A stretch of DNA of 64,000 bases, taken from the NCBI GenBank assembly GCA_041651055.1, contig JBAZJW010000001.1, positions 536,506 to 600,505 on the forward strand, read 5' to 3'. The DNA is from Minisyncoccota bacterium. Lineage in GTDB: Bacteria > Patescibacteriota > Minisyncoccia > Phycocordibacterales > UBA5272. The translations under genes and the position numbers were made by a program. The notes under the pieces were generated by a model. The model saw only the letters and a list, made by a program, of their open reading frames with translations, was not told where the DNA came from and searched no databases. Positions 1 through 64,000 of this stretch are shown in pieces (the first letter of the stretch is position 1; each line of letters begins with the position of its first letter).

Positions 1-7
1 AAAATAT

Positions 8-80
8 GTCCCTATAGCTCAGTCGGTAGAGCAGCTGCCTTTTAAGCAGACGGTCGAAGGTTCGATCCCTTCTGGGGGCA
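8..80 (+). tRNA. tRNA-Lys (anticodon UUU)
   Basis: Cloverleaf folded by eye. Acceptor stem GTCCCTA/TGGGGGC (two G-U pairs). D-arm GCTCAGTCGGTAGAGC. Anticodon loop CTTTTAA with TTT at positions 34-36. T-arm GAAGG-TTCGATC-CCTTC, discriminator A, CCA not encoded. Confidence 0.85.
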
Positions 81-137
81 CAGCAAATACAAAAAGCAGA
101 ATCAAATGATTCTGCTTTTTGTATTTGCTGTGCCCCC
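74..137 (+). terminator. 30-bp perfect palindrome (GGGGGCACAGCAAATACAAAAAGCAGAATC / GATTCTGCTTTTTGTATTTGCTGTGCCCCC) with a 4-nt loop. The inner hairpin plus T-run acts as the tRNA terminator.
   Basis: Read directly. The left arm includes the last 7 nt of the tRNA acceptor stem; the inner stem GCAGAATC/GATTCTGC is followed by TTTTT. Confidence 0.6.
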
Positions 138-242
138 AGAGAAAGTGACCTTCGTCACTTTCGTAAGGGATCGAATAGGGGTCGCAAAGTCTTATATTTT
201 TGTAATCAAAAATAGACTTTGTGACCGATCCCTTCTGACACC

Positions 243-878
243 CTACACCCCCAAAATAACCCCCTCCAACTTCCCCTTCAAATCCCCCTCACCCCTATGT
301 GCCTCGATACTCGCTCGAAGCAATTTCCCCCCGACACGCTCACATTCATCCTTACTCCACTTTGTAGCTTTTCCGTTTAAGGTATCTTCCCATATTGTTT
401 TCATTTTCCACCACAAGGCTCCGTGAATTGCTTCTGCACTATCTAAATCACGTATCCTCATCCACTCTACCCACGCCCCTTTTTTATCTTTTCTGGCAAA
501 GAGATTACACAACGTAAATACATCGACATCCCGTTCTTTTTGTTCACGAGCGTCGAATATTTTTTCAGAATATTTTTCTAACCGTTTCAGCCTGTTCGCA
601 TCGGCAAAAGGTTCATCGATAATAAAAATATTCGCAGACTCTTTCATGTCTGGAAAAAGTCGAATCACTTCATCTCTCGATGCGGCAACATCCATCACCT
701 GGATAAGATTGGCTATAATTTTTTCTCCAAACAATGTAGATGCAGAAACAAACGGTTCAAGCGTAGCAATTTGTTCGCTGTAAATATGTGCTGAAACAGT
801 ACCATGTTTAAGAAGGGCTTCATATGCCTTTTCTCTTCCTTGTATTCCGGTGCCAACGATTGCGTAAATCATAAGCAT
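243..878 (-). CDS. Hypothetical protein, unrecognised; N-terminus IYAIVGTGIQG without a canonical Walker A lysine. Its C-terminal end lies in an odd pyrimidine-rich stretch (243-430).
   Basis: ORF of 211 aa. A TATACT -10-like hexamer lies 2 nt upstream of the ATG, so the mRNA may be leaderless. No family recognised. Confidence 0.4.
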   Translation of the reverse strand: MLMIYAIVGTGIQGREKAYEALLKHGTVSAHIYSEQIATLEPFVSASTLFGEKIIANLIQVMDVAASRDEVIRLFPDMKESANIFIIDEPFADANRLKRLEKYSEKIFDAREQKERDVDVFTLCNLFARKDKKGAWVEWMRIRDLDSAEAIHGALWWKMKTIWEDTLNGKATKWSKDECERVGGKLLRASIEAHRGEGDLKGKLEGVILGV

Positions 879-966
879 AGTATACTATGCTTCAATTTTT
901 AATTTGAAATTTTTAATTTTTATTGAAAATACAGGAATAACACCTTCTCCATGAATCCTGTTTCCC

Positions 967-1045
967 GTGTCGTTCCAGGCTTGATCCACCAGCTGGCGGA
1001 GGAATCCAAGTGGACACTGGGGGCCAATTTTCATTGGGGCGACAA
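967..1045. promoter_or_regulatory. Diverged copy A of a three-palindrome / cloverleaf-like element (see 8786-8852 and 9485-9547).
   Basis: 3' half ...AATCCAAGTGGACACTGGGGGCCAATTTTCATTGGGGCGACA matches the other copies. The closing helix TGTCG/CGACA differs from TGTCA/TGACA by a compensatory pair. Confidence 0.45.
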
Positions 1046-1103
1046 AGCTAAATACGAACGTTTTGTATATCTAACCTCTAAAGTCTAATATCTAAAATCT
1101 GCC

Positions 1104-3455
1104 TTATATTGCTTGAAGATTCGCCCCGAGGGATCGTGAAGCTTTAATAGGAAGCTTAGAAAGATTTCTTTTTGATAAAACCTGTTCAAGAACATCCACA
1201 ATATCGTCCGCCACTTTCTCAGCAATGTCAGCCTCAATTTCAAACACAAGTTCATCATGAATTTGAAGCGCAAGCTTCACACTTTTTTCGAGATTGTTTT
1301 TTACAATATACTCATTCGCATCAATCATGGCCAACTTCAAAATATCTGCTGCCGTTCCTTGTATCGGGGCATTGATAGCAATACGTTCTCCTTGTGCACG
1401 TAAAAATGGTAAAGGACTTTTGAGTAACGGAACCTCTCGTCGTCTTCCGAGCAACGTCTCGGTATACCCTTGCTTCCAAGCTGCAGCTTTCACCTCTTCA
1501 AGGTAGTCCATCAATCGGACAAACGTCGCTTTGTATTGATCATAAAATTCCTGAGCTTCTTTTCTTTCAACCTTCATTCCTTCTTTAAGTGCGGTCACTC
1601 CCATGCCGTAGAGGATGCCGAAGTTGATGGCTTTCGCCTTTCGTCTCATGTCTGGTGTGACATCATTTTCAGATACACCAAAGACGCGAGCAGCCGTTCC
1701 TGTGTGAACATCAATTCCTTTTTCAAAAATCTCTACGAGATTCTTATCACCTGATAAAATCGCCGCCGCACGCAAGTCTATTTGGGCATAGTCACATGAA
1801 AGAAGTACTGTACCTTTTCCTGCAACAAAGGCCTCTCGCACTTTTCTTCCCAGCTCACTTTTTATCGGAAGGTTTTGTAGGTTCGGTTCTTCACAACTAA
1901 ACCGCCCCGTGCCTGCCCCTGTCTGCACAAAGTGCGCATGTATTCTTCCGTCGTCTTTCACATACGTCGGTAATAAATCAATGTACGTCGAAAGTAATTT
2001 TGTTAATTCTCGGTACTCCAAAATAAGTGGAATAGATGGATGCTCATCACGAATCTTTTCAAGCTCGCTGACATTTGTACTCTTCTGTCCGGTTTTTGTT
2101 TTTTTGATTTTGATACCAAGGTTAAGCTTTTCATAAAGCACCTCCCCGAGCTGTTTTGGTGATGCGATATTAAATTCACTTCCCACCATTTCGTAAATGT
2201 TCGTCTCAAGAATTTTCACCTTCGCATGAAGCTCTTCACTCATCACTGACAACTTGTGCACATCAAGCGTGATACCGTTTTCTTCCATCTGTTTAATGAT
2301 CGCCATGAGTGGCTGTTCCACAGTTTCAAAAAGATGCCACAAATTTTCTTTCTTTAATTCTTCCTCAAGAAATGTACGCATTTCCGCGGCCGTTTTCTTT
2401 CCCGTGATATTTTGAATCTCGTTTACGGGGGCGTTTGTCATTTCGCTGTGAAGCAAGTGCACCATCACACGTAACTCTTCGAGAGTCTCATGGTCAATGT
2501 CTTCTTCAATTTCTTTTTCTTCTGTCTCTACTGTGTGACCGTTTGCCTTCATGCTGTGAAGACGACTTCTAAGAGATCTGAATTCATACAAGTCACACGC
2601 CGCTTGATACTTTTCAATATCCAAACTTTCCAACCATTCTTTTTCTGGTGGCACATATACACTCGGCGCATCGCGTCTGATGGTTGCCAATGTTTTTGAA
2701 AACAGTGCATCCTCCTCCCCTTCTTCGAGTAATTTCACCATACGTTCCTTGAACCCATCATCAATAAGTTGCTGTGGGTTTTTCTTAATCACATCGTACA
2801 TCTTTTCTATGGTTCCGTACTTCTTGATAAGCTCTGTGGCCGTCTTGTCGCCTATGCCTTTGATACCAATAATATTATCCGATGGATCACCGGCGAGGCC
2901 TTTGTAGTCCGGAATATGGTGTGGACCAAAACCAAAACGCTCTTCTACTTTTTTCTCTGTGTACCACACACCTTCATTTCCTTTCTTCAGTGTAAAGACT
3001 GTTACTTGTTCGTCGTCGACAAGTTGCAACGTATCCATATCGCCACTCGCTATCACTACACGCATACCCTTGTCCTTTTTTATTTGCTCTGCGAGTGTTC
3101 CGAGCAAGTCGTCCGCTTCGAATCCTTCACAGGTATAGACCGGAATAGAAAGTGATTCACATAATTTGTACGATTCTTTTATCTGCTCCACGAGAGCGTC
3201 GTCTGACTTTTGTCTCCCCGCTTTGTATCCATCATAACTTGTGTGACGAAAGGTTGGCTTTGGTAAATCAAAACACGCCGCGATGTAATCCGGTTTTATT
3301 TCTTCATATATTTTGAGCACCATGGTAATGAATCCATAGAGCGCTCCTGTCGGTCTACCGTCCTTGGTAGAAAATCCCTGCATGGCATGATACCCACGAT
3401 GAAGTATCGCGTGTGCATCGAGCAAGACCACTGTTTTTAGATTACTTTTTTTCAT
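1104..3455 (-). CDS. polA: DNA polymerase I (5'-3' nuclease domain plus polymerase domain; 3'-5' exonuclease region appears reduced).
   Basis: 783 aa. N-terminal FEN-like motifs (LLDAHAILHRGYHA, GFEADD); C-terminal family-A motifs (DYAQIDLR, KAINFGILYG, QIHDELVFE). Confidence 0.93.
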   Translation of the reverse strand: MKKSNLKTVVLLDAHAILHRGYHAMQGFSTKDGRPTGALYGFITMVLKIYEEIKPDYIAACFDLPKPTFRHTSYDGYKAGRQKSDDALVEQIKESYKLCESLSIPVYTCEGFEADDLLGTLAEQIKKDKGMRVVIASGDMDTLQLVDDEQVTVFTLKKGNEGVWYTEKKVEERFGFGPHHIPDYKGLAGDPSDNIIGIKGIGDKTATELIKKYGTIEKMYDVIKKNPQQLIDDGFKERMVKLLEEGEEDALFSKTLATIRRDAPSVYVPPEKEWLESLDIEKYQAACDLYEFRSLRSRLHSMKANGHTVETEEKEIEEDIDHETLEELRVMVHLLHSEMTNAPVNEIQNITGKKTAAEMRTFLEEELKKENLWHLFETVEQPLMAIIKQMEENGITLDVHKLSVMSEELHAKVKILETNIYEMVGSEFNIASPKQLGEVLYEKLNLGIKIKKTKTGQKSTNVSELEKIRDEHPSIPLILEYRELTKLLSTYIDLLPTYVKDDGRIHAHFVQTGAGTGRFSCEEPNLQNLPIKSELGRKVREAFVAGKGTVLLSCDYAQIDLRAAAILSGDKNLVEIFEKGIDVHTGTAARVFGVSENDVTPDMRRKAKAINFGILYGMGVTALKEGMKVERKEAQEFYDQYKATFVRLMDYLEEVKAAAWKQGYTETLLGRRREVPLLKSPLPFLRAQGERIAINAPIQGTAADILKLAMIDANEYIVKNNLEKSVKLALQIHDELVFEIEADIAEKVADDIVDVLEQVLSKRNLSKLPIKASRSLGANLQAI

Positions 3456-3891
3456 AGGTAAGCGTTACATCGCGAGTGTCTTCATCGATCACATCAAATT
3501 CCATCTCCATGTCTGACTGCAAGTATTTCATTTTTGATGGCCACTCGATGGCGATGAGTGTTTGAGGTTCGAGAAGATCTTCTTCCAAACGCAAAACCTT
3601 CGCCTCTTTCGGATGGGTAAATCGATACGCATCGATATGTACCAACTTCGTAAAATGAGGATGTTTCGTTTTGTATTCTTTTTTAAGAATAAAAGTTGGA
3701 CTGTGCACTTCTTCTTTTTCTATACCGAGAACTGAGGCAAGTTCTTTAGTAAAGGTAGTTTTACCAGCACCCAAACCTCCTTCCAAAAGAAGAACCTTTG
3801 CTCGTGGTGTTTCCATGGAAGAAAGCAATCCTGCAACCTTCTCTGCGAGCGTGCGAAGGTCGTCAATGTGTATGGTTACTGTCTCTTTCAT
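3442..3891 (-). CDS. tsaE: tRNA threonylcarbamoyladenosine biosynthesis ATPase TsaE (YjeE).
   Basis: 149 aa; P-loop LEGGLGAGKTTF and overall TsaE length and shape; overlaps the polA start. Confidence 0.8.
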   Translation of the reverse strand: MKETVTIHIDDLRTLAEKVAGLLSSMETPRAKVLLLEGGLGAGKTTFTKELASVLGIEKEEVHSPTFILKKEYKTKHPHFTKLVHIDAYRFTHPKEAKVLRLEEDLLEPQTLIAIEWPSKMKYLQSDMEMEFDVIDEDTRDVTLTYEKK

Positions 3892-3964
3892 ACCGGAAGT
3901 GTACCATGAAAAACCGCCCTTTTTCGGGGCGGTTTTTCTTCTTCAGCTCACATAAGGCATTAAT

Positions 3965-6862
3965 TTAGTGAGAAACGTGTCCGTCATCTTTGTACGAAGC
4001 GTAAATACTACGCGCAAGAATAAAGATAATGAAAAGGATTGCAATAAGTGCGAGCCATTCCACGAGGCTATTAGGAAGGAATCCACTTCCTGCTCCGGCT
4101 CCGATAACATGCTTTGCACCAGTGTCTGTATTATTGACACTCTCATTTGGAAGAATAGATCCGACAACATATGCGGTTACTTCATCCTGCACTTGTGTAC
4201 CAGGAACAGAGTATGCGACATATGCCGTAGTCACGATTGTCTTTCCGAGTGGAGCGTCATTATTCACATTTCCGTTCCATACGATGACACCTTCTGTAAA
4301 TGCGTCGAGTGACCCCTGCATGAAAGTGAGCGTGTGTGTCGCACTGTCGTATGTTCCGGCAAGAGATGACACGAATGTAATTTCTTGTGGAACAGTAATT
4401 CTCATGATCACATTATCAAGACGAGTGTTTGAAAGATTCTTGTAGGTCAATTTATAGGAAACATTTGAACCTGTAGAAAGATTTCCATTTGTCTTTTCCA
4501 TTTGAAGTGCGATCAACTTCTGACCCTGATTAAGGAGTGTGGCGGTTGATTGCCCTACGGTAATAACAGAACCATCTGAACAAGTAATCTGATTTTGTTT
4601 CACTGTTGTTACAGCCTTAACGGTCGTCGTCTTTTTGATAACGGTTATAGGCTTCACGTAGGTGACAGCTTTTGTCTTTGTTGTGAAGTGAACGATTTCA
4701 CCTTTCACGAGTCCGTACTGATTTTGCATCACTGCTCGGCAGTAGTATGTCGTCTGTGGCTTGAGGCTTGCGAGAACATTTGAGAATGGTGACGTAAGTG
4801 CAGATCCAATAGACGCAGTAGCTGTCTGACGACCAAGGTTCGCAGTTTCTCCGTACTCAAACCATCCTGTTGATGGTGCACCTTGCGCAATGAGTCCGAT
4901 ACCATTACAGCGAGCACTTGTGTTTGTAATTTCTGTTACAGCACTTGTAACCACGTTGTTGAACTTCACAACTTGTGGTGGTACGTATGGTGCATATGGA
5001 ACACCAACATAACATGTTTGATATACAGGAACACTCGTTCCATTCGCACACACTTTGTACTGTGAAGGGCAAATTGACGTGTGGGGAATAACACTTCCAT
5101 CCCAACATGATTGTGTTGTGATAACTGGAGGTGTATATGTCGTAGCGTACTGTGAATAATTGTATGTTGGGTACGTGTAGTTTACGTTTGTGTTTGAAAT
5201 AACATTCGTAATCGTACAAGCTCCATTACTGTAGGTTGTGTTCACAGGACATGATGTACTGTTAATAGTACAGACACCATTGATCAGCGTTGTCCCAGTA
5301 GGACATGCAGTGATGTTGATCTGACAGATATTGTTGATGAGCGTTGTGCCTGATGGACACATTGTCGTCCCCTGACCAAGACAGGTGCCATTTGTAAAGG
5401 TTGTTCCTGATGGACAAACCACAGGTGCCTGACATACGCCATTGATAAGCGTTGAATTGGTTGGGCACTGTGCTGGGTACTGACATGTTCCATTTGTAAG
5501 TGTGGTTCCTGAAGGGCAGGCTGTCTGATTGATCTGACATGTACCATTCACCATACTTGAACCTGCTGGACATGAAGTTGTGTTGATCTGACATGTGCCA
5601 TTGATTCTTGTTGTACCTGATGGACACGATGTTGAGTTAACCACACATGATCCAAGAAGAAGTGTTGTTCCCGCTGGACATACTGTTGTGTTCACCTGAC
5701 ATGTTCCATTGATGAGCGTTGTACCTGATGGACATACGGTCTGATTGATCTGACAAGTGCCATTTATCATGGTCGTGCCGGATGGACAGATAGTGGTGTT
5801 CACCTGACAAACATTGTTAATTAATGTTGTGCCAGTTGGACACTGAGTATTGGGTACACAGGTATTTCCAGAAAGAGTTTGACCTGCTGGGCACTGTGTT
5901 GTTGGCACACAAACATTATTTATGAGTGTTTGGCCGTTTGGACATTGAGTGGTTGGTACGCAAACATTTCCCGACAATGTCTGACCAGACGGACATTGGG
6001 TTATTGGCTGACAATCATTTGGATAAGTTACTGTGGTTCCATTTGAACAATGCTTTACACAAGCACCCCCGCTTACTAGCGCGTAACCTGGGTAAACACA
6101 TTGACCTGGCATTATTGTTATTTGACATGAGCCGTTTATATATGAAGAACCCGTTGGACAGGTTTGTGTGTGCACTGGACACTGAGAAGAATACATCACG
6201 GTCGTACCGTCGGCACAATAGTAATATGACGGGTTAACAGTTGTGTTCGTAGTGTACCCTGTTCCTCCTGTGTACGTAGACCCAACCCAGCTCGTGCCAG
6301 AATTATATGTTGATCCTGTATAAAGATTGTCTGTGTAAACAGGTGCAGTGGAGTAAGTTGGAGAGGTGTATGAGTACGAAGGAGAGTATAAATATGAGGG
6401 GTACGTTGGTGATGTATAAATTCCAGAAGTTGATGGACTTGTGTAGATTCCCCCTGTTGTATCACTTGTATAAACACCCGAAGATGGGTACGAAGTATAG
6501 ATACCTGAAGTAGGGTCGCTTGTATAAACACCACTTGTTGGATATGAAGTATAGAGTCCTGATGTTGGATCAGATGTATAAATGCCTGAAGATGGGTCAG
6601 AGGTATAAAGACCAGCAGAAGGGAAAGAGGTATATATGCCGGCAGTTGGGTCACTTGTATAAACACCTGAAGATGGATACGAAGTATAGATTCCAGCAGT
6701 TGGGTCAGAAGTATAAATACCTGTGGATGGGTCGCTCGTGTAGATACCTGAAGATGGGTCTGATGTGAAGATACCGTAGTCATCGGCAGACACAATTTGC
6801 GGAAGAATTATGTTTGAACACAAAACTGCAAGAACGAGTGTTGTAAATATATTTTTTTTCAT
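3965..6862 (-). CDS. Large cell-surface repeat protein: signal peptide, about 14 copies of a 9-aa repeat (SGIYTSDPT), about 20 Cys/Thr-rich 18-aa repeats (CPSGTTLINGTCQVNTTV), C-terminal TM anchor.
   Basis: The ORF track extends to 7534, but that N-terminus is frame read-through. Start taken at the MKKNIFTTLVLAVLC signal peptide (ATG at 6862). C-terminal hydrophobic LVEWLALIAILFIIFILA. Confidence 0.75.
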   Translation of the reverse strand: MKKNIFTTLVLAVLCSNIILPQIVSADDYGIFTSDPSSGIYTSDPSTGIYTSDPTAGIYTSYPSSGVYTSDPTAGIYTSFPSAGLYTSDPSSGIYTSDPTSGLYTSYPTSGVYTSDPTSGIYTSYPSSGVYTSDTTGGIYTSPSTSGIYTSPTYPSYLYSPSYSYTSPTYSTAPVYTDNLYTGSTYNSGTSWVGSTYTGGTGYTTNTTVNPSYYYCADGTTVMYSSQCPVHTQTCPTGSSYINGSCQITIMPGQCVYPGYALVSGGACVKHCSNGTTVTYPNDCQPITQCPSGQTLSGNVCVPTTQCPNGQTLINNVCVPTTQCPAGQTLSGNTCVPNTQCPTGTTLINNVCQVNTTICPSGTTMINGTCQINQTVCPSGTTLINGTCQVNTTVCPAGTTLLLGSCVVNSTSCPSGTTRINGTCQINTTSCPAGSSMVNGTCQINQTACPSGTTLTNGTCQYPAQCPTNSTLINGVCQAPVVCPSGTTFTNGTCLGQGTTMCPSGTTLINNICQINITACPTGTTLINGVCTINSTSCPVNTTYSNGACTITNVISNTNVNYTYPTYNYSQYATTYTPPVITTQSCWDGSVIPHTSICPSQYKVCANGTSVPVYQTCYVGVPYAPYVPPQVVKFNNVVTSAVTEITNTSARCNGIGLIAQGAPSTGWFEYGETANLGRQTATASIGSALTSPFSNVLASLKPQTTYYCRAVMQNQYGLVKGEIVHFTTKTKAVTYVKPITVIKKTTTVKAVTTVKQNQITCSDGSVITVGQSTATLLNQGQKLIALQMEKTNGNLSTGSNVSYKLTYKNLSNTRLDNVIMRITVPQEITFVSSLAGTYDSATHTLTFMQGSLDAFTEGVIVWNGNVNNDAPLGKTIVTTAYVAYSVPGTQVQDEVTAYVVGSILPNESVNNTDTGAKHVIGAGAGSGFLPNSLVEWLALIAILFIIFILARSIYASYKDDGHVSH

Positions 6863-7013
6863 AGTAAGTAATACTTTTTTCCCAACTGTAATAAAAGAAA
6901 AAGAGTTATTAAAGTATACTACATATAATAATAATGTCAATAGTAGTGTGGAAAAGAAAAACCCCGCGTTGCGAAATGCAAAGCGGGGTGCCCATGCGGG
7001 ACTTTGTGAAAAA

Positions 7014-7979
7014 TCAGTTTCCGGAAATCTTCCGGTATGACTTGAAGCCATAGCTTTTACGGGTCTGTTCGACGAAGTCGGAGCAGGATCCGTTGAAACT
7101 TGCAGGCTTGTCGAAGCGCTTGCCAGCGAGGGTGCCGGCAGAACTCTGGTCATCCTTCGTTGCCGGATGAATCCATGCACATTCGACATTCGAGGTAGAA
7201 CTGAAGACTTGAGCCGCAGAAGAAGAAGGGGCTTGGGTCGTCGTTGGGTCGGACGTCGTAATGGTCGCCGTTGCCACAGCCTGGGGCTGTGAACGGGCGA
7301 GCATCGCGAGTGCGATTGCCACCGCACTGTTGCCGTTGTCGGCCGGCGAGACTTTTGCAACTGCCTTGTGGGCCGTTGCATGAGCCTTCTTGGCTGTCGC
7401 CTTTGCATCGTCTGCCGTTTGCACGGCGGACGATGCTGATGCAAGTGCTGCTGTCGCTTTCTCGTCAGCTGCACTTGCCAAAGCTTTCGCCTTCTCGGCC
7501 TTGTCCTTGGCGGCGGCGGCAGTATTGCCCGCAACCTTCGCCTCAGTCATCGCCAAATTAGCCGTCTGCGCAACCGGGACGAGTTCGCTCCGGTCAGGCT
7601 TGAACCAGGCCAAGGCAACGAGCAGTCCAATCAGCAGTGCAGCCATGATGGCCGCAGCGACGATCCATCCGGTCCGGTTTTGACTCGGGGCCGGCATGTA
7701 AACCACTTGAGGCTGTTGTGCGGGCGGCGGGCTGGCGGGGTATTGCGCTGGACGCAAACCCCCTCCACCCGCTGCAGCCAAGGAACGGGCAGCGTTTGCC
7801 TCCTCAGCCTCGCGCTTGTGTGCGGCAGCCAACGCGTCAGCGTTAGCTACTTCAGCAGCGGCCTCAGCTGCGATTTGTTTTTTCCTGGCAGCCTCTGCCA
7901 GGTCTTCTGCAAAAGCAGCGTCTCGGAGGGTGTTCCCTCCAGAGCTTTGCTGTACTACCGGGGGACGAACGGTTGCCAT
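7014..7979 (-). CDS. Ala/Lys-rich single-pass membrane protein with a C-terminal 2-Cys domain shared with the 8189-8635 protein.
   Basis: AGGAGG ribosome-binding site 6 nt upstream of the ATG. One TM (WIVAAAIMAALLIGLLVALAWF). C-terminus ECAWIHPATKDD...RFDKPASFNGSCSDFVEQ parallels VCAWINPDTKERFDKPASHKGSCPSFVKE. GC-rich. Confidence 0.65.
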   Translation of the reverse strand: MATVRPPVVQQSSGGNTLRDAAFAEDLAEAARKKQIAAEAAAEVANADALAAAHKREAEEANAARSLAAAGGGGLRPAQYPASPPPAQQPQVVYMPAPSQNRTGWIVAAAIMAALLIGLLVALAWFKPDRSELVPVAQTANLAMTEAKVAGNTAAAAKDKAEKAKALASAADEKATAALASASSAVQTADDAKATAKKAHATAHKAVAKVSPADNGNSAVAIALAMLARSQPQAVATATITTSDPTTTQAPSSSAAQVFSSTSNVECAWIHPATKDDQSSAGTLAGKRFDKPASFNGSCSDFVEQTRKSYGFKSYRKISGN

Positions 7980-8063
7980 GATGGCCTCCTGTGGGTTAAT
8001 GGGTTAATTGACAAAAAACACCGTGTCTCGTTAAGGTTATTAACCCTTTCAAAACATATGCAT

Positions 8064-8091
8064 AGTATACATGAAAATATAGATTTGTCAA
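8064..8091 (-). promoter_or_regulatory. Sigma70-like promoter TTGACA-N16-TATACT for the 7014-7979 gene (duplicate of the module at 8715-8742).
   Basis: Read on the minus strand: cTTGACAaatctatattttcatgTATACT; about 39 nt is identical to the second copy. Confidence 0.55.
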
Positions 8092-8124
8092 GGGCTTTAC
8101 TTTTACTCTTAACTTATCAGGTTT

Positions 8125-8160
8125 GTATAAAAACAACCCCTTTCCGCGAAAAGCGTAAGG
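8125..8160 (-). terminator. Rho-independent terminator of the 8189-8635 gene.
   Basis: Minus strand AACCCCTTacgcttttcgcggAAAGGGGTT followed by GTTTTTAT. Confidence 0.6.
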
Positions 8161-8188
8161 GGTTGGGTGGCCAATATGGCCTGACACG

Positions 8189-8635
8189 CTATTGGCGCGT
8201 CGCGATGGAGAATCCAAAGCGACCCGCCACCTCTTTCACAAAAGAGGGGCAGCTGCCTTTGTGGCTGGCAGGCTTGTCGAAACGCTCCTTCGTGTCTGGA
8301 TTGATCCATGCACATACGTTCGCAATTGGGCGACCGGTTGTGGAGTCGACCTTCACGTCGTCAGCCTTTACTGCGGCGCGGGGCGCTTCCTGAGCGCGCC
8401 TGTAGATATCGGCTTTGATGGCCGATTCCTTGGCTCGACAAGCAGCGTCGCTACTTGCGTGTTCGGGGTAGTTCACCCCGCCGATAATGCATTGGGGAGC
8501 CCTGGAAACAGTGCCCCCTTGTTGCATCTGGCCACTCATCTGTTGATTTTGCTGGGGAGGCACCGAGGTGCAACCGGTCAGCAGGACAGCAACAGCAACC
8601 AGGGTAACGGAGACGAGGCGGGAGAAGTTGGACAT
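8189..8635 (-). CDS. Small lipoprotein with the shared C-terminal 2-Cys domain.
   Basis: Start moved to MSNFSRLVSVTLVAVAVLLTGC (lipobox LLTGC), with AAGGAGG 6 nt upstream. C-terminal CAWINPDTKERFDKPAS..GSC motif. GC-rich. Confidence 0.7.
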   Translation of the reverse strand: MSNFSRLVSVTLVAVAVLLTGCTSVPPQQNQQMSGQMQQGGTVSRAPQCIIGGVNYPEHASSDAACRAKESAIKADIYRRAQEAPRAAVKADDVKVDSTTGRPIANVCAWINPDTKERFDKPASHKGSCPSFVKEVAGRFGFSIATRQ

Positions 8636-8714
8636 AATGTCCTCCTTAAAAATGAAAAAGTGCGGAAGAAACTCCTGATACATCAAGGTTAGTCGATGAA
8701 TGAGGATCGAATAC

Positions 8715-8742
8715 AGTATACATGAAAACAGAGATTTGTCAA
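8715..8742 (-). promoter_or_regulatory. Sigma70-like promoter TTGACA-N16-TATACT for the 8189-8635 gene.
   Basis: Minus strand cTTGACAaatctctgttttcatgTATACTgtattcg. Confidence 0.55.
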
Positions 8743-8785
8743 GGCCTTAGTAGGGACACGGACCTCCAGCCGTCATCCATTTTCT

Positions 8786-8852
8786 TGTGTCATTCCAAAT
8801 TTAATTTGGAATCCAGTGAACACTGGACCCCAATTTTCATTGGGGTGACACC
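8786..8852. promoter_or_regulatory. Copy B of the three-palindrome / cloverleaf-like element, about 40 bp upstream of the -35 of promoter 8715-8742.
   Basis: TGTGTCA-ATTCCAAATTTAATTTGGAAT-CCAGTGAACACTGG-ACCCCAATTTTCATTGGGG-TGACACC: three different palindromes or hairpins enclosed by a closing helix. Confidence 0.5.
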
Positions 8853-8887
8853 TTAAAGGTGTCGATTATTTAGAGCTAGTATAATAA

Positions 8888-8925
8888 AAAGCTGCCGGCG
8901 GATGCTGGCAGCGGGGTTGGCACTT
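8888..8925 (-). terminator. Rho-independent terminator of the 8935-9357 gene.
   Basis: Minus strand GCTGCCagcatccgccGGCAGC followed by TTTTTATTA. Confidence 0.55.
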
Positions 8926-8934
8926 TCGTGCAGA

Positions 8935-9357
8935 TCAGAATGAGTTCTCGGCCTTCATTGCGGAGAAAAGCTCCGGGGGTTCCGCGGGCGGCGGCAAGTA
9001 CAGAACGAACTCGAAAGTTCCGTCTGAATTTAGCTTGCCCCAAGTGCGCCCTTGGCAGACCCAGCCGACACCTTTAATCAACTGATATCCAGCTGAGCAT
9101 CCGCCGCCCGGCTGATACAGTGGCGGAGTTTGCGGATACAGAACCGGTGGGATGTATTGCTGTTGGTATTGTTGGTTCGGCTGAATGTAAATCGGCCTCA
9201 CCTGCTGAGGCTGTGTTTGCTGTGCACCCCCTCCTCCTCCATTGAAACAAACATGCCCTCCGTCACCACGAGGGATGCACCCCGACAAGTTGAGAGCACA
9301 TCCGTGCAAGGCAAGGGCTGCAAGCAGTGCTGCTGCCCAGAAAACAAAACGTCTCAT
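8935..9357 (-). CDS. Small Gln/Pro-rich lipoprotein.
   Basis: MRRFVFWAAALLAALALHGC lipobox; AAGGAG ribosome-binding site; GC-rich. Confidence 0.65.
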   Translation of the reverse strand: MRRFVFWAAALLAALALHGCALNLSGCIPRGDGGHVCFNGGGGGAQQTQPQQVRPIYIQPNQQYQQQYIPPVLYPQTPPLYQPGGGCSAGYQLIKGVGWVCQGRTWGKLNSDGTFEFVLYLPPPAEPPELFSAMKAENSF

Positions 9358-9484
9358 GAGATTCTCCTTGAATAAGGTTAATGAAAAGGTGGAATAAATT
9401 CCACCGGACTTACGAATATAAATCTACAGTATTTTTCACTTTTGTCAAGAGTTGTAATTCTACACGTCAAATTCTTTTTGTATC

Positions 9485-9547
9485 TGTCATTCCAAATTTA
9501 ATTTGGAATCCAGTGGACACTGGACCCCAATTTTCATTGGGGTGACA
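9485..9547. promoter_or_regulatory. Copy C of the three-palindrome / cloverleaf-like element, upstream of the 8935-9357 gene.
   Basis: TGTCA-TTCCAAATTTAATTTGGAAT-CCAGTGGACACTGG-ACCCCAATTTTCATTGGGG-TGACA; about 97% identical to copy B. Confidence 0.5.
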
Positions 9548-9644
9548 AATACGAAGATTACTTTACAAACTTTATGAACTTTTTAAACTTTCGACTCCTC
9601 TGTATCCACTCATCACTAATGCCGAATGCCTATATACTGTCTCT

Positions 9645-11345
9645 ATGCCCCTCACGTTTGATGACGCTCTACAAAATCATACGCTCGACGAACTTCGCAA
9701 AGACGAAGAAGAAGAACTCGTAAAACAAATGTCCGATAAATACGGACTACCGTATATCGACTTGCGTGGACTCGCCCCTGAGCCAGACGCTATGCAATAC
9801 ATCAAAGAAGAAGATGCTCGCGAGGCAGGACTTGTTCCTTTCAAAATCGTCGGACGAAAATTGTACATTGCCACCCTCTCCCCTGACAACACACGTCTTG
9901 AAGAATTACTTCGCCCTATCGAAACTCGCGGAACAGAGCTATTACTTTTCTTGTGCTCACATGCGTCACTCAATCATGTGCTTACACGCTACGCAGATCT
10001 CAACCAAGGAGCGAAGGTGGAGAGTGGAATGCTCGAGCTCACCAAAGACAAAATGATGATGCTCATGGAAAGCTTCGACAATATGGATGAATTAAAAGCA
10101 GTCTTTGATGAACTCGCCGCTTCACACGTGCTCTACAAAACAACACGCATGATGGAACTCATTGTCGCTGGTGCGCTTAAATTCGACGCGAGTGATATTC
10201 ATATTGAGCCAGAAGAAGAGCATGTGCGTTTGCGATATAGACTAAATGGCGTATTGGACGATGTTGCTTTCTTTGACTTTAATGATTTGAAAAATCTCAC
10301 CAGTCGTCTCAAATTACTCTCTGGACTAAAACTTTCTACGAGTGCAAATGCTCAGGACGGACGATTCAGTATTAATCTCGGTGAAGTAGAGGTTGAAGTG
10401 CGTGTGTCTATTATTCCTGGGAACTACGGCGAATCGTTCGTAATGCGACTTCTCGACCCCCGTCATGCTATGTCTAACTTGGATAACATTGCCTTTCCTA
10501 AAAAGCTTCGCGAACTTATTGATTACGCCCTCAGTAAACCAAACGGTCTCATTCTCACTACGGGTCCGACGGGGTCAGGAAAGACGACGACGCTCTATGC
10601 CTTCCTTCATAAGATGTATACACCGGAAGTAAAAATTATTACGATTGAAGACCCTGTCGAATACCATCTCGAAGGAATTACACAGACACAGGTGGAAGAA
10701 GAAAAGGGCTACACGTTTATTTCTGGACTTCGTGCCGCACTGCGACAAGACCCGGATATTATTATGGTGGGAGAAATCCGTGACTCCGATACGGCAAAAG
10801 TAGCCATCAACTCTGCCCTCACGGGTCACTTGGTGTTCTCAACACTGCACACCAACAACGCGGCCGGTACCATTCCTCGACTCATTGATCTTGGCGTGAA
10901 TCCAAAAGTTATTGCAGGAGCGCTTTCACTCGCCCTTGCTCAACGTCTCGTGCGAACACTGTGTCCAGAGTGTAAAGAAGCCTATGCGGCTAATGAAAAA
11001 GAGTCTCGTATTATCACCAACATTTTAGGTGAGATGAAAATTTCTGGCAAAGAAGAATCAATGCTGGGACATACTCCGGATATAACGTATAAGCTATATC
11101 GTCCAGTTGGTTGTGAACACTGTAGTGGCACGGGGTACGATAATCGTATTGGAATATTCGAAGCTGTTATGATGAATGCGGAGATTGAAAAGATTTTGAT
11201 AACGAATCCAAGTGAGCGAGAAATACACGAAGCGGCAAAAGGCCAAGGAATTCCAAGCCTTCGTGAGGATGCTATACTTAAAGTATTGGATGGGATTACA
11301 TCCTTTGAGGAGGTTTCTCGTGTTGTCGATTTGATCGCGGAATAG
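9645..11345 (+). CDS. pilB: Type II secretion / type IV pilus assembly ATPase (GspE/PilB family).
   Basis: 566 aa. Walker A GPTGSGKTTTLYA, Asp box IIMVGEIRD, His box LVFSTLHTNNAAG, C-terminal CxxC...CxxC, N-terminal GSPII_E-like domain. Confidence 0.9.
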   Translation: MPLTFDDALQNHTLDELRKDEEEELVKQMSDKYGLPYIDLRGLAPEPDAMQYIKEEDAREAGLVPFKIVGRKLYIATLSPDNTRLEELLRPIETRGTELLLFLCSHASLNHVLTRYADLNQGAKVESGMLELTKDKMMMLMESFDNMDELKAVFDELAASHVLYKTTRMMELIVAGALKFDASDIHIEPEEEHVRLRYRLNGVLDDVAFFDFNDLKNLTSRLKLLSGLKLSTSANAQDGRFSINLGEVEVEVRVSIIPGNYGESFVMRLLDPRHAMSNLDNIAFPKKLRELIDYALSKPNGLILTTGPTGSGKTTTLYAFLHKMYTPEVKIITIEDPVEYHLEGITQTQVEEEKGYTFISGLRAALRQDPDIIMVGEIRDSDTAKVAINSALTGHLVFSTLHTNNAAGTIPRLIDLGVNPKVIAGALSLALAQRLVRTLCPECKEAYAANEKESRIITNILGEMKISGKEESMLGHTPDITYKLYRPVGCEHCSGTGYDNRIGIFEAVMMNAEIEKILITNPSEREIHEAAKGQGIPSLREDAILKVLDGITSFEEVSRVVDLIAE

Positions 11346-11698
11346 TATAAAAATATTCAATAAAACAATATTCAATATGTAGACAAAAGCTTTCGTGTTT
11401 TTGAATATTGATTATTTATCATATTGAATATTCAACTTTTGTCACACAACAAAAGAAAAAGACCTTAGAAAAATCTAAAGTCTTTATCTGTCTCCTGCCA
11501 AAACATATGTACCTCTAAGCAACCCCTTGGTGAAGAACGTTCCTTCATAAGGATAGGCACAGTACGTAACGAGTACGACCAGACCGTCCTTCGAAATAGA
11601 AGGTGAGAATAAATTCCCGATTGTTTAGAGATATATAGGTTCTGACAAGCAACCGCACAAGATAGACCAACTTCTAGATTATATCACATATAAAACTT

Positions 11699-12700
11699 TT
11701 GTCAAATCCCCCTTTCATGCCGCCTCTTGACCATATTATTGAAGTAGAAGAAACCAGACACTTAGACAGCACACTTCGTCCTGAGAAATTTTCGGATTAT
11801 ATTGGCCAAGAAGTCATAAAAAAGAATCTCGACATACTTCTCACTGCTGCAAAAGAAAGAGGAACTCCTCCCGAGCACATCCTTTTGTATGGACCACCAG
11901 GACTTGGTAAGACCACACTTGCGCATTTGATTGCGAAAGAATTAAATGCGAATTTGAAACTCTCAAGCGGGCCAGCGATTATGAAGGTCGGAGACCTGGC
12001 AGCAATACTAACCAATCTTACCCCTGGAGATATTCTTTTCATTGATGAAATACATCGCCTTAATAAATTAATTGAGGAAGTGCTCTATCCAGCGATGGAG
12101 TCCGGCAAGCTCGATATCATTATCGGAAAAGGTCCGTCTGCACGGACCATACAACTCGACCTTCCACCCTTCACCCTTATTGGTGCAACGACGCGTATAT
12201 CATTATTGTCATCCCCTCTTCGTTCTCGTTTCTCGGGAGGTGTGTACCGTTTGCAATATTATACAGAACCAGAAATCGCAACGATCGTAAAAAACAGTGC
12301 GAAGATTTTGGGCGCCACGGTGCCAGACGATGCCGCATATGAAATAGCAAAGCGTTCTCGCTTCACACCGCGTATCGCAAACTACTATTTGAAACGCGCT
12401 CGCGACTATGCACAAGTACACAAAACTATTATCGACAAAGATGTGGTTGATATTTCTTTGGCCCTGCTCGAAATTGATGAGTTCGGTATCGGCGTTTCGG
12501 AGAGAATGGTCTTAGACGCACTCGTGAACACCTTTAATGGTGGACCTGTCGGAGTGGGAACACTCGCTGCTGCCACAGGAGAAGAAGAGGCTACCATCGA
12601 AGACGTGACCGAACCCTACCTTATTCAAATAGGAATGCTCGAGAGAACGCCTCGAGGGAGAAAGGCTACAGAGAAAGCAATAACGCATTTCAAAAAATAA
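11699..12700 (+). CDS. ruvB: Holliday junction branch-migration helicase RuvB.
   Basis: 333 aa; LLYGPPGLGKTTLA, DEIHRL; typical length. Confidence 0.93.
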   Translation: MSNPPFMPPLDHIIEVEETRHLDSTLRPEKFSDYIGQEVIKKNLDILLTAAKERGTPPEHILLYGPPGLGKTTLAHLIAKELNANLKLSSGPAIMKVGDLAAILTNLTPGDILFIDEIHRLNKLIEEVLYPAMESGKLDIIIGKGPSARTIQLDLPPFTLIGATTRISLLSSPLRSRFSGGVYRLQYYTEPEIATIVKNSAKILGATVPDDAAYEIAKRSRFTPRIANYYLKRARDYAQVHKTIIDKDVVDISLALLEIDEFGIGVSERMVLDALVNTFNGGPVGVGTLAAATGEEEATIEDVTEPYLIQIGMLERTPRGRKATEKAITHFKK

Positions 12701-12701
12701 T

Positions 12702-13199
12702 ATGTCTGCCGTTCGCATTTTAGGAATAGATCCTGGATTTGATCGACTCGGTGTATGCGTGCTCGATAAAGAAGGGAATAAAGAAACCCTCGTTCATTCA
12801 CGGTGTATCGAAACATCCAAAAAAGAAAGCTTCGAGAAGCGTTTGAGTGACATTGGAAAAACACTCACGCTTATCCTAGAAGAATATAAACCTGAGGAGC
12901 TCGCGATTGAAAAATTATTCTTTGCGAAGAATCAGACAACGGCCATCAATGTGGCAGAGGTTCGTGGTGTCGTTCTCTACCTCGCCTTTACCCACGGACT
13001 GACCATTCACGAGTATTCCCCTCCTGAAATAAAACTGGCAGTGGCAGGACATGGTCGGGCGACGAAGAATGACATTGCTCACATGGTTCCCAAAATACTT
13101 CCAAATCAAGTAAAGAAAGGGCTTTTGGACGATGAGGTGGACGCAATCGCTATCGCGCTGACCCATTCAGCGTGCCGAAACATGCGAAACCTTGCGTGA
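12702..13199 (+). CDS. ruvC: Crossover junction endodeoxyribonuclease RuvC.
   Basis: 165 aa; ILGIDPGFDRLGVCVLD catalytic N-terminus; directly follows ruvB. Confidence 0.88.
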   Translation: MSAVRILGIDPGFDRLGVCVLDKEGNKETLVHSRCIETSKKESFEKRLSDIGKTLTLILEEYKPEELAIEKLFFAKNQTTAINVAEVRGVVLYLAFTHGLTIHEYSPPEIKLAVAGHGRATKNDIAHMVPKILPNQVKKGLLDDEVDAIAIALTHSACRNMRNLA

Positions 13200-13320
13200 A
13201 ATTGATGCGTATTATTTGAATATTGAGTATTGTTTTATTGTAGATTTTGCTCCTCTTTCACTATTCTCTTGCATTACCCATAAACCCGTGGTATCTTTGC
13301 ATACATTAAACGATATTTCA

Positions 13321-13500
13321 TATGCTTATTGAAGAGGAAGACCCAAAACCAAGTGGAGAAATAAACCCAGACGCTCTCGAGGCCGTCTTTGAAGAAGATG
13401 TGCTTGTTGAGGAAGAAATTATTGTGTTTGGAAAAGAAGAAGACGAGGAGGCTGATGAAATCGATATCGCTTTCGCAGCAAACGATGAGGGATATTGGTA
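13321..13500 (+). CDS. Possible small acidic protein (59 aa, Glu/Asp-rich).
   Basis: ATG...TAA ORF MLIEEEDPKPSGEINPDALEAVFEEDVLVEEE...; not in the ORF track (<60 aa); no ribosome-binding site. Confidence 0.2.
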
Positions 13501-13502
13501 AA

Positions 13503-13604
13503 GAGTTAGGAGCTAACAGTTAGGGGTTAGGAGAAGTTACTAATACATAAAAAGAGGGCACCTTTGGTGTCCTCTTTTTACTCCTAACTGTTAACTCCTA
13601 ACTC
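13503..13604. repeat. GTTAGG/CCTAAC palindromic module around a bidirectional terminator hairpin (family also at 49640-49764 and 51676-51745).
   Basis: GAGTTAGGAGCTAACAGTTAGGGGTTAGGAG ... AAAAAGAGGGCACCtttgGTGTCCTCTTTTT ... ACTCCTAACTGTTAACTCCTAACTC. Confidence 0.65.
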
Positions 13605-14791
13605 ACAACAATTTTGACAAATCTCTTCTTTCCGATTTTCAATGTTACGTTGTACGCTTTTACTTTTGTGTCTGTAATCTTCACACCTTCCGTATCCGCT
13701 ACAGCACCGTCTTCTACGAGTCTCCTCCAGTCAGTTTTGGAAGAAACAATACCGTTCTCAATTAAAACGTCTGCCAATTCTTTTTCACCCGTCGTTACAA
13801 TTTCAGGAATTGATTCTGGTACACCTCCTTTTGAAAACGTTTCTATCCACGACATCTTTGCAAGCGACGCCGCCATATCTGAATGGTACATGGTGACGAT
13901 TTCTGTTGCGAGACGCATTTTTATATCACGAGGATTTACTCCATCTTTCATTTCTTGTTCAATAGCAGCAATATCAGAAAGTGAAATATCCGTACAGAGT
14001 GTAAAATATTTTACGATAAGATCGTCGCGCACTGACATCAGCTTTCCAAACATATCAAACGGCTCATCAACAACCGTAATCACATTTCCCCAACTCGTCG
14101 ACATCTTTCTTCCATCTGTTCCTTCAAGCATTGAGAACGTAATAATATTTTGTTTTGGCATTCCAAAATGCTCCTGAATAATTCTCCCTGCCTTAAGGTT
14201 GAACAGTTGATCAAATCCTCCAATCTCAGCATCGGCTTTTACCGCAACAGAATCATACCCTTGCATGAGCGGATACAAAAATTCTCGAAGTGATATTTCT
14301 GTCCCCTGATCAAATCTATCTTTGAAGTTACGACGTGCGAGCATCTGCTGTACAGAGAAACATTCGGCAAGAGTAGACACTTCGCCGAAAGTAAGTTTTG
14401 ATAACCAATCATTATTGTAAACAAATTCTGTTTTTGAAAGATCAAGAATCTTTGAAATTTGACTCTTGTAGTCTTTAAGATTTTCATCAATCTGCGCACG
14501 AGTTACCCCTGGACGTTTTTCTGTTTTATCAGAAGCGTCTCCAATCTGGGCAGTAAAGTCTCCCACAATAAAAACAACCTGGTGTCCTAGTTTTTGAAAT
14601 TCACGAAGTTTACGAAAAGGAATGGCTCGACCAAGGTGAATCTTTGGACCTGTCGGATCTACTCCGAGTTTAATACGAAGGACTTTCCCCGACATGAGTT
14701 CTTTCTTAAATTCTTCCTTAACGATAATATCTTCCACCCCTCGTGTGAGGAGCTCGTCTATTTTTGCTTCATCAATTATTACTTTATCCAT
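13598..14791 (-). CDS. tyrS: Tyrosyl-tRNA synthetase (with C-terminal S4-like domain).
   Basis: 397 aa; class I motifs GVDPTGPKIHLG and KMSTS; YPLMQGYD Tyr-binding motif. Confidence 0.85.
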   Translation of the reverse strand: MDKVIIDEAKIDELLTRGVEDIIVKEEFKKELMSGKVLRIKLGVDPTGPKIHLGRAIPFRKLREFQKLGHQVVFIVGDFTAQIGDASDKTEKRPGVTRAQIDENLKDYKSQISKILDLSKTEFVYNNDWLSKLTFGEVSTLAECFSVQQMLARRNFKDRFDQGTEISLREFLYPLMQGYDSVAVKADAEIGGFDQLFNLKAGRIIQEHFGMPKQNIITFSMLEGTDGRKMSTSWGNVITVVDEPFDMFGKLMSVRDDLIVKYFTLCTDISLSDIAAIEQEMKDGVNPRDIKMRLATEIVTMYHSDMAASLAKMSWIETFSKGGVPESIPEIVTTGEKELADVLIENGIVSSKTDWRRLVEDGAVADTEGVKITDTKVKAYNVTLKIGKKRFVKIVVS

Positions 14792-14916
14792 AGAGATAAT
14801 ACTAGCATAGACAGACTTTAGACTCTAGATAGTAGACTAAAGCAGTTCTCTTCCCTTATTTTTGTTTTTGGGATTACTCTATAAAAAGAGATACTATTCC
14901 ATGGTAGAATACACTC

Positions 14917-17094
14917 ATGTCAACCTCTCAACAAACACGTAAAACAAAGGCAAAACGTTCATTCTTCCGTGAATTATTTTTAATAGCCATTTCTTTAGGG
15001 GTTATTGCCTTCGCAGCTATTTTAGTATGGATGGCAAGTATTCAACTTCCTGACTTTAATAATTTTGAAAACAGAGCAATTGCAAACTCCACAAAAATCT
15101 ATGATCGTACAGGGAAAATAGTTCTCTATAACATACATGACAACGTGAGGCGCACCGAAATTCCTTTTTCTGAAATGAGTCCATACATTCGCCAGGCAAC
15201 AATTTCAATTGAAGATTCTCATTTTTATGAACATAATGGATTTCGTCCGACGTCGTTTCTTCGCGCGGTTCTGGCAAATATCACAACAGGAGGATATTCA
15301 CAAGGAGGGTCTACTATCGATCAACAGGTTGTCAAAAACGCACTTCTTACTCGAGAAAAAACAGTCACACGAAAAGTAAAAGAAATAATTCTTTCTCTCA
15401 AACTAGATAAAGAAGTCCCTAAGGATACTATTTTACAAATTTACTTAAATGAAAGTCCTTACGGCGGAACTCTTTACGGTGTAGAAGAGGCCTCTCTCAC
15501 CTATTTCAACAAACACGCTAAAGATGTCACACTTACAGAAGCCGCGTATTTGGCAGCTCTTCCTCAGTCACCAACGTACTATTCTCCTTATGGAAAACAT
15601 CGTGACGAATTAGAAAAAAGAAAAAATTTAGTGTTACAAAGAATGTTTGAACTTGGTTACATTACAGAAGCTGAAAAAAATAACTCACAGAAAGAATCTG
15701 TATCCTTTGAAAAAGATGTTTCAAACAGTGGAAAAGCGCTTCATTTCGTAATGTACATACGAGAATACTTGGAACAAAAATATGGAGCAGATATCGTCCT
15801 AAACGGAGGACTTAAAGTTGTAACAACGATTGACTACGAATTACAAAAGCAACTTGAAGACATTGTAAAAGAAGGAGCTCTTCAGAACACCATCAAGTAC
15901 AAAGCAACCAATGCGGCACTTGTCGCAATAGACCCTCGTACAGGACAAATTATTTCCATGGTTGGTTCTCGTGATTTCTTTGATACAGCAATTCCTGGAC
16001 AATACAATATTGCAACGGCTTCTCGTCAGCCAGGGTCATCCATTAAGCCGATTATTTATGCATCAGCCTTTAACTTGGGGTACACACCTGAGACGGTTCT
16101 CTTTGATGTGCCGACACAATTCAGTACGAGATGTGACGCTTATGGTAAACCAAACAATGGAACAGACTCTTCTGTTTGTTATATGCCGGACAATTATGAT
16201 GGTAAGTTCCGTGGACCGATGACGCTGCGCGATGCGCTTGCTCAATCAATCAACGTCCCTGCTGTGAAACTTCTCTATCTCACAGGTATTCAAACTGCAG
16301 TAAACACCGCTCAAGCCATGGGACTTTCTACTATCAATGATGCAGCACGTTATGGTCTATCTCTTGTTCTGGGAGGAGGAGAAGTTACCCTTCTTGAACT
16401 TACAAATGCGTACGGGGTATTCGCAAACAACGGTGTCTACAACAAACCGCAAGGAATCCTTGAGGTGAGAGATGGGGACAATACTATTCTTGAAAAATTC
16501 ACACCACAAGAATCTGACGCTCTTCCTGAATCAGTCACATCACTTATCTCTAGTGTTCTTTCTGATAATGTCGCCAAGATTCCTGGGTATGGGGCAATCT
16601 CATCCTCCCCTTTCTATTTCGGAGACAGACCTGTAGCAGCAAAGACAGGAACGACAAACGATTATCGAGATGTGTGGGTGGTTGGATATACACCTTCTAT
16701 TGTTGTCGGTATGTGGGGAGGAAACAATGATAATACTCCGATAGATAAAAAGGTGGCAGGTCTCGTACTTGCCCCTATTTGGCACAAAGCTATGGCTGCA
16801 TCCTTCGGAACATCATCAGTTGAGTATTTCCCTGATCCACTTCCTAATACCTCCTCAAAACCGATTTTACACGGAGAGTACTGTTCTCCGATGGGTGTTC
16901 ATACTATTCTTGCGTCTGTCATAAAAAATAATCCAGATGGGCCATATCCATCTGACCCAACAAATGATTCTCAGTATTCATTATGGGAAACAGGTATTCA
17001 AAATTGGCTAAGCAATCACACAACAATGTGCCAAACAGTGGAACCTCTCGTCTCAACGTCATCTGTTCAAATTGCAACAACAACGGTACAGTAA
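14917..17094 (+). CDS. Class A penicillin-binding protein (bifunctional glycosyltransferase/transpeptidase, PBP1A family).
   Basis: 725 aa; N-terminal TM; GT51 motifs (ISIEDSHFYEHNG, GGSTIDQQ); transpeptidase SIKP, SxN and KTGT motifs. Confidence 0.9.
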   Translation: MSTSQQTRKTKAKRSFFRELFLIAISLGVIAFAAILVWMASIQLPDFNNFENRAIANSTKIYDRTGKIVLYNIHDNVRRTEIPFSEMSPYIRQATISIEDSHFYEHNGFRPTSFLRAVLANITTGGYSQGGSTIDQQVVKNALLTREKTVTRKVKEIILSLKLDKEVPKDTILQIYLNESPYGGTLYGVEEASLTYFNKHAKDVTLTEAAYLAALPQSPTYYSPYGKHRDELEKRKNLVLQRMFELGYITEAEKNNSQKESVSFEKDVSNSGKALHFVMYIREYLEQKYGADIVLNGGLKVVTTIDYELQKQLEDIVKEGALQNTIKYKATNAALVAIDPRTGQIISMVGSRDFFDTAIPGQYNIATASRQPGSSIKPIIYASAFNLGYTPETVLFDVPTQFSTRCDAYGKPNNGTDSSVCYMPDNYDGKFRGPMTLRDALAQSINVPAVKLLYLTGIQTAVNTAQAMGLSTINDAARYGLSLVLGGGEVTLLELTNAYGVFANNGVYNKPQGILEVRDGDNTILEKFTPQESDALPESVTSLISSVLSDNVAKIPGYGAISSSPFYFGDRPVAAKTGTTNDYRDVWVVGYTPSIVVGMWGGNNDNTPIDKKVAGLVLAPIWHKAMAASFGTSSVEYFPDPLPNTSSKPILHGEYCSPMGVHTILASVIKNNPDGPYPSDPTNDSQYSLWETGIQNWLSNHTTMCQTVEPLVSTSSVQIATTTVQ

Positions 17095-17328
17095 TCACAT
17101 TCTCACTCGGTATCCTTTTTCTTTAAGAATTTCTTCAACCTTTTTCTGAATAAGAATGCTTTTTTTCACTGAAGAAGTTTGGAATACTACTTCTTTTTTA
17201 GAAATAATAAATTCATCTTCTTCTAAAATGATTCCTGTTTTTTCTTGTATAAGCACTACTATTTCCTCTTTGTTATTTTTTCGTTTACGAATCTGAAAAA
17301 GATGTTTTGCAAAAAGACCTTCATCCAT
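17095..17328 (-). CDS. Small hypothetical protein immediately downstream of dnaN (position typical of YaaA/DUF721-type small proteins; not recognised by sequence).
   Basis: 77 aa ORF tightly following dnaN. Confidence 0.35.
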   Translation of the reverse strand: MDEGLFAKHLFQIRKRKNNKEEIVVLIQEKTGIILEEDEFIISKKEVVFQTSSVKKSILIQKKVEEILKEKGYRVRM

Positions 17329-17331
17329 ACA

Positions 17332-18423
17332 TTACCTGTTAAGGGGCATGAGGAGGTATGTAAAACTTACATCCTCCTTACTTCTGATAAACATCGGGCG
17401 ATTCGAGGTGGTGAATAGGCATGTCACTGTCCCTCCCACAAGCTTAGGAAGAACTTCAAGGAAGTATTTATTATTATATTTAACTTCTATATCCTCCCCT
17501 TCTTTTTTGATTGGCACGGTGTGTGTCACTTGTCCTACTGATTCATTTTTACTATGAAGGGTTAGTTTTTCTCCTGTGAAAATACATTCCACTTGAGAAT
17601 ACTGTTCATTAAAAAATGTAGTGAGCGTGAGAGCTTTTTGAAGATCTTCTTTTATGAGTGTGACGGTGGTCGTAAACTCTTTTGGAAACAATTGCTGATA
17701 ATCTGGAAACTGACCAGTTACGGTATGAATAGAAAGAGTAAGATTGTCTGACGAGAACGATAGAATGCTTTCGTTAAGAGAGAGTGTAAGCAACCCCTCT
17801 TCTTCGTTTAAAATCTGTAACATATCTCCGATATGTTTTTGAGGAATAAGAAGAGAACAGTCTAATCCACTTTCGTTTGGAATTGTTTTTTCTGCAAGGC
17901 GATAGGAGTCCGTCGCGACAGCATAAATAAAATTATTTTTTGTATATAGATAAAGAGAAGCGATTTCTGGTTTTATTTCTGTAGTAGCTGCACAGAAAGA
18001 AACTTCTTTACAAAGAAGTGTGAGAGACTCTTTTGAGAGAGTTCCAATGGTCTCACCTTGCGCTGGAAGCGTCGGAAAGTCCTCATACGGTGTTGTTTTT
18101 ATTTCGATGACACCTTTGTCGGTAGTGATAGAGAACACCCCTTCATGGACCTCACAGACGAGCGTCGTATCATTTGATTGAAAGGTAGAGAGAATACGGA
18201 GGAATGTTTCTCCTTGTAAAATACATGTACCGTTCGTGAGACCTTTTACAGAAATACTTTTTTCACAAAACAATTCTAGATTGGTCGCACGAAGTGTAAG
18301 AAGATGAGTATCTAATTCTAAGTGAATGTCTTGAAGGTAACTTTGAGATTGTTGTTTACTACGAGCACGAGCTACTTGCTGTACTGCTTTAATGAACACT
18401 TCTCCTTTGCATTCGAATTTCAT
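17332..18423 (-). CDS. dnaN: DNA polymerase III beta sliding clamp.
   Basis: 363 aa; three-domain length; directly downstream of dnaA. Confidence 0.88.
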   Translation of the reverse strand: MKFECKGEVFIKAVQQVARARSKQQSQSYLQDIHLELDTHLLTLRATNLELFCEKSISVKGLTNGTCILQGETFLRILSTFQSNDTTLVCEVHEGVFSITTDKGVIEIKTTPYEDFPTLPAQGETIGTLSKESLTLLCKEVSFCAATTEIKPEIASLYLYTKNNFIYAVATDSYRLAEKTIPNESGLDCSLLIPQKHIGDMLQILNEEEGLLTLSLNESILSFSSDNLTLSIHTVTGQFPDYQQLFPKEFTTTVTLIKEDLQKALTLTTFFNEQYSQVECIFTGEKLTLHSKNESVGQVTHTVPIKKEGEDIEVKYNNKYFLEVLPKLVGGTVTCLFTTSNRPMFIRSKEDVSFTYLLMPLNR

Positions 18424-18626
18424 AGTACTTAGTATATATAAAATATAATACTAAGTATAGGTCTGTGGATGGTGTGAACTTCCAGAAATCACTTTGTAAA
18501 TTAAAGGGATTTCTGGAAAAATAAATAAACAACAAACGAAAGATGTTACATGAGTTTGTGTACAAGAACAAAGAAACATTCTTAGAGTGAGGATAGTGAG
18601 GTCTTTATCCAAAGGTTGTTCATTGT

Positions 18627-18647
18627 TTATCCACAAAGTTTTCCACA
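18627..18647. promoter_or_regulatory. Two tandem DnaA boxes (TTATCCACA and TTTTCCACA) in the dnaA-dnaN intergenic region; candidate oriC.
   Basis: TGTTTATCCACAAAGTTTTCCACAGAGG read directly. A third near-box TTTATCCAA lies at about 18604. Confidence 0.7.
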
Positions 18648-18699
18648 GAGGGGTAGATATTAGATGTTAGGGGCTAATCTCGGGTTATCTAACATCTAA

Positions 18700-20037
18700 C
18701 TAAACCAACATTGCTCGGATGTCTTCAATCTCACGACTTAGTTGTGGATTATCTTTTAGTATTCCTTTTATTTTTTCGTATGAGTGAATTACCGTTGTAT
18801 GATCACGACCACCTAATCTGTCCCCTATCATTGGATAAGAAATATCAAAATCTTCTCGTAAAATATACATAACTATTTGTCGTGGCTTAACAACATCTTT
18901 GCGACGAGTTTTGTTGTAGATATAAACGTCAGGAATATGATAGTAATCCGCAATCATTTTTACGATTTCAGGAATAGAAATACTTTTCTTTGCGCGCACA
19001 CTATTCTTGAGAAGGTTTTTTACATCAAGCAACGTGATTGCTTGATTCTTTATTTGTATATGACCAAGAATAGAAGTCATAACTCCTTCTAGCTCACGGA
19101 TATTCCCAGAAACTGTCTCAGCAATGAATTCAAGAACTTCAAAAGGAATCTTTTCTCTATAATCTTTTGTTTTTGATTGCAAAATAGCGAGACGTGATTC
19201 CACAGAAGGAATGTTCACATCAACTATCATTCCTTGATTGAAACGTGAACGTAGACGGTCTTCTAGTCCAATGATGAGATTTGGATGTTTATCAGAAGAA
19301 AAGATAATTTGCTTATTCATTTCATAAAGAGAGTTGAAAAGATGAAAGAGTTCATCTTGTGTTCTTTCTTTTCCGTTAATGAATTGTATATCGTCCATAA
19401 TAAAGACATCATACTTTCTATATTTTTCTTTAAAGCTATTTATTTTATTTAGATTCGTCGCATTCACATAGTCCATATAGAACTTTTCAAGCGATGTATA
19501 AAAAACCTTTCGGTCTGGATACTTTTTCTTTACAGTATTTCCGATGGCCTGCATCATGTGTGTTTTTCCTAATCCTGTATTTCCGTATACAAAGAGTGGA
19601 TTATAGACAATACCGAGATTATTGATTACTGCTTGAGAACACGCATACGCAACTTCATTAAATGATCCAACAATAAAAGTGTCGAAGGTGTACCGTGGGT
19701 TAAGTCCATCATCTTTGTTGATATATAAATCTTGAAGAGGAAGAGGTTGTCCTGTTATAGCAATATTCTGAGCTTTCTTTTGTAATGTTTCTGGTTTTAC
19801 AACAGCGAACACAACAGAGCGTACCCCTTCATGAATTGTACGAAGAATACGAAGAATAAATTTGTGATACTTTTGATTGAGCCAATCTTTTACGAACTCG
19901 TTAGGAACACCAATAGTCACCTCCCCCTCTTTGTAATCAATGATGCGTGTATTTTTAAACCACGTATTGAAGTTAACCCGAGATAGCTCTATCTCGATTT
20001 GAGACAAGGCACTATTCCAAAGTTGTTGGTAATCCAT
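18700..20037 (-). CDS. dnaA: Chromosomal replication initiator DnaA.
   Basis: Walker A GNTGLGKTHMM, sensor and box VII motifs, C-terminal HTH (DRLGGRDHTTVIHSYEKI). Start taken at MDYQQLWNSALSQ; the track's upstream start adds 25 aa. Confidence 0.93.
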   Translation of the reverse strand: MDYQQLWNSALSQIEIELSRVNFNTWFKNTRIIDYKEGEVTIGVPNEFVKDWLNQKYHKFILRILRTIHEGVRSVVFAVVKPETLQKKAQNIAITGQPLPLQDLYINKDDGLNPRYTFDTFIVGSFNEVAYACSQAVINNLGIVYNPLFVYGNTGLGKTHMMQAIGNTVKKKYPDRKVFYTSLEKFYMDYVNATNLNKINSFKEKYRKYDVFIMDDIQFINGKERTQDELFHLFNSLYEMNKQIIFSSDKHPNLIIGLEDRLRSRFNQGMIVDVNIPSVESRLAILQSKTKDYREKIPFEVLEFIAETVSGNIRELEGVMTSILGHIQIKNQAITLLDVKNLLKNSVRAKKSISIPEIVKMIADYYHIPDVYIYNKTRRKDVVKPRQIVMYILREDFDISYPMIGDRLGGRDHTTVIHSYEKIKGILKDNPQLSREIEDIRAMLV

Positions 20038-20269
20038 AATTGTCTGTAGTATACACTCGTCACACACGAGAGCAACTTGACGGAAAGGTAAACAGTAAGC
20101 ATTTAGAAACATATAACATGTTTATTTAAATTTTTAATTTTAAATTTTTAATTTTTAAAAAAATACTAAAAAAGAGAAGAATTCTCTCTTTATTTTTTTG
20201 AAATTTGTTTAATGAAAACTAAAATCGAGCCTATTGATTTTCTTCGTTTTTTGATGTAGAATAGCCTCC

Positions 20270-20404
20270 ATGTCTATAACATATAATCCAAAGCGAAAGA
20301 AGCGTGGAACAACGCACGGATTCCTCGTCCGTATGGCTACAAAAGATGGACGCAGAGTGATTGCACGTCGCCGATCAATCGGACGTAAGAAGCTTTCTGT
20401 TTAA
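20270..20404 (+). CDS. rpmH: 50S ribosomal protein L34.
   Basis: 44 aa [44 protein letters not shown]; not in the ORF track; classic position upstream of rnpA. Confidence 0.9.
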
Positions 20405-20415
20405 TCTGTATCTAT

Positions 20416-20727
20416 ATGCTTCCGAAATCGGAACGCCTCACAAAACAAGACTTTACAACCTTTAGACCAAAAGGTATGTTTCGTGGCACCTATGTTGATA
20501 TTGCCTCTACCCCTTCCCCCTCCTCTAAATTTTCTTGTGTCATTGCAAAAAAAAGAATTAAACGTGCCGTTGATCGAAATCGTGTAAGTCGAAAAGTCTA
20601 TGCGATTCTTGAAGAAGTAAAACCCTCAACCCCTCGTCTCATTGTTGTTTATCCAAAGGTTTCCGTTCTTACGGGAAATAAAAATCTCATACAAGAGGAA
20701 ATACGTGCCGCATTTGCTACACTATAA
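20416..20727 (+). CDS. rnpA: RNase P protein component.
   Basis: 103 aa, basic; rpmH-rnpA-yidC synteny. Confidence 0.8.
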   Translation: MLPKSERLTKQDFTTFRPKGMFRGTYVDIASTPSPSSKFSCVIAKKRIKRAVDRNRVSRKVYAILEEVKPSTPRLIVVYPKVSVLTGNKNLIQEEIRAAFATL

Positions 20728-20732
20728 CAACT

Positions 20733-21449
20733 ATGTTCCACACATTCTTTTACGAACCGGTTTACAACCTTCTTGTTGCTGTTCTCACCTATACGCCACT
20801 TCATGATATTGGTGCGGCTATTGTTATTGTGACTCTTCTTGTGAAAGGACTTCTTCTTCCTCTTAATCTTTCCGCACTTCGTAGTCAATATGTAATGAAG
20901 CGTCTTGAACCAGAAATGAATAAGATTAAAGAGCTTCAAAAGATAAACCCACACGATGCTTCAAAACAAATGGTGGAACTTTACAAACGTGAAAAGATAA
21001 ATCCTTTCGCGAGTCTCTTCGTTGTGGTTATTCAAATTCCAGTATTCTTTGCCCTTTACTTCGTGTTTTCAAAAGGGCTTCACAATGACCCTTCTTCCCT
21101 TTATTCCTTTTTTACCTTCCCTGAAACTCTACACACGAATGCCTTTGGTTTATTTGATGTAACAAAAAAGAATATTGTTGTAGCGATATTAGCAGGTATA
21201 TCATCATATTTTCTTGCCCGAAGACAAACTGCAACAATGGTTTCAAAAAAAGAAGCACATGAAGAAAATTTTCAAGATCAGTTTATGAAGTCAATGAAGA
21301 TTCAACTTCTCTATGTTCTTCCTGTTATTATTGCGGTGTCTGCAGCAGTGCTCCCTTCTGCCCTTGCCCTCTATTGGTTCATTAGTAACTTGGTTGGCTA
21401 CGCGCAAGACGTCTATATGAAAAATAAGCTTGCACACTTGCAATCGTAA
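20733..21449 (+). CDS. yidC: Membrane protein insertase YidC/Oxa1 (short form).
   Basis: 238 aa, 5 predicted TMs; synteny with rnpA. Confidence 0.8.
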   Translation: MFHTFFYEPVYNLLVAVLTYTPLHDIGAAIVIVTLLVKGLLLPLNLSALRSQYVMKRLEPEMNKIKELQKINPHDASKQMVELYKREKINPFASLFVVVIQIPVFFALYFVFSKGLHNDPSSLYSFFTFPETLHTNAFGLFDVTKKNIVVAILAGISSYFLARRQTATMVSKKEAHEENFQDQFMKSMKIQLLYVLPVIIAVSAAVLPSALALYWFISNLVGYAQDVYMKNKLAHLQS

Positions 21450-21660
21450 AGTTTTTTCTTACTTGGGAGAAGTAAAACCTCCTTTTAGATTCCAAATTTC
21501 TTTCTCCTAATTTAAAATCTCTTTTTCTTTTTCAAGTAACCCCTAAAACCAAACGATGTATCCGCCTGCTGGCGGATCATCTCACTCTCGCCTCGTCAAG
21601 CTCCGAGAGTTGGTTTGTAGGGGTTACTTGAGGGTGGTGAATACGGATGCGTATCAAACT

Positions 21661-21776
21661 ACTCCTCACCTAACCTTTTATATCAACTCACGGACCGCGA
21701 CGGCGGGAGTGGGAGGCAACTTTTCAGCAGAAAAGTATGTCGTTTGATATAAAGGGTTGAGGTGAAAAAAGAGAAA
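21661..21776 (+). repeat. Copy L of a 115-nt hairpin-forming repeat (inverted partner at 36108-36255).
   Basis: ACTCCTCACCTAACCTTTTATATCAACTCACGGACCGCGACGGCGGGAGTGGGAGGCAACTTTTCAGCAGAAAAGTATGTCGTTTGATATAAAGGGTTGAGGTGAAAAAAGAGAA. The ends form a stem of about 22 bp (CACCTAACCTTTTATATCAA / TTGATATAAAGGGTTGAGGTG). Confidence 0.8.
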
Positions 21777-21840
21777 ATTTGAATCTAAAAAAGAAACTTT
21801 GAATTTAGAAAAAAGAAAGAAGTTTGAGTCTATCAACTAT

Positions 21841-22827
21841 TTATAGTCCATTTAAAGAAGGATCGGAAAGACACGCATTTGCTTCGCAGGCATAATTTTT
21901 TACGAAGGTCATGTTTGTGGCGGAAGGTCCTGGATTAATTGGGCAGGCCCATTTTGGAATCGCACTTGTAAAGCCTGTAGAAGTATTACAATCAGCACTG
22001 GGATCATTTGAATTCATTCCAACTGTTCCGCAGCAGTTGTATGCCGCGAACACGCTTGCAGGAGCAGGAACATTGCCATAGGTTTGTGCTCCCATTTTCC
22101 CAGCCAATAGCTGTGCTCCTCGTGAGATGTTGGTTGCTGGGTCAAGAATAGAACCACTGCATGCACCAGGTTGGTTTATTTGCATGAGACCGCAGTCATG
22201 TGACTGGTTGTCATTCACATGATCAGCATTAACATCTAAAGAGCGATTCTCTTTACATAAAAGAACAATAAGCATCTTTACGTCGACCCCATTATTTGCG
22301 GCTGCTGTTTTTAGGAGGGGTAAATATCGAGTGTAATTACAACCACTAAGAGCACTGCATGTTGCTGCGCCACAAACATTTCCAGAACTAAGAGATGAAA
22401 GAGTGCTTTGGACAGTTGCTGCCGGCACCGCACCCGTCGCAGCCACCCCTCCCGTTCCCGCGGCCCCACCTGTTACCATCGCTCCCCCCTTCACTCCCTC
22501 CGTCTTTAATACCGCAAGCCCAACATCTCCATTAAGTAAATCCTTATTAAACGTATAGATAACAATAAACATAGAAAACACACCAAGTAATCCAACCGTT
22601 ACCCTTTTAAACTCTTCATTCGACATCTTTACATACTTCTCAGACGCAGCCATTCTCCATATACCTGCTAATGCATATCTATAAAAAGCAGCAGCTACAA
22701 TTGCCACAAACAACAACGTATACAAAAACTTAGACGTTGCAAGAAAAGACCCTGTAATCTGTGTAGTGGGAGACACAGCTGCTCCGGTGATTTGGGAGAC
22801 GATGGAGGGTTCGAGGTTTTGGTACAT
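21841..22827 (-). CDS. Membrane-anchored peptidoglycan lytic transglycosylase (2-TM N-module plus SLT-like domain; VirB1-like role).
   Basis: N-terminal two TM helices. C-terminal ENRSLDVNADHV...SHDCGLMQINQ resembles the SLT E...GLMQ catalytic motif. The 5' 320 bp is nearly identical to 24201-25031. Confidence 0.6.
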   Translation of the reverse strand: MYQNLEPSIVSQITGAAVSPTTQITGSFLATSKFLYTLLFVAIVAAAFYRYALAGIWRMAASEKYVKMSNEEFKRVTVGLLGVFSMFIVIYTFNKDLLNGDVGLAVLKTEGVKGGAMVTGGAAGTGGVAATGAVPAATVQSTLSSLSSGNVCGAATCSALSGCNYTRYLPLLKTAAANNGVDVKMLIVLLCKENRSLDVNADHVNDNQSHDCGLMQINQPGACSGSILDPATNISRGAQLLAGKMGAQTYGNVPAPASVFAAYNCCGTVGMNSNDPSADCNTSTGFTSAIPKWACPINPGPSATNMTFVKNYACEANACLSDPSLNGL

Positions 22828-22829
22828 AG

Positions 22830-24146
22830 TTATTCAACGCTAATGAGATTCGTTCGAAGTAACCACAGAGAACCGTTTTGTTTTTGAATAAATCCCATAG
22901 AAACATTGTCTGGAGAAAGAACAGGGTTAGTTATATCCATTTCCCCATCTGATTCATTGAATGAATATAAAGGGTATGTGGCTCCTGATGTCGTATCAAC
23001 AATTTTTAATGTATCGGTGAAGTGCGTTCTTCCTTGGAACCAATCATCAGGCAGGCCCTCTTCGGCAATCGGTATCATAACGGGAACGGCACATAGAAGA
23101 AAATCTCTAACACCCCAGACACATTTCGAAGCAAGTGTTGGAGAAGAAAGGACTATTTCTTTTTGTGATTGAGAAATAAAAGCAACAAGACCTCTGTCTG
23201 TCCACACACTACTTAAAAAAGTTCCTTTCTCTCCAGGATTACTCATGAGTCCAGTCTTATCACCAGTGCGATACTCAAAAGAAGGAAGAGAAACAGTCAT
23301 TCCTAAAACATAAGCTGAAGGATTGCTTGTAGCATAGAGCGTGTCTCCACCATATGAAAGAGACCATTCTTTGAAAGGAGATGTTGAGACCAAGCCTCCT
23401 CCTTTTGCTGTAATGGTATAGATGGCACTTCCGTTTGTCGATGGGACAAGATAAGAAAGAAGTGTTCCTTTTTTATTGGTGGCAATTGAGGTTATTCCAA
23501 GAGGAAGTGATGTCATTTTTGTAAGTGACTGAGGGCTTCCGTTTGGAAGAGAGTTCGGAATTATTGCTAGTACTGTTGTTATGACTTGCTTGTCTTGGTC
23601 GAAAGAACGTATGGCAACGCGTGTCCCATTTTCAAAAATGTATGCATCATGAACTCCCAAGACTGTGGTGTTGGTTACCTGTCTAGTTACTCCTTCTTTT
23701 AGATCTTGCTCATAAATATATCCTGTCGCCCTATCGACAAACATGAATATGGTTGAAGTTGCTCTAATCGTCTTCTTTACCATAAGAGGTGTAGTTGTTC
23801 CTTTTGTTGTCGTTGTAGAAAACACATCAAGAAGTATTTGTCGTGTCACAAAAGTCTGTCCTGTTGCTGGTTTGTCCCACACTTTAGTTAAAGCTTGGAG
23901 AGTGGTCGGTACAGACGTTGTCCCTGTTGTTTGGTTTGATCCCGTAGATGCATTGTTAGTATCAGGACCCCCTCCTCCAAAAATAAATTGAAAACCCTTC
24001 GTTAAAGGAGAGGTCGGAAGTGAATTTGTTGGTTTCGCAAGCGAGGGTGTTATGGCCGGTGTTACATAAACGAAATACCACACAAGAATGACAATAGAAA
24101 AAAGAAGAACGAGTCCGACGATAAAAAGTAAACGACGATTATTCAT
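22830..24146 (-). CDS. N-terminally anchored extracytoplasmic protein of unknown function.
   Basis: 438 aa; single N-terminal TM then Thr/Ser-rich linker. Confidence 0.5.
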   Translation of the reverse strand: MNNRRLLFIVGLVLLFSIVILVWYFVYVTPAITPSLAKPTNSLPTSPLTKGFQFIFGGGGPDTNNASTGSNQTTGTTSVPTTLQALTKVWDKPATGQTFVTRQILLDVFSTTTTKGTTTPLMVKKTIRATSTIFMFVDRATGYIYEQDLKEGVTRQVTNTTVLGVHDAYIFENGTRVAIRSFDQDKQVITTVLAIIPNSLPNGSPQSLTKMTSLPLGITSIATNKKGTLLSYLVPSTNGSAIYTITAKGGGLVSTSPFKEWSLSYGGDTLYATSNPSAYVLGMTVSLPSFEYRTGDKTGLMSNPGEKGTFLSSVWTDRGLVAFISQSQKEIVLSSPTLASKCVWGVRDFLLCAVPVMIPIAEEGLPDDWFQGRTHFTDTLKIVDTTSGATYPLYSFNESDGEMDITNPVLSPDNVSMGFIQKQNGSLWLLRTNLISVE

Positions 24147-24200
24147 ACAGAAAGTATAGCATCCTCTTCTGCAAGAGGATGGGTTAAAAAAGTTTTATTA

Positions 24201-25031
24201 CTAGTGTCCACTAAATGAAACATGAAAGTGTTCCGTTGTTGTTAAGGAATCACACCCTGGAGATTCGTCCCAGAATTTAAATCCTCCCCAGGCATACCGT
24301 ATATCACACCCTGTCATCGATCCTGCTGCTGTACCATTTGTTTTAATAAAATTTAAAAGACCAGAAGACAGACTCAAATCCACAGCTTCTTTCCCTACTC
24401 CGTGATTAGAGTTAGCGCTGTGAGGTTCTGTTCCTCCTGTTATGAGAAGGCTGCAGGTTGGACAGGCTGTCCTTAGCTTTTGAAGCATAGTAATGGTTGC
24501 TGGGTTAAGGCCAGCCACATTTGTACACCCTGTGGTTTGTGCTCCAGAACAAGGGTCGTGGTTGATGGATATCCCCGCTAATTGTGCACGAACATCGGCT
24601 TCTGAAGTGCTCGCCCCTGCCGGTACCGCACCCGTTGCCCCAGTCGCCCCTCCTCCACCAAAAACTACAGCCCCTCCACTCACCCCCTCCGTCTTTAATA
24701 CCGCAAGCCCAACATCTCCATTAAGTAAATCCTTATTAAACGTATAGATAACAATAAACATAGAAAACACACCAAGTAATCCAACCGTTACCCTTTTAAA
24801 CTCTTCATTCGACATCTTTACATACTTCTCAGACGCAGCCATTCTCCATATACCTGCTAATGCATATCTATAAAAAGCAGCAGCTACAATTGCCACAAAC
24901 AACAACGTATACAAAAACTTAGACGTTGCAAGAAAAGACCCTGTAATCTGTGTAGTGGGAGACACAGCTGCTCCGGTGATTTGGGAGACGATGGAGGGTT
25001 CGAGGTTGGAATATGATACAGAGGATGCCAT
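24201..25031 (-). CDS. Membrane-anchored peptidase M15-like peptidoglycan hydrolase (same 2-TM N-module as 21841-22827).
   Basis: C-terminal LITGGTEPHSANSNHGVGKEAVDLS and TTEHFHVSF resemble the M15/VanY zinc-binding motifs (SxHxxGxAxD ... EpWH). Confidence 0.55.
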   Translation of the reverse strand: MASSVSYSNLEPSIVSQITGAAVSPTTQITGSFLATSKFLYTLLFVAIVAAAFYRYALAGIWRMAASEKYVKMSNEEFKRVTVGLLGVFSMFIVIYTFNKDLLNGDVGLAVLKTEGVSGGAVVFGGGGATGATGAVPAGASTSEADVRAQLAGISINHDPCSGAQTTGCTNVAGLNPATITMLQKLRTACPTCSLLITGGTEPHSANSNHGVGKEAVDLSLSSGLLNFIKTNGTAAGSMTGCDIRYAWGGFKFWDESPGCDSLTTTEHFHVSFSGH

Positions 25032-25037
25032 GGATGA

Positions 25038-26012
25038 CTATTGTTTACGAGTATCAAACACAAGATCAATATCAACCTGTGCTTTTTGTAATCTCCTTAC
25101 ACTGTTGTCGACACTGATAGAAAGAGGTCGAGATCCGTAGCTATCTTTCTTTGGTGAAAGTGAAAGAAGTGTCCCTCCTATTGGGGTGATAGGCATACCG
25201 TCTAGTGACCAGTCATATGAAACAGTAGATCCGAGAGATCCTCGAGATGAAAGGAAGAAAGGAACAAGACTTAATGTAAAATCTTTTGTTGTTTCAAATC
25301 GTCGAGTGATAAGGTTTGTAAAATCTGTCCCCAAAACAGCATCATACGTATAAAGAAGAGGCATTACTTTGTGTGGATATATCTCTATGGTGTTTTCTGC
25401 TTTTGTACCATAGGGTGCCGTTGCTATAACTTTTACGGTTGTTGAATCTCTTACATACTCAAGAGGAATGGGTACGGATTGTTTTCCTGCTCCGGAAAGA
25501 GATTCGAGCAGTTCGTCGTTTGCATACCATGTATATGAAATAAGATCTGCCGGAACTTTCTTTCCATTCTCACTCATTGCGGGAATAGCGGAAACACGCG
25601 CTGTTGACCCTTCGCTTCCAAGAGACCTCCCCTCATAAAAAGGAGGAACATATCCTTCGGAGGATTCGTAGAGAAGAGAGACAGATTCAGGAACAAGGCT
25701 TACAGAGGCTTCGAGCGTTGTGCCATTTGCGGTGACTGCTTTCGCACGAAGAGGTAACACTTCACCAGAAGCACCTGTTCGCACGGTTATTTCTTTTTTA
25801 CCAAAACCTGAAAGAATTTGTTTTGTTCCAGAATACCAGGTGATCATCGCAGTAGAAACGTTAAATGAATAACTTGAAAGGGTGAGTGTTACAGAAGAAT
25901 ACGGTGCTGGGCTCGTAGGATTTATATCGATGGTGCCATCTACACTTGACGCAGACGCCACAAAAGGCGTTGTTAAAAAAAGAACAGTTAAAAAGATGTG
26001 GGTTATTTTCAT
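25038..26012 (-). CDS. Secreted protein of unknown function.
   Basis: 324 aa with signal peptide MKITHIFLTVLFLTTPFVASA. Confidence 0.5.
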   Translation of the reverse strand: MKITHIFLTVLFLTTPFVASASSVDGTIDINPTSPAPYSSVTLTLSSYSFNVSTAMITWYSGTKQILSGFGKKEITVRTGASGEVLPLRAKAVTANGTTLEASVSLVPESVSLLYESSEGYVPPFYEGRSLGSEGSTARVSAIPAMSENGKKVPADLISYTWYANDELLESLSGAGKQSVPIPLEYVRDSTTVKVIATAPYGTKAENTIEIYPHKVMPLLYTYDAVLGTDFTNLITRRFETTKDFTLSLVPFFLSSRGSLGSTVSYDWSLDGMPITPIGGTLLSLSPKKDSYGSRPLSISVDNSVRRLQKAQVDIDLVFDTRKQ

Positions 26013-27826
26013 AGACCTCTTGATTGTGCTACTTCATCTTTCATGGCTTTTATTTGAAGAAGTTGAGACGGATCACTTGTGATAATTTGATCTTCTGTAT
26101 ACGATGCTACAATTTTGATTGCTACATGTTTGAGTCCTGCAAAGAATATTCCCTCCCCTACACCAGATTCGAGAAGTAGGAACTTTTCTTCATCAGTTAA
26201 ATTGAAGGTCTTTTGTACAAGGTCGATAGATGAAGGAGATTGTTTGAGGAGAAGTTGAATGGAAGAGTTTGTGATAATAGGAAGACCATAGGGTGACTTC
26301 AAAAAGTCTCCAACATCTTGGGTTATTGTCGCAAGTCCTAGGTAATATTTTCGTCCACGCTTTGCAAGACCGAAAAGGAAAGATGCAGTGTCATCATTTT
26401 TCATCATAATCCACGCTTCATCCACCACGAGAAGTCGTTTTTTGATGACTTTACGAACGGAATTCCAAATATAATGCGTGATAATGTACATTGCTACCGG
26501 CTTCAGTTCTTCCTCCATGTCTCGAATAGAAAAACATACAAGTTTTTTATTGATGTCTACGTTTGAGGGTTGGTTGATAAAGCCAGACCATGTCCCTTTC
26601 GTGTATTTTGAAAGACGCTGAATTAAGTCTGTTGAACCATCGATTCCACCGAGAACTGTTTCGAAGTCTGAAAGAAGAGGTGGCTCAAGTTTTGTGAAAT
26701 CAACATCACCACTAATATCCTTGAGGGCATAGGTCTCTGTAATTGCCTGGTCAATGATTGCGTCTTCGGCTGGTGTGAGACCTCCTAGCATCACACGGAA
26801 CAATCCCACGAGGTTAACGATGTTTGAACGAAGAACTTCAGACGGAGACTCGTCTTCTGTTGGATGAGGAAGATCAAAAGGATTGATATGGTGCTCACTT
26901 GTAAGTGAAATGTCGAAATATCTACCTCCAACAGACTCTGCGAGATATTCGTATTCACGTTCTGGGTCGATAATAATAACTTCCGTGTCGAACATCAATG
27001 TGCGGAGAATTTCCAATTTTGTAAGATAACTTTTTCCAGATCCAGACTTGGCGAATACGATGGAGTTATAGTTTTCAAGAGAAAAACGATCAAACAAAAT
27101 AAGCGAACCGTTGTGACGGTTAAGTCCGTAGAGTATCCCCCTATCAGAAGAAAGGTCAAAAGATACGAAAGGAAAGAATGATGAAAGAGGAGATGTGTTT
27201 AATTTATTTTTGATGCCGAGCAAGTCTTGTCCAAGAGGAAGCGTTGAAAGAAAACCTGTGTCTTGCTGAAAGAGCGCTGGCTTCACATAAATAAGACGAC
27301 TTTCGAGAATATTTTTGATTTCACTTTCTACCTTGTCCACCTCATCTTCACTGCCACCGTAAATAGAAATATACAAAGAGACTTCAAACATTTTTTCCTG
27401 AGCCTGTGTTAATCCGTCACGCAAATCTTCGAGGTCCTTGTAGGCAACATCAAGCGAAGGGTCTCGTACAAGTCCCTTTTCTTCACGTGTCATGATTTGA
27501 CTCTCTACTTCAGCTACCTTGCGTTGAAATTTTTTCATTACATCACCGGTATCAAGCGGTGTCACGTGAATGGCAACGTCGAATACTTTGTCTAAGTTGA
27601 TGATGGGACTCAACCAATTCTCAGAAAGATATCTCGGATATGAAATGACAAAGTAAGAACGTACGATACTTGTGCCTAAGTTGAGTGATTTCGGTTGTAC
27701 ACCAAGAGCACTTGGTGCGATGATGTCTTTCAATTGCATTTCGGCAACTTTGTACACCTGCTCTGGAAGAAGTGGGGATACCGGAGAGTCTTGTTTTTTT
27801 GAATTGAGAAAATCGAAAAGTCCCAT
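26009..27826 (-). CDS. virB4: Type IV secretion ATPase, VirB4/TrbE/CagE family.
   Basis: 605 aa; Walker A FAKSGSGKSY, Walker B LLVVDEAW; length and motif spacing of Gram-positive-type VirB4 (TcpF/PrgJ-like). Confidence 0.85.
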   Translation of the reverse strand: MGLFDFLNSKKQDSPVSPLLPEQVYKVAEMQLKDIIAPSALGVQPKSLNLGTSIVRSYFVISYPRYLSENWLSPIINLDKVFDVAIHVTPLDTGDVMKKFQRKVAEVESQIMTREEKGLVRDPSLDVAYKDLEDLRDGLTQAQEKMFEVSLYISIYGGSEDEVDKVESEIKNILESRLIYVKPALFQQDTGFLSTLPLGQDLLGIKNKLNTSPLSSFFPFVSFDLSSDRGILYGLNRHNGSLILFDRFSLENYNSIVFAKSGSGKSYLTKLEILRTLMFDTEVIIIDPEREYEYLAESVGGRYFDISLTSEHHINPFDLPHPTEDESPSEVLRSNIVNLVGLFRVMLGGLTPAEDAIIDQAITETYALKDISGDVDFTKLEPPLLSDFETVLGGIDGSTDLIQRLSKYTKGTWSGFINQPSNVDINKKLVCFSIRDMEEELKPVAMYIITHYIWNSVRKVIKKRLLVVDEAWIMMKNDDTASFLFGLAKRGRKYYLGLATITQDVGDFLKSPYGLPIITNSSIQLLLKQSPSSIDLVQKTFNLTDEEKFLLLESGVGEGIFFAGLKHVAIKIVASYTEDQIITSDPSQLLQIKAMKDEVAQSRGL

Positions 27827-27830
27827 AGAA

Positions 27831-28469
27831 TTATTCTTGTGTTATTTTAGGTGCCGAACGATCTTGCTCGCTTGGGTTGAAGAGTTTATAGAAAAGCTCT
27901 ACAACCTCTTCTGTGCCAAGCTTTTGTGCACGAATACCGAAACGGGAAAGCCCTTGCACTACGGTCGCAATGCGTTGCTCGAGTTGTATACGAGCTGCGG
28001 TGAAGGATGCTTGATTTTCGGCGGAAGTATTATTTCCAAGGCCAAACGAAAGCAGTGACGATGTACCTGAAGGCTTTGCGTTTTCTTGGAAATATGGAAT
28101 GACAATAAAGAAATGCTTGGTCATAATGTTTGTCTCGTCTGCAAATTTTTTAATGAACCCCATGTACTCATGGATTTGTATTTTCAAAAGGTCTTCTTTG
28201 ATTTCGGAACTGCGAGATTGAAGTAGTTCCATGTAGGGTTTGATGTTGAGTCTGCGAGATTGAATGAAAAATTCCACAGGGAAATCAAGTGAATTGAGGA
28301 GGGTTTGGAATTGTAGCAAAATAGCCTGTTGTTCGTCCTCGCTCTTAAGAGCGAGGTTGAGTGAATTGGTGATGAGCACTGCACGAAGTTCCCCTGTTTT
28401 GAGTACGACGACACCATCACGAACTCTTTCGATTGGTACAAATTGTTGTGTTGCTGTTCCGACTGCCAT
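27831..28469 (-). CDS. T4SS-cluster hypothetical protein (no TM).
   Basis: 212 aa; 5 nt downstream of virB4. Confidence 0.45.
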   Translation of the reverse strand: MAVGTATQQFVPIERVRDGVVVLKTGELRAVLITNSLNLALKSEDEQQAILLQFQTLLNSLDFPVEFFIQSRRLNIKPYMELLQSRSSEIKEDLLKIQIHEYMGFIKKFADETNIMTKHFFIVIPYFQENAKPSGTSSLLSFGLGNNTSAENQASFTAARIQLEQRIATVVQGLSRFGIRAQKLGTEEVVELFYKLFNPSEQDRSAPKITQE

Positions 28470-28594
28470 GTGAACCTAGTATATCAGACAAGAGAGAAGA
28501 GACGTGTGAGAAAGTACACAAAAGAGAAGAGGCTACTCTTCTCAATATTCAATGAATTTAATAATCAATATTCAAAAGTGATCCAAATACTAGA

Positions 28595-28615
28595 ATTACA
28601 ATGACCGTCATTGCA
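28595..28615. promoter_or_regulatory. Operator-like palindrome ATTACAATGACCGTCATTGCA (also a perfect 49-bp inverted pair at 33133-33181).
   Basis: CAATGACCGTCATTG is self-complementary. Located in the 180-bp gap between operon segments and preceded by AATATTCAA motifs at 28541-28578. Confidence 0.45.
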
Positions 28616-28649
28616 AAAAAACACAATCAACCACCACATAGCTCTCCCC

Positions 28650-29078
28650 CTACTCTTTTTCTTCTTGATTGTGATCAAACACATCTAATCCAAGAGCTAC
28701 ATCGTGTAATCTGTCTTTGTTTGCTTTTGAAAAAATAACTTCTTTAGTTGTGTCTGCTACCACCTTATCGATATGATCATCCCCCACCGCAGGTGTCTCA
28801 GGCTGCTTCCATGTGTAAATCTTTGCACCAGTGTAATATGCGAAAGCACTTTCTAGTATTTCTCCAAAAGAGCGATTATTTATTTTAACAAAAGCGAGCG
28901 CAAGGAAAAGTCCCGCCACAGGAACGATAAGAATAATGGCAATAATTTTAATGGAAACGAATGTCCAAATAAGAAATGAGAAACCTCCAGCTCCGAGCAG
29001 ATACCCGAACTGTTTTAACGTAAGAGGGCCGACGACTTTGTCTTCTGTATCGATGAATTGTGGTACGCGGAATTGCAT
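28650..29078 (-). CDS. VirB3/PrgI-like small membrane protein.
   Basis: 142 aa, two adjacent TMs, N-terminal FIDTEDKVVGPLTLKQFGYL; position next to virB4. Confidence 0.45.
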   Translation of the reverse strand: MQFRVPQFIDTEDKVVGPLTLKQFGYLLGAGGFSFLIWTFVSIKIIAIILIVPVAGLFLALAFVKINNRSFGEILESAFAYYTGAKIYTWKQPETPAVGDDHIDKVVADTTKEVIFSKANKDRLHDVALGLDVFDHNQEEKE

Positions 29079-29152
29079 ATATTTTAGTATACCTCACTTT
29101 ATTGTTTCCTCGTAAAGAGCTAAACAAGAGAAGGAATGTCTTGATTTTTTGT

Positions 29153-29234
29153 AAAATATTCAATAAAACAATAATCAATATTCAGAATTATGCGAAAATG
29201 CTAGTAGATATTAAATATTGTTTTATTGAATATT
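29153..29234. repeat. Inverted pair of the AATATTCAATAAAACAA motif (AATATTCAATAAAACAATAATCAATATTCAG ... AAATATTGTTTTATTGAATATT).
   Basis: The same 17-mer occurs at 11351-11377 and inverted at 13216-13243; TTGAATATTCAA is a 12-bp palindrome. Confidence 0.6.
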
Positions 29235-29985
29235 ACTCTGAGATTTCCCTATACGGATCCACATTGTACTTCGTCGGCGCGGTGCTGTAGGTCGCAGCTT
29301 GAAGTTTTGGCTTCGCCGTTGTCACCCCCTGATCACCGAACATATAGTCTTCCAGTGCGACGGTTTGATCAAGAGAAACATCTTCCTTTTTTTCTATCGA
29401 AGCGATTTGCTCTTGTATATGAGAAAGTCTAGCCTCCACCTCCTCATCATTTGGAATAGATCCTAAGATTTGTAATTGTTCGAGAAGTTGTGAGCGTGAT
29501 CCAGGTGTAAGAACGAAAGGTTTTTTCTGAGCCGGCTTAACCCCTTTCGATACCTCTGACTGATCTTTTACCATTCCTGACTCGCGTTTTGTGGTATCGA
29601 GAATTTCTTTTCGTAATTCGTCGGGAGATCTTTCTCCTTGAAAGACAAGCTCCTTGACCCCACCTTCTGCTTTTCCAAGAATAGAAATGCGGGCCTTTTC
29701 GAGAATACTTTTTTCTAGGTCGGTTGCAATTTTATATGCGTCTTCTGGGGAGACTTTTACAAGATCTTGAAGTGCAAGAAGAACATCTTTAGGCTCAAGT
29801 GCTCCGATAAGAATAAAAGAAATGACATTTGAGAGCGCGACGTATGCGTTTACGGGAAGATTATATGTCTTTCCTAAAATTGCTGTTGCCTTATTAACCT
29901 CATCTCCTTCGATGAGATGTTGAACATCTGCTGGGGCTGCATCGAACAATTCATCTAAGTTTTTTGCTATGTATGGAGGGTTCAT
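29233..29985 (-). CDS. Hypothetical protein of the T4SS-like cluster.
   Basis: 250 aa; hydrophobic segment NVISFILIGAL. Confidence 0.45.
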   Translation of the reverse strand: MNPPYIAKNLDELFDAAPADVQHLIEGDEVNKATAILGKTYNLPVNAYVALSNVISFILIGALEPKDVLLALQDLVKVSPEDAYKIATDLEKSILEKARISILGKAEGGVKELVFQGERSPDELRKEILDTTKRESGMVKDQSEVSKGVKPAQKKPFVLTPGSRSQLLEQLQILGSIPNDEEVEARLSHIQEQIASIEKKEDVSLDQTVALEDYMFGDQGVTTAKPKLQAATYSTAPTKYNVDPYREISE

Positions 29986-29988
29986 AGA

Positions 29989-32961
29989 TTATACAGTTGC
30001 TGCGGCTCCTGCGGGAGAGGGTGTAACAGTTGGAGGCCGTGTTATGGTTTCACCTGATGAGGAAGATCCTCCTTGGGCTTTTTTAATTGTTTCCACCGCA
30101 AGGTCTTCAAAAGGAACAAAGTTGTCTGCTCCTCCACTCTTTGGAGAAGGGCTTGTTGGTGGTGTTGTTATTGAACCTTCTTCCGCCGCATCATCTCCTT
30201 TTTGAGCTCTGGCAATAGTTTCTGCTGCAAACTGTTCTGATGCCTGTTGCTGTTCGTGTGTTTGAGTATCAATAAGATTTATTGCACTTTTTTGTTTTTC
30301 TTCACGTCTCTTCGCTGTTCTTTCAGAAAAAGATTCTATTTGTGGATTAAATGAAGAAGAATTAAAAGTCTTCTGCATGTTCACGACATCGCTTGCCGAC
30401 ATTACAGACGGAGGGTTTGTGATTCCGTTTGGATTTGTCCGTTGAGCATTATTTGGAGGAGGTGTAACACCTCGCACAGGGGCGACGAAGGAATTATTTC
30501 CTACGGCGCCACGTACTCTAGGAGTATTTTGTCTAAAGATTGCAGGTTGTTGATTTGGTTGCCATGGAGTTCTCGGAGTTCCTGCTGGAACATTTCCTGT
30601 CGGTGCAACAAAAGGAGTTCCGGGTGTTGTTGGGTTTGTCGTTTGGTTTTGTGCATTAACTGCCTGAGCTGTCATAACCGCTTGAGTTGCGGCGCTCGGT
30701 TGCCCTTGAAGGTTTGTAGCCATTGTTCCGAAAGCTGAAACTCCAGGACTTACCGTATTTGCTTGCGATGTAATTTGATCTCGAAGACTTTTTGGCAAGC
30801 TTTCAAAAAAGGCATCTTTTCTGTCTCCGTCTTTCATGCTATTGTACTTTTTCACCTGATCTCCTTCCTCTTCTTTTATTTTTGCTGCAGTTATTTGCCC
30901 ATCAGTACGAATTCCTCCGATGTTGGCACCTTGTAATTGCCCTCCACTTGATTTTTGTGTCAGATATTTTTCACGAGCATCTCCATCTTTAATGCTTGCA
31001 TACTTCGAGCGCATTGCCTTATCTTTTTCAGCGAAGGTTTTATCATATGTCGCATCTGATCCTTTGCTCATACCTCCCATGCCCATGATTCCAGCGCCCA
31101 TGCCAGCCTTGGTCAGACCCTTATTCACTGCTCCAATATTTCTCGCGTCATATGTGCTCGTTGCAAGAGAATTCGTGAGAGAATAAAGGCCTCGCCCTGT
31201 TCGACTGCCTTGCATCTTATCCATCCATCCACTGTCTCGTGCGCTCGCCGCGATCTTTCCTGCTGTTCCTCGTGCGAGGAATCCTGCACCCCCTGTCGCC
31301 ACACCGAGACCGAATCCTCCGACTTTACCCATCGCATCTGTGGCAAAGGTTCCTGCTTCTCCTGCGATTTTCTTGGTAACTTTCATTGTAATATTGAGCA
31401 TGATGAGCATCATCGCAAGGTTGAAGAATGTCACGATTGTCCCCTCGCCTGTACCAGAAAGCCCAGATAAAGAACCTGCACTTTGTTGCAAAAGTCCTGG
31501 CTTATTAAACACGTCCATAAATTTTAGAGAAAGCGCAAGCATTATCATAAACACAGGAGCCACAACAAGTTGTTCAAAGAATAGTTTTCGAAGCGTTTTT
31601 GCTTTTTCTCCAAGAGCAGGAATCACACTGTCTACGAAAAGTATAGGAGAAGCGACAGTGAGAAATATTAAAAGTGCCGTACGTACAATTATTATTCCAG
31701 CTGCCATAAAGAATATGTATGCGGCATACAAAACAAAGACGACGGCCATAAGGGCTCCTGCGGTGGTATTGATTCCGCCAACAAGCCCTTTTGACGAAGA
31801 GTCTCCTGCCACTTTAGTGGCGCTCATTACAAGGTCTTGCAGTCCAAGCTTATTCATAATAAGTGCCCCCGGGGTACTCTTTCCTGCGCTAAACAAATCA
31901 GCAAGACTTCCTGAGAGTGCATCTGGACCTACAGCACTTGAGTATATATTTAGTGCAACTATATTAGAGACATCAATGAGCGTGCGCGTGAGCGGGTATG
32001 AAAAGTTTACGAAAAGTGCGAAGATGATAAGCCATGGGAAAAAAGCTTCAAAGGTTTTTTCTCTTCCAATGATATACATGAAACCAAGATACAGCCCCGC
32101 GAACACAATGAAGAGCGATACGATTTGCCGTACAATGGCCCAAATAGGATAAAGGTCGGATGTTGCCCATTTGCTGAAATTAAGAATACCGAGCTGCACT
32201 CCATAGTTGAGAACGTTTGCCCCGAACCACACAAGGAATCCCGCAATCTGAAGGAGTGTGTTTTTAATAATCCACCCAATGAGTGAGTCAATACAGGCAA
32301 CAAGGTTTCCTGAGGCGAGACTACAGTCACTTGGACGAGTGTCACGAACTACCGCCGGAGTGTTTGTGTTTCCTGCAGCTGCTGCAGTAATTGTTGAAGG
32401 GTTGTTTTGAACATTGGCCAGATCGCTTCCCGCAGTAGTATTTCCTGATTTTATTTGTAGAGCAGTTAATAGTGCTCCAGTTTGTATTTCTTTTGTGTAC
32501 TGATCATACGCACCTCTTTGAGGTGCACTTGCACTGTATTTATTGATTAAATTTTTACTAGCTGCACCGTCAACAGAGCTTTGCCAAGCTTGGATGGCTT
32601 TAATTTGAGCATCTACAGCCGGAGTTGCTTTTTGTTTTTCTGCTTCAAAAACAGAGGAGTAAGCGCTAAAACTTAAAAGTTCGGCACTTTTAAAGTCTAA
32701 GGTCGCCTGTCTTTGAATGGTATAAGTTGGAGAGTTTGCGTCTACGGTGAGAAGCTTGTCATCAAGAGCTTTTATGAAGGCATCATGATCAGATTTTACA
32801 ATCCCAAAAAAATAGTCATAAGTTCCTTGAGAATTAAGTGCATTCCCCGTTGCTGTTTGACTGTCTGTCGCTTGTGCAAAAGCTCTCTCCGGCATCACAA
32901 ATCCACCCAACACGCCGACAAACATGAGAGAAATAACAGCATACAACCCTAGTCTTTTCAT
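29989..32961 (-). CDS. VirB6/TrbL-like polytopic membrane protein with large N-terminal periplasmic region and Pro/Thr-rich C-terminal tail.
   Basis: Start set at the MKRLGLYAVISLMFVGVLGG signal (track start 33099 is read-through). At least 8 TM helices in the middle; low-complexity C-terminus. Confidence 0.6.
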   Translation of the reverse strand: MKRLGLYAVISLMFVGVLGGFVMPERAFAQATDSQTATGNALNSQGTYDYFFGIVKSDHDAFIKALDDKLLTVDANSPTYTIQRQATLDFKSAELLSFSAYSSVFEAEKQKATPAVDAQIKAIQAWQSSVDGAASKNLINKYSASAPQRGAYDQYTKEIQTGALLTALQIKSGNTTAGSDLANVQNNPSTITAAAAGNTNTPAVVRDTRPSDCSLASGNLVACIDSLIGWIIKNTLLQIAGFLVWFGANVLNYGVQLGILNFSKWATSDLYPIWAIVRQIVSLFIVFAGLYLGFMYIIGREKTFEAFFPWLIIFALFVNFSYPLTRTLIDVSNIVALNIYSSAVGPDALSGSLADLFSAGKSTPGALIMNKLGLQDLVMSATKVAGDSSSKGLVGGINTTAGALMAVVFVLYAAYIFFMAAGIIIVRTALLIFLTVASPILFVDSVIPALGEKAKTLRKLFFEQLVVAPVFMIMLALSLKFMDVFNKPGLLQQSAGSLSGLSGTGEGTIVTFFNLAMMLIMLNITMKVTKKIAGEAGTFATDAMGKVGGFGLGVATGGAGFLARGTAGKIAASARDSGWMDKMQGSRTGRGLYSLTNSLATSTYDARNIGAVNKGLTKAGMGAGIMGMGGMSKGSDATYDKTFAEKDKAMRSKYASIKDGDAREKYLTQKSSGGQLQGANIGGIRTDGQITAAKIKEEEGDQVKKYNSMKDGDRKDAFFESLPKSLRDQITSQANTVSPGVSAFGTMATNLQGQPSAATQAVMTAQAVNAQNQTTNPTTPGTPFVAPTGNVPAGTPRTPWQPNQQPAIFRQNTPRVRGAVGNNSFVAPVRGVTPPPNNAQRTNPNGITNPPSVMSASDVVNMQKTFNSSSFNPQIESFSERTAKRREEKQKSAINLIDTQTHEQQQASEQFAAETIARAQKGDDAAEEGSITTPPTSPSPKSGGADNFVPFEDLAVETIKKAQGGSSSSGETITRPPTVTPSPAGAAATV

Positions 32962-33132
32962 GGGTTTAGTGTACCACAAGAATCTTGGCAAATTAGTGCA
33001 CAGAGGGTAAGAGAAAGCTAGAAGTTGGAAGCTAAAGGCTAGAAGCTTACACGGGGGAATATTCAACCTGCCTGCGCAGGCAGGTGAAACAATTTTCAAT
33101 ATTCAAACATTATTCAAAATTCAAACGCCGCA

Positions 33133-33181
33133 ATTACAATGACCGTCATTGCACAGGGCCCGCAATGACGGTCATTGTAAT
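33133..33181. promoter_or_regulatory. Perfect 20-bp inverted repeat ATTACAATGACCGTCATTGC / GCAATGACGGTCATTGTAAT with a 9-nt spacer; candidate operator or terminator.
   Basis: Read directly. Preceded by the palindrome ACCTGCCTGCGCAGGCAGGT (33068-33090) and AATATTCAA motifs. Confidence 0.5.
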
Positions 33182-33308
33182 GTGTAATTGTATGTATCTG
33201 TATTTCTCTAAACTTTACACTTTATTTCTTTACACCTTCACCCAGCCCTCCCATCTCTTACCTTTTCACCCTCCCCTTTATTCCTTTACACTCTTATCTT
33301 GTACACTT

Positions 33309-35063
33309 TTACCACATCTCTAGTCGTTGACGTGTAGACGCGCAGTCGGCTTGGTACGTTGTGAGAGCCCCTCCTTCAAGCGAAGCTGTCTCAGCCTCTC
33401 CTTTGTATGTCTGGTAATCCCCTTCTCTTGATATTCCTGAAGTAAGGCTTGGTAATTTTTGAGAATCGACTTGGTTTTGATATGCATTAAAGGTATTTAG
33501 AATTTCTTCACTAGAAAGAGATGCTTCTATTTTGTTCTGTGTGTTTGTTACCAGTGTTTTTGTTGTTCCTATTAGAGAAATTTCTGCTCTAAGTTTTACA
33601 ATAAGTGCGTCATTACTTGCCTTCTTCCCTGTGTAGTAGTTTGTAAATGAAGCCTGTGTCGCGCTCGCTTGTGACTGAGGGTAATCTGCTACAAGCTTGT
33701 CATAACACGCCTTTACGGTATCTATTTGACCTTGAAAGACTTGAACACTAGAAATGAAGCTTTGATCTGTTGTTTCTAGTGTTGCAAGGGACTCTGCGTG
33801 CATAGCGAGCTGGTCTTTTGTCGGCTTGGTTAGTGTTGTCTTTGCTGTAGGGTTGTTCGTTAAATCTTTTACAGGAACTGTCGTAGATGTCGTCGTTGTG
33901 TTATTCGGAGTAACAGCAGTGACGGTGGTCGTTTGTCCACCAACGGTTGCCTGTGCCGTAGAAGCCCCTCCGCCAGAACCTCCTCCACTAAGAGGACTCA
34001 TTATGCCGTTAATAAGACCGATTGTTGTGAAAGCTGTACTGATAAGTGATCCCGCCCCTTTTCCGAATCCTGCAAGTGCAACTTTTGTTGGTCCATCGAT
34101 TGCTCCTTTGAATGAATTATTGAGCACACTCGCTGCTTGCTGTATTTCTTCTTGAATACAAGGAAGGCTTAGAGCGGCTGCCCCCGTTACCGTTACTCCA
34201 TTGGCATCAGTCGTCGTTCTTTTCGTACACACGGTTTTACTTTTTATTCCACCTCCTGCCGCTGTGTCTGCTTTGGCAAGTTCTACTTTATCTGCCGCCG
34301 CCTTATCTATTACTTGCTGAGAGAGTACGGATTTTGTGTATGCGTTATCCCCTCCTGTTGTGGCAAGCCAGTTGTCCCATGAAGGATTTATTGCTGACAC
34401 TGCTTTGATTGCAGCGAGTGTTTTCGGATCTGACAAGCTTCCGCAGAGAGCGTTGTTGAGCTCTGTTTTGCGTGCCGTATATTGTGCTTGTGTATAGTTC
34501 GGATTGACTGACATTACGTCGAGCTTCGCCTGGGCAGAGAGGGCTGCGTCGGTGCACCTGGTTTTCTGTTCTGCCGCCGGAATACCGGAGGCTCCAAGTA
34601 TTGCAAGCTTTGTAGAAAGTGGAGCTGCGTCGAATTTTGTGGTTGCAATAACAGAACCCAAAATACTATTACTATATACGCCATTTTGTTTTGCGATATC
34701 GCCAAGACTTGCGTTTACTACTGCAAGTGTTTTGTTTTGAAGGTATAACTCTGGATTCTTAATGAGAAGTGCCTCTGTCCCAAGAGATCCTTTAATAAGA
34801 TTTTGAATAGCGTCCCCTGACTGCATAATACTGATGAGCGTCATCGCGTCTCTCATTGGAATGAGGACGTTATCATTTATTGTGGCAAGGGTTTGCTGTG
34901 TTGCTGTTATCGGTGTTGCAAAAGCCGTGATGGTTTCTTTCACTGCATCGAACCATCCCTGTACTACATTTTTACAGTTGGAACAATAAATAGCATTTAC
35001 CTGTTGAGGTGTGGAAGAATAGAGAATCGTTGTAAAGAGAACACTGAGAATAATTTTTTTCAT
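33309..35063 (-). CDS. Large secreted protein of unknown function.
   Basis: 584 aa with signal peptide MKKIILSVLFTTILYSS; Ala/Thr-rich. Confidence 0.5.
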   Translation of the reverse strand: MKKIILSVLFTTILYSSTPQQVNAIYCSNCKNVVQGWFDAVKETITAFATPITATQQTLATINDNVLIPMRDAMTLISIMQSGDAIQNLIKGSLGTEALLIKNPELYLQNKTLAVVNASLGDIAKQNGVYSNSILGSVIATTKFDAAPLSTKLAILGASGIPAAEQKTRCTDAALSAQAKLDVMSVNPNYTQAQYTARKTELNNALCGSLSDPKTLAAIKAVSAINPSWDNWLATTGGDNAYTKSVLSQQVIDKAAADKVELAKADTAAGGGIKSKTVCTKRTTTDANGVTVTGAAALSLPCIQEEIQQAASVLNNSFKGAIDGPTKVALAGFGKGAGSLISTAFTTIGLINGIMSPLSGGGSGGGASTAQATVGGQTTTVTAVTPNNTTTTSTTVPVKDLTNNPTAKTTLTKPTKDQLAMHAESLATLETTDQSFISSVQVFQGQIDTVKACYDKLVADYPQSQASATQASFTNYYTGKKASNDALIVKLRAEISLIGTTKTLVTNTQNKIEASLSSEEILNTFNAYQNQVDSQKLPSLTSGISREGDYQTYKGEAETASLEGGALTTYQADCASTRQRLEMW

Positions 35064-35068
35064 AGATA

Positions 35069-36001
35069 TTATTTAGGAGTATATCCTACGGTGAAGACGT
35101 ACCCTTTTTCTTTTGATGTAAAGCTTATATTTTTTGAATCAAAATAATGAGAAAGTTCTTGGTGAATACGAAGCACAGACATTGTGCTATTTTGATATTT
35201 TTGAAAAGCAAGTGTTGCACGAAGTGGGTCCGTGGAGGCGTGTGAAAGGTCTCCTAATGTGTCTCTATATAACGCTATACGGTTAATTGCCAGTAAATGG
35301 TATGCAGAAGCCGACAAAGGAACAGGTAACGCTAGCAACTTTTTTAATTTTGCATCAACTCGAGTGTAATTCTTTGCCAAAGGTGCAAGATCCTCTGCTT
35401 TTTTTGTATCTGTGAAATTTTGTACTGCAGTAAGGTCTTCCAGTGCTGCTTGCTCTGTAATAACATCATCCAGAATTACAGCAACTGCATTTCCATACAC
35501 CCGCACAGTTTCGTTTGCTTCATTTTTTACAACGTTGAGATCTTTAAAAGAATACGTTGTCGGAACCATTTTTGCGGCTTCTTCTGCCATTAATTGATTC
35601 ACGACATTTTGTTGTGATGCTTCATCGGTAATGTTGTTGCTTTCGAGGTATGTCGAAGCAACATAGAGATTTTTTGAAAATGATGAGGTAAGGTTGTTCG
35701 GATCATTAAGTGCCGCTATGGCTTTCGGGTCTGGTTGCGAATTTTGCAATTCTTGAGCCGCTGCAGCACCTCCTTCAGAACTTAGAATAAGTTCTTTCCA
35801 GCTTATTTGTCCGTTGCCATCCGCATCTTTTGCGAAATCATTCACCGTGGTCAACTTATTGAAGTCCACAGGTGTGTAATTGCTTACTTGCGGCTTGACT
35901 CCTATCCACCTTGCAGGAACAAAAGCACTCATAATTAAAAGCATAACGATACCTCCGATAATAAGGAGAGGTTTTGAAGGTGAGACAGGTTGGGGATTCA
36001 T
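35069..36001 (-). CDS. N-terminally anchored extracytoplasmic protein; first gene of the minus-strand block.
   Basis: Start set at MNPQPVSPSKPLLIIGGIVMLLIMSAF (TM); the track's longer N-terminus is leader read-through. Confidence 0.5.
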   Translation of the reverse strand: MNPQPVSPSKPLLIIGGIVMLLIMSAFVPARWIGVKPQVSNYTPVDFNKLTTVNDFAKDADGNGQISWKELILSSEGGAAAAQELQNSQPDPKAIAALNDPNNLTSSFSKNLYVASTYLESNNITDEASQQNVVNQLMAEEAAKMVPTTYSFKDLNVVKNEANETVRVYGNAVAVILDDVITEQAALEDLTAVQNFTDTKKAEDLAPLAKNYTRVDAKLKKLLALPVPLSASAYHLLAINRIALYRDTLGDLSHASTDPLRATLAFQKYQNSTMSVLRIHQELSHYFDSKNISFTSKEKGYVFTVGYTPK

Positions 36002-36107
36002 ATCTGTCAGTATACATTGAAAAAGAATACAAAAGATTGGTATGTTAACATTCTTTCTCCTTGAGACCAGGCTGGTCTTTTTTTGTTTTAAATATTTTTT
36101 TAAAGTC

Positions 36108-36255
36108 TTCTCTTTTTTCACCTCAACCCTTTATATCAAACGACATACTTTTCTGCTGAAAAGTTGCCTCCTACTCCCGCCGTCGCGGGTCGACTGGTGA
36201 TTAGCCGACACCTGTAGACGGTCCGTGAGTTTATATAAAAGGTTAGGTGAGGAGT
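36108..36255 (-). repeat. Copy R of the hairpin repeat, inverted relative to 21661-21776; carries a 32-nt insertion flanked by a GACC microhomology.
   Basis: The reverse complement matches copy L over about 115 nt at 96-98% identity apart from the insertion GTCTACAGGTGTCGGCTAATCACCAGTCGACC. Confidence 0.8.
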
Positions 36256-36287
36256 ATTGGGTTCAATATAGTACTCTCAAGCACACT

Positions 36288-36341
36288 GCAAGGCGAGGCC
36301 TTGTGGCCACAAGGCCTCGCCTTGCAGCCCCCCTTTTTTTT
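36288..36341 (+). terminator. Strong hairpin GCAAGGCGAGGCCTTGTGG/CCACAAGGCCTCGCCTTGC followed by AGCCCCCC-TTTTTTTT; its T-run overlaps the ksgA stop.
   Basis: Read directly: 19-bp stem plus T8. No plus-strand gene lies upstream, so it may be bidirectional, or it may terminate a plus-strand transcript of the repeat element. Confidence 0.6.
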
Positions 36342-37140
36342 ATTTCACCAGATCTTTCACAAGTTTCGAAAGCGAAAGCCATTCCGAAAGCGGCACATCT
36401 TCTGCGCGGACTTTTTCGGAAAGAGAGAGCGACTGAAAAAGAGAAAGAAAGTCCACCTTAGGAACCCCCTCTTTTAAGTTTGAAATGAGGAACTTTCTTT
36501 TGTGAGCAAAGCCGGATTTTACGATTGTAAAAAATAGATCTTCATGAGCACGAGAGTCAAAGTTTTTACGTGAAATGTTTTCTACGGAAAGCACAGCGCT
36601 GTCGACGGTAGGAATCGGATTGAAGCTTCCTTTGTTCACACGATAGACAAGCTTCGGGTCGCCGTAGGCTTTTACAGCAAGCGAAAGAATGGATTCCTTG
36701 CCGTCACGCGCTACGATGCGCTCTGCTACTTCTTTTTGTACGAGCACCACCATGTGTGTCGGCTGAAGCACATCAGAAAGATACCGCCTGAGAATTGCCC
36801 CTGTGATGTAGTATGGAATATTAGCGATAAGCTTGTAGCCTTTGGCGAGTGACTTGTGGTCCGCTGGGTCAAAGGTGAGAGCGTCCCCTTCCACGAGAAG
36901 CAACTTCTCATTTTGTAATTCAGATGGGAAGTTTTCAGTAAGTAATGGGAGTAATTCTTGGTCCTTTTCAAGAGCGACGACAGTGGCTCCGGCTTCTAGA
37001 ATACCCTTAGTGAGAAAGCCTTTTCCAGGTCCAATCTCAAGAACTGTATCGGTCGGTAAAAGGCGACCGGCGGCAACGATAGCCATACGGGCTGGAATTG
37101 ATGTCAGGAAGTTTTGACCGAGAGATTTTTTGGGAAGCAT
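36340..37140 (-). CDS. rsmA: 16S rRNA (adenine1518/1519-N6)-dimethyltransferase RsmA/KsgA.
   Basis: 266 aa; LGQNFL, SAM-binding motif LEIGPGKGFLT. Confidence 0.88.
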   Translation of the reverse strand: MLPKKSLGQNFLTSIPARMAIVAAGRLLPTDTVLEIGPGKGFLTKGILEAGATVVALEKDQELLPLLTENFPSELQNEKLLLVEGDALTFDPADHKSLAKGYKLIANIPYYITGAILRRYLSDVLQPTHMVVLVQKEVAERIVARDGKESILSLAVKAYGDPKLVYRVNKGSFNPIPTVDSAVLSVENISRKNFDSRAHEDLFFTIVKSGFAHKRKFLISNLKEGVPKVDFLSLFQSLSLSEKVRAEDVPLSEWLSLSKLVKDLVK

Positions 37141-37172
37141 GATAAGACTCTACCACAGAGAAGTAAAAAGAT

Positions 37173-38117
37173 TTAATTAGTATACTGTGCGTCTTTAGGA
37201 AAAAGGTCCCCATTCCCTTTTGGTAGACTTTTAAGCATATTGATGCCTCCCATAAGAATAGCAGCATGTGGCACGAGAGACGCTATAGACATAAAAACTT
37301 TTCCTACTGTAATCTCCTCCCCTTTGTTAAGGCTTTCTTTTGCGTCCATTGCTTTTCCTGCCAGTTTTACAAGTCGAACAAAGCTACTTCCTACAGGAAA
37401 CGTTCCGACCACATCCATCAGCTTTCTTGTGTCTGCAAACGAAAGGTCTTCGCCTTTTTCGTGTACTGCCCTAAGTGTGTCATAAGATGTTTTTGTATAG
37501 TTGGCCATTTTACCGAGCGCGCCAACAGATCCTCCAAGTTTTGAGGCAAGGCTTGCAAGTGTCGCAGGGTTCTTCATATCAACAGTGCTTACTAGAGTGC
37601 TTACTAGACCCGTCGGAAGATCTGCTGCTTCATATTGAGAATCCTCGTCTTCATTCAAAGGTGTTTCGTTATTCGAAGATTCTTCTCTGCTTAGTTTTTC
37701 CGCCTCCTCTTCGATGGCTTCTCCCGTTGCAACAAGTGTCGTATCAATAGCCTCCATTATTTCTTTTTTTGATTCTGGTGAAACTTTTTCAGTGCTCATA
37801 CTTGCTTCTGCTATGGGCCCTTCGTGCAATGTTTCGACGTCCAAGCTTTTCATTTCTGTTCCAAAGGCGCCGCTAGTTGCTCCCATAAGGGTTAAGTACG
37901 CAAGCGCATTCTTCCCGACCGTTCCTACATTTTTTAATCTTTCTCGTAGTTCGTTTCTCTTTGAAGAGTCAGCTACCCCTATAAGAGAAGTCTCTAGTGA
38001 GGCATTTTTATTTTCTATAGCATTTCTATAAGCACGGATGCTGTCTAATGTGTTTGGCTTTCCTTCTTTTTCCTGCACAATAATAGGTTCTGTTTCCGTT
38101 GTAAGTTTTTCCGTCAT
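37173..38117 (-). CDS. Hypothetical protein.
   Basis: 314 aa; acidic, no recognised motif. Confidence 0.45.
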   Translation of the reverse strand: MTEKLTTETEPIIVQEKEGKPNTLDSIRAYRNAIENKNASLETSLIGVADSSKRNELRERLKNVGTVGKNALAYLTLMGATSGAFGTEMKSLDVETLHEGPIAEASMSTEKVSPESKKEIMEAIDTTLVATGEAIEEEAEKLSREESSNNETPLNEDEDSQYEAADLPTGLVSTLVSTVDMKNPATLASLASKLGGSVGALGKMANYTKTSYDTLRAVHEKGEDLSFADTRKLMDVVGTFPVGSSFVRLVKLAGKAMDAKESLNKGEEITVGKVFMSIASLVPHAAILMGGINMLKSLPKGNGDLFPKDAQYTN

Positions 38118-38275
38118 ATCGTTCCCAGCTTATGTTTAAGCTCCTCTATTCTTTGGGTGTCTCTCGCCACTTGTTCCTTTTTCTTTACTTGCTGTATCTC
38201 CCTCTCTATTGCAGCATATTCTTCATTGAGTATTTCTTGTATTTCGTTAAGTGTGGGAAGGAGAGGCTCTGTCAT
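38114..38275 (-). CDS. Small coiled-coil protein (53 aa), start overlapping the downstream gene's stop (ATGA).
   Basis: Start trimmed to MTEPLLPTLNEIQ; speculative. Confidence 0.3.
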   Translation of the reverse strand: MTEPLLPTLNEIQEILNEEYAAIEREIQQVKKKEQVARDTQRIEELKHKLGTI

Positions 38276-38344
38276 GAGATAAGTATACCTTGAAAATAGA
38301 AACACCAAAATATACACATGAAAATTTTCCTACCCCCCTTTTTT

Positions 38345-40282
38345 TTATATGTATACGATATTTCCGCTGCCGTGCTGTTTGTAATATAAATCGTGCAGCT
38401 CCTTAATATCTTCTGGTACATCTTCCAAGAATTCACTCGGGGCATTGATTTGTTTTTGTCCGAAAATAGTACGAAGCTCAGCATGGGTGAGATAGAGATG
38501 TTTACGAGCTCGCGTGACCGCCACATAAAAGAGGCGACGCTCTTCCTCCTCCTCTTCTTTACTTCGTTTACGGTTGCCAATATTTTTGTGAGGGAATAAA
38601 TCCTGCTCAAGACCCACGACAAAGACATGGTCAAACTCAAGACCTTTACTTGCATGTATGGTCATCAAACGTACACCTTTCTTTTCTTCGTTGTCATTGT
38701 CTTGATCTGACTGAAGGGATGTTTCTTCGAGGAATTGTTGCAAGGCTTCTTCTCCGATTTGAGAATCATACCTGATGGTGAGAGATACCAGTTCGCGAGC
38801 GTTCTCGAGACGCTCTCTGTCTTCACTGGAGCCTTCGAGCATTTCCTTTTCCATGCCAGAGTCGACAATAATCATTTGCATGACATGCGATAGCGGCTCG
38901 TTCTCAAGTGTTTCAAGAATGAGATCTAGGAAATCGTACACTTTGCCGATCTTTGCCGCAGCAGATGCTGGCACATCTTCTCCTGCAAATATTTTTGCAA
39001 CGGTTACCTTGCCTATGCCCCTCTTCGGTGTTTCAAAGACACGTTTCAGGTCTGGTTGTGAGGCGCGGTTCACAGCAGCACGCAAATAGCTCATCACATC
39101 TTTCACTTCTTTTCTTTCGAAGAATTTTGTGCCGAGAAGATTGTAGGTGACATTCGCTCTGATGAACGCTTCTTCGAGAATTCGTGACTGGAAATTCGCA
39201 CGGTACAGTACCGCTATACTTTCGGGATCTTGTCCGACGTCGATAAGTTCTTTACATTTTCCCGCGAGCCACTCAGCTTCAGACCCTTCATCCCAACACG
39301 GCACGACATCTATTTTCTCCCCTTGCCCTTGTGATGTGAAAAGGTTTTTGTCCTGACGAACGGTATTTTTTTTGATAGCAACGTTTGCCAGTGTGAGAAT
39401 ATTTCCTGTGGAACGGTAGTTTTCTTCAAGCATCACAATGTATGTCCCAGGGAAATCTTTTTCGAAATTCATAATGTTTCGCAAATTCGCTCCACGCCAA
39501 CTATAAATATTTTGGTCAGTATCTCCAACAGCACAAATATTATTGTTGAGAGGATTGATGAGAAGTTTTACAAAGGCGTACTGCGAGCCGTTGGTGTCTT
39601 GATACTCATCGACATGCACATACTTGAAGCGACGCTGATATGCTTCACGAATATCTGAGTGGTCCTCGAGCATGTGTACGGCGCGCACGATGAGGTCGTC
39701 GAAATCAACCGCCTTTTGGCGCTTTAATTCTTCATCATAAATTCTCCACACGGAAGCGACAATGTCCATTTGAGCAGTGGCCACTTTTTTCCTATAGTCT
39801 TCAAGCGATGTGAAGTCCCCCTTCTCACGACTGATGATGGAGCGGATTTTCGAAGGGTCGTTTATTTTCGGGTCGATACCAAGTTGCTCGATTGCTTTTT
39901 TAATAATAGAAAGTGAATCTGATGAATCGAGAATGGTGGGGTGACGATGAAGGCCGAGCCGTTCGCCGTATTCTCCGAGCATCATGAGGCCGAGGGAGTG
40001 GAAGGTTTTAATTACTGGTGTGTGGTGAAAAGGGTTTTCTTTTTCGATAACACGTTCTTCTTCGAGTCGTGAAATAATTCGTTCACGCATTTCTTTGGCG
40101 GCTTTATTAGTGAAGGTAACCGCGAGAATTGCTCGTGGGTCCGTTCCTTGTTTTATGATTTCTACGATTCTTTCGGTGATGGTTTTGGTTTTGCCTGCTC
40201 CTGCCCCAGCCAAAATAAGAAGCGGCCCCTCTGTGTGAAGGACTGCTTCTTTTTGTTTTTGATTAAGGAGAACTGAATTCAT
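38345..40282 (-). CDS. uvrD: ATP-dependent DNA helicase UvrD/PcrA (superfamily 1A).
   Basis: Start at MNSVLLNQKQKEAVLHTEGPLLILAGAGAGKTKT (Walker A); motifs VDEYQDTN, TIHASKGLEFD. Confidence 0.9.
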   Translation of the reverse strand: MNSVLLNQKQKEAVLHTEGPLLILAGAGAGKTKTITERIVEIIKQGTDPRAILAVTFTNKAAKEMRERIISRLEEERVIEKENPFHHTPVIKTFHSLGLMMLGEYGERLGLHRHPTILDSSDSLSIIKKAIEQLGIDPKINDPSKIRSIISREKGDFTSLEDYRKKVATAQMDIVASVWRIYDEELKRQKAVDFDDLIVRAVHMLEDHSDIREAYQRRFKYVHVDEYQDTNGSQYAFVKLLINPLNNNICAVGDTDQNIYSWRGANLRNIMNFEKDFPGTYIVMLEENYRSTGNILTLANVAIKKNTVRQDKNLFTSQGQGEKIDVVPCWDEGSEAEWLAGKCKELIDVGQDPESIAVLYRANFQSRILEEAFIRANVTYNLLGTKFFERKEVKDVMSYLRAAVNRASQPDLKRVFETPKRGIGKVTVAKIFAGEDVPASAAAKIGKVYDFLDLILETLENEPLSHVMQMIIVDSGMEKEMLEGSSEDRERLENARELVSLTIRYDSQIGEEALQQFLEETSLQSDQDNDNEEKKGVRLMTIHASKGLEFDHVFVVGLEQDLFPHKNIGNRKRSKEEEEEERRLFYVAVTRARKHLYLTHAELRTIFGQKQINAPSEFLEDVPEDIKELHDLYYKQHGSGNIVYI

Positions 40283-40386
40283 GGTGGGTAGTTTACCACA
40301 AGGCGAGATAGAGAAAAGGTCAGAGGTGAGAGTGTAAAGGAGAGAGGGAAACCAGACGAGAGAGCTGGGTGAAAGTGTAAAGTTTA

Positions 40387-40430
40387 GAGAAAATACAGAT
40401 ACACACAATTGTGTGTATCTGTATTTTCTC
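40387..40430. repeat. 44-bp perfect palindrome GAGAAAATACAGATACACACAA|TTGTGTGTATCTGTATTTTCTC.
   Basis: Read directly; lies inside a 120-nt element (40300-40440) whose inverted relative sits at 33190-33310. Confidence 0.75.
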
Positions 40431-40464
40431 TCTCCTTTATTTCTCTACACTCTTCCCTTCCCAA

Positions 40465-40755
40465 CTACTCTCCTTTCTTAAACGCAGCTACCACTTTTCC
40501 GCGTGCCTCTTGGAACATTGTTTCGTACTCTGGAACGAGATGTTTGAGTGTTGTCGCATAAAAATCTTCCCCCATATTTGCAGAAGCTTGAAGTGCATCA
40601 AATTTTTCTTTTCCCAAAAAGTCATACACATCGAGAAGGAATTGTTTTTGTATTGTCTTCCCTGCTTCAATGAGCATCTCTTCTCGTTCTTCCTCGCTCA
40701 AATCTTTGAGGTTAAAATCTTCTACGAGCTGATTGTATAGTTGTGTGTAGTCCAT
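40465..40755 (-). CDS. Small hypothetical protein (96 aa).
   Basis: ORF downstream of the giant protein gene. Confidence 0.4.
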   Translation of the reverse strand: MDYTQLYNQLVEDFNLKDLSEEEREEMLIEAGKTIQKQFLLDVYDFLGKEKFDALQASANMGEDFYATTLKHLVPEYETMFQEARGKVVAAFKKGE

Positions 40756-40761
40756 AGAGGT

Positions 40762-43700
40762 TTAAGGTTTTGGTTGTACGAGTAATTCGAGTTTTCTTAT
40801 TCGGTTGTCATAGTCACGAAAAGTCATATCTGTTCCATCTTCTTTTTTTGCAGGAACACTTTGAAGACGTAGAGCTTCTAGATATTCTGCACTATTATTT
40901 GCAACACCTTTTCTTTCTAAGTATTGTGCAATATTCTTGGCTATAATTTGATTATTTTTTAGAATGTCAGAAATTTCTTTCCGGTAATCTTTTCTGTTTT
41001 CATCCATTGTGCCGAGAGGTATCTTTCCGCTATTATCGTAAAGCATTGGACGCGCTGGAGAGTCAAGGGCTACCGCTGCAAATGAAGAGTCTTTTGGAAG
41101 TTTTAAGGTTTTGGTAATTTTTTCCTCAAGGGTTTCTTTACCTGAAAACCACTCTGCGTAGTATGTCGAAGCATCTTCTGGAAGCATACTTTGCCACGGT
41201 GTTACGGATGGTTTCGGCATTGCTTGAGTGGTTGTTTGAGGATTTTCAAGTGCTGCCACGCCCTTCTTTTGATTGTTATCTGAATGAATTCCGATGCTTG
41301 CGGCTCCGGATGCCAGAGCTATTGCTGCAATTACACTACGTAAAGGTATTTTACTTCCAAAACTTTTGAAGCGCGCAAGAAGAACGTTCTCGACAGCCTT
41401 TGCTCTTTCTGTTCGTGCTGCAGCCTCAAGAATTTCCAGTTCTCCTTTTGGTAAAGCAAAAGGTTTTCCATTTTCAATAGTTGGAGTGACCATTCCATCA
41501 GTCCCTGCCTCTTGTTCCGCCAGAAGTTCTTTAACTTTTTCTTCTTCTGTGCGAGTGTCGGGTTCTTCTTTCTTAGTGAAGATGTTTTTTACTGCCGCTT
41601 TGGCAATACTTCTGCGTGTTACTTCTTCCTCTTCTTTTATTATTTCTGTCGCTGGTTTGTACACTTCCTTACGTGTCATTGGGTTGTCCGCCCTTTCCTT
41701 TTCACTTCTCTTTTTATATTCTTCGTCACTTTCTACAACAAGTCTTATCTCCTTGTTTTGATTTTCTGGATAGCGTTCATTGTAAAGAACCGCAAGCGCG
41801 TCGCTTAGTATTTCATTTCCATTCTCATCTTTTTTTGGAGTGAATAACGCTGTAAGTTTCGCAGCGACGACATCACGACGAAAATCACTTTTATCAAAAG
41901 GTCTCATGAAATACACTACTTCTTTTTTACCGTCTGCACTGTATTGTTCGCGTCGTTCGGTGTACGTGTCTAGATATTCACCCACTCTCTTATTTATGGC
42001 TTCCCAGTTCGTTTTCTTTTCTTCCACCCCTTCTATGTCCAGCTCTCCAGACGTGTATTCATTTTTTTCATTGAAGGCTTCCTTTGCTTTCTCATTTTGA
42101 GCCTTATCCGCGGCGACTCTTTTTGCATCGCGTGCGCGCCATTCTTCCGGTGTTTCTTTTTCAAAACCAAAACGACCAGAATGACTTGCTCCAACGGTCT
42201 GACCTTTTGCCGCAAGTCCCTTCTTCCATTCTTCGACAGTTACAGTATCGCCATTGCGAAGTTTTATCATTGCACTACCAGCAGGCTTTGGACGAAGAAC
42301 ATTTTTCTCCCATACATTCGCACGAGTTTCTAGAATCTTAACCTTCTGATCTGTTTTGTTGGCAAAATCTGTCATCAGAGAATAGATTTGTTCAGGAAGA
42401 GCCTTCGCTTCTGTAGAAAGTTCGTTTCCTAAAATGACGAGATCAGCAAGCTCTTTAATTTTGTCATCAGGAGTTTCTTCACGAGCAATTGCCTCGTCGA
42501 TTTCTTTTTGAAGTGCCTTCTTTCTTTCTTCACGTGTCCCTTTTTCTTTGAGTGCAGCATCGAACATATCGATGAGTCTGTGTATGTCCGCTACTTGCTT
42601 GTCGAGGGCTTCCCAGTCTTCCTTCGGCATTATCTTTTTAAGCTGGGCGCTTCTTTCTTCGTATCCTTTTGCTTCCTTGCGAATAATAGGAACCCACTCC
42701 TCAAATGTTTCTGGGCCTTTCGCTGCTTTTATTTTCTTTTCCTGCTCTGCTTTGTAGGCTTTCCATTGTTCCGGCCACGCTTCATTGTGTTTTTTGAGAA
42801 GCTCATCAAGATCTCGACCACGCTCAAATACCAAAGTAACATTTCCTTGTTCAAGAGCGTCCAAGAGATCGTCTTTTTGTTCGATTAGTTCTTCCCCTTT
42901 CTCACGTTTCAGTGCTCTTTGCTCGGCAGTCATTCCTTCTCTAAAGAATTTCTTGTATGCATTAAATGTTCTAGTGACAGAATCCCAAAGACCTCCTTGC
43001 ATTGGCGTTTCTGTAGATGCTCCATTTTTTTCCTTAAACACAAGAACACCTTTTCTTATGTCGTACCTAAACGTTGTCGGGCCGATATCGTCATATGCAC
43101 GCCTAAAGACCTTCTTTTCTATTGTTCCGGGTTCATCTTTTGCTGCGGGTTCTGGTCCTTCTGCCACTTTTGGTTCCACTTTTTCGATAATACCCTCTAG
43201 ATTCTCGATAAGACCGAGGTCTTCAGAATGTTTATATGATTTAACTAAATCTTTAAGATCACTTCTATTATCTTTTCCATCATGTGAGGCCGTCACTATT
43301 CTTGCAAACAGTAGAATATTTCCTTCTATTGTTCTTATTAAATCGGCAGGCAGAGTTTTTCCTTCCGAACGAAGGAGTAGCATTTTCTTGTAAAGACTTA
43401 ATATTTTTAGTGTGTCGGCTACCTGCGCAGGGCTCACCTTAATGTTTCCGAACTCTTTTCTGTATTCTTCTATGGCGTTGTTGGTTATCCAGTTATTTTC
43501 CCACTCCAAATACGCTTTGTAGAAGGTCTTGTCATTTCCCCTGTTTTCATATAGAGCTTTTTGGAGTTGTCCTACCGGTGTTTTTGAAAACTTTATACCA
43601 TCAGGAGATATTGCAGCCCGGAGAACTTTTCCCGCCGCCACTTCTTTGGCTTTTACTTCTTCGTATTCTGTAATGGCTTTATCAAGATCCACGAAGTTCA

Positions 43701-45162
43701 TTGTAATTTCACGTTTTTTTTCGCCTACTTCTCCAAGAGTAACCCCCTCATTCCCTCCACTGAGAATGTTCCACACACCTTTATTTACTCCGTCAGGAAT
43801 AGTAAAGTGTCTTCCTGGAGGGAACTTTTCAAACAGTTCTTTTGGGGATAATTTTTTAAGAGCAAGGGCACGAGCGGCATCCTCCGGTGTTGTGATTGTA
43901 GGTGCTGGAGCCGCCGCAGCTTTTGTTGCTTCGAATTCCGAAAAAGCCTTTTCAAGTTCTGCAAGGCTTATTTCTCTTGTTTCCGTCCCCGGAGCTCTTT
44001 TAAGTGTGAAGGTGTCACCTTTTTGGGCTTCAATTGACCAGACTTCTTTTTTGTCACCATTGAGAATGGTTACAAGCGTATTTATTTTGAATTTTGATTC
44101 ATTCTCTTTTTTATTAAACGCTTCTCGTAAAATTCTTTTGAGGTCACCAAAAGGAATCTCTTCATCTCTCGGTGCTCCTTTTTTATCTAACTGTCTTATC
44201 GTTAATCCTTCTTTTCCAATACCCGCCACTTCCCAGTGAGCTTCTTCACTGATGTGGTCTGCTGGCAAGAGAAATATTTGCCCTTTTTCAAAACGAGAAG
44301 GAACAGAAGTCTCTACTTTGAAAGAAGGTGCAGGTGCCGCAGTGGGTGTTGTGATTGTAGATGTTGGAGCCGCCGCAGGTGTCGCCACGGTTGGAGTTGC
44401 GGCCACCGCAGGTGCAGAGGTCGCAATTGGTCCAGCAATGGTGGGCGCAGGTGCCGGAGTGGCTGGTCGTACTGAAAGCTTAAGCTGCTCTACGTGTTGT
44501 TTGTAAAAAGCAAGAAGAGCTTCTCCTTTTCGCAGTAGTTCTGTCTTTTCTGTATCGTTTTTCGTTTCCGCTATTGATTTAAAAAGAGTAAATAATTCCC
44601 CCTCTTCTCCAATAGCAAAATCAAACCAACTTTTGTCATCAGTCCTACCGTAAAGATCTTTACGCTCACCATACACAGTATCAAATGCCGTTAAAAGTTT
44701 TTTATAGTTTTCGTGATTGACGGTTGGCTCTCCTTTTTCTAAGGCCTCAAATAAACGCAAGGCATCATCCGCGTCAAAAAGCTCCTCATGTTTTAAAAGC
44801 TCGTCCCCTAAATTTTTCGCCAGCTTATCCTCGGGCAGAAGGGCTTTTGACCTGACCTCACCACCAACTTTTTTTGCTTTAGGAACAGTTCGTGGTTCGG
44901 GTGTTTTGGGAACAGAAGGATCTATTCCTTTGGGAGGTTGAACTAAATAAGGATCTTCGCCCTTTGACGAAGGGAAAGAGCCCGGAGTTGGTTTGCTAAG
45001 ACCTAAGTCTCCAAGTTCATAATAAGGGTCTCCTGGGTTCCTCTTGTTTTTGCGAGGATCTTTTTTAGAAGGAGGTCCTTCTGGTCCGTGACGATTATCT
45101 TTTCCCATAGTAAAGTATCCTAAGTATACTTTATTTACAATACTTTTGCGGTACTTCTCCAC
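40762..45162 (-). CDS. Giant (about 1466 aa) Lys/Glu-rich protein with internal domain duplication, Pro/Ala/Thr linkers and one TM near the C-terminus.
   Basis: Continuous ORF. Two homologous segments of about 120 aa (each starting after an AAPAPTITTP-type linker). Hydrophobic SVIAAIALASGAASIGI about 180 aa from the end. An alternative start at MGKDNRHG (45108) is possible. Confidence 0.65.
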   Translation of the reverse strand: MEKYRKSIVNKVYLGYFTMGKDNRHGPEGPPSKKDPRKNKRNPGDPYYELGDLGLSKPTPGSFPSSKGEDPYLVQPPKGIDPSVPKTPEPRTVPKAKKVGGEVRSKALLPEDKLAKNLGDELLKHEELFDADDALRLFEALEKGEPTVNHENYKKLLTAFDTVYGERKDLYGRTDDKSWFDFAIGEEGELFTLFKSIAETKNDTEKTELLRKGEALLAFYKQHVEQLKLSVRPATPAPAPTIAGPIATSAPAVAATPTVATPAAAPTSTITTPTAAPAPSFKVETSVPSRFEKGQIFLLPADHISEEAHWEVAGIGKEGLTIRQLDKKGAPRDEEIPFGDLKRILREAFNKKENESKFKINTLVTILNGDKKEVWSIEAQKGDTFTLKRAPGTETREISLAELEKAFSEFEATKAAAAPAPTITTPEDAARALALKKLSPKELFEKFPPGRHFTIPDGVNKGVWNILSGGNEGVTLGEVGEKKREITMNFVDLDKAITEYEEVKAKEVAAGKVLRAAISPDGIKFSKTPVGQLQKALYENRGNDKTFYKAYLEWENNWITNNAIEEYRKEFGNIKVSPAQVADTLKILSLYKKMLLLRSEGKTLPADLIRTIEGNILLFARIVTASHDGKDNRSDLKDLVKSYKHSEDLGLIENLEGIIEKVEPKVAEGPEPAAKDEPGTIEKKVFRRAYDDIGPTTFRYDIRKGVLVFKEKNGASTETPMQGGLWDSVTRTFNAYKKFFREGMTAEQRALKREKGEELIEQKDDLLDALEQGNVTLVFERGRDLDELLKKHNEAWPEQWKAYKAEQEKKIKAAKGPETFEEWVPIIRKEAKGYEERSAQLKKIMPKEDWEALDKQVADIHRLIDMFDAALKEKGTREERKKALQKEIDEAIAREETPDDKIKELADLVILGNELSTEAKALPEQIYSLMTDFANKTDQKVKILETRANVWEKNVLRPKPAGSAMIKLRNGDTVTVEEWKKGLAAKGQTVGASHSGRFGFEKETPEEWRARDAKRVAADKAQNEKAKEAFNEKNEYTSGELDIEGVEEKKTNWEAINKRVGEYLDTYTERREQYSADGKKEVVYFMRPFDKSDFRRDVVAAKLTALFTPKKDENGNEILSDALAVLYNERYPENQNKEIRLVVESDEEYKKRSEKERADNPMTRKEVYKPATEIIKEEEEVTRRSIAKAAVKNIFTKKEEPDTRTEEEKVKELLAEQEAGTDGMVTPTIENGKPFALPKGELEILEAAARTERAKAVENVLLARFKSFGSKIPLRSVIAAIALASGAASIGIHSDNNQKKGVAALENPQTTTQAMPKPSVTPWQSMLPEDASTYYAEWFSGKETLEEKITKTLKLPKDSSFAAVALDSPARPMLYDNSGKIPLGTMDENRKDYRKEISDILKNNQIIAKNIAQYLERKGVANNSAEYLEALRLQSVPAKKEDGTDMTFRDYDNRIRKLELLVQPKP

Positions 45163-45391
45163 ATGTACAGGGGGTATTTCAAACTTGTGTCTTCCACCCC
45201 TTTTTGCTAGTATAGAGGGGTACCAATGAGTCAGGTTTTCTTGACAGAATCTATATGTATCGTCTTACAAGGTCACCCTTTGCAGACAGTACACGTGCCC
45301 CAAAGTAAGGAGCCCTAAAACCTCCTTCACTTTCACAACTATCGTAGTATTTATAGTAAAACGTTTACACACAACGTTACATAGCATTACT

Positions 45392-46405
45392 TTGTGCGCC
45401 CTCATTTTTGCGCTTATTACTCCTGTGACAACACACGCGGGCGTTTTTTCTGATTTTACAGGAAAGGTAAAGGATATTTTTTTCGCACCAGATGATGATA
45501 CTGAAGTAGATACATCTGCCACAGCTCAGACTATCCCCCTCTTCAAAGCCGTTGTAATGGATACCACGCTCACGAGCGCAGAATCAAGTGATGACGCTTC
45601 TAGTGAATCTCTCCAGGCAACCACAGGGTCGCTTCGTGTTTCTACGGAAGATATTGATTACCCGGTAGACGATACGATTAGTGTGTATGAAGTAAAGAAA
45701 GGAGACTCTCTTGCAACCGTTGCTAAACTTTTTAATGTTTCAAAAAATACCATTATCTGGGCGAACGATTTGAAATCAGAAAGAATTGTCCCTGGAGACA
45801 CACTGGTTATTCTTCCTATGACGGGGGTTAAATACAGTGCAAAGAAAGGTGATACAGTGACTTCTATTGCAAGAAAGTACAAAGCAGATGCAGATGATAT
45901 CGCGAAGTTTAACGGTATCGCTCGTGATGCAACTCTTTCTGTGGGTGATATTGTGCTCGTACCAGAAGGTGAAATCGCCGTGACTACAACGACAAAATCA
46001 AAAACAGGAAAGGTTACTGTGATAACTAAAGTTCTTGATTCATACGGAAAAGCAGAGCCGAGTGGATACTTTGTTCGTCCTTTGGCTGGTGGTCGTAAGA
46101 CACAAGGGTTGCACGGTCACAATGGTATAGACTTCGGTGCTCCTGTCGGAACTCCAGTGTACGCCTCAGCTTCCGGAAGAGTTATTCTTGCGAGATCTGG
46201 AGGGTATAACGGAGGATATGGAAGTATGGTTATTATTGCGCACGGCGATGATATTCAAACTGTGTATGCCCACTTGAGCCAGGTGAATGTCGTTACAGGT
46301 CAGACGGTTTCTCAAGGTCAGACAATCGGACGTGTAGGAAATACAGGAAGGTCAACCGGTCCACATCTACACTTTGAGGTACGTGGAGCGAAGAATCCCT
46401 TTTAA
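45392..46405 (+). CDS. Secreted LysM-domain M23 family peptidoglycan endopeptidase.
   Basis: TTG start with signal peptide. Two LysM-like segments (YEVKKGDSLATVAKLF.., YSAKKGDTVTSIARKY..). M23 motifs HNGIDFGAPVGTPVYA and GPHLHFEV. Confidence 0.85.
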   Translation: MCALIFALITPVTTHAGVFSDFTGKVKDIFFAPDDDTEVDTSATAQTIPLFKAVVMDTTLTSAESSDDASSESLQATTGSLRVSTEDIDYPVDDTISVYEVKKGDSLATVAKLFNVSKNTIIWANDLKSERIVPGDTLVILPMTGVKYSAKKGDTVTSIARKYKADADDIAKFNGIARDATLSVGDIVLVPEGEIAVTTTTKSKTGKVTVITKVLDSYGKAEPSGYFVRPLAGGRKTQGLHGHNGIDFGAPVGTPVYASASGRVILARSGGYNGGYGSMVIIAHGDDIQTVYAHLSQVNVVTGQTVSQGQTIGRVGNTGRSTGPHLHFEVRGAKNPF

Positions 46406-46611
46406 TAGTTTTCAGTTTTAAGTTTCAAGAAAACACAGTAGGAATTATGTATTCCGTAGCATTAAAAAGATCCACGTGCCCTACCTGTGGATTTTTTGAA
46501 TCTCTTTTAGGGCTATATTCCCCGTCAGCTGACTTAGCAAAGTCAGTGTCTTTTACAGCTGCGAGGAGGTTCATTCTTCTGGAAACTTAAAACTAAAAAC
46601 TTAAAACTGAG

Positions 46612-48168
46612 TTACAGCCTATCCTGATACAATTTCGGTCGATATTGAAATGCTTCCATGATATCGTCGTCGGTAATCTGTGGTGATTGTTTCAGATCTG
46701 CGATGGTACGGGCCAAACGAAGGACACGGTGATATGCGCGAGGAGAAAGAATGTATGAGGTTGCGAGTTCTTTCATGAGCTTGAGTGTCGAAGGAGAAAG
46801 CTCTATGTGTTTGGTGATATCTTTTGCTTTCATATCTTTGTTCTTGGTAATATGTGCATCCCCTCCTTCTGTGAATCGTTTACGTGCAAAGGTTCGAGCT
46901 TTTTCTACACGTATACGCACGTCATTACTTTCTTCCCCGATGCGCGCATGAGAGAGTGTGTCGTAATCGATATGTTGTACCGCCACCCAGATGTCGATAC
47001 GGTCCATGATGGGGCCAGATAATTTTCTTGCGTACCTGTCGATATCAGACGGTTTACAAATGCATCGCTTCAATTTACTTCCCATATATCCGCATGGACA
47101 TGGATTCATGGAGGCCACGAGCGTGCATGATGCCGGAAAGGCATACGTTCCTTTCGCACGAGAGACCGTGATGACACCTTCTTCGAGCGGTTCACGTAAT
47201 GATTCGATAACTCGTTTATCAAATTCTGGAAACTCATCCAAGAAAAGCACACCATGATGTGCGAGCGTCACTTCTCCTGGACGAGGATTCGCACCACCAC
47301 CCACAAGTGAAACGTATGACGATGTATGGTGTGGTGAGCGAAACGTTGGATGTGTGATGAGTGATGTTTTCGTATGTGCTACAGAATGAATACGTGTCAC
47401 CTCTAAGGCTTCATCGCGCGTAAGTGGTGGAAGTATTCCTGTGAAAGCGCGCGCGAGCATGGTCTTCCCTGTTCCTGGTGGTCCGTAGAGTGCGATATTG
47501 TGTCCGCCTGCCGCTGCGATTTCGAGTGCTCGCTTTGCAGTTTCTTGTCCTCGTATATCTTTAAAATCTAAAAATGAATCCGGTCTCACATAAATAATTT
47601 CTGTGTGTGGTTGTGGTTCGAGTGAAACAATATCATTCACACCTTCAATGCTTCCACCAAGGTGGAGAACGATATCCCGGATGTGTGCACACCCATACAC
47701 CGCGAGATCATCCACCAGTGCTGCTTCTTCCACATTCGCACTTGGCACATAGAGCGCCTTCACGCCTTCTTTCTTCGCGCATTCAGCAATAGACAGTACT
47801 CCCATCATGGGAAGTATTTCTCCGGTGAGAGAAAGTTCTCCGACGAACCATCCTACATCTTCAGGCACAGAAAGTTGTTTGGATGCGACGAGGTATGTGA
47901 GCGCAATAGGCACATCGAAATGCGATCCCTCTTTTTTTATATGAGCAGGAGCAAGTGATACTGTCACTTTATGGTTTTCTGTTTTTGGATTACGAAGCCC
48001 TGTATTTTTTAGAGCAGCATTGATTCTGTCTTTACTTTCATCGATAGCTTTATCTGGAAGACCTACAATGGCGAACGCATAGAGTCCTTGAGAAACGTCT
48101 ACTTCTACCGTGATTGGTTCGGCGTGAAGCCCGACGATGTGTGCACTATGTAAGGTGGCGACACTCAT
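46612..48168 (-). CDS. comM: Mg-chelatase-like AAA+ ATPase YifB/ComM.
   Basis: 518 aa; N-terminal Lon-like domain; GPPGTGKTMLA, Walker B LFLDE. Confidence 0.88.
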   Translation of the reverse strand: MSVATLHSAHIVGLHAEPITVEVDVSQGLYAFAIVGLPDKAIDESKDRINAALKNTGLRNPKTENHKVTVSLAPAHIKKEGSHFDVPIALTYLVASKQLSVPEDVGWFVGELSLTGEILPMMGVLSIAECAKKEGVKALYVPSANVEEAALVDDLAVYGCAHIRDIVLHLGGSIEGVNDIVSLEPQPHTEIIYVRPDSFLDFKDIRGQETAKRALEIAAAGGHNIALYGPPGTGKTMLARAFTGILPPLTRDEALEVTRIHSVAHTKTSLITHPTFRSPHHTSSYVSLVGGGANPRPGEVTLAHHGVLFLDEFPEFDKRVIESLREPLEEGVITVSRAKGTYAFPASCTLVASMNPCPCGYMGSKLKRCICKPSDIDRYARKLSGPIMDRIDIWVAVQHIDYDTLSHARIGEESNDVRIRVEKARTFARKRFTEGGDAHITKNKDMKAKDITKHIELSPSTLKLMKELATSYILSPRAYHRVLRLARTIADLKQSPQITDDDIMEAFQYRPKLYQDRL

Positions 48169-48806
48169 TAGTGAAGTATAGCACTGCGAAGTGTAAGTAT
48201 ACCGTCGGTTGATGATGCAATGAGCAATAATTGCGTATTTGCAAAGGCATATACGACAGTGCTTGAAGCCGATGTTCCTACGCGCATGTTTTGATTATTG
48301 ATCGTGACATCAGTGAAGGTAAACGGTGGTGTCGAAGTACTCGTGTCGCGTGGACTGCCTACAGCTTTCGCAAGTTCATCCGCATAGTCTGCCTCTTTCG
48401 TAATCATAAACGCAAAGACAGGAGAATACGTGGTGACTGTCATACTGTATCCGTACGGTGATGGCGTGACATAGGTGATGAATCGTCCGATGCCATCATC
48501 AAGTGTTTGTGAAAGTGTCACGAGAGGAATTCCTTGATTCTGATTTGCTTGCAATCCATCACTTGGAGTAAGGGAAAGTGGTGCAGGCGCATGATTTTTT
48601 GTGTAGTACAAGTATCCTCCGAGAAGCACTGCGATAAGTCCGCAAAGAAAAAGAACACTTGCACCAATAATAAGCGGCCATGATTTTTCGGCAGAAGTAT
48701 TTCCTATTTCGCCAGCCGCAGAAGCAATGTCCCCCATGGAGGCTTCTTTGTGAATTATTTCGTTCGCAATGTCGTGTTCGAAGGTGTCGATATTCGGAGT
48801 GGTCAT
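48168..48806 (-). CDS. Single-pass membrane protein of unknown function.
   Basis: Start trimmed to MTTPNID..; TM LIIGASVLFLCGLIAVLLGGYLYY. Confidence 0.45.
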   Translation of the reverse strand: MTTPNIDTFEHDIANEIIHKEASMGDIASAAGEIGNTSAEKSWPLIIGASVLFLCGLIAVLLGGYLYYTKNHAPAPLSLTPSDGLQANQNQGIPLVTLSQTLDDGIGRFITYVTPSPYGYSMTVTTYSPVFAFMITKEADYADELAKAVGSPRDTSTSTPPFTFTDVTINNQNMRVGTSASSTVVYAFANTQLLLIASSTDGILTLRSAILH

Positions 48807-48912
48807 GGGTACTAGTATACAGTTTATAGCTAAGAGTTTACAGTGAATACAAGAAGAGGGCACCTTACGGTGCCCTCTTCTGTTTGCTGTTAGCTGTGAC
48901 CTGCTAGCTATT

Positions 48913-49521
48913 CTACTCCCCCGTTACGATTCCAAGCGCTTCGTCAGAGTATTCTGTTGCTGCGGATTTCTTCGCAGAACTTTTTCCTTTCTTTGCAGCA
49001 GGACGATGTGCGCGATATCCCATCAAGAATTTTTCTGGGTGGTCACACATATCGATGAAGTCTTCACAGGCTTCGCGAAGTTTACTTGATGATGATCGTC
49101 CGAATGAAATTACTTCCACTTGAACACCGAAATGTTCTTTGAGGAAAATAACAAGAGGCACGAAGTCTCCATCTCCTGTAGCTAAGATAATGGTGTCGAC
49201 TTTTGGTGCGAGACGAATGGCATCTACTGCAAGTCCCACATCCCAGTCGGCTTTCTTGGCTCCACCGTAAAAGATTTGTAGATCTTTTGTTTTGGTTTCG
49301 ATGCCAATTTTTGTAAGTGCTTCGAAGAAGTTGGTTTCATCCCCTGCTTCTGTGGTGATGACGTATGCGAGAGCACGGATAAGCTTACGCTTTCCGACAG
49401 ACTCCTGCATAACGGCACCGAAGTTTACTTTTGTGTTGTATAAATTTTTCGCACTGTGATACAAATTTTGTGTATCGATAAATACTGCGACGCGTTGGTC
49501 GCTGTGTTTGATTACTGACAT
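48913..49521 (-). CDS. NYN/LabA-like domain protein.
   Basis: 202 aa; VAVFIDTQNLYHSAK ... ILATGDGDFVPLV, typical of the NYN fold. Confidence 0.75.
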   Translation of the reverse strand: MSVIKHSDQRVAVFIDTQNLYHSAKNLYNTKVNFGAVMQESVGKRKLIRALAYVITTEAGDETNFFEALTKIGIETKTKDLQIFYGGAKKADWDVGLAVDAIRLAPKVDTIILATGDGDFVPLVIFLKEHFGVQVEVISFGRSSSSKLREACEDFIDMCDHPEKFLMGYRAHRPAAKKGKSSAKKSAATEYSDEALGIVTGE

Positions 49522-49639
49522 AATAGATAGTTGATAGTCATTAGTTGATAGTTTTTAGTTGAATACAAAAATTCAAAACATCTAATGACCATATTGTTTA
49601 TTAAAATAGAAACTATAGTTTAGTATACACCCTGGGCTC

Positions 49640-49764
49640 AGTTAGGAGACGGCAGTTAGGGGTTAGGAGTGAATACAATTCTAAATTCATAAGCGCGCCC
49701 GAAGGGCGCGCTTATGAATTCCCTAACTTCCTAACGAATAACGTCCTAACTACTTAAGTCCTAG
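49640..49764. repeat. GTTAGG/CCTAAC module with a central 15-bp-stem hairpin (AATTCATAAGCGCGCCC-gaa-GGGCGCGCTTATGAATT).
   Basis: CAGTTAGGAGACGGCAGTTAGGGGTTAGGAG ... hairpin ... CCCTAACTTCCTAACGAATAACGTCCTAAC; downstream of rpsO. Confidence 0.7.
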
Positions 49765-50013
49765 CTTTGTTACGATTGAAGTATATCTCTTCTTGTTATT
49801 CGCTTCGAGGTACTTAAGATGAGTACGGCGATCAGCAACCATTTGGATAAGACCACGACGTGAGTGATTATCTTTCTTGTGTTCTTTCAAATGATTTGTA
49901 AGCTCTGTAATTTTCTTACTTAAAATAGACACCTGAACTTCAGGAGATCCTGTGTCAGTGTCATGAATTTGAGCGGTTTTGATGGCAGTAGCCTTTTTTC
50001 GTGCAGAAAGCAT
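49750..50013 (-). CDS. rpsO: 30S ribosomal protein S15.
   Basis: 87 aa; ...HLKEHKKDNHSRRGLIQMVADRRTHLKYL. Confidence 0.9.
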   Translation of the reverse strand: MLSARKKATAIKTAQIHDTDTGSPEVQVSILSKKITELTNHLKEHKKDNHSRRGLIQMVADRRTHLKYLEANNKKRYTSIVTKLGLK

Positions 50014-50229
50014 AAATGTAGCGTATTGATTAACTATTTGTGTATTGTATCACACATTTCCCTAAATTGCAACCCCTTTTGGGCAGATTTTAGACATTAG
50101 GTGTTAGATTTTAGAAAACCCCTCTTTTCCATAGATAATCTAGTATTATTTACATAAAAGAAGGCGGAATGGGTGGTTTTTTTTGGTTTACTGTTGCTGA
50201 CAGCTATGGATATTGGCCCTGGAGAAATA

Positions 50230-50262
50230 AAAAAACTCAGCCAATTGCTGAGTTTTGCTGTT
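50230..50262. terminator. Bidirectional terminator AAAAAAACTCAGCcaattGCTGAGTTTT.
   Basis: Hairpin flanked by an A-run and a T-run; lies downstream of the minus-strand gene 50368-51528. Confidence 0.55.
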
Positions 50263-50367
50263 TAGTACAGATAGATATAAATCTTGTTACAGCAATGACT
50301 ACGAGTCGTCACAACTAGGTAAAACCAGAAGTGTTCGCAGGAAGTCATTGCTGTGATGAAAATCGCT

Positions 50368-51528
50368 TTAATGCCGAAGTTTCATTCGAAAAGGTTTCAC
50401 TGTGTACGTGGTACACCTGAATGCATTAACATTGCAATGCGTTGTTGCATATGCAAACTTTAGGGTGCAGATAGTGGTCCTGGCGCCCTTTTTCAAATTA
50501 CCCTGGTCCGACCGTACTCCGACCAGTCGATGGTCTCCGTTTCGGTCTAACTTTCCAGCTCTCCCGATCATTGTTTTGACGTCCTTTATTTTGACGTCGT
50601 TTGTCTGACCCTCGATGCCACAAATGGCAACAAATCCGGGCCGCTTCCATTCCACGGCAAGGTGGATGGGTTTGTTGGATGAATCCGAACAGGTGACTGT
50701 GAATTGGTATGTTTTGTTCTCAGCCGAAAGCCCGGCGAGCATCGTTTCGAAATCTGGAGGGAAAGAAATATCTTGGAATCCGACAAATTTCTTTATTTGA
50801 GACAGTCCAATGGTTGCCTCGTTGGCAATGGTGCCAGCGACCCTTGCTTCGGCCGTTATCTTGACCGCCGTATCCTTTGCAATATTTCTTGCTAACGTTG
50901 ATACGTTGATTGCTGTTTCGGACCTTGTTTGGTTGTCCGTGGTGATTTCCGTTGTCCGGATCAGGTCTTTTCTCATGCGCCAGACCAAGAAGGAAAGGCA
51001 AAGCATTAACCCGAAAAAAACAACACCAACAGACCAGAGTGCAGTGGATTGGGTTGCAATCAACACCCGCAGACCTGCTTCGGAAATTTTCTGCTGCTCT
51101 TGTGCAGCTTCGAGGGCTTGTATCTTCCCGCCAAGCGCAAGGGCTTGCTGTTGCCCTTCAGTGATTTCCTTTTTCAGGCCTACACTGGTTTTGGTCAGTG
51201 CCGTGTTTGCTTCCGCAAGCTTTTTGTTGACCCTGTTAAGTGACGAGACGGTGTGCTCGAGTTGTTTGGCTGCTTTCTGTGCCTTAAGCGCACTCTCTTG
51301 CATCTTCACCATTTCCTCCTGCGCCTTCACAAGACTCTCCTGCATCTTCAGTGCATCCTTTTGCGCCTTCGCCACATCCTCCTGCATCTTCACAAGATCT
51401 GCGTATGTCAGAACGACGGTGGTTGTTGTGGCTTTTGCTGTTGTTTGCGACCACGACATCTGCGATGAGGCGATCAAAAGAATTGCCAGCAACACTTTCA
51501 CGAGTACAAGTATCGTTTTCATGACCAA
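50368..51528 (-). CDS. Secreted/membrane coiled-coil protein with (V/L)KMQE..LKAQ 11-mer repeats and one internal TM.
   Basis: Signal peptide MVMKTILVLVKVLLAILLIASS; 33-nt DNA repeats at about 51290-51400; TM LWSVGVVFFGLMLCLSFLVW. Confidence 0.5.
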   Translation of the reverse strand: MVMKTILVLVKVLLAILLIASSQMSWSQTTAKATTTTVVLTYADLVKMQEDVAKAQKDALKMQESLVKAQEEMVKMQESALKAQKAAKQLEHTVSSLNRVNKKLAEANTALTKTSVGLKKEITEGQQQALALGGKIQALEAAQEQQKISEAGLRVLIATQSTALWSVGVVFFGLMLCLSFLVWRMRKDLIRTTEITTDNQTRSETAINVSTLARNIAKDTAVKITAEARVAGTIANEATIGLSQIKKFVGFQDISFPPDFETMLAGLSAENKTYQFTVTCSDSSNKPIHLAVEWKRPGFVAICGIEGQTNDVKIKDVKTMIGRAGKLDRNGDHRLVGVRSDQGNLKKGARTTICTLKFAYATTHCNVNAFRCTTYTVKPFRMKLRH

Positions 51529-51675
51529 CTCCTATTAAATTGAAAAGAACCGTTTTACACTACCACATTTTTGTAAAAAATCAAATATCTTCATGAAAGA
51601 ACCCTTCTCTTTCGGTGGTTTTCTTTCCTAACAATAATCCCCACAATATTGTACGACGTTGGTATATACTCAGAA

Positions 51676-51745
51676 CAGTTAGGAGACGGCAGTTAGGAGT
51701 TAGGAAGTTAAACCCCTAACCCACAACCCCTAACCCACAACTCCC
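51676..51745. repeat. GTTAGG x3 / CCTAAC x2 module abutting the xerC start codon.
   Basis: CAGTTAGGAGACGGCAGTTAGGAGTTAGGAAGTTAAACCCCTAACCCACAACCCCTAACCCACAACTCCC-ATG. Confidence 0.65.
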
Positions 51746-52693
51746 ATGCAATCCCTCGATACTCTCAAACAAGATTTCCTCCAATACATCGAAATCGAAA
51801 AAGGACGCTCAGCACTTACGGTGCGTAATTATGAGCACTATCTCAAGCGGTTTTTGGATTTTGTAAAAGTAGAATCCCCTGCGGATATCACTGAGAGCAT
51901 GATGCGTGAGTATCGTGTGTACCTCAATCGTCATCCAGCTCGTGAAGTAAAAAAGGGTCAGGCGGTGGAGACATTAGATAAGAAGACGCAGAATTATCAC
52001 CTCATCGCGCTTCGTGCATTCTTGAAATATATGCGTAAGCGTGGCGTGCAGAGCTATGATCCAGAGAGAATAGAGCTTGCAAAGACTCAGCAGAGAGAGC
52101 TTGACCTTATTTCAGAAAAAGAATTGCATAACCTCATGTCGGCACCGGACATTACTACTATAGGAGGGCTTCGTGATAAAGCGATCTTAGAATTATTTTT
52201 CTCAACAGGGTTGCGTGTTTCGGAATTATGTTCACTTGATCGTGATACTGAATTAAATATGGGAGAAATATCTGTACGCGGAAAAGGTGGCAAGATACGC
52301 GTGGTATTCATTTCTGGATCTGCTCGCGAAGCGGTCAAAAAATATTTAGATAATAGAGTTGATATCGACGAAGCGATGTTCATAGACCACTCCCCTCGCG
52401 CACATGCGAGAATGGTAAAAGAAGAATCAGTGCGCCTTACTCCTCGCTCTGTGGAACGTGTCGTGGAAAAGTACGCAGCCATTGCAGGCATAGCAAAGAA
52501 ATGCACACCGCACGTGATACGACACTCCTTCGCGACAGATCTTTTATATAATGGTGCGGACTTGCGTACTGTGCAGATGATGCTCGGACATGCGTCTATC
52601 GCGACGACACAAATATATACGAACGTGACCAACAAATTCCTTCGTGATCAGTTCGAAAAGTTTCATTCGAAGAGAGATGGAGGCAAAGAATAA
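51746..52693 (+). CDS. xerC: Tyrosine site-specific recombinase XerC/XerD family.
   Basis: 315 aa; R...HxxR...Y catalytic region (VIRHSFATDLL, LGHASIATTQIYTNV). Confidence 0.85.
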   Translation: MQSLDTLKQDFLQYIEIEKGRSALTVRNYEHYLKRFLDFVKVESPADITESMMREYRVYLNRHPAREVKKGQAVETLDKKTQNYHLIALRAFLKYMRKRGVQSYDPERIELAKTQQRELDLISEKELHNLMSAPDITTIGGLRDKAILELFFSTGLRVSELCSLDRDTELNMGEISVRGKGGKIRVVFISGSAREAVKKYLDNRVDIDEAMFIDHSPRAHARMVKEESVRLTPRSVERVVEKYAAIAGIAKKCTPHVIRHSFATDLLYNGADLRTVQMMLGHASIATTQIYTNVTNKFLRDQFEKFHSKRDGGKE

Positions 52694-52700
52694 AGGTTGT

Positions 52701-52729
52701 TGACTTCGTTATCGGCCGCCTGTAGTATT
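52701..52729 (+). promoter_or_regulatory. Sigma70-like promoter TTGACT-N17-TAGTAT.
   Basis: gTTGACTtcgttatcggccgcctgTAGTATttg, about 50 nt upstream of the 52779 ORF. Confidence 0.45.
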
Positions 52730-52778
52730 TGTTTAAACATAAACAGTTCCGTTTGTGTGTTTCTGAAAGGACTTCCCC

Positions 52779-52991
52779 ATGCCGAAACTCATTTGTCCTG
52801 ATCATGGTCCATATTTGATCGAAGGATCGTTTATCGGGGCCTGCCCAGGTTGCTTGCGACTTGAACAGCAACAGTCTTCCACGGAAGATGTGCCAGTTCC
52901 GGAAGCAAAAACCTGCCCTTCGTGCGGGATGACTTCATCCTCGAAATGTTTTTTGCACGGATGTGATTTTCCAGGATCACACGGCGCATGA
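52779..52991 (+). CDS. Small Cys-rich (putative zinc-ribbon) protein.
   Basis: 70 aa with CPDH...CPGC...CPSC...C..HGC; AAAGGA ribosome-binding site; terminator hairpin at about 53015-53055. Confidence 0.4.
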   Translation: MPKLICPDHGPYLIEGSFIGACPGCLRLEQQQSSTEDVPVPEAKTCPSCGMTSSSKCFLHGCDFPGSHGA

Positions 52992-53098
52992 CATGTTTCT
53001 GGTCAGCCCTTTTGCCCAGCTTCCAAGCTCGGGCTTTTCTTTTTTTAGATACCGTAGTAGTGTAGAATGTATCTGTTATTTTTTTGGAGAACGTTTAA

Positions 53099-53403
53099 TG
53101 TCAATGCCGACAACTCTTGATTTGCTGTATGGGGAATGCGCAGGATGTGCCCTTCCTGATATTTCTCACATGAACCATGGGAATACCACGTATGTCAGTT
53201 ACGGGGACGATACTTCAATTGTTATCCGGAGAGACAAGGAAGGAAACGAAACGTATGGAAGGTTTGTGGAAAAGTCTCCCAACAAAGGACCGAAACTTTT
53301 CCATGCGCTTTCTGCAAAAGAAGTCTGCGCACTGATGGAAAAGAAAAAGGCAAATGAAAAAGAAAGGAAACTGAGACACAAGAGGCAACTAACACGAAAG
53401 TGA
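53099..53403 (+). CDS. Small protein with basic C-terminal tail.
   Basis: ATG preceded by GGAGA; ORF-track entry 52963-53403 trimmed to the first ATG; terminator at about 53433-53475. Confidence 0.4.
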
Positions 53404-53485
53404 TAGGGCCCCCTCGGAAAATAGAAACAACAAAGGCTGTCGCGAAACGCGACAGCCTTATTTTTATTTTGGTATACTACAGCAC

Positions 53486-54253
53486 ATGAAATTCATCTCC
53501 TACAATGTAAATGGAATACGGGCGGCGGAAAAGAAGGGTGCGCTCGGGGCATTATTTGCACTTGGAGCGGATGTTATCGGTATTCAGGAAACAAAAGCGA
53601 CACCAGATCAATTAAGCGCGGCGGCTATTTCCCCTTCTGGATACTTTTCATATTTTGATAGTTCGAAAGTTCGTAAAGGGTATTCAGGTGTGGCTGTGTA
53701 TACAAAAGTAAAGCCGGAGAAAGTAGAGTATGGTTTAGGTGATGATGCGCATGATGAAGAAGGAAGATGTCTCACGCTACATTTCAAAGACTTCGTGTTT
53801 GTTACGGCATACTTTCCAAACGGTGGACGTGATGAAGAACATTTTCAATTCAAGCTTCGTTATTATGAGTTGTTTTTGAAACATGTTAAGAAACTAGAGA
53901 AGAAATATGACACGGTTATTTTCTGCGGAGACTTAAATGTAGCACACAATGAAATAGACTTGGCGCGACCAAAAGAAAATAGCAAGCACATAGGATTCTT
54001 GCCGATTGAACGTGCGTGGGTGGATCGTGTGGAAGAAGCAGGATTCGTGGATACATTCCGTTTACTTCATAAAGACACCGTGAAATACAGCTGGTGGGAC
54101 ATGAAGACTGGCGCACGGGCGCGAAACGTGGGATGGAGAATAGATTATTTTTTCGTGAACAAAAAAGCCGAGATGCATGTACAGAAGGCCGATATTTTGG
54201 ACGACTTTTTGGGAAGTGATCATGCCCCGGTGATTTTGGAGATTGGGAAGTAA
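53486..54253 (+). CDS. xthA: Exodeoxyribonuclease III (AP endonuclease).
   Basis: 255 aa; ISYNVNGIRA, GIQETK, C-terminal GSDHAPV. Confidence 0.9.
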   Translation: MKFISYNVNGIRAAEKKGALGALFALGADVIGIQETKATPDQLSAAAISPSGYFSYFDSSKVRKGYSGVAVYTKVKPEKVEYGLGDDAHDEEGRCLTLHFKDFVFVTAYFPNGGRDEEHFQFKLRYYELFLKHVKKLEKKYDTVIFCGDLNVAHNEIDLARPKENSKHIGFLPIERAWVDRVEEAGFVDTFRLLHKDTVKYSWWDMKTGARARNVGWRIDYFFVNKKAEMHVQKADILDDFLGSDHAPVILEIGK

Positions 54254-54311
54254 TGGAGAAAATACTAAAGAGCGGCCGAAGGCCGCTCTTTAGTATTTTG
54301 TAATCGTATTG

Positions 54312-54956
54312 CTAATTTTCTTTTCTTGAAAAGAATGAACGAAATGCATCAAGTCTTTCTTTGAAGCTTTCACGAAGTGTTTTTACTTCTTCCCTCTTTG
54401 CTTCTATTTCAACCTTGTGTTCTTCCTGAAGCGTTTTGATTTCTGCTTTTTTATCAGCAACCATTTCTTTCACTTCTGTTTTCTTTTTTTCTATTTCAAC
54501 TTTCTTTTCTGCTACGATTGCCTTCTTCTCGTCTTGTTTGTACTTGCGGCATCCTTGCATATCTGTTTCAAAACCAGTCCATGCACTTTTGCGCGCAGCG
54601 GTTAATTTTTCTTGAGCTGCAGTGACAGACTTTTTGTAAGCGTCGACAGCAACCTTGATTGCTTCTTTTTTTGCTGTTGCGTCGGTGATTGTTACGGCAT
54701 TCTTCTCAGCTTCCTTGCGTACTGTTAAGGCTGCTGACATTTCTGTATTATAGGTTGTTCGTGCAGTTGCGATAGAGGTGTCACGGTGTTCAATTGATGT
54801 CTGAGAGCATGCAGTGAAAATCTGTGCCTGTGTCGTTGTTGCCATTGCGACGCTTACAGCAGTCCCTGTATCTGTTGTCACAGAAGTTTCGGCAGATACG
54901 AAAGCTGGAACAAAGAGTGCAAGTGCAAATAATGATGTTGTAAAAGTTTTTTTCAT
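54312..54956 (-). CDS. Secreted coiled-coil protein downstream of the ECF sigma/anti-sigma pair.
   Basis: Signal peptide MKKTFTTSLFALALFVPAFVSA; Lys/Glu/Ala-rich. Confidence 0.5.
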   Translation of the reverse strand: MKKTFTTSLFALALFVPAFVSAETSVTTDTGTAVSVAMATTTQAQIFTACSQTSIEHRDTSIATARTTYNTEMSAALTVRKEAEKNAVTITDATAKKEAIKVAVDAYKKSVTAAQEKLTAARKSAWTGFETDMQGCRKYKQDEKKAIVAEKKVEIEKKKTEVKEMVADKKAEIKTLQEEHKVEIEAKREEVKTLRESFKERLDAFRSFFSRKEN

Positions 54957-54992
54957 AAAGAATAAAATAGTTTGTAAATAAGGATGGTGACG

Positions 54993-55358
54993 TTACATTG
55001 TATAGTCTACCAGTATTGCTTGGTAATCCGCCTCATTTATCCCCGCCTCAAAAGTTTCTACTTGAGTATCGGTGGCATAAAAAGGACTGTTGTTGTACGA
55101 GTCTAGTGCCTGTGGTGTTGTGATGAACGAAGGAAGTATGGCGATAGCTATGACACACACGGATACAAGCTGTGTGACCGCTACCCATATATAAGGGGAT
55201 CGTATCGCACGTCTGTCATGTGCAGTTGGTTCTTTCTCTGGTATTTGATTAAGAATATTTACAAGCATATCTCTAGACGGCGACACGGTCTCCGTATACA
55301 TGAAAAGCGCTTTTGCTATTCCTTCTTCTGATTCTGTTGTTGATTTAATGTCCTTCAT
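54993..55358 (-). CDS. Putative anti-sigma factor (single TM).
   Basis: 121 aa overlapping the sigma-factor gene end; TM IWVAVTQLVSVCVIAIAILP. Confidence 0.45.
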   Translation of the reverse strand: MKDIKSTTESEEGIAKALFMYTETVSPSRDMLVNILNQIPEKEPTAHDRRAIRSPYIWVAVTQLVSVCVIAIAILPSFITTPQALDSYNNSPFYATDTQVETFEAGINEADYQAILVDYTM

Positions 55359-55938
55359 GGAGATGGTGTGTGAGCGCTCGAAGCTTTTTGAGTGCGCGCT
55401 CTTTTATTTTGCGAACGGCCACTTCTTCTTTTTCTATAATATCCGATATCTCCTTGTAACTACGCTCTCCATAAAAATAGAGGCGTATCACCTCTTGTTC
55501 ATCCTGTGTGAGTGCTGGCAAGAACGTGTCTATCGTTTCGGCGAGCAGTCGCACATGTGCGTCGTCAAGCGTGTCGACGGAGTCATCTTTTGTCGTTTCG
55601 AAGAGTGTTTCGTCAAAAGAGATAGAGGACTTCTTTTCCGCGTGATTGATGAGCAGCCTCTTTCCTATTGTAAAAAGATAGGCAAGAGGAGACTTCTCAG
55701 GTTCATACGAAGGAAGGGCTTTATAGAAATTAAGAAAGGACTGTTGGCAAATATCTTGGGCAAGCTCTTTATCGTGACATTTTGAAAAAATGTAACGAAA
55801 GAGTGGGGCATACAAAAGCTCGTACACCACTTCAAAAGACTTCGCGTCCCCGTTTTTAGCGGAATATATAAGCTTTCTCAGTGATTCTGTATCCCCCACA
55901 CCATATATAACCGGCGTTTCTTTATTTTGTGACAGCAT
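55345..55938 (-). CDS. ECF-type RNA polymerase sigma-70 factor.
   Basis: 197 aa; region 2 (FEVVYELLYAPLFRYIF) and region 4 (GERSYKEISDIIEKEEVAVRKIKERALKKLR) recognisable. Confidence 0.8.
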   Translation of the reverse strand: MLSQNKETPVIYGVGDTESLRKLIYSAKNGDAKSFEVVYELLYAPLFRYIFSKCHDKELAQDICQQSFLNFYKALPSYEPEKSPLAYLFTIGKRLLINHAEKKSSISFDETLFETTKDDSVDTLDDAHVRLLAETIDTFLPALTQDEQEVIRLYFYGERSYKEISDIIEKEEVAVRKIKERALKKLRALTHHLHEGH

Positions 55939-57064
55939 CTATACCGACCAGTGTACCAGAAGCGAGGAAGTCGAGCATTGCCCCGCCACCGAGTGAAACA
56001 AAGGAGAATTTTCGAAGCAAATGAAGTGAATGAGCCACAGACACAGTGTCCCCTCCTCCGACATACGAAGTTACTTCTCTATTTGCAAGCTTGGTGAGAA
56101 TTTGTTCGCTGCCATGAAGCCATCCTTTTTCATAAAGTCCGAGTGGTCCGTTTAAGATGACGGTTTTTGATGTTGCAAAAAGTTCATCTACCATCGCTAC
56201 GGTTTCGTTACCACAGTCCACTACCACACCATCCGGAGGTATAGATGAGACGGAAACAGTTTCACCTGTTGAGAGTACGACATCTTTCGGTGTGAGAAGG
56301 AGTGGGTGATTGATAAGTGTTTCAGACAGAAGAAATTTCGGATCGTACAAACTTTTTCCAATTTCAAAACCTTTTTGTCTCCAAATATTGTGCACCATCG
56401 CTCCACCCACAAAGACCCTTACACCTTTATCAAGGTAATGTTCTATGAGAGAAAGCTTTGTCGAAATTTTCGCACCACCCACCACAAGGAGTGCTGGCTT
56501 TTCTGGCGTGAGAGCGCGAGTGAGATTTTCTAATTCACGCGTGAAGGTCGGCCCAAAATAACAGAGCATGTGCTCGGCAATGCCGACGACGCTCGCATGT
56601 TCTCTGTGCGAAACCGAAAAGGCTTCATTAATAAAAATACCACCAAGAGTAGCGAACGATCGTGCAAGCGATGGAAGGTTTTCTGTTTCACCTTTCCACA
56701 TACGCACATTCTCCAATAGCATCCCCTCTCCGCGATTGAGTGCGTGTGCATGATTTTTTAGAACATTAAAATCAAGAGATGTGTCAAAGGTGATGTATGG
56801 AAGTGCTCGCGTCACATGGTCTGCGATGGGCTGTAGACTTTCCCCTTTTTCTCCGAAATGTGTCAGGAGTATTATTTTTGCTCCAGCAAAAGAAAGTTCT
56901 TGAAGAAGTGGAACGGTGACATCGAACCTGCTCGTATCAGTGATTTTGCCGTTTGTTATGGGCATATTCCAGTCGACACGCACAATAACGCTTTTATCTT
57001 TGAAGGTTTTTATGTCAGGGAGAAGATGGTTTTTCCACAAAGTGTTCATAGAAAGTTGAGTCAC
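55922..57064 (-). CDS. pgk: Phosphoglycerate kinase.
   Basis: 380 aa; VIVRVDWNMP, GGGDTVS; followed by tpiA. Confidence 0.9.
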   Translation of the reverse strand: MTQLSMNTLWKNHLLPDIKTFKDKSVIVRVDWNMPITNGKITDTSRFDVTVPLLQELSFAGAKIILLTHFGEKGESLQPIADHVTRALPYITFDTSLDFNVLKNHAHALNRGEGMLLENVRMWKGETENLPSLARSFATLGGIFINEAFSVSHREHASVVGIAEHMLCYFGPTFTRELENLTRALTPEKPALLVVGGAKISTKLSLIEHYLDKGVRVFVGGAMVHNIWRQKGFEIGKSLYDPKFLLSETLINHPLLLTPKDVVLSTGETVSVSSIPPDGVVVDCGNETVAMVDELFATSKTVILNGPLGLYEKGWLHGSEQILTKLANREVTSYVGGGDTVSVAHSLHLLRKFSFVSLGGGAMLDFLASGTLVGIDAVTK

Positions 57065-57849
57065 TAAGCGCTATGACACGAAATGATAATATCAGAAAAT
57101 GTAGTGACATCTTGCGACGCTCTCCCGATGAGAAGGCCGTCAACACCTCCTTCTTCGAGATATACTTTTGCATTTTCCTTGGTCACTGTTCCGCCATAGA
57201 GAATGTGAACTTTCTTTGCATGGTCGATACCCACAAGCGACGCGAGTGCGCGACGAAGCGCAATAACCACCTCGAAACATTCAAGCGGTGTTGCAGGAGT
57301 GTTGCCCCCTATTGCCCATACAGGTTCATAGGCAATGATGAGATTGGTAAAGAGAGTACGAGCGACAAGTGAGAGAGATTCTTTAATATCTTCTTCAAGT
57401 TCTGCTAAATAATTTCCTTCTTTGTCTCGTGTGTGTTCGCCGACGCACAGAATAGTGGTGAGTTTTGATTGCAGGGATAGTGCGACTTTGTGGGCTCTGT
57501 CGTCCCCTGTTTCGCCACGAGCACGCACCTCACTGTGTCCGATGATGGTGAAGTCTGCGCCGGCTGAAATGAGTTGTGAAGGAATAGTCACACCCGTTTC
57601 TTGTCCAAGTGTGACGCCAGAAACGTTTTGTGATCCGATAAAACCGGAGGCAATGGTTTCGTTTAGATGTGGAATGAAAATATCCGGCACCGCGAGGTAA
57701 TAGGATTTTTTTGGAAGAGCAACTTTATGTTTTGTTTTTGCGGTGTCGCACTTTTTGTCGAGCTGCTTAACGAACTTCATCGCTTCAGCAAGTGTGGCTG
57801 GTGTTGTTTTCCAGTTGCCAACGATGATGGGGGTACTGCGTTTAATCAT
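57064..57849 (-). CDS. tpiA: Triosephosphate isomerase.
   Basis: Start trimmed to MIKRSTPIIVGNWK; AYEPVWAIGG, YGGTV. Confidence 0.9.
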   Translation of the reverse strand: MIKRSTPIIVGNWKTTPATLAEAMKFVKQLDKKCDTAKTKHKVALPKKSYYLAVPDIFIPHLNETIASGFIGSQNVSGVTLGQETGVTIPSQLISAGADFTIIGHSEVRARGETGDDRAHKVALSLQSKLTTILCVGEHTRDKEGNYLAELEEDIKESLSLVARTLFTNLIIAYEPVWAIGGNTPATPLECFEVVIALRRALASLVGIDHAKKVHILYGGTVTKENAKVYLEEGGVDGLLIGRASQDVTTFSDIIISCHSA

Positions 57850-58206
57850 AGAAAAAGTATACCATAAGAGAAAAGTCATAATTTACTTCATCTGCTTTGT
57901 TGCGGAAGATTTTTGCTCCCGCAATGTACTACTCGTACATCTTAGTCACAAAAATCTTCCGCGCCTCGCATCTCGAGTCAGCTTGGCTGCGAAGATGTTC
58001 GAAGCTAGAAAGCTGAGAACTAAGCAAATTCTTAATTTTCTCAACAATCGTATTGGCGCGCGTCATTTTTTCAATTTCTAAAAATTCTCAAATTCTGTGT
58101 ATCTGGTATCTTGGGTAATTTCTGGAATTTTCGCACCGTGTTCACGTAATGTTTTAAAAACGAGAAATAAAAAAGCGGACGCAGCACAGCTGCGTCCGTC
58201 TTGGTT

Positions 58207-58800
58207 TTACCCTTCTTCTGCTGGGTCGTAAGACAGCATTCGCCAGCCACGTTTGTACTTGGTGTACAAATTGAGGAAGACAGAATGAAAGTACAGAGCA
58301 GGTTCGTATCGACTTTTTTCGATGATACGCAAAACTTCCTTGTCCTTCGAAAGGTTACCCCCTCCATAAACTGTTATGTGGGGGCGATATTCATCTGGAA
58401 TTGCTTCACGAGGAAATATTCCAGCCGAGATAAGGTTTTCGCGCACCCTCTTTACGTAAACCTCCCAACTTTCTCGAGAAGATGAAGCCTCTACAGGGAA
58501 ATGGAGGAATTCCATTCCTTGAAATTCCATAATCGCCAATCCTCGTATCGAAAAAAGGGTTGTGTTTATTGGGTGACTCGAAAGAAGTCCAGCAAAACAT
58601 CCTCCCAAGTTGAGGTCTGAGGCTTCCTCGTAGGAGGCCATGAATGGTGGCATGACCGTAATATGTCGATCCTGCCTTTCCTCATGTTTTTTCCCGAACG
58701 ATGAAAAGACAAGCTTTTCATAGGCATCTATTCGGCTGAGAGCTTGACGAGAGGCGACCGCTGCCCCTAGGAAATATTTGGACCGAGTCGTTGTTGTCAT
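58207..58800 (-). CDS. 2H phosphoesterase / 2'-5' RNA ligase family protein (LigT/ThpR-like).
   Basis: Two H-x-T-x motifs (RHITVMPPF, PHITVYGGG). Start trimmed to MTTTTRSKYF, with GGGGAGA ribosome-binding site. Confidence 0.65.
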   Translation of the reverse strand: MTTTTRSKYFLGAAVASRQALSRIDAYEKLVFSSFGKKHEERQDRHITVMPPFMASYEEASDLNLGGCFAGLLSSHPINTTLFSIRGLAIMEFQGMEFLHFPVEASSSRESWEVYVKRVRENLISAGIFPREAIPDEYRPHITVYGGGNLSKDKEVLRIIEKSRYEPALYFHSVFLNLYTKYKRGWRMLSYDPAEEG

Positions 58801-59031
58801 GTTCTTCTCCCCTCTGAAATTGTTAACGAACAGTGTTTGCTGCAATCCTACACAAAGATATGAAGAGGTGCAAGAAAAAGCTTGCTTTTCATTGTGAATA
58901 TGGTATAGTAAAGAGGTATACGGATGTGCGTGTGAGTCGGCCTAGGGCCGGCCATTTTTTTATCAAAATTGTAAAGTTTCAGTTCAAAGTATCGGTGAAT
59001 ATCCTTGTATTTCAATGTATTTTGTATTTTC

Positions 59032-59070
59032 ACTAAAAACTAAAAACTAAAAACTAAAAACTAAAAACTA
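59032..59070 (+). repeat. Tandem heptamer (ACTAAAA) x about 5 immediately upstream of nusA.
   Basis: CACTAAAAACTAAAAACTAAAAACTAAAAACTATTTACC-ATG; related AAAACT(T/A)AAAACT inverted blocks at 46408-46430 and 46583-46612 and near ppa (60440-60465). Confidence 0.7.
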
Positions 59071-59076
59071 TTTACC

Positions 59077-60417
59077 ATGTTAGACATCAAAGCGTTAAAG
59101 ATTGCCCTCGAGCAACTTGAACAAGAAAAGAAAATTGGTCATGAAAAGGTTGTGGATGCAGTAGAAAAATCTCTTGCAGCAGCGTACCAGAAGGAATACG
59201 GAAAGCGCGGACAGATAGTTCGTTGCCAAATAAACTTCGAAACAGGTGAAACTCAGTTCGAACAGGTGAAAATTGTTGTTGATGAAACAACAGTACGCAT
59301 GCCAGTTGAAGGCGAAGAAGAAGTCTTCGAGCCGACAAATGCTGCTCTTGAAGCAGAAACGGCAGAAGGATTGCTCCCTCGTTACAACGAAGAGCGTCAT
59401 ATTTTGCTTTCAACAGCGAAGCTTCTCAAGAAGAATGCTGAGCTCGAAGAAGAAATCGTATTCCCGCTAGATAATCAGGATGACTTCGGTCGTATCGCTG
59501 CACAAACGGCGAAGCAGGTTATCGTACAGAAGCTTCGTGAAGCGGAACGCGAATCAATCGTAGGAGAATTTACCGATAAAGAAAACACTATCGTATCCGG
59601 TGTCGTTCAGCGTGTTGAACGTGGAACGGCATTCATCGATCTCGGTCGTACAACAGCTATTCTTCCCTTTGAAGAACAAATTCCTTCAGAGAGACTTCGT
59701 CCTGGTGAGCGTGTGCGTGCGTACCTCTTCTCTATCGAAGAAGGTTTCCGCGGACTCTCTATCCGTCTCTCACGAACACATCCGAAATTCTTGATTGAAC
59801 TTTTCAAAAATGAAAGTGCAGAAATTGCAGCTGGTACGGTAGAAATCGTAGCCGTTGCTCGTGAACCAGGATCCCGTTCGAAGATTGCTGTGAAGTCAAA
59901 CGATGAACGTATCGATCCGATCGGAGCCTGTGTCGGTCAGCGTGGTGTGCGAGTATCTGCCATTACAGATGAACTTTCTGGTGAAAAGATTGATGTTATC
60001 GAATGGTCAGACGACTCTCGCCGCTTCATCGCGACAGCACTTTCTCCTGCAAAGGCTCTTTCTATTGAATTAAATGAAAGCGAAAAGAAGGCAGTTGTAA
60101 CCGTTGCTCCAGAAGAACAGTCTCTCGCTATCGGTAAAGGTGGACAGAACGTTCGTCTTGCCGCGAAGCTTACTGGTTGGAAAATCGATATCGTTTCTGG
60201 TGGTGAAATGATTGCCGAAGCAGACCAGGAAGGTGCTTTCACCGATCAGAGTGGTGTTGTTGATGAAACAATCGATGAACAAGCAGAAGAAGTTCTTGCG
60301 GCCTTGAATGTTATTGAAGAAGTAACACCAAAGAATGCAGAACTCGATAAAGAATCCATGCCAGAAGTTGCTGAAGAAGTAGTTGCAACCGCAGAAGTAG
60401 TTGAAGAAGTTAAATAG
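59077..60417 (+). CDS. nusA: Transcription termination/antitermination factor NusA.
   Basis: 446 aa; S1 and two KH regions (GACVGQRGVRV, IGKGGQNVRLAAKLTGWKIDI); acidic C-terminal tail. Confidence 0.88.
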   Translation: MLDIKALKIALEQLEQEKKIGHEKVVDAVEKSLAAAYQKEYGKRGQIVRCQINFETGETQFEQVKIVVDETTVRMPVEGEEEVFEPTNAALEAETAEGLLPRYNEERHILLSTAKLLKKNAELEEEIVFPLDNQDDFGRIAAQTAKQVIVQKLREAERESIVGEFTDKENTIVSGVVQRVERGTAFIDLGRTTAILPFEEQIPSERLRPGERVRAYLFSIEEGFRGLSIRLSRTHPKFLIELFKNESAEIAAGTVEIVAVAREPGSRSKIAVKSNDERIDPIGACVGQRGVRVSAITDELSGEKIDVIEWSDDSRRFIATALSPAKALSIELNESEKKAVVTVAPEEQSLAIGKGGQNVRLAAKLTGWKIDIVSGGEMIAEADQEGAFTDQSGVVDETIDEQAEEVLAALNVIEEVTPKNAELDKESMPEVAEEVVATAEVVEEVK

Positions 60418-60471
60418 TATTTGTAATTTGTATTACTACAACCTAAAACCTATACACTAAAAACTATACCT

Positions 60472-61005
60472 ATGAATTTACTCCACGATATTACCCCTGG
60501 TTCAAATGTGCCAAATGAAATCAACGTTATTATTGAAATCAACAAAGGTTCAAAAAATAAGTATGAGATCGATAAGGCTACAGGGCTTATCAAGCTTGAT
60601 CGTGCAATGAAAACATCTCAGGACTATCCATTTGATTATGGGTTCGTTCCTCAGACACATTGGCACGATGGAGATCCTCTTGATGTTGTTCTTCTTACAA
60701 CATATCCACTTATTCCTGGTATCCTAGTGGACGCGCGCCCTGTTGCTGTCATGGATATGATTGATGGTGGCGAGAGTGATGCCAAGATTATCGCGGTCCC
60801 TGTAAACGATGTTCGTTTCAAAAATGTGAAAGATATCGGAGACCTCAACGAGCACACACTTAAAGAAATTGAACATTTCTTTTTGACATATAAGTCAATC
60901 GAAAACAAAGTTGTAACTATCCCTACAATACGTGACGCAAAAGCTGCAATGGAAGTGGTTATCGAAGGTGTAGAGCTTTACAAAAAAGAATTTAACAAGA
61001 ATTAA
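60472..61005 (+). CDS. ppa: Inorganic pyrophosphatase (family I).
   Basis: 177 aa; DYGFVPQT, DGDPLDVV. Confidence 0.9.
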   Translation: MNLLHDITPGSNVPNEINVIIEINKGSKNKYEIDKATGLIKLDRAMKTSQDYPFDYGFVPQTHWHDGDPLDVVLLTTYPLIPGILVDARPVAVMDMIDGGESDAKIIAVPVNDVRFKNVKDIGDLNEHTLKEIEHFFLTYKSIENKVVTIPTIRDAKAAMEVVIEGVELYKKEFNKN

Positions 61006-61077
61006 TCATTTAGTTTCCTGCTACGGTCATTAGTATTTTACTAAAGGCTACGAGCTATAAGCTAACAGCTATCCCCT

Positions 61078-62154
61078 ATGAAGATTGAAAAAAAAGATTT
61101 ACCAAAGTCAGAAGTAGAATTTAAAATTATCGTTGATGCAGACGAATTCGCCGCACATCACGCGAAAGCGCTTGCAAGTATTCAGCAAGTTGTAGAAGTT
61201 GATGGTTTCCGAAAAGGAAATGCGCCTGAAGATCTTATCGTAAAGAAATACGGTGACATGATTATTCTCGAAGAGATGGCGAACATCGCTCTCCGTGAGG
61301 CATATGTGAAAGCTGTTGAAGAACACAAGGTCTCCCCTATTTCAGACCCACAGGTGACCATTACGAAGATCGCGAAAGGAAACCCTCTCGAACTCACCAT
61401 CGTTGTTCCTGTTATCCCAGAGCTTACGCTTCCTGCATACAAGAAACTTGCGAAGGAAGTGAGTGCCGGTGATGAGAAAATAGAAGTGACAGACAAAGAC
61501 ATTGAAGATGTTCTCGAAGAGCTTCGCAAAGGACGTGCTACACAGCACACCCACGAGCACAACGAGAATTGTAATCATGTTGAGGAAGCGAAGGAGGGCG
61601 ATGCTGCAGAATCTAAAGACGAGACAGTGTTACCAGAACTAAACGATGAGTTCGCTCAGAGTTTTGGTTCTGATTTCAAGAATCTTGTAGAGCTTAAGTC
61701 AAAAGTTGGTGAAAATCTTAAACTTGAGAAAGAACAGAAGCTTCGCGAAAAGCGCCGCAGCGCAATTATGGAAAAGTTGATAGCTGAAACAAAAGCCGAA
61801 CTTCCAGAAGTGATTGTTGAAGATGAGCTTCGTACCATGCTTGCACAAATGAAGCAGGACATCACTCGTTTCGGTGGAACATGGGAAGAGTATCTCGCGC
61901 ATGCCAAGAAAACAGAAGAGCAGTTGAAGGATGATTGGCGAAATGACGCGGTGAAGCGTGCAATGAGTCAGCTTATCTTGCACAAGATTGCTCAGGCGGA
62001 AAAGCTTTCTGCAACCGATGAGGAAATCGAAGTGGAACTTGTGCGTGTGCTAGCAACGGTGCAGGATGCGGATGAGGAACGAGCAAAGTCGTACCTGTTC
62101 CAGGCGCTCACCAACGAAAAGGTATTGAAATTCTTGGAGAACACCGAGGCATAA
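61078..62154 (+). CDS. tig: Trigger factor (short form; PPIase domain apparently reduced).
   Basis: 358 aa; N-terminal ribosome-binding domain (GFRKGNAP); long C-terminal helical domain. Confidence 0.75.
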   Translation: MKIEKKDLPKSEVEFKIIVDADEFAAHHAKALASIQQVVEVDGFRKGNAPEDLIVKKYGDMIILEEMANIALREAYVKAVEEHKVSPISDPQVTITKIAKGNPLELTIVVPVIPELTLPAYKKLAKEVSAGDEKIEVTDKDIEDVLEELRKGRATQHTHEHNENCNHVEEAKEGDAAESKDETVLPELNDEFAQSFGSDFKNLVELKSKVGENLKLEKEQKLREKRRSAIMEKLIAETKAELPEVIVEDELRTMLAQMKQDITRFGGTWEEYLAHAKKTEEQLKDDWRNDAVKRAMSQLILHKIAQAEKLSATDEEIEVELVRVLATVQDADEERAKSYLFQALTNEKVLKFLENTEA

Positions 62155-62317
62155 ATTGGCGTACTTCTCGTTGTGTTTGCAAAAATACTTCTCATCGTAC
62201 AAGTTAGTACGCCTCGTAGCATTTTTGCAAATACAACTTCGAATTACACCCAATTTCTGCCTCGGCTGACGTGAGCATTTCTTGTGTAAGTAAAAAAATA
62301 CAAACACGAAACACAAT

Positions 62318-62350
62318 ACAAAAGCGAACCCTTACGGGTTCGCTTTTGTA
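62318..62350. terminator. Bidirectional terminator AAAAGCGAACCCttacGGGTTCGCTTTT.
   Basis: Read directly between tig (+) and doxX (-). Confidence 0.6.
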
Positions 62351-62390
62351 TTTGCTTTAAGCTTTTAACTTCAAGCCTCCAGCTGTCCCC

Positions 62391-62828
62391 TTACGCCTTT
62401 GGATTAAGTGTATAGCATCGTCCACAACTGCACGCTCCTGTCGTAGCCAAGATACCACCGATGATTGCGATATTCTTGAGTGCCATAACGAGGTTCATGC
62501 CTGAGTTGATATCACGGTGAACGAGAACAGTTGCCACCACAGTGAAGGCAACGAGTATTCCCCCTGTAATACAGACACGGTATCCCCATGCGTAGGCGAT
62601 TGCCACAGGAATTTCGATAATAATAACAAGCGCTGTAACGAGAGAAACAAGAGGAATACCAAGTGTTCCAATTGCTACAGCAGTATTATTGAACGATTCC
62701 CCAATGCTTCCCAATGAAGAAAGTATTGTTGAAGGTGCGAAAATATTGATGCCTAGTTTTTGTAAACCTGCAACTACGAAAAGTAGTGCAATAAGAATTC
62801 GTGAGGTAAGAGCGTAATTGAATTTCAT
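62391..62828 (-). CDS. DoxX family membrane protein.
   Basis: Start trimmed to MKFNYALTSRILIALLFVVAGLQKL; 4 TM helices. Confidence 0.7.
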   Translation of the reverse strand: MKFNYALTSRILIALLFVVAGLQKLGINIFAPSTILSSLGSIGESFNNTAVAIGTLGIPLVSLVTALVIIIEIPVAIAYAWGYRVCITGGILVAFTVVATVLVHRDINSGMNLVMALKNIAIIGGILATTGACSCGRCYTLNPKA

Positions 62829-62884
62829 AAAAATTGACGATAAAGCCCTTTCGGGATGACTAAAGTGTAACACGCTACAGGTTC

Positions 62885-63589
62885 TTATTGTAAAACGAAT
62901 GCACAGGCGACTATCGCCGCCGTTTCAGCACGAAGTACTGTTTCCCCTAGTTTTACAGTCTTGACTTCTTTTGATGCGAAAAGTTCTTCTTCTTTTTCAC
63001 TCCACCCTCCTTCGGGCCCAATGAATAGTCCTATACTTTTCGCATCACGAAGTTCTTTTTTGACAGTTTCATTGTTCAATGAAACGCCACCCATCTGTAA
63101 AAGGTATGAAACATCGTGAACGAAAGGTATCTCGCACACCTGTGCAAGTGAAACAATGGGCATAATTGTTGGAATATCCCCTCGTCCGCATTGCTCTGCG
63201 GCTTCGGTCACTATTTTGTGTAATCGTTCTTCGTTTAATCCTTTCTTTTCTGATCGTTCTGAAACGATAGGCACGATAGTGGAAACGCCAAGCTCCGTTG
63301 CTTTTTGTGCAACGAGTTCGAAGTTATCTTTCTTGATAAGAGAAAGGTACAGTGTCACAGAAGTCTGTGGCATGTATGAAGGGGTAAGCTTACTACGAGT
63401 AAGAATTACTTCTTGTGGCGAAAGAGATTCAATGGCACACGTGTAATCATTACCATCCCCATTAAAGAGGATAACAAAATCACCTTGTGTATATCGGAAA
63501 ACTTTTGCCCACTGTTTTATGAGAGAAACGTCATCAATGACAACATCTTCACCAAGAGGTTGTTCTACGTAAAAGCGATGTAATCGCAT
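62885..63589 (-). CDS. rsmE: 16S rRNA (uracil1498-N3)-methyltransferase RsmE.
   Basis: 234 aa; MRLHRFYV N-terminus; C-terminal FIGPEGGWSEKE. Confidence 0.85.
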   Translation of the reverse strand: MRLHRFYVEQPLGEDVVIDDVSLIKQWAKVFRYTQGDFVILFNGDGNDYTCAIESLSPQEVILTRSKLTPSYMPQTSVTLYLSLIKKDNFELVAQKATELGVSTIVPIVSERSEKKGLNEERLHKIVTEAAEQCGRGDIPTIMPIVSLAQVCEIPFVHDVSYLLQMGGVSLNNETVKKELRDAKSIGLFIGPEGGWSEKEEELFASKEVKTVKLGETVLRAETAAIVACAFVLQ

Positions 63590-64000
63590 AAGTAAACACT
63601 ACAGCGAGCAAAAAGACATTGCAATACAAACGAAGAGACAATATTTATGAAGGACAAATGAAGACATTAAAAAGTAAAAGACAGTTATCCACACCCTACC
63701 CCTTGCATATAAAAGACATCGTAGTATTATTAAGGACAGGGAAGATTTAAAGACAGATTGACGTGACCGGCTACGCTCCTCCGAAGCATCAACATCGGTT
63801 TTCAAGGCTCGCGCACTCACATCTCTCTCACATCTTGCCCAGAATTGTTCTTTACACAGTGTACGTTACGGTTGATCACTAATATCCGTAACACAATAGA
63901 CCCCTTAGGTCTTGCATGGTTCCTCTTTTGTTGGATCTCCTCTAGTTTGTGAAAACTATATGTAGTAACAATAACTCTCTTTTATGAGAATCCCCTGCCT

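Follow-up and report, generated by a model that had tools for sequence, protein, structure and literature searches.

The relaxase-free type IV secretion gene cluster of Patescibacteria, adjacent to the chromosomal origin, in a Paceibacteria genome

A block of 11 genes in the window (the whole 64-kb stretch of DNA analyzed here, from the 775-kb genome of a Candidatus Paceibacterota MAG) is the Paceibacteria version of the relaxase-free, origin-adjacent chromosomal type IV secretion system (T4SS) cluster of the Patescibacteria, already described between 2023 and 2025. Papers from these years show that nearly all Patescibacteria carry such a cluster. The block is probably a chromosomally fixed T4SS that derives from an MPF_FATA conjugation machine without its DNA-processing side and that works as a VirB4-driven envelope channel or pilus for host contact, not for conjugation. 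The initial annotation of this DNA overrated its novelty, because the system had already been published (PMC12102498, PMC10633639).

RESULTS AND DISCUSSION

A core locus beside the origin of replication

The 11 co-directional, tightly spaced minus-strand genes reported in the initial annotation were verified at positions 21841 to 36001, with g11 as the first gene and g1 as the last (Table 1). Intergenic spacing ranges from −4 to 54 nt, with the exception of three gaps of 154 to 347 nt (g7/g6, g8/g7, and g10/g9). A perfect hairpin followed by the promoter-like motif TTGAATATTGA is found between g10 and g9, and this element probably marks a boundary between transcription units. A half-copy of the hairpin is located upstream of g6 (28595 to 28615), with no conservation of the element seen in related genomes.

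Table 1 Features of the T4SS block and the basis of their assignment
Feature	Positions	Strand	Description	Basis
g1	21841..22827	−	VirB2-like pilin domain plus predicted SLT lytic transglycosylase (VirB1 analogue)	PF01464
323-nt repeat	22496..22818; second copy, 24685..25007	−	Exact repeat encoding the pilin-like domain shared by g1 and g3	DNA 100% identical
g2	22830..24146	−	Membrane-anchored, predicted extracytoplasmic 7-bladed β-propeller	AF2, Foldseek
g3	24201..25031	−	Two-TM VirB2-like pilin domain plus Cys-rich domain with LAS/M15-like zinc-peptidase motif	Motif, orthologue matches
g4	25038..26012	−	Secreted, three Ig-like repeats	Signal peptide, Trp periodicity
g5	26009..27826	−	VirB4-family ATPase, motor	PF19044, PF12846, Walker A/B
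g6	27831..28469	−	TrsD-like, detached N-terminal segment of split VirB4	NCBIfam profiles, PF26593
g7	28650..29078	−	PrgI/VirB3-family two-TM protein, VirB4 membrane anchor	PF12666, NCBI annotation
g8	29233..29985	−	250 aa, one weakly hydrophobic stretch, close clade only	Orthologue search
g9	29989..32961	−	Extended VirB6-like polytopic membrane protein	Topology, orthologue matches to PF04610
Hairpin	33133..33181	−	Perfect 21-bp hairpin between g10 and g9, then TTGAATATTGA promoter-like motif	Fold z = −5.0
g10	33309..35063	−	Secreted 584-aa protein, conserved cysteines	N-terminal signal-like sequence
g11	35069..36001	−	Bitopic, one N-terminal TM helix plus all-α extracytoplasmic domain; first gene of block	AF2

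Pfam scans showed housekeeping genes on both flanks, in the order dnaN, dnaA, rpmH, rnpA, yidC, block, ksgA, and uvrD. Co-occurrence across genomes, which had been proposed as a check, was observed: the block is conserved in approximately 80 related Paceibacteria genomes, and the arrangement uvrD-ksgA-(g11 to g1)-yidC-rnpA-dnaA-dnaN has identical order and orientation in every related locus that spans it. The GC content of the block (0.40 to 0.45) shows no anomaly versus that of the flanks (0.35 to 0.50). Given this shared order and orientation, the lack of a GC anomaly, and the housekeeping neighbors, the block belongs to the core genome, is inherited vertically next to oriC, and is not a mobile element.

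These observations bear on the possibility that the block is an ordinary conjugative element, either an ICE or a remnant of one, with relaxase, T4CP, and integrase located outside the window or recently lost. Its VirB4, PrgI, VirB6, and hydrolase core is indeed that of Gram-positive conjugation systems, and inverted copies of a 116- to 144-nt repeat bracket the block. The window also encodes a tyrosine recombinase, contrary to the initial annotation, in which no integrase was visible: a Phage_integrase-family (Xer-like) protein is found at 51746 to 52693. This recombinase is, however, located 16 kb from the block among housekeeping genes, and none of the related loci contains the bracketing repeat, which represents one of the several families of intergenic repeats particular to this genome. 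In agreement with the initial annotation, no relaxase, VirD4-type T4CP, or VirB11-type protein was found in Pfam scans of the large ORFs across the window. An adjacent relaxase or T4CP, which would have made the block an ordinary conjugative element, was not found within 21 kb on one side and 28 kb on the other. Among Patescibacteria, most genomes have distant VirD4 homologues, and a relaxase is found close to virB4 in only 15 genomes (PMC12102498). A T4CP may be encoded in another part of the 775-kb genome. Moreover, VirB4 is as conserved as DnaA (82 to 95% identity in the same genomes). The conjugative-element reading is largely refuted because of the synteny, and we regard it as highly improbable.

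The motor and the membrane translocon

The assignment of g5 to the VirB4 family was confirmed by Pfam (PF19044, 2.6e-25; PF12846 [AAA_10], 7e-10; DUF87, 6e-7), and the Walker A (GSGKS) and Walker B (VVDEAW) motifs are both intact in its translation. Identity is 85 to 93% in the closest 18 genomes and 71 to 75% in the remainder. The closest homologues comprise at least 120 clusters among the matches listed (87 to 95% identity) and 80 genome loci, all from Paceibacteria/Parcubacteria MAGs. These origins are compatible with a place for g5 in the monophyletic Patescibacteria VirB4 clade, this being an identity comparison and not a phylogenetic test.

Directly upstream of virB4, g6 is present in 76 loci with 47 to 78% identity. 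It matches the NCBIfam profiles VirB4_plasma (3.3e-12, positions 104 to 233 of 894), CD1110 VirB4 (7e-7, positions 1 to 125 of 752), and TrsD (4.4e-6), and its precomputed annotation is PF26593 (TraC-like). Profile-profile comparison of g6 with the 605-aa VirB4 family revealed no similarity (probability of 0.2%), and g6 therefore does not duplicate a domain still present in VirB4. The 212 residues of g6 and the 605 of g5 add up to 817 aa, a normal VirB4 size. The profile matches show a VirB4 ATPase that is split into TrsD and a 605-aa core.

The PrgI/VirB3-like nature of g7 was likewise upheld by PF12666 (PrgI, 2.8e-10, 41 bits versus a cut-off of 27), by its two hydrophobic helices, and by the NCBI annotation "PrgI family protein." This gene is located two genes upstream of virB4 and is found in 74 loci.

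For g9, the VirB6-like assignment made earlier agrees with the topology of the protein, which comprises a signal peptide, an extracytoplasmic domain of approximately 250 aa, 5 to 6 TM helices, and a low-complexity hydrophilic tail of approximately 460 aa (TM-like segments at 4 to 22, 276 to 294, 306 to 324, 393 to 425, 460 to 478, and 508 to 526). No profile, including those of the PDB search, matches the window protein itself. Orthologues are present in 56 loci, with W274, N319, S321, D330, N333, and R427 invariant, and PF04610 (TrbL/VirB6) is matched weakly by 8 of 55 of them (best, 2.6e-4), being the only recurring family. Through its orthologues, g9 can be regarded as VirB6-like. VirB4, its PrgI/VirB3 anchor, and the putative VirB6-like g9 make up a cytoplasmic membrane translocon set.

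Two predicted hydrolases share a pilin-like domain

The VirB1-like SLT domain proposed for g1 was recovered with PF01464 (1.2e-4, residues 173 to 265), at 22 bits versus a Pfam cut-off of 21.3. Eight g1 orthologues have the SLT match, down to 2.9e-10, and the context of the catalytic Glu (CK-E-S/N) is kept in the orthologue alignment. The M15 peptidase assigned to g3 stands at the level of the motif, with E202/H204...H210-x7-D218...H268-x-H270 and four cysteines invariant in a LAS/M15-like pattern; no profile match was obtained for the C-terminal domain in Pfam, NCBIfam, PHROGs, or PDB profile searches. This motif makes g3 an unproven candidate for a LAS/M15-like zinc peptidase.

The N-terminal two-TM domains of g1 and g3 are homologous to proteins that match PF18895 (T4SS_pilin) with sub-gathering scores, among them three g3 orthologues (2.6e-5, 3.6e-5, and 5e-3, all under the gathering score). 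These pilin-like domains had been missed in the initial annotation. From these matches, the SLT protein g1 and the candidate hydrolase g3 with its LAS-peptidase-like motif are each tethered by a predicted VirB2-like two-helix pilin domain. In 63 loci, g4 and g2 are separated by an ORF with a pilin domain. In the 64-kb window there is no free pilin gene, and the pilin-like domains are found only as fusions.

The two N-terminal domains are identical to each other, being encoded by an exact 323-nt repeat inside which two independent short-read assemblies break. In seven genomes, the identity of the N-terminal domains is 85 to 100% within a genome versus 47 to 67% between genomes. Judged from this pattern, the repeat is a gene conversion tract by which the pilin domains are homogenized within each genome. 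Neither the pilin fusion to both hydrolases nor this homogenization was found reported in the main text of PMC12102498.

Extracytoplasmic proteins and the conservation gradient

The initial annotation had left six proteins without a recognizable family. One of these, g6, is TrsD, and g2, g8, g10, and g11 are indeed without a sequence family. For g2, present in 57 loci, searches of Pfam, NCBIfam, PHROGs, and PDB profiles identified no family. Its AF2 model (120 sequences; pLDDT of 88.9, pTM of 0.79) has a TM helix (3 to 27) and a disordered linker (34 to 75), followed by an all-β region. Foldseek against the PDB gave 779 matches with an E value of ≤1e-3, every one a propeller (WDR5, Sec12, TolB, trilobed protease; best, 1.6e-7).

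The AF2 model of g11 (85 sequences; pLDDT of 87.3, pTM of 0.76) has helices throughout. Foldseek against the PDB revealed no fold match (best E value, 0.5), with only partial matches to a periplasmic sensor helical bundle (probability of 0.85 to 0.91), and nothing was found in Pfam, NCBIfam, PHROGs, or PDB profile searches. Orthologues occupy the same position in at least 37 of 80 loci, with Y169, P228, and D258 invariant. The models would place the domains of both g2 and g11 outside the membrane. The main text of PMC12102498 was not found to report the β-propeller, the all-α subunit, or an operon that points towards the origin.

These high-confidence models rule out g11, which is all-α and not NTF2, and g2, a β-propeller, as VirB8. 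No VirB8-like NTF2 subunit (PrgL/TraM) is thus found among the two modeled bitopic candidates; VirB8 is rare outside the class ABY1 (PMC12102498).

In 71 loci, g4 is the gene that immediately follows virB4. Its product has a signal peptide and invariant tryptophans at 59, 162, and 268, which give a period of approximately 105 aa. Its matches are weak, to a PKD-like Pfam family (8e-4) and to Hoc/Fab in the PDB. Clear g8 orthologues are found in approximately 17 close loci, and weak ones in a few more, with an invariant C-terminal P237...DPY...E; no significant Pfam, NCBIfam, PHROGs, or PDB match was obtained. The orthologues of g10, detectable in the closest clade only, have four invariant cysteines and three more that are nearly invariant, and the search for a family or PDB match was negative. 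At 20 to 39% identity, g10 is the fastest-evolving component and is a candidate for a surface or host-contact subunit.

The components differ in their conservation. The slow ones are VirB4 (85 to 93%), TrsD (65 to 78%), and PrgI (58 to 74%), and the fast ones are g4 (40 to 54%), g2 (33 to 51%), VirB6 (33 to 49%), g11 (23 to 45%), and g10. This gradient is compatible with exposure of the fast components to a partner that changes. The contrast of VirB4 with the surface parts, which are at 20 to 50% identity, was another feature that we did not find reported.

Rapid divergence of exposed parts would also be expected of an adhesive pilus or surface fiber without any transport, as would VirB2-like pilin domains and exposed Ig-like and β-propeller proteins, which are typical of adhesion. 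The pilin-like domains are, however, fused to enzymes of approximately 170 to 220 aa, which are hard to fit into a tightly packed VirB2 filament, and a free pilin gene is missing from the 64 kb. Furthermore, the putative VirB6 channel protein is conserved, and a separate type IV pilus ATPase is present for adhesion and motility, the PilB/MshE-type protein of 566 aa at 9645 to 11345 that is the sole T2SSE-family ATPase in the window. Adhesion as the only function is rather unlikely.

Comparison with known T4SSs

The resemblance to Gram-positive conjugation cores and to CPR/Patescibacteria loci noted in the initial annotation matches, point for point, the description of the T4SS found across 2,407 Patescibacteria assemblies in dnaA/rnpA/ksgA neighborhoods with no relaxase (Quinonero-Coronel et al. 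2025, Microb Genom, PMC12102498). The block and that system share an MPF_FATA-derived VirB4, an adjacent TrsD, and PrgI/VirB3, and the VirB6 and VirB2-like pilin domains of that system have predicted counterparts in the block. Both lack relaxase, T4CP, and outer membrane parts, and both are chromosomal, beside dnaA, dnaN, rnpA, and ksgA. VirB1-type hydrolases next to virB4, as in the block, were noted for Paceibacteria in the same study. There is no essential difference between the two.

In Southlakia epibionticum, a saccharibacterium, T4SS genes are essential for epibiotic growth, and the system is Gram-positive-like in composition, without coupling protein or relaxase (Wang et al. 2023, Cell, PMC10633639). 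The T4SS of strain ML1 (SEML1_0006-0019) is similar to the block in its Gram-positive-like subunits, its location near the chromosome start, and the peptidase and lysozyme homologues downstream of virB4. In contrast with the fusions of the block, this member of another class, Saccharimonadia, has six free VirB2-like pilins in an array. Essentiality was shown only in S. epibionticum.

The Gram-positive MPF_FATA systems (pCF10 prg/pcf, pIP501 tra, pGO1 trs) share with the block VirB4 (PrgJ) and PrgI/VirB3. Their VirB6-type polytopic protein (PrgH) has a predicted equivalent in g9, and their wall hydrolase, in which two enzymes (SLT and a peptidase) are tethered to the membrane (PrgK/TraG), has one in g1 and g3. 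TrsD is present as in pGO1, and neither has an outer membrane core. The block differs in that T4CP (PcfC), relaxase, oriT, and the surface adhesins (PrgB/PrgC) are all missing, no VirB8-like PrgL/TraM being detected. It is chromosomal and vertically inherited, has added β-propeller and Ig-repeat subunits, and distributes the predicted hydrolase activities over two proteins, each with a pilin-like anchor.

Bordetella Ptl and Brucella VirB are also VirB4-driven and do without a coupling protein, and their exported substrates are proteins, not DNA (PMC12102498). These are, however, diderm MPF_T systems, and the block has no counterpart of their VirB7/9/10 core, of VirB11, or of free VirB2 and VirB5.

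Proposed function

In the host-contact machine that we consider probable, VirB4/TrsD hexamers would dock onto PrgI and VirB6, and the hydrolases would open the wall of the organism itself or that of its host. The fast-evolving extracytoplasmic subunits may then form a wall-spanning channel or short pilus that touches the host cell. Through such a machine, proteins or other molecules would pass between the episymbiont and its host, in a direction and with a substrate that we infer, and DNA would not be conjugated. A review has proposed a conduit for signals or for uptake from the host (PMC12857230).

If the block were a DNA-uptake machine comparable to Helicobacter ComB or archaeal Ced, it would instead import host DNA as a source of nucleotides or for transformation. 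ComB-type uptake T4SSs likewise lack a relaxase and a T4CP, and the 64-kb window contains uvrD and ruvB/ruvC. Patescibacteria cannot make nucleotides, and the ABY1 T4SS is located near comF/recG/radA (PMC12102498). Competence in Southlakia, however, needs ComEC, and the deletion of comEC abolishes transformation while viability is kept, whereas the T4SS is essential (PMC12857230). Pfam scans revealed no competence genes adjoining the block, and uvrD and ksgA are conserved housekeeping neighbors. DNA uptake is an unlikely function.

Within a host-contact machine, the hydrolases could be cargo or working parts of the organelle, with the pilin domain loading both into the T4SS channel or pilus to breach the host wall at the contact site, an idea that we put forward tentatively, as a small chance. 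The pilin-loaded SLT enzyme and putative zinc peptidase would be displayed at the wall of the host cell or driven into it, and the pilin domains would be kept identical within each genome because the two enzymes must match a common assembly partner that itself evolves fast. Should this idea prove correct, a pilin-fused effector mechanism of this kind would be undescribed for any T4SS.

Composition of the gene block

All eleven co-directional minus-strand genes of the initial annotation (g1 to g11, g11 being the first gene) were recovered as open reading frames (ORFs), and the block is almost certainly a type IV secretion system (T4SS) of the Patescibacteria type. In the NCBI annotation its proteins (WC444_02970-03015) appear as a DUF87 protein, a PrgI family protein and hypothetical proteins. 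Profile searches supported the VirB4 ATPase (PF19044, 2.6e-25), whose translation shows the Walker A GSGKS and Walker B VVDEAW motifs, and the PrgI/VirB3 protein (PF12666, 2.8e-10). For the 990-aa protein, the proposed VirB6 identity fits the topology (five to six transmembrane helices, long hydrophilic parts and a signal peptide), but the protein has no profile match of its own, and a PDB profile search gave no significant match either. It is called VirB6 because no family other than TrbL/VirB6 turns up repeatedly in its orthologues (8 of 55, best 2.6e-4).

The 212-aa product of g6 had been counted among the proteins of no recognisable family. This is contradicted by matches to the N-terminal part of full-length VirB4 models (3.3e-12 and 7e-7) and to TrsD (4.4e-6); none of the other unassigned proteins had a match in PHROGs or NCBIfam. 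A profile-profile comparison of TrsD with the neighbouring 605-aa VirB4 revealed no similarity, which rules out that TrsD duplicates a domain retained by VirB4. Because TrsD matches the VirB4 N-terminal part and the 605-aa protein has nothing similar to it, VirB4 is taken to be split into TrsD and a 605-aa core, which together give the usual size of ~800 aa.

Two of the remaining subunits were modelled with AlphaFold2. The model of g11 (310 aa; 85-sequence alignment, pLDDT 87) has one transmembrane helix followed by an all-alpha domain and found no meaningful match in a PDB search. In that of g2 (438 aa; 120-sequence alignment, pLDDT 89), a disordered Thr/Ser-rich linker joins a transmembrane helix to a seven-bladed beta-propeller, for which hundreds of generic matches to propellers were obtained. 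Neither has the NTF2 fold, so that both were rejected as VirB8 homologues. The g4 protein is secreted and contains three repeats of ~105 aa with weak Ig-like signals. PDB profile searches with g3, g4, g8, g10 and g11 returned no significant match.

Features of the window, with amino acid identity to the closest 18 genomes
Feature	Position	Strand	Identity
tRNA-Lys(UUU) with inverted repeat overlapping its 3' end (71-104 / 107-140)	8-140
63-nt repeat, third copy	982-1044
1189-aa protein	3965-7534	-
Tandem repeats	5213-6775
63-nt direct repeats	8788-8850 / 9485-9547
Lipoprotein-like ORF	8935-9357
PilB/MshE-type pilus ATPase	9645-11345
AT-rich intergenic motif	11350-11432, 13217-13264, 28544-28587, 29153-29234, 33091-33118
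Origin region	17332-21449
dnaN and dnaA	17332-20112	-	82-95% (DnaA, comparison)
DnaA-box matches, between dnaA and dnaN	18605, 18627, 18639 (span 18605-18647)
AT-rich tract, in origin region	20126-20190
rpmH, 44 codons, unlisted	20270-20404	+
rnpA, yidC	beyond rpmH	+
Bracketing element, copy 1	21660-21790	+
g1, SLT protein	21841-22827	-	28-48%
323-nt direct repeat	22496-22818 = 24685-25007
g2, propeller	22830-24146	-	33-51%
g3, putative peptidase	24201-25031	-	28-48%
g4, Ig-repeat protein	25038-26012	-	40-54%
g5, VirB4	26009-27826	-	85-93%
g6, TrsD	27831-28469	-	65-78%
Hairpin half-copy	28595-28615
g7, PrgI/VirB3	28650-29078	-	58-74%
g8	29233-29985	-
g9, VirB6-like	29989-32961	-	33-49%
Hairpin	33133-33181
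g10	33309-35063	-	20-39%
g11	35069-36001	-	23-45%
Bracketing element, copy 2	36100-36256	-
314-aa ORF	37173-38117	-
1466-aa protein	40762-45162	-
Tyrosine recombinase	51746-52693	+

Hydrolases and pilin-like domains

The SLT domain reported for the last gene, g1, was confirmed at 1.2e-4, just over the Pfam cut-off, and reaches 2.9e-10 in orthologues. The M15 peptidase proposed for g3 had no match in Pfam, NCBIfam, PHROGs or PDB; the protein carries just an invariant E...H...H-x7-D...H-x-H pattern with four conserved cysteines. We take the pattern to resemble that of VanY/LAS zinc peptidases.

At their N-termini the two hydrolases share a two-helix membrane domain, and three of its distant orthologues match the T4SS_pilin (VirB2-like) family below the gathering score (2.6e-5 to 5e-3). 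An HMM of this pilin-like domain matches nothing in the window besides g1 and g3, so that no free pilin gene is present; in 63 related loci it detects a pilin-domain ORF between g4 and g2. An exact 323-nt direct repeat codes for the domain in both g1 and g3, and two independent short-read assemblies (L083 and L084) break inside it. Across seven genomes with both genes, the two domains share 85-100% identity within a genome versus 47-67% between genomes, a homogenisation characteristic of repeated gene conversion.

Possible transcription units and intergenic elements

Spacing within the block ranges from a 4-nt overlap to 54 nt, except for three gaps of 154-347 nt. All three contain a promoter-like motif (TTGAATATTGA...) that is also found between other genes of the window. 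An AT-rich intergenic motif (ATATTGAATATTGTTTTATTGAATATT and variants) lies 5' of several genes, three of them in the block; it may be a promoter element of the organism, and its recurrence suggests that the block comprises three or four transcription units. A hairpin with a perfect 21-bp stem (ATTACAATGACCGTCATTGCG...) separates g10 from the VirB6-like gene, and a half-copy of it, itself a 7-bp palindrome, lies 5' of the TrsD gene; the element was not found in any related locus. The palindrome CAATGACNGTCATTG was considered as a conserved operator and rejected, since all related loci lack it.

The whole block is bracketed by inverted copies of a structured element of 116-144 nt, 98% identical, with a 28-nt insertion in one copy, terminal inverted repeats of ~18 bp each and a fold z of -4.8. 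Independent assemblies break at these repeats. Such copies could allow inversion of the 14-kb block. A check of whether they mark an invertible or mobile segment found the element missing from the best 80 related loci, all of which have the block in the same orientation. Because it is specific to this genome and absent from relatives, and because the window contains several families of intergenic repeats, this one among them, the element is read as a dispersed REP/MITE-like element that would not be part of the T4SS. An exact-pattern scan of metagenome contigs gave nothing, and a VirB6-based metagenome scan found no relatives. Two other Paceibacteria genomes (loci L013 and L063) have their own, unrelated intergenic repeat families strewn through the same T4SS locus, and intergenic repeats thus seem to accumulate at this region in several lineages.

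Chromosomal context and conservation

The window is chromosomal and encloses the probable replication origin, the genes running from rpmH, rnpA and yidC through the block to ksgA, an orphan ORF and uvrD. When one genome per species was scanned, 592 confirmed VirB4 relatives were obtained, and the best 80 loci, all from Paceibacteria/Parcubacteria-type MAGs, were compared. The order uvrD-ksgA-(g11...g1)-yidC-rnpA-dnaA-dnaN and all orientations are as in the window in every locus long enough to show them, and GC content shows no island at the block. Since order and orientation are constant and no GC island is seen, the block is a vertically inherited core locus. An integrated conjugative element was rejected on the grounds of synteny and composition. 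In agreement with the initial annotation, the ORFs scanned throughout the window include no coupling protein (T4CP), relaxase or VirB11. Its statement that no integrase is visible does not hold: 16 kb from the block lies the gene of a tyrosine recombinase, probably XerC/D, that matches Phage_integrase at 1.2e-39 and has an N-terminal SAM-like domain.

The conserved Paceibacteria core, as judged from these loci, consists of g11, VirB6, PrgI, TrsD, VirB4, the Ig-repeat protein, the pilin-domain protein and the propeller, the pilin-domain protein being counted because of the 63 loci that encode it between g4 and g2. The identities in the table indicate that constraint on the cytoplasmic and membrane motor is at the level of replication proteins and that all parts outside the membrane evolve fast.

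The T4SS operon, ksgA, uvrD and the gene of the 1466-aa protein (~23 kb) are transcribed towards the origin, a direction kept in all related genomes. The operon would therefore meet replication head-on if the origin is at the place indicated by the DnaA boxes and by the divergence of rpmH and dnaA, a position that the GC skew is too weak to confirm. Between uvrD and ksgA, which are usually adjacent in related loci, the 314-aa ORF has no family match and no tblastn match in the best 80 loci, and is a lineage-specific orphan insertion.

Elsewhere in the window, tRNA-Lys is the only known RNA found with Rfam, a left-flank match being at chance level; the 3' end of this tRNA gene overlaps an inverted repeat of 34 nt, which is perfect. 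The 1466-aa and 1189-aa proteins, both very large, are almost without family matches and are probably surface proteins of a type common in episymbionts; tandem repeats (27 and 54 nt) occur in the smaller one, which matches DUF11 and the EB module weakly. Direct repeats of 63 nt (98% identity), with a third, diverged copy, surround a 140-aa Gln/Pro-rich lipoprotein-like ORF just upstream of the pilus ATPase gene.

Proposed role of the system

The T4SS interpretation of the initial annotation is correct and matches the published Patescibacteria system. In a survey of 3,035 Patescibacteria genomes (Quinonero-Coronel et al. 2025, PMC12102498), VirB4 forms a monophyletic clade nested in MPF_FATA, with TrsD as its most frequent neighbour; PrgI, VirB6 and VirB2-like pilins are also reported, and relaxases are almost absent. 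In Paceibacteria, VirB1 is associated with virB4, and the neighbourhood includes dnaA, dnaN, rnpA and ksgA. Neither gene conversion nor a pilin-hydrolase fusion was found in the main text of that survey. By Tn-seq, epibiotic growth of Southlakia epibionticum was shown to require the genes of its T4SS, a Gram-positive-like system without coupling protein or relaxase (Wang et al. 2023, PMC10633639). A 2025 review (PMC12857230) lists Patescibacteria T4SSs, speculates that they serve as conduits through which signals pass or uptake from the host takes place, and notes that the essential function is not competence (ComEC).

The present analysis established which parts there are and where they are predicted to lie, that the chromosomal position is fixed, that DNA-processing genes are lacking nearby and that conservation is graded among the parts. 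In the mechanism that we propose, TrsD and VirB4 would dock on PrgI and VirB6 and power a channel, the two tethered hydrolases would open the peptidoglycan, and the Ig-repeat, propeller, all-alpha and Cys-rich proteins would form the wall-spanning, host-facing part. Such a machine would serve exchange between episymbiont and host, not conjugation. We consider it likely, against the rival readings of an ICE remnant, a DNA-uptake machine and a purely adhesive fibre, that the block is a Patescibacteria-type T4SS with this non-conjugative, host-contact role.

A large part of uncultured bacterial diversity belongs to the Patescibacteria, which live attached to host cells; to our knowledge, no T4SS other than theirs has been found essential for growth of the organism that carries it. 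The system described here is real, was rightly recognised and is already published, and what is added is modest: a refined parts list and the gene-converted pilin-hydrolase pair. The locus is no new kind of system; it is a clean, fully syntenic Paceibacteria example whose more complete parts list gains a split VirB4, hydrolases with pilin anchors that gene conversion keeps identical, and beta-propeller, Ig-repeat and all-alpha subunits. As soon as a Paceibacteria co-culture becomes open to manipulation, all of these parts offer concrete targets for cryo-ET, pull-downs and genetics.

Follow-up and report, generated by a model that had tools for sequence, protein, structure and literature searches.

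Two neighbouring genes in a metagenome-assembled genome (MAG) of an ultrasmall bacterium (Candidatus Paceibacterota, CPR) encode the same membrane module in front of unrelated catalytic heads, and the two module copies undergo concerted evolution by repeated, non-reciprocal gene conversion. We consider it probable that the pair are VirB1-equivalent wall-remodelling enzymes of a chromosomal, monoderm-type T4SS, each built on a VirB2-like hairpin that gene conversion keeps homogeneous. In Patescibacteria, few machines have been demonstrated to be essential for an epibiotic lifestyle; the T4SS is one of them, and what it does has been described as completely unknown (PMC11665869). Our searches of the literature found no earlier description of either the pilin-hydrolase fusion or the homogenisation.

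The pair belongs to a Gram-positive-type (monoderm) T4SS cluster next to dnaA, within the 64-kb stretch of DNA analysed here (the window). The cluster lies between ksgA and the genes yidC-rnpA-rpmH-dnaA-dnaN, and the published Patescibacteria T4SS layout matches it (PMC12102498). Its features, in window coordinates, are as follows.

21841..22827, minus strand: gene for a pilin-module plus SLT/GH23 lytic transglycosylase-like protein, 328 aa, WC444_02970 (ORF; P0005; Pfam SLT; PDB profile matches to g-type lysozyme and MltC)
21844..22377, minus strand: putative SLT/GH23 head, about residues 151-328, Cys-rich, with Glu in CKE and a DCGLMQIN motif (Pfam, alignment, PDB profile search)
22496..22818, minus strand: repeat copy B, the identical 323-nt tract in the SLT-type gene (alignment, self-blastn)
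22830..24146, minus strand: 438-aa protein with an N-terminal TM segment, between the two paralogs (ORF; position conserved in relatives)
24201..25031, minus strand: gene for a pilin-module plus LAS-type (M15-like) peptidase-like protein, 276 aa, WC444_02980 (ORF; exact database match P0001; AF2 full-length model)
24204..24620, minus strand: LAS-type zinc-peptidase-like head, residues 138-276 (alignments; AF2; fold matches; no Pfam model)
24685..25007, minus strand: repeat copy A, the 323-nt tract of the LAS-type gene, coding its T4SS_pilin-like two-helix module (alignment; hhalign)
25038..26012, minus strand: 324-aa secreted protein with a weak PKD-like match, between VirB4 and the first paralog (ORF, Pfam; conserved in relatives)
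26009..27826, minus strand: VirB4-like T4SS ATPase, C-terminal part, 605 aa (NCBIfam conju_CD1110, 368 bits against a cut-off of 325; Pfam P-loop_TraG)
27831..28469, minus strand: TrsD-like protein, the VirB4 N-terminal part as its own 212-aa gene (NCBIfam VirB4_plasma, CD1110 N-terminus and TrsD matches)
28650..29078, minus strand: PrgI (VirB3-like) protein (Pfam PrgI, 41 bits)
29233..36121, minus strand: rest of the cluster, unannotated genes of 250, 1036, 584 and 350 aa (ORFs)

The split VirB4 (CD1110 family) and PrgI thus lie 1-4 kb upstream of the module genes in the same orientation, and in relatives every module-bearing gene is found just downstream of VirB4. The 438-aa protein between the paralogs has no match among Pfam or NCBIfam models; homologues occupy the same position in three related genomes (L013, L031 and L077), with 33-51% identity between genomes.

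Local alignment and self-blastn showed that window positions 22496-22818 and 24685-25007 are identical over 323 nt, the longest repeat that self-blastn finds in the window, with the copies in direct orientation about 2.2 kb apart. A longer alignment covers 328 nt at 99.7% identity (22491-22818 against 24680-25007, E 4e-172), and such a repeat cannot have arisen by chance. The exact 100% is read from assembly sequence only and may partly reflect an assembler consensus effect that rounds up about 97-99%. The near-identical 5' segments described in the first-pass annotation are real, with limits that were right except for the end of the second copy, which had been placed one base short at 25006. 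Both copies lie inside the minus-strand ORFs, and in protein terms the identity begins at codon 4 or 9 (NLEPS...) and stops at ...KTEG. Weaker, gapped similarity runs on for about 75 nt into the Gly-rich linker (for example, 91% between 22419-22440 and 24617-24638), and past the linker the 276-aa and 328-aa proteins are unrelated. The peptide strings ..ENRSLDVNADHV..SHDCGLMQINQ and ..SNHGVGKEAVDLS..TEHFHVSF, which had been cited for the two heads, are both found in the translated ORFs.

Comparison of related loci reveals how this identity is maintained. The same gene pair is present in eight other resolved related genomes, from independent assemblies and different studies; in seven of the eight, the 5' tracts are 294-400 nt long and 98-100% identical, with boundaries that vary by genome. 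Between genomes, the module retains just 45-70% protein identity with saturated synonymous sites: its dS is 0-0.06 within the genome in seven of nine resolved genomes, versus 0.8-2.9 between genomes. The same within-genome pattern, at 83-95%, appears in the distant lineages L031, L034 and L077. The module copies evolve in concert because non-reciprocal recombination between them recurs, and recent gene conversion, one of the explanations first proposed for the repeat, is strongly supported by these loci. In one genome (L011) the paralog tracts are in an intermediate state, about 85% identical; having drifted to a dS of 0.66, this pair indicates that conversion is not obligatory. Moreover, the module diverges quickly between genomes but no faster than other surface-exposed T4SS components. 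The homogenisation could thus follow neutrally from the presence of two homologous tracts 2 kb apart, instead of being a selected trait.

The paralogs tufA and tufB are a bacterial example of concerted evolution by gene conversion, and the present pair resembles them in being near-identical within a genome (synonymous sites included), divergent between genomes, and bounded by variable conversion tracts. Here, however, only the 300-400-nt 5' module is converted and the remainder of the genes is non-homologous, making this a clean natural case of domain-limited concerted evolution. The direction also differs from Neisseria pilE/pilS and the variable VirB2 arrays of Bartonella and Anaplasma, which diversify where this system homogenises.

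The other proposal of the first-pass annotation, an interchangeable module fused to different heads, is likewise strongly supported. Across 61 loci the module carries at least seven head families plus 24 singletons, and L013 has a non-LAS head at the equivalent position; in related lineages, one and the same module precedes many different heads. A conserved N-terminal module joined to many unrelated C-terminal enzymatic heads recalls polymorphic toxins (LXG, Rhs, CDI). In contrast to those systems, it is a T4SS pilin that serves as trafficking module, immunity genes were not identified, and the heads are wall hydrolases, plausibly serving machine assembly over intoxication.

The shared module spans about 108 aa, with hydrophobic segments at about residues 31-62 and 78-99 (276-aa numbering, Kyte-Doolittle). 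Five K/R residues fall in the loop between the segments and none in the N-terminal tail; hydropathy and charge bias thus support a topology in which both termini would be outside and the K/R-rich loop cytoplasmic. An AF2 model of the 276-aa protein likewise shows a helical hairpin (33-64 / 68-103), a disordered linker and then an alpha/beta head. The 111-aa module matched neither Pfam T4SS_pilin (PF18895) nor TrbC/VirB2 (PF04956), even at E 10. By hhalign, however, it aligned with the T4SS_pilin-positive modules of relatives over 85 columns (probability 95.9%, E 6e-9). In most of 80 loci, a profile built from close N-modules alone recovered counterparts at the corresponding position downstream of VirB4, among them the L031 proteins that match PF18895 (E 1e-12 and 5e-7). 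Among 73 module-bearing proteins, 46 match PF18895 and six match PF04956. A profile of the Pfam-positive pilin modules of relatives reached solved VirB2 at E about 0.7-1 at best. Since the window proteins miss the Pfam models and the match to solved VirB2 is weak, homology to pilins is supported by way of intermediate sequences. This transitive and profile-profile homology bears out the VirB2/TrbC-type assignment made at first reading, for which a direct Pfam match of the window protein fails.

Like PF04956/PF18895 pilins, the module has roughly 100 aa, two hydrophobic helices, a short basic loop, and VirB3 and VirB4 as neighbours. It shares conserved motifs with PF18895 members (G-G-x-x-Y-M/T-S and T-I-N-P/K-x-L), and a strongly conserved T-x-N-K-D-L-L-x-G-D-V motif marks the end of helix 2 just ahead of the linker. 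It differs in carrying a C-terminal 140-220-aa enzyme and in lacking a cleavable signal peptide. Both window ORFs start 3-8 residues before a Y-x-x-L-E-P motif with no in-frame upstream extension possible, while distant relatives have a signal peptide ahead of the same motif. These features support the module being a diverged, signal-peptide-less T4SS_pilin (VirB2-like) two-helix hairpin. Every VirB2-like module in the 64-kb window, and within 10 kb on either side of VirB4 in close relatives, is fused; none stands alone.

Against a Pfam SLT (PF01464) cut-off of 21.3 bits, the full 328-aa protein scores 22.0 bits and its isolated head 23.7 bits, a small margin; its orthologues score 29-35 bits. 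A family profile matched goose-type lysozyme (E 6e-6), MltC and EtgA, with the lysozyme alignment covering the ES...GLMQ region. E193 (the catalytic Glu, in CKE) and D211-C-G-L-M-Q-I-N218 are invariant in the family alignment, and the window sequence also includes FAAYNCC. Together, these results uphold the SLT assignment and support a lysozyme-like domain of the GH23 family that retains the catalytic Glu.

The second head had been called M15/VanY-like, a description that holds at the level of the superfamily while no Pfam M15 model is reached. The head matched none of the Pfam M15 models (VanY PF02557, M15_3 PF08291, M15_4 PF13539 and related), even at E 10. In sets of 120 and 141 relatives, the single Pfam M15 match was a marginal one to M15_3 (E 0.032), and Pfam M15 family membership was rejected for the window head and 260 relatives. 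Clade alignments instead reveal invariant E202, H204, H210, D218, H268 and H270 plus four Cys, and the motif GH-x5-H-x7-D...H-x-H (H-x6-D...E-x-x-H-W-D in the wider family), consistent with the Zn-ligand signature H-x(3-7)-D ... H-x-H, or E-x-x-H. The only PDB or viral matches of note were Hedgehog N-domains, MepA and phage lysis-type proteins. HMMER aligned GH...H-x-x-G-x-A-V-D to the H135/H141/D148 region of Sonic hedgehog. The AF2 model of the head has a pLDDT of 91.8, and a fold search returned no PDB match at E <= 1e-3 and TM values of at most 0.44. The motifs and matches point to a zinc-peptidase-like domain of the LAS type (Hedgehog/DD-peptidase superfamily). Its family comprises 2,843 cluster representatives, revealing some 2,800 clusters of wall-hydrolase-like domains outside Pfam coverage. 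Among the top 141 representatives, 25 carry a T4SS_pilin module, and LAS-like heads also occur as toxin-like cargo on WXG100/LXG and eCIS proteins, a further likeness to polymorphic toxins.

The arrangement resembles the VirB1-like hydrolases of monoderm conjugative T4SSs, PrgK (pCF10), TraG (pIP501) and TcpG (pCW3), which are likewise encoded inside Gram-positive-type T4SS operons with VirB4 and PrgI, carry extracytoplasmic peptidoglycan hydrolase domains behind an N-terminal membrane anchor, and combine glycan-cutting (SLT) with peptide-cutting activity (context in PMC12102498), as predicted here. In contrast to these single polypeptides, the two activities are here divided between two proteins, the anchor is a VirB2-like hairpin where those have a single TM helix, a LAS-type peptidase takes the place of CHAP or LytM, and the anchors are homogenised by gene conversion.

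A close parallel in a cultivable epibiont is found in Saccharibacteria: Southlakia epibionticum cannot grow epibiotically without its T4SS cluster, SEML1_0006-0019 (Wang et al. 2023, PMC10633639). It too is chromosomal, relaxase-less and monoderm-type, with PrgI, a split VirB4 and PF18895 pilins, and directly downstream of virB4 it encodes an M15B-like peptidase and a lysozyme-like protein. The former, SEML1_0007, is the positional equivalent of the LAS-type protein and resembles Peptidase M15B proteins in a structural comparison; the latter is SEML1_0006 (PMC10633639). There, however, pilins and hydrolases are separate genes: the six stand-alone pilins (about 130 aa) have signal peptides and are divergent (at most 54% identity within arrays), and SEML1_0006 and 0007 have no PF18895 entry in the supplementary domain table. 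Here pilin and hydrolase are fused, without signal peptide, and the copies are near-identical. A whole Paceibacteria clade thus fuses what are separate essential genes in the cultivable model, providing a Rosetta-stone-type argument that both act jointly at one site.

Each enzyme would read, from the N-terminus, as a VirB2-like hairpin, a flexible Gly-rich linker and an extracytoplasmic, disulfide-rich catalytic head. The pilin module would insert in the membrane and dock the two enzymes where the T4SS normally handles pilin. The GH23 lytic transglycosylase/lysozyme-like head would cut glycan strands and the LAS-type head peptide stems or cross-links, delivering both activities jointly where the T4SS crosses its own wall and possibly that of the host. 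The analysis shows the repeat, the domain identities at the levels given above, the T4SS context, the concerted evolution and the diversity of heads; from these we infer the topology, both enzymatic activities, docking at the T4SS and any selective benefit that module identity may have. Two hypotheses become testable: targeting of hydrolases to a T4SS by a pilin module, and a pilus decorated with hydrolases.

The second of these goes further, proposing that the fused proteins are true polymerising pilins. The clade T4SS would have no free pilin, and two enzyme-bearing subunits would assemble, each by itself or both together, as a short lytic pilus or stub whose surface displays the glycan- and peptide-cutting heads and breaches the host wall in epibiosis, with conversion selected to keep subunits co-polymerisable in a shared, fast-evolving lattice; we regard both this model and its selective corollary as unlikely. 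In F- and T-pilus structures the pilin termini face the outside of the filament, and the long flexible linker after the module (AF2), the toxin-like LAS cargo and the presence of only fused modules near VirB4 fit such a pilus. Saccharibacteria pilins are essential and encoded apart from hydrolases, and fusion suggests physical association. However, polymerisation is an assumption of the model, 140-180-aa heads on every subunit may clash sterically with a VirB2-type helical lattice, and other parts of the 775-kb genome may include a gene for a free pilin, our search of this genome having covered the 64-kb window. PrgK and TraG, the monoderm T4SS hydrolases, moreover act on the producer's own wall.

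Less likely still, the head could be a C-terminal pro-domain, cleaved near T-x-N-K-D-L-L-x-G-D-V to yield equal amounts of mature pilin and soluble hydrolase where assembly takes place. RP4 TrbC and Ti VirB2 undergo C-terminal processing, and the conservation of this motif between helix 2 and a linker predicted to be disordered would suit a cleavage site. Yet the motif is also kept in the stand-alone T4SS_pilin family (TINPxL) and need not be one, Pfam and NCBIfam models detected no TraF-like protease/cyclase in the cluster, and the proposal is purely speculative.

Finally, an assembly or binning artefact (a chimeric join, collapsed repeat or duplicated contig end), a concern raised in the first-pass annotation, is very improbable: the source is a MAG and de Bruijn assemblers can fuse near-identical repeats and inflate identity to 100%, but the copies are in frame, the genes that hold them are complete, have unique flanks and keep their synteny, the eight other assemblies each have a genome-specific near-identical tract, one genome is at an intermediate 85%, and six other assemblies break exactly within the module. 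These six related contigs end within the first N-module, breaks that are expected of a real repeat, and the contig of P0002 stops 35 codons into the second paralog. As a practical warning, the module repeat breaks short-read CPR assemblies inside the T4SS locus.

The two paralogous genes share 323 consecutive bases without a mismatch (22496–22818 and 24685–25007), a 100% identity that comes from the assembled MAG sequence and not from reads, and in the same local alignment identity then decays across the Gly-rich linker with indels. Self-blastn returned the pair (328 nt, 99.7%, E 4e-172) as the longest repeat within the 64-kb window. The exact tract begins at codon 4 or 9 (...NLEPS...) and stops at ...LKTEG; codons 5' of it and past the linker show no relation between the genes. 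The first-pass annotation had located this repeat to within one base, and the peptide strings it gave agree with the window ORFs. Both proteins have exact matches in the protein database (WC444_02970 and WC444_02980), on a 775-kb contig of a Candidatus Paceibacterota MAG. The genes form the end of a 14-kb co-directional cluster (21841–36121), bounded by ksgA at one end and yidC-rnpA-rpmH-dnaA-dnaN at the other, in which three type IV secretion system (T4SS) parts are recognizable by family profile matches.

Pilin-module genes and recognizable T4SS parts of the cluster
21841–22827, minus strand: ORF, pilin module plus SLT head, 328 aa
24201–25031, minus strand: ORF, pilin module plus LAS-type head, 276 aa
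26009–27826, co-directional with the cluster: VirB4 ATPase part, CD1110 family, 605 aa (368 bits against a cut-off of 325)
27831–28469, co-directional with the cluster: TrsD-like protein, equivalent of the VirB4 N-terminus, 212 aa
28650–29078, co-directional with the cluster: PrgI (VirB3-like)

VirB4 is thus split over two adjoining genes (27831–28469 and 26009–27826), the same split as in the saccharibacterium Southlakia epibionticum (SEML1_0009 and SEML1_0008). The cluster is of the chromosomal, origin-proximal, relaxase-less monoderm T4SS type described across Patescibacteria (PMC12102498). In the sole experimental system, this T4SS is reported as essential to epibiotic growth (PMC10633639, PMC11665869 and PMC12857230). 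The 54 nt separating the LAS-type gene from the neighboring 438-aa gene contain a hairpin with a 9-bp stem (24160–24181, minus strand), which may act as a weak terminator or attenuator inside the operon.

Taken alone, the 108-aa module had no Pfam match at E up to 10 and none in NCBIfam. A word-indexed search with it was likewise empty although the full-length protein sits in the same database, which is an index limit and no sign of absence. We gathered 80 related loci through VirB4, and a profile made from close N-modules only matched positional counterparts just 3' of VirB4 in most of them, including Pfam T4SS_pilin-positive proteins of the distant locus L031 (E 1e-12 and 5e-7). The converged search placed the module in 73 proteins from 61 loci, 46 of which match PF18895 (T4SS_pilin) and six PF04956 (TrbC/VirB2). 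Profile–profile comparison of window-clade with distant modules gave a probability of 95.9% (E 6e-9, 85 columns), and a profile of the Pfam-positive modules searched against PDB had Agrobacterium tumefaciens VirB2 in its four best matches, but only at E about 1. Because these intermediates link the module to Pfam-positive pilins, the initial guess of a VirB2/TrbC-type pilin is supported.

In the AF2 model the module forms a helical hairpin (residues 33–64 and 68–103). Hydropathy and charge analysis counts five K/R in the inter-helix loop and none in the N-tail, and the predicted topology is N-out, loop-in, C-out. Distant relatives (L031, L077) carry a Y-x-x-L-E/A-P motif directly after a Sec signal peptide, while window-clade ORFs start 3–8 residues ahead of Y-x-x-LEP and are not extendable (5' ends 24993–25031 and 22819–22827). 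The signal peptide has been lost in the window clade, which implies that the N-tail inserts independently of a Sec signal.

Past the linker, the 328-aa protein carries the SLT-like head that had been proposed for it. It scores 22.0–23.7 bits against Pfam SLT, barely over the cut-off of 21.3, and its orthologues score 29–35 bits. The family alignment shows no variation in the catalytic Glu (CKE) or in DCGLMQIN, and the family profile matched goose-type lysozymes (E 6e-6), MltC and the T3SS transglycosylase EtgA in PDB.

The head of the 276-aa protein matched nothing in Pfam or NCBIfam, and among its relatives (120 + 141) a single marginal M15_3 match was the only one to Pfam. Clade alignments hold E202, H204, H210, D218, H268, H270 and four Cys invariant, making GH-x5-H-x7-D ... 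H-x-H, and the wider family keeps H-x6-D ... E-x-x-H-W-D; by sequence, LAS/M15 zinc peptidases share this motif logic. Against PDB, neither a single-sequence search nor a 120-sequence profile returned a match; a 12-sequence profile matched solely the Sonic hedgehog N-domain, not significantly (E 0.9), in an alignment covering exactly the GH...H...D segment. A full-length model gave only spurious histidine-kinase-like fold matches, produced by the hairpin together with the alpha/beta domain, so we modelled the head alone with 120 homologues (pLDDT 91.8). Foldseek found no significant PDB neighbor for this model; Hedgehog N-domains (TMq up to 0.44) and MepA appear among the weak matches, and VanX, VanY and endolysin are absent. 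Among viral models, a microvirus protein annotated 'Sonic hedgehog' and a phage multidomain wall hydrolase (TMq 0.55) each matched at probability 0.99, followed by actinophage tape-measure proteins. We conclude that this is a LAS-type, M15-like, zinc-peptidase-like domain of a family outside current Pfam M15 models. The earlier label 'M15/VanY-like' holds at the superfamily level only.

The LAS-head family has 2,843 cluster representatives (E <= 1e-3). Among its 141 top representatives, 25 are fused to T4SS_pilin; other partners are PG_binding_1/3, WXG100/LXG and the eCIS core domain, wall-targeting or delivery contexts throughout. In S. epibionticum the gene directly after virB4 (SEML1_0007) has a reported structural match to Peptidase M15B proteins (PMC10633639). 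The family also includes many Nonomuraea and Streptomyces proteins, as well as homologues of the window head (24204–24620) annotated from springtails (Folsomia, Orchesella, Allacma), a rotifer (Adineta), a tardigrade (Hypsibius) and fungi (flagged P0053, P0060, P0065, P0068, P0072, P0075, P0087, P0099 and P0119). The eukaryote-annotated copies possibly reflect horizontal transfer of an antibacterial wall hydrolase, or contamination.

The idea of an interchangeable module on different heads holds across the related loci: C-terminal extensions of 50 aa or more occur on 66 of the 73 module-bearing proteins, and they comprise at least 7 families and 24 singletons (17 LAS-type, 9 SLT-type, 7 in an unnamed family, and others). 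Those that Pfam recognizes include SLT, SLT_2, SLT_3, CHAP, NlpC/P60 and a subtilase. One close relative (L013) has a VirB4 89% identical to that of the window, yet a different Cys/His head at the LAS-head position, on a module tract common with its own SLT paralog (294 nt, 99.3%); this head had no PDB match and weak similarity to a CHAP-like head (E 0.064). In L031, one 474-aa protein (13882–15306) bears two tandem T4SS_pilin modules with 92% nucleotide identity between them. Its C-terminal domain is common to L034 and L077 proteins, and the following gene encodes a third module.

Architecture, T4SS context and evolution of the pair are shown, and the best-supported reading is that the two paralogs are VirB1-equivalent wall-remodelling enzymes of this T4SS. 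Together they would supply glycan- and peptide-cutting activities, with the pilin-type hairpin anchoring, and probably targeting, each enzyme; for both proteins we infer enzymatic activity, topology and docking. PrgK and TraG of Gram-positive systems likewise supply both activities, whereas here they are divided between two polypeptides, each with a pilin-type hairpin. The fused pilins might instead polymerize into a hydrolase-decorated pilus, which we consider improbable. No stand-alone pilin module occurs in the 64-kb window or in the 10-kb flanks on either side in close relatives; S. epibionticum (PMC10633639) has six separate pilins of ~130 aa matching PF18895, and the domain table of that study lists no PF18895 match for its two hydrolases. 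Less probable again is that each head is a C-terminal pro-domain cleaved from a pilin.

Eight resolved related genomes (L001, L006, L007, L009, L011, L012, L013, L015) share the layout VirB4, PKD-like gene, pilin module plus peptidase-type head, ~438-aa gene, pilin module plus SLT. Within genomes, the 5' tracts (294–400 nt) are 98–100% identical in seven of these and the window, and about 85% in L011. Between genomes, protein identity is 45–70% for modules, 31–64% for heads and 85–93% for VirB4. Module dS is 0–0.06 within seven of nine resolved genomes, against 0.8–2.9 (saturated; dN 0.3–0.6) between genomes, bearing out the proposal of recent gene conversion. The L011 pair (dS 0.66, dN 0.067, omega 0.10) has drifted apart synonymously with its protein still constrained. 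Tract ends vary by genome, extending to nt 420 in L001 and beginning only at nt 97 in L012, and in the distant lineages L031, L034 and L077, which have two or three modules, identity within a locus is 83–95%. The heads of the two paralogs are non-homologous, and orthologous across genomes by type and position. Repeated non-reciprocal recombination restricted to the homologous 5' module is the only explanation consistent with these patterns. We rejected unusually fast module evolution, since other exposed cluster proteins are equally diverged: the PKD-like protein, the 438-aa protein and the heads are all about 35–55% identical between genomes. Module divergence is thus ordinary for exposed cluster parts, and the within-genome identity is the striking feature, either selected or a neutral outcome of proximity.

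That the near-identical tract is an assembly artefact, a question raised at first pass, is very improbable: independent assemblies carry the same within-genome repeat pattern, six of the 18 closest contigs (L005, L008, L010, L014, L016, L018) end 20–90 codons into the first N-module ORF, about 1.0–1.3 kb past VirB4, and the contig of the closest relative (P0002) ends 35 codons into the second paralog. Breaks of this kind are what a genuine near-exact repeat exceeding the assembler k-mer would produce. The repeat systematically fragments short-read assemblies at this T4SS locus, and surveys may under-count genes further downstream.

This T4SS, its VirB2-like pilins, origin-proximal position and nearby hydrolases are already published. 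The consulted portions of PF18895-citing papers, T4SS reviews and the S. epibionticum study mention neither pilin–hydrolase fusions nor pilin-module homogenization; pilin arrays are reported there as highly divergent instead, at most 54% identical. Fusions of this kind may already be present in domain-architecture databases.

The window holds further repeats. A non-coding element of about 105–140 nt occurs in two inverted copies (21660–21775, plus; 36108–36256, minus) that bracket the entire T4SS cluster, matching over 81 nt at 98.8% (21695–21775 and 36108–36188) and over a further 38 nt at 97%; an internal hairpin is longer in the second copy owing to a ~30-nt insertion. The element folds so that a 22-bp stem closes over two internal hairpins (dG -49 and -56 kcal/mol; z -6.6 and -5.8). 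A tRNA or known RNA as its source was rejected, with no tRNA and no Rfam family matching, and none of the 80 related loci contains the element. Candidate identities are a MITE-like repeat and a structured sRNA or UTR element. Long palindromes, perfect or nearly so, at 36286–36327 (42 nt; followed by C6T9, between ksgA and the cluster), 40386–40431 (46 nt) and 71–140 (70 nt) are probably terminators or REP-like hairpins. Diverged tandem repeats at 5480–6757 (offset about 54–216 nt, 75–87% identity), inside a minus-strand ORF (3965–7534, 1189 aa), probably encode a repetitive surface protein. Short direct repeats lie in or near intergenic regions at 8788–8850 and 9485–9547 (63 nt, 98%), and at 1001–1046 and 9505–9549 (46 nt, 89%).
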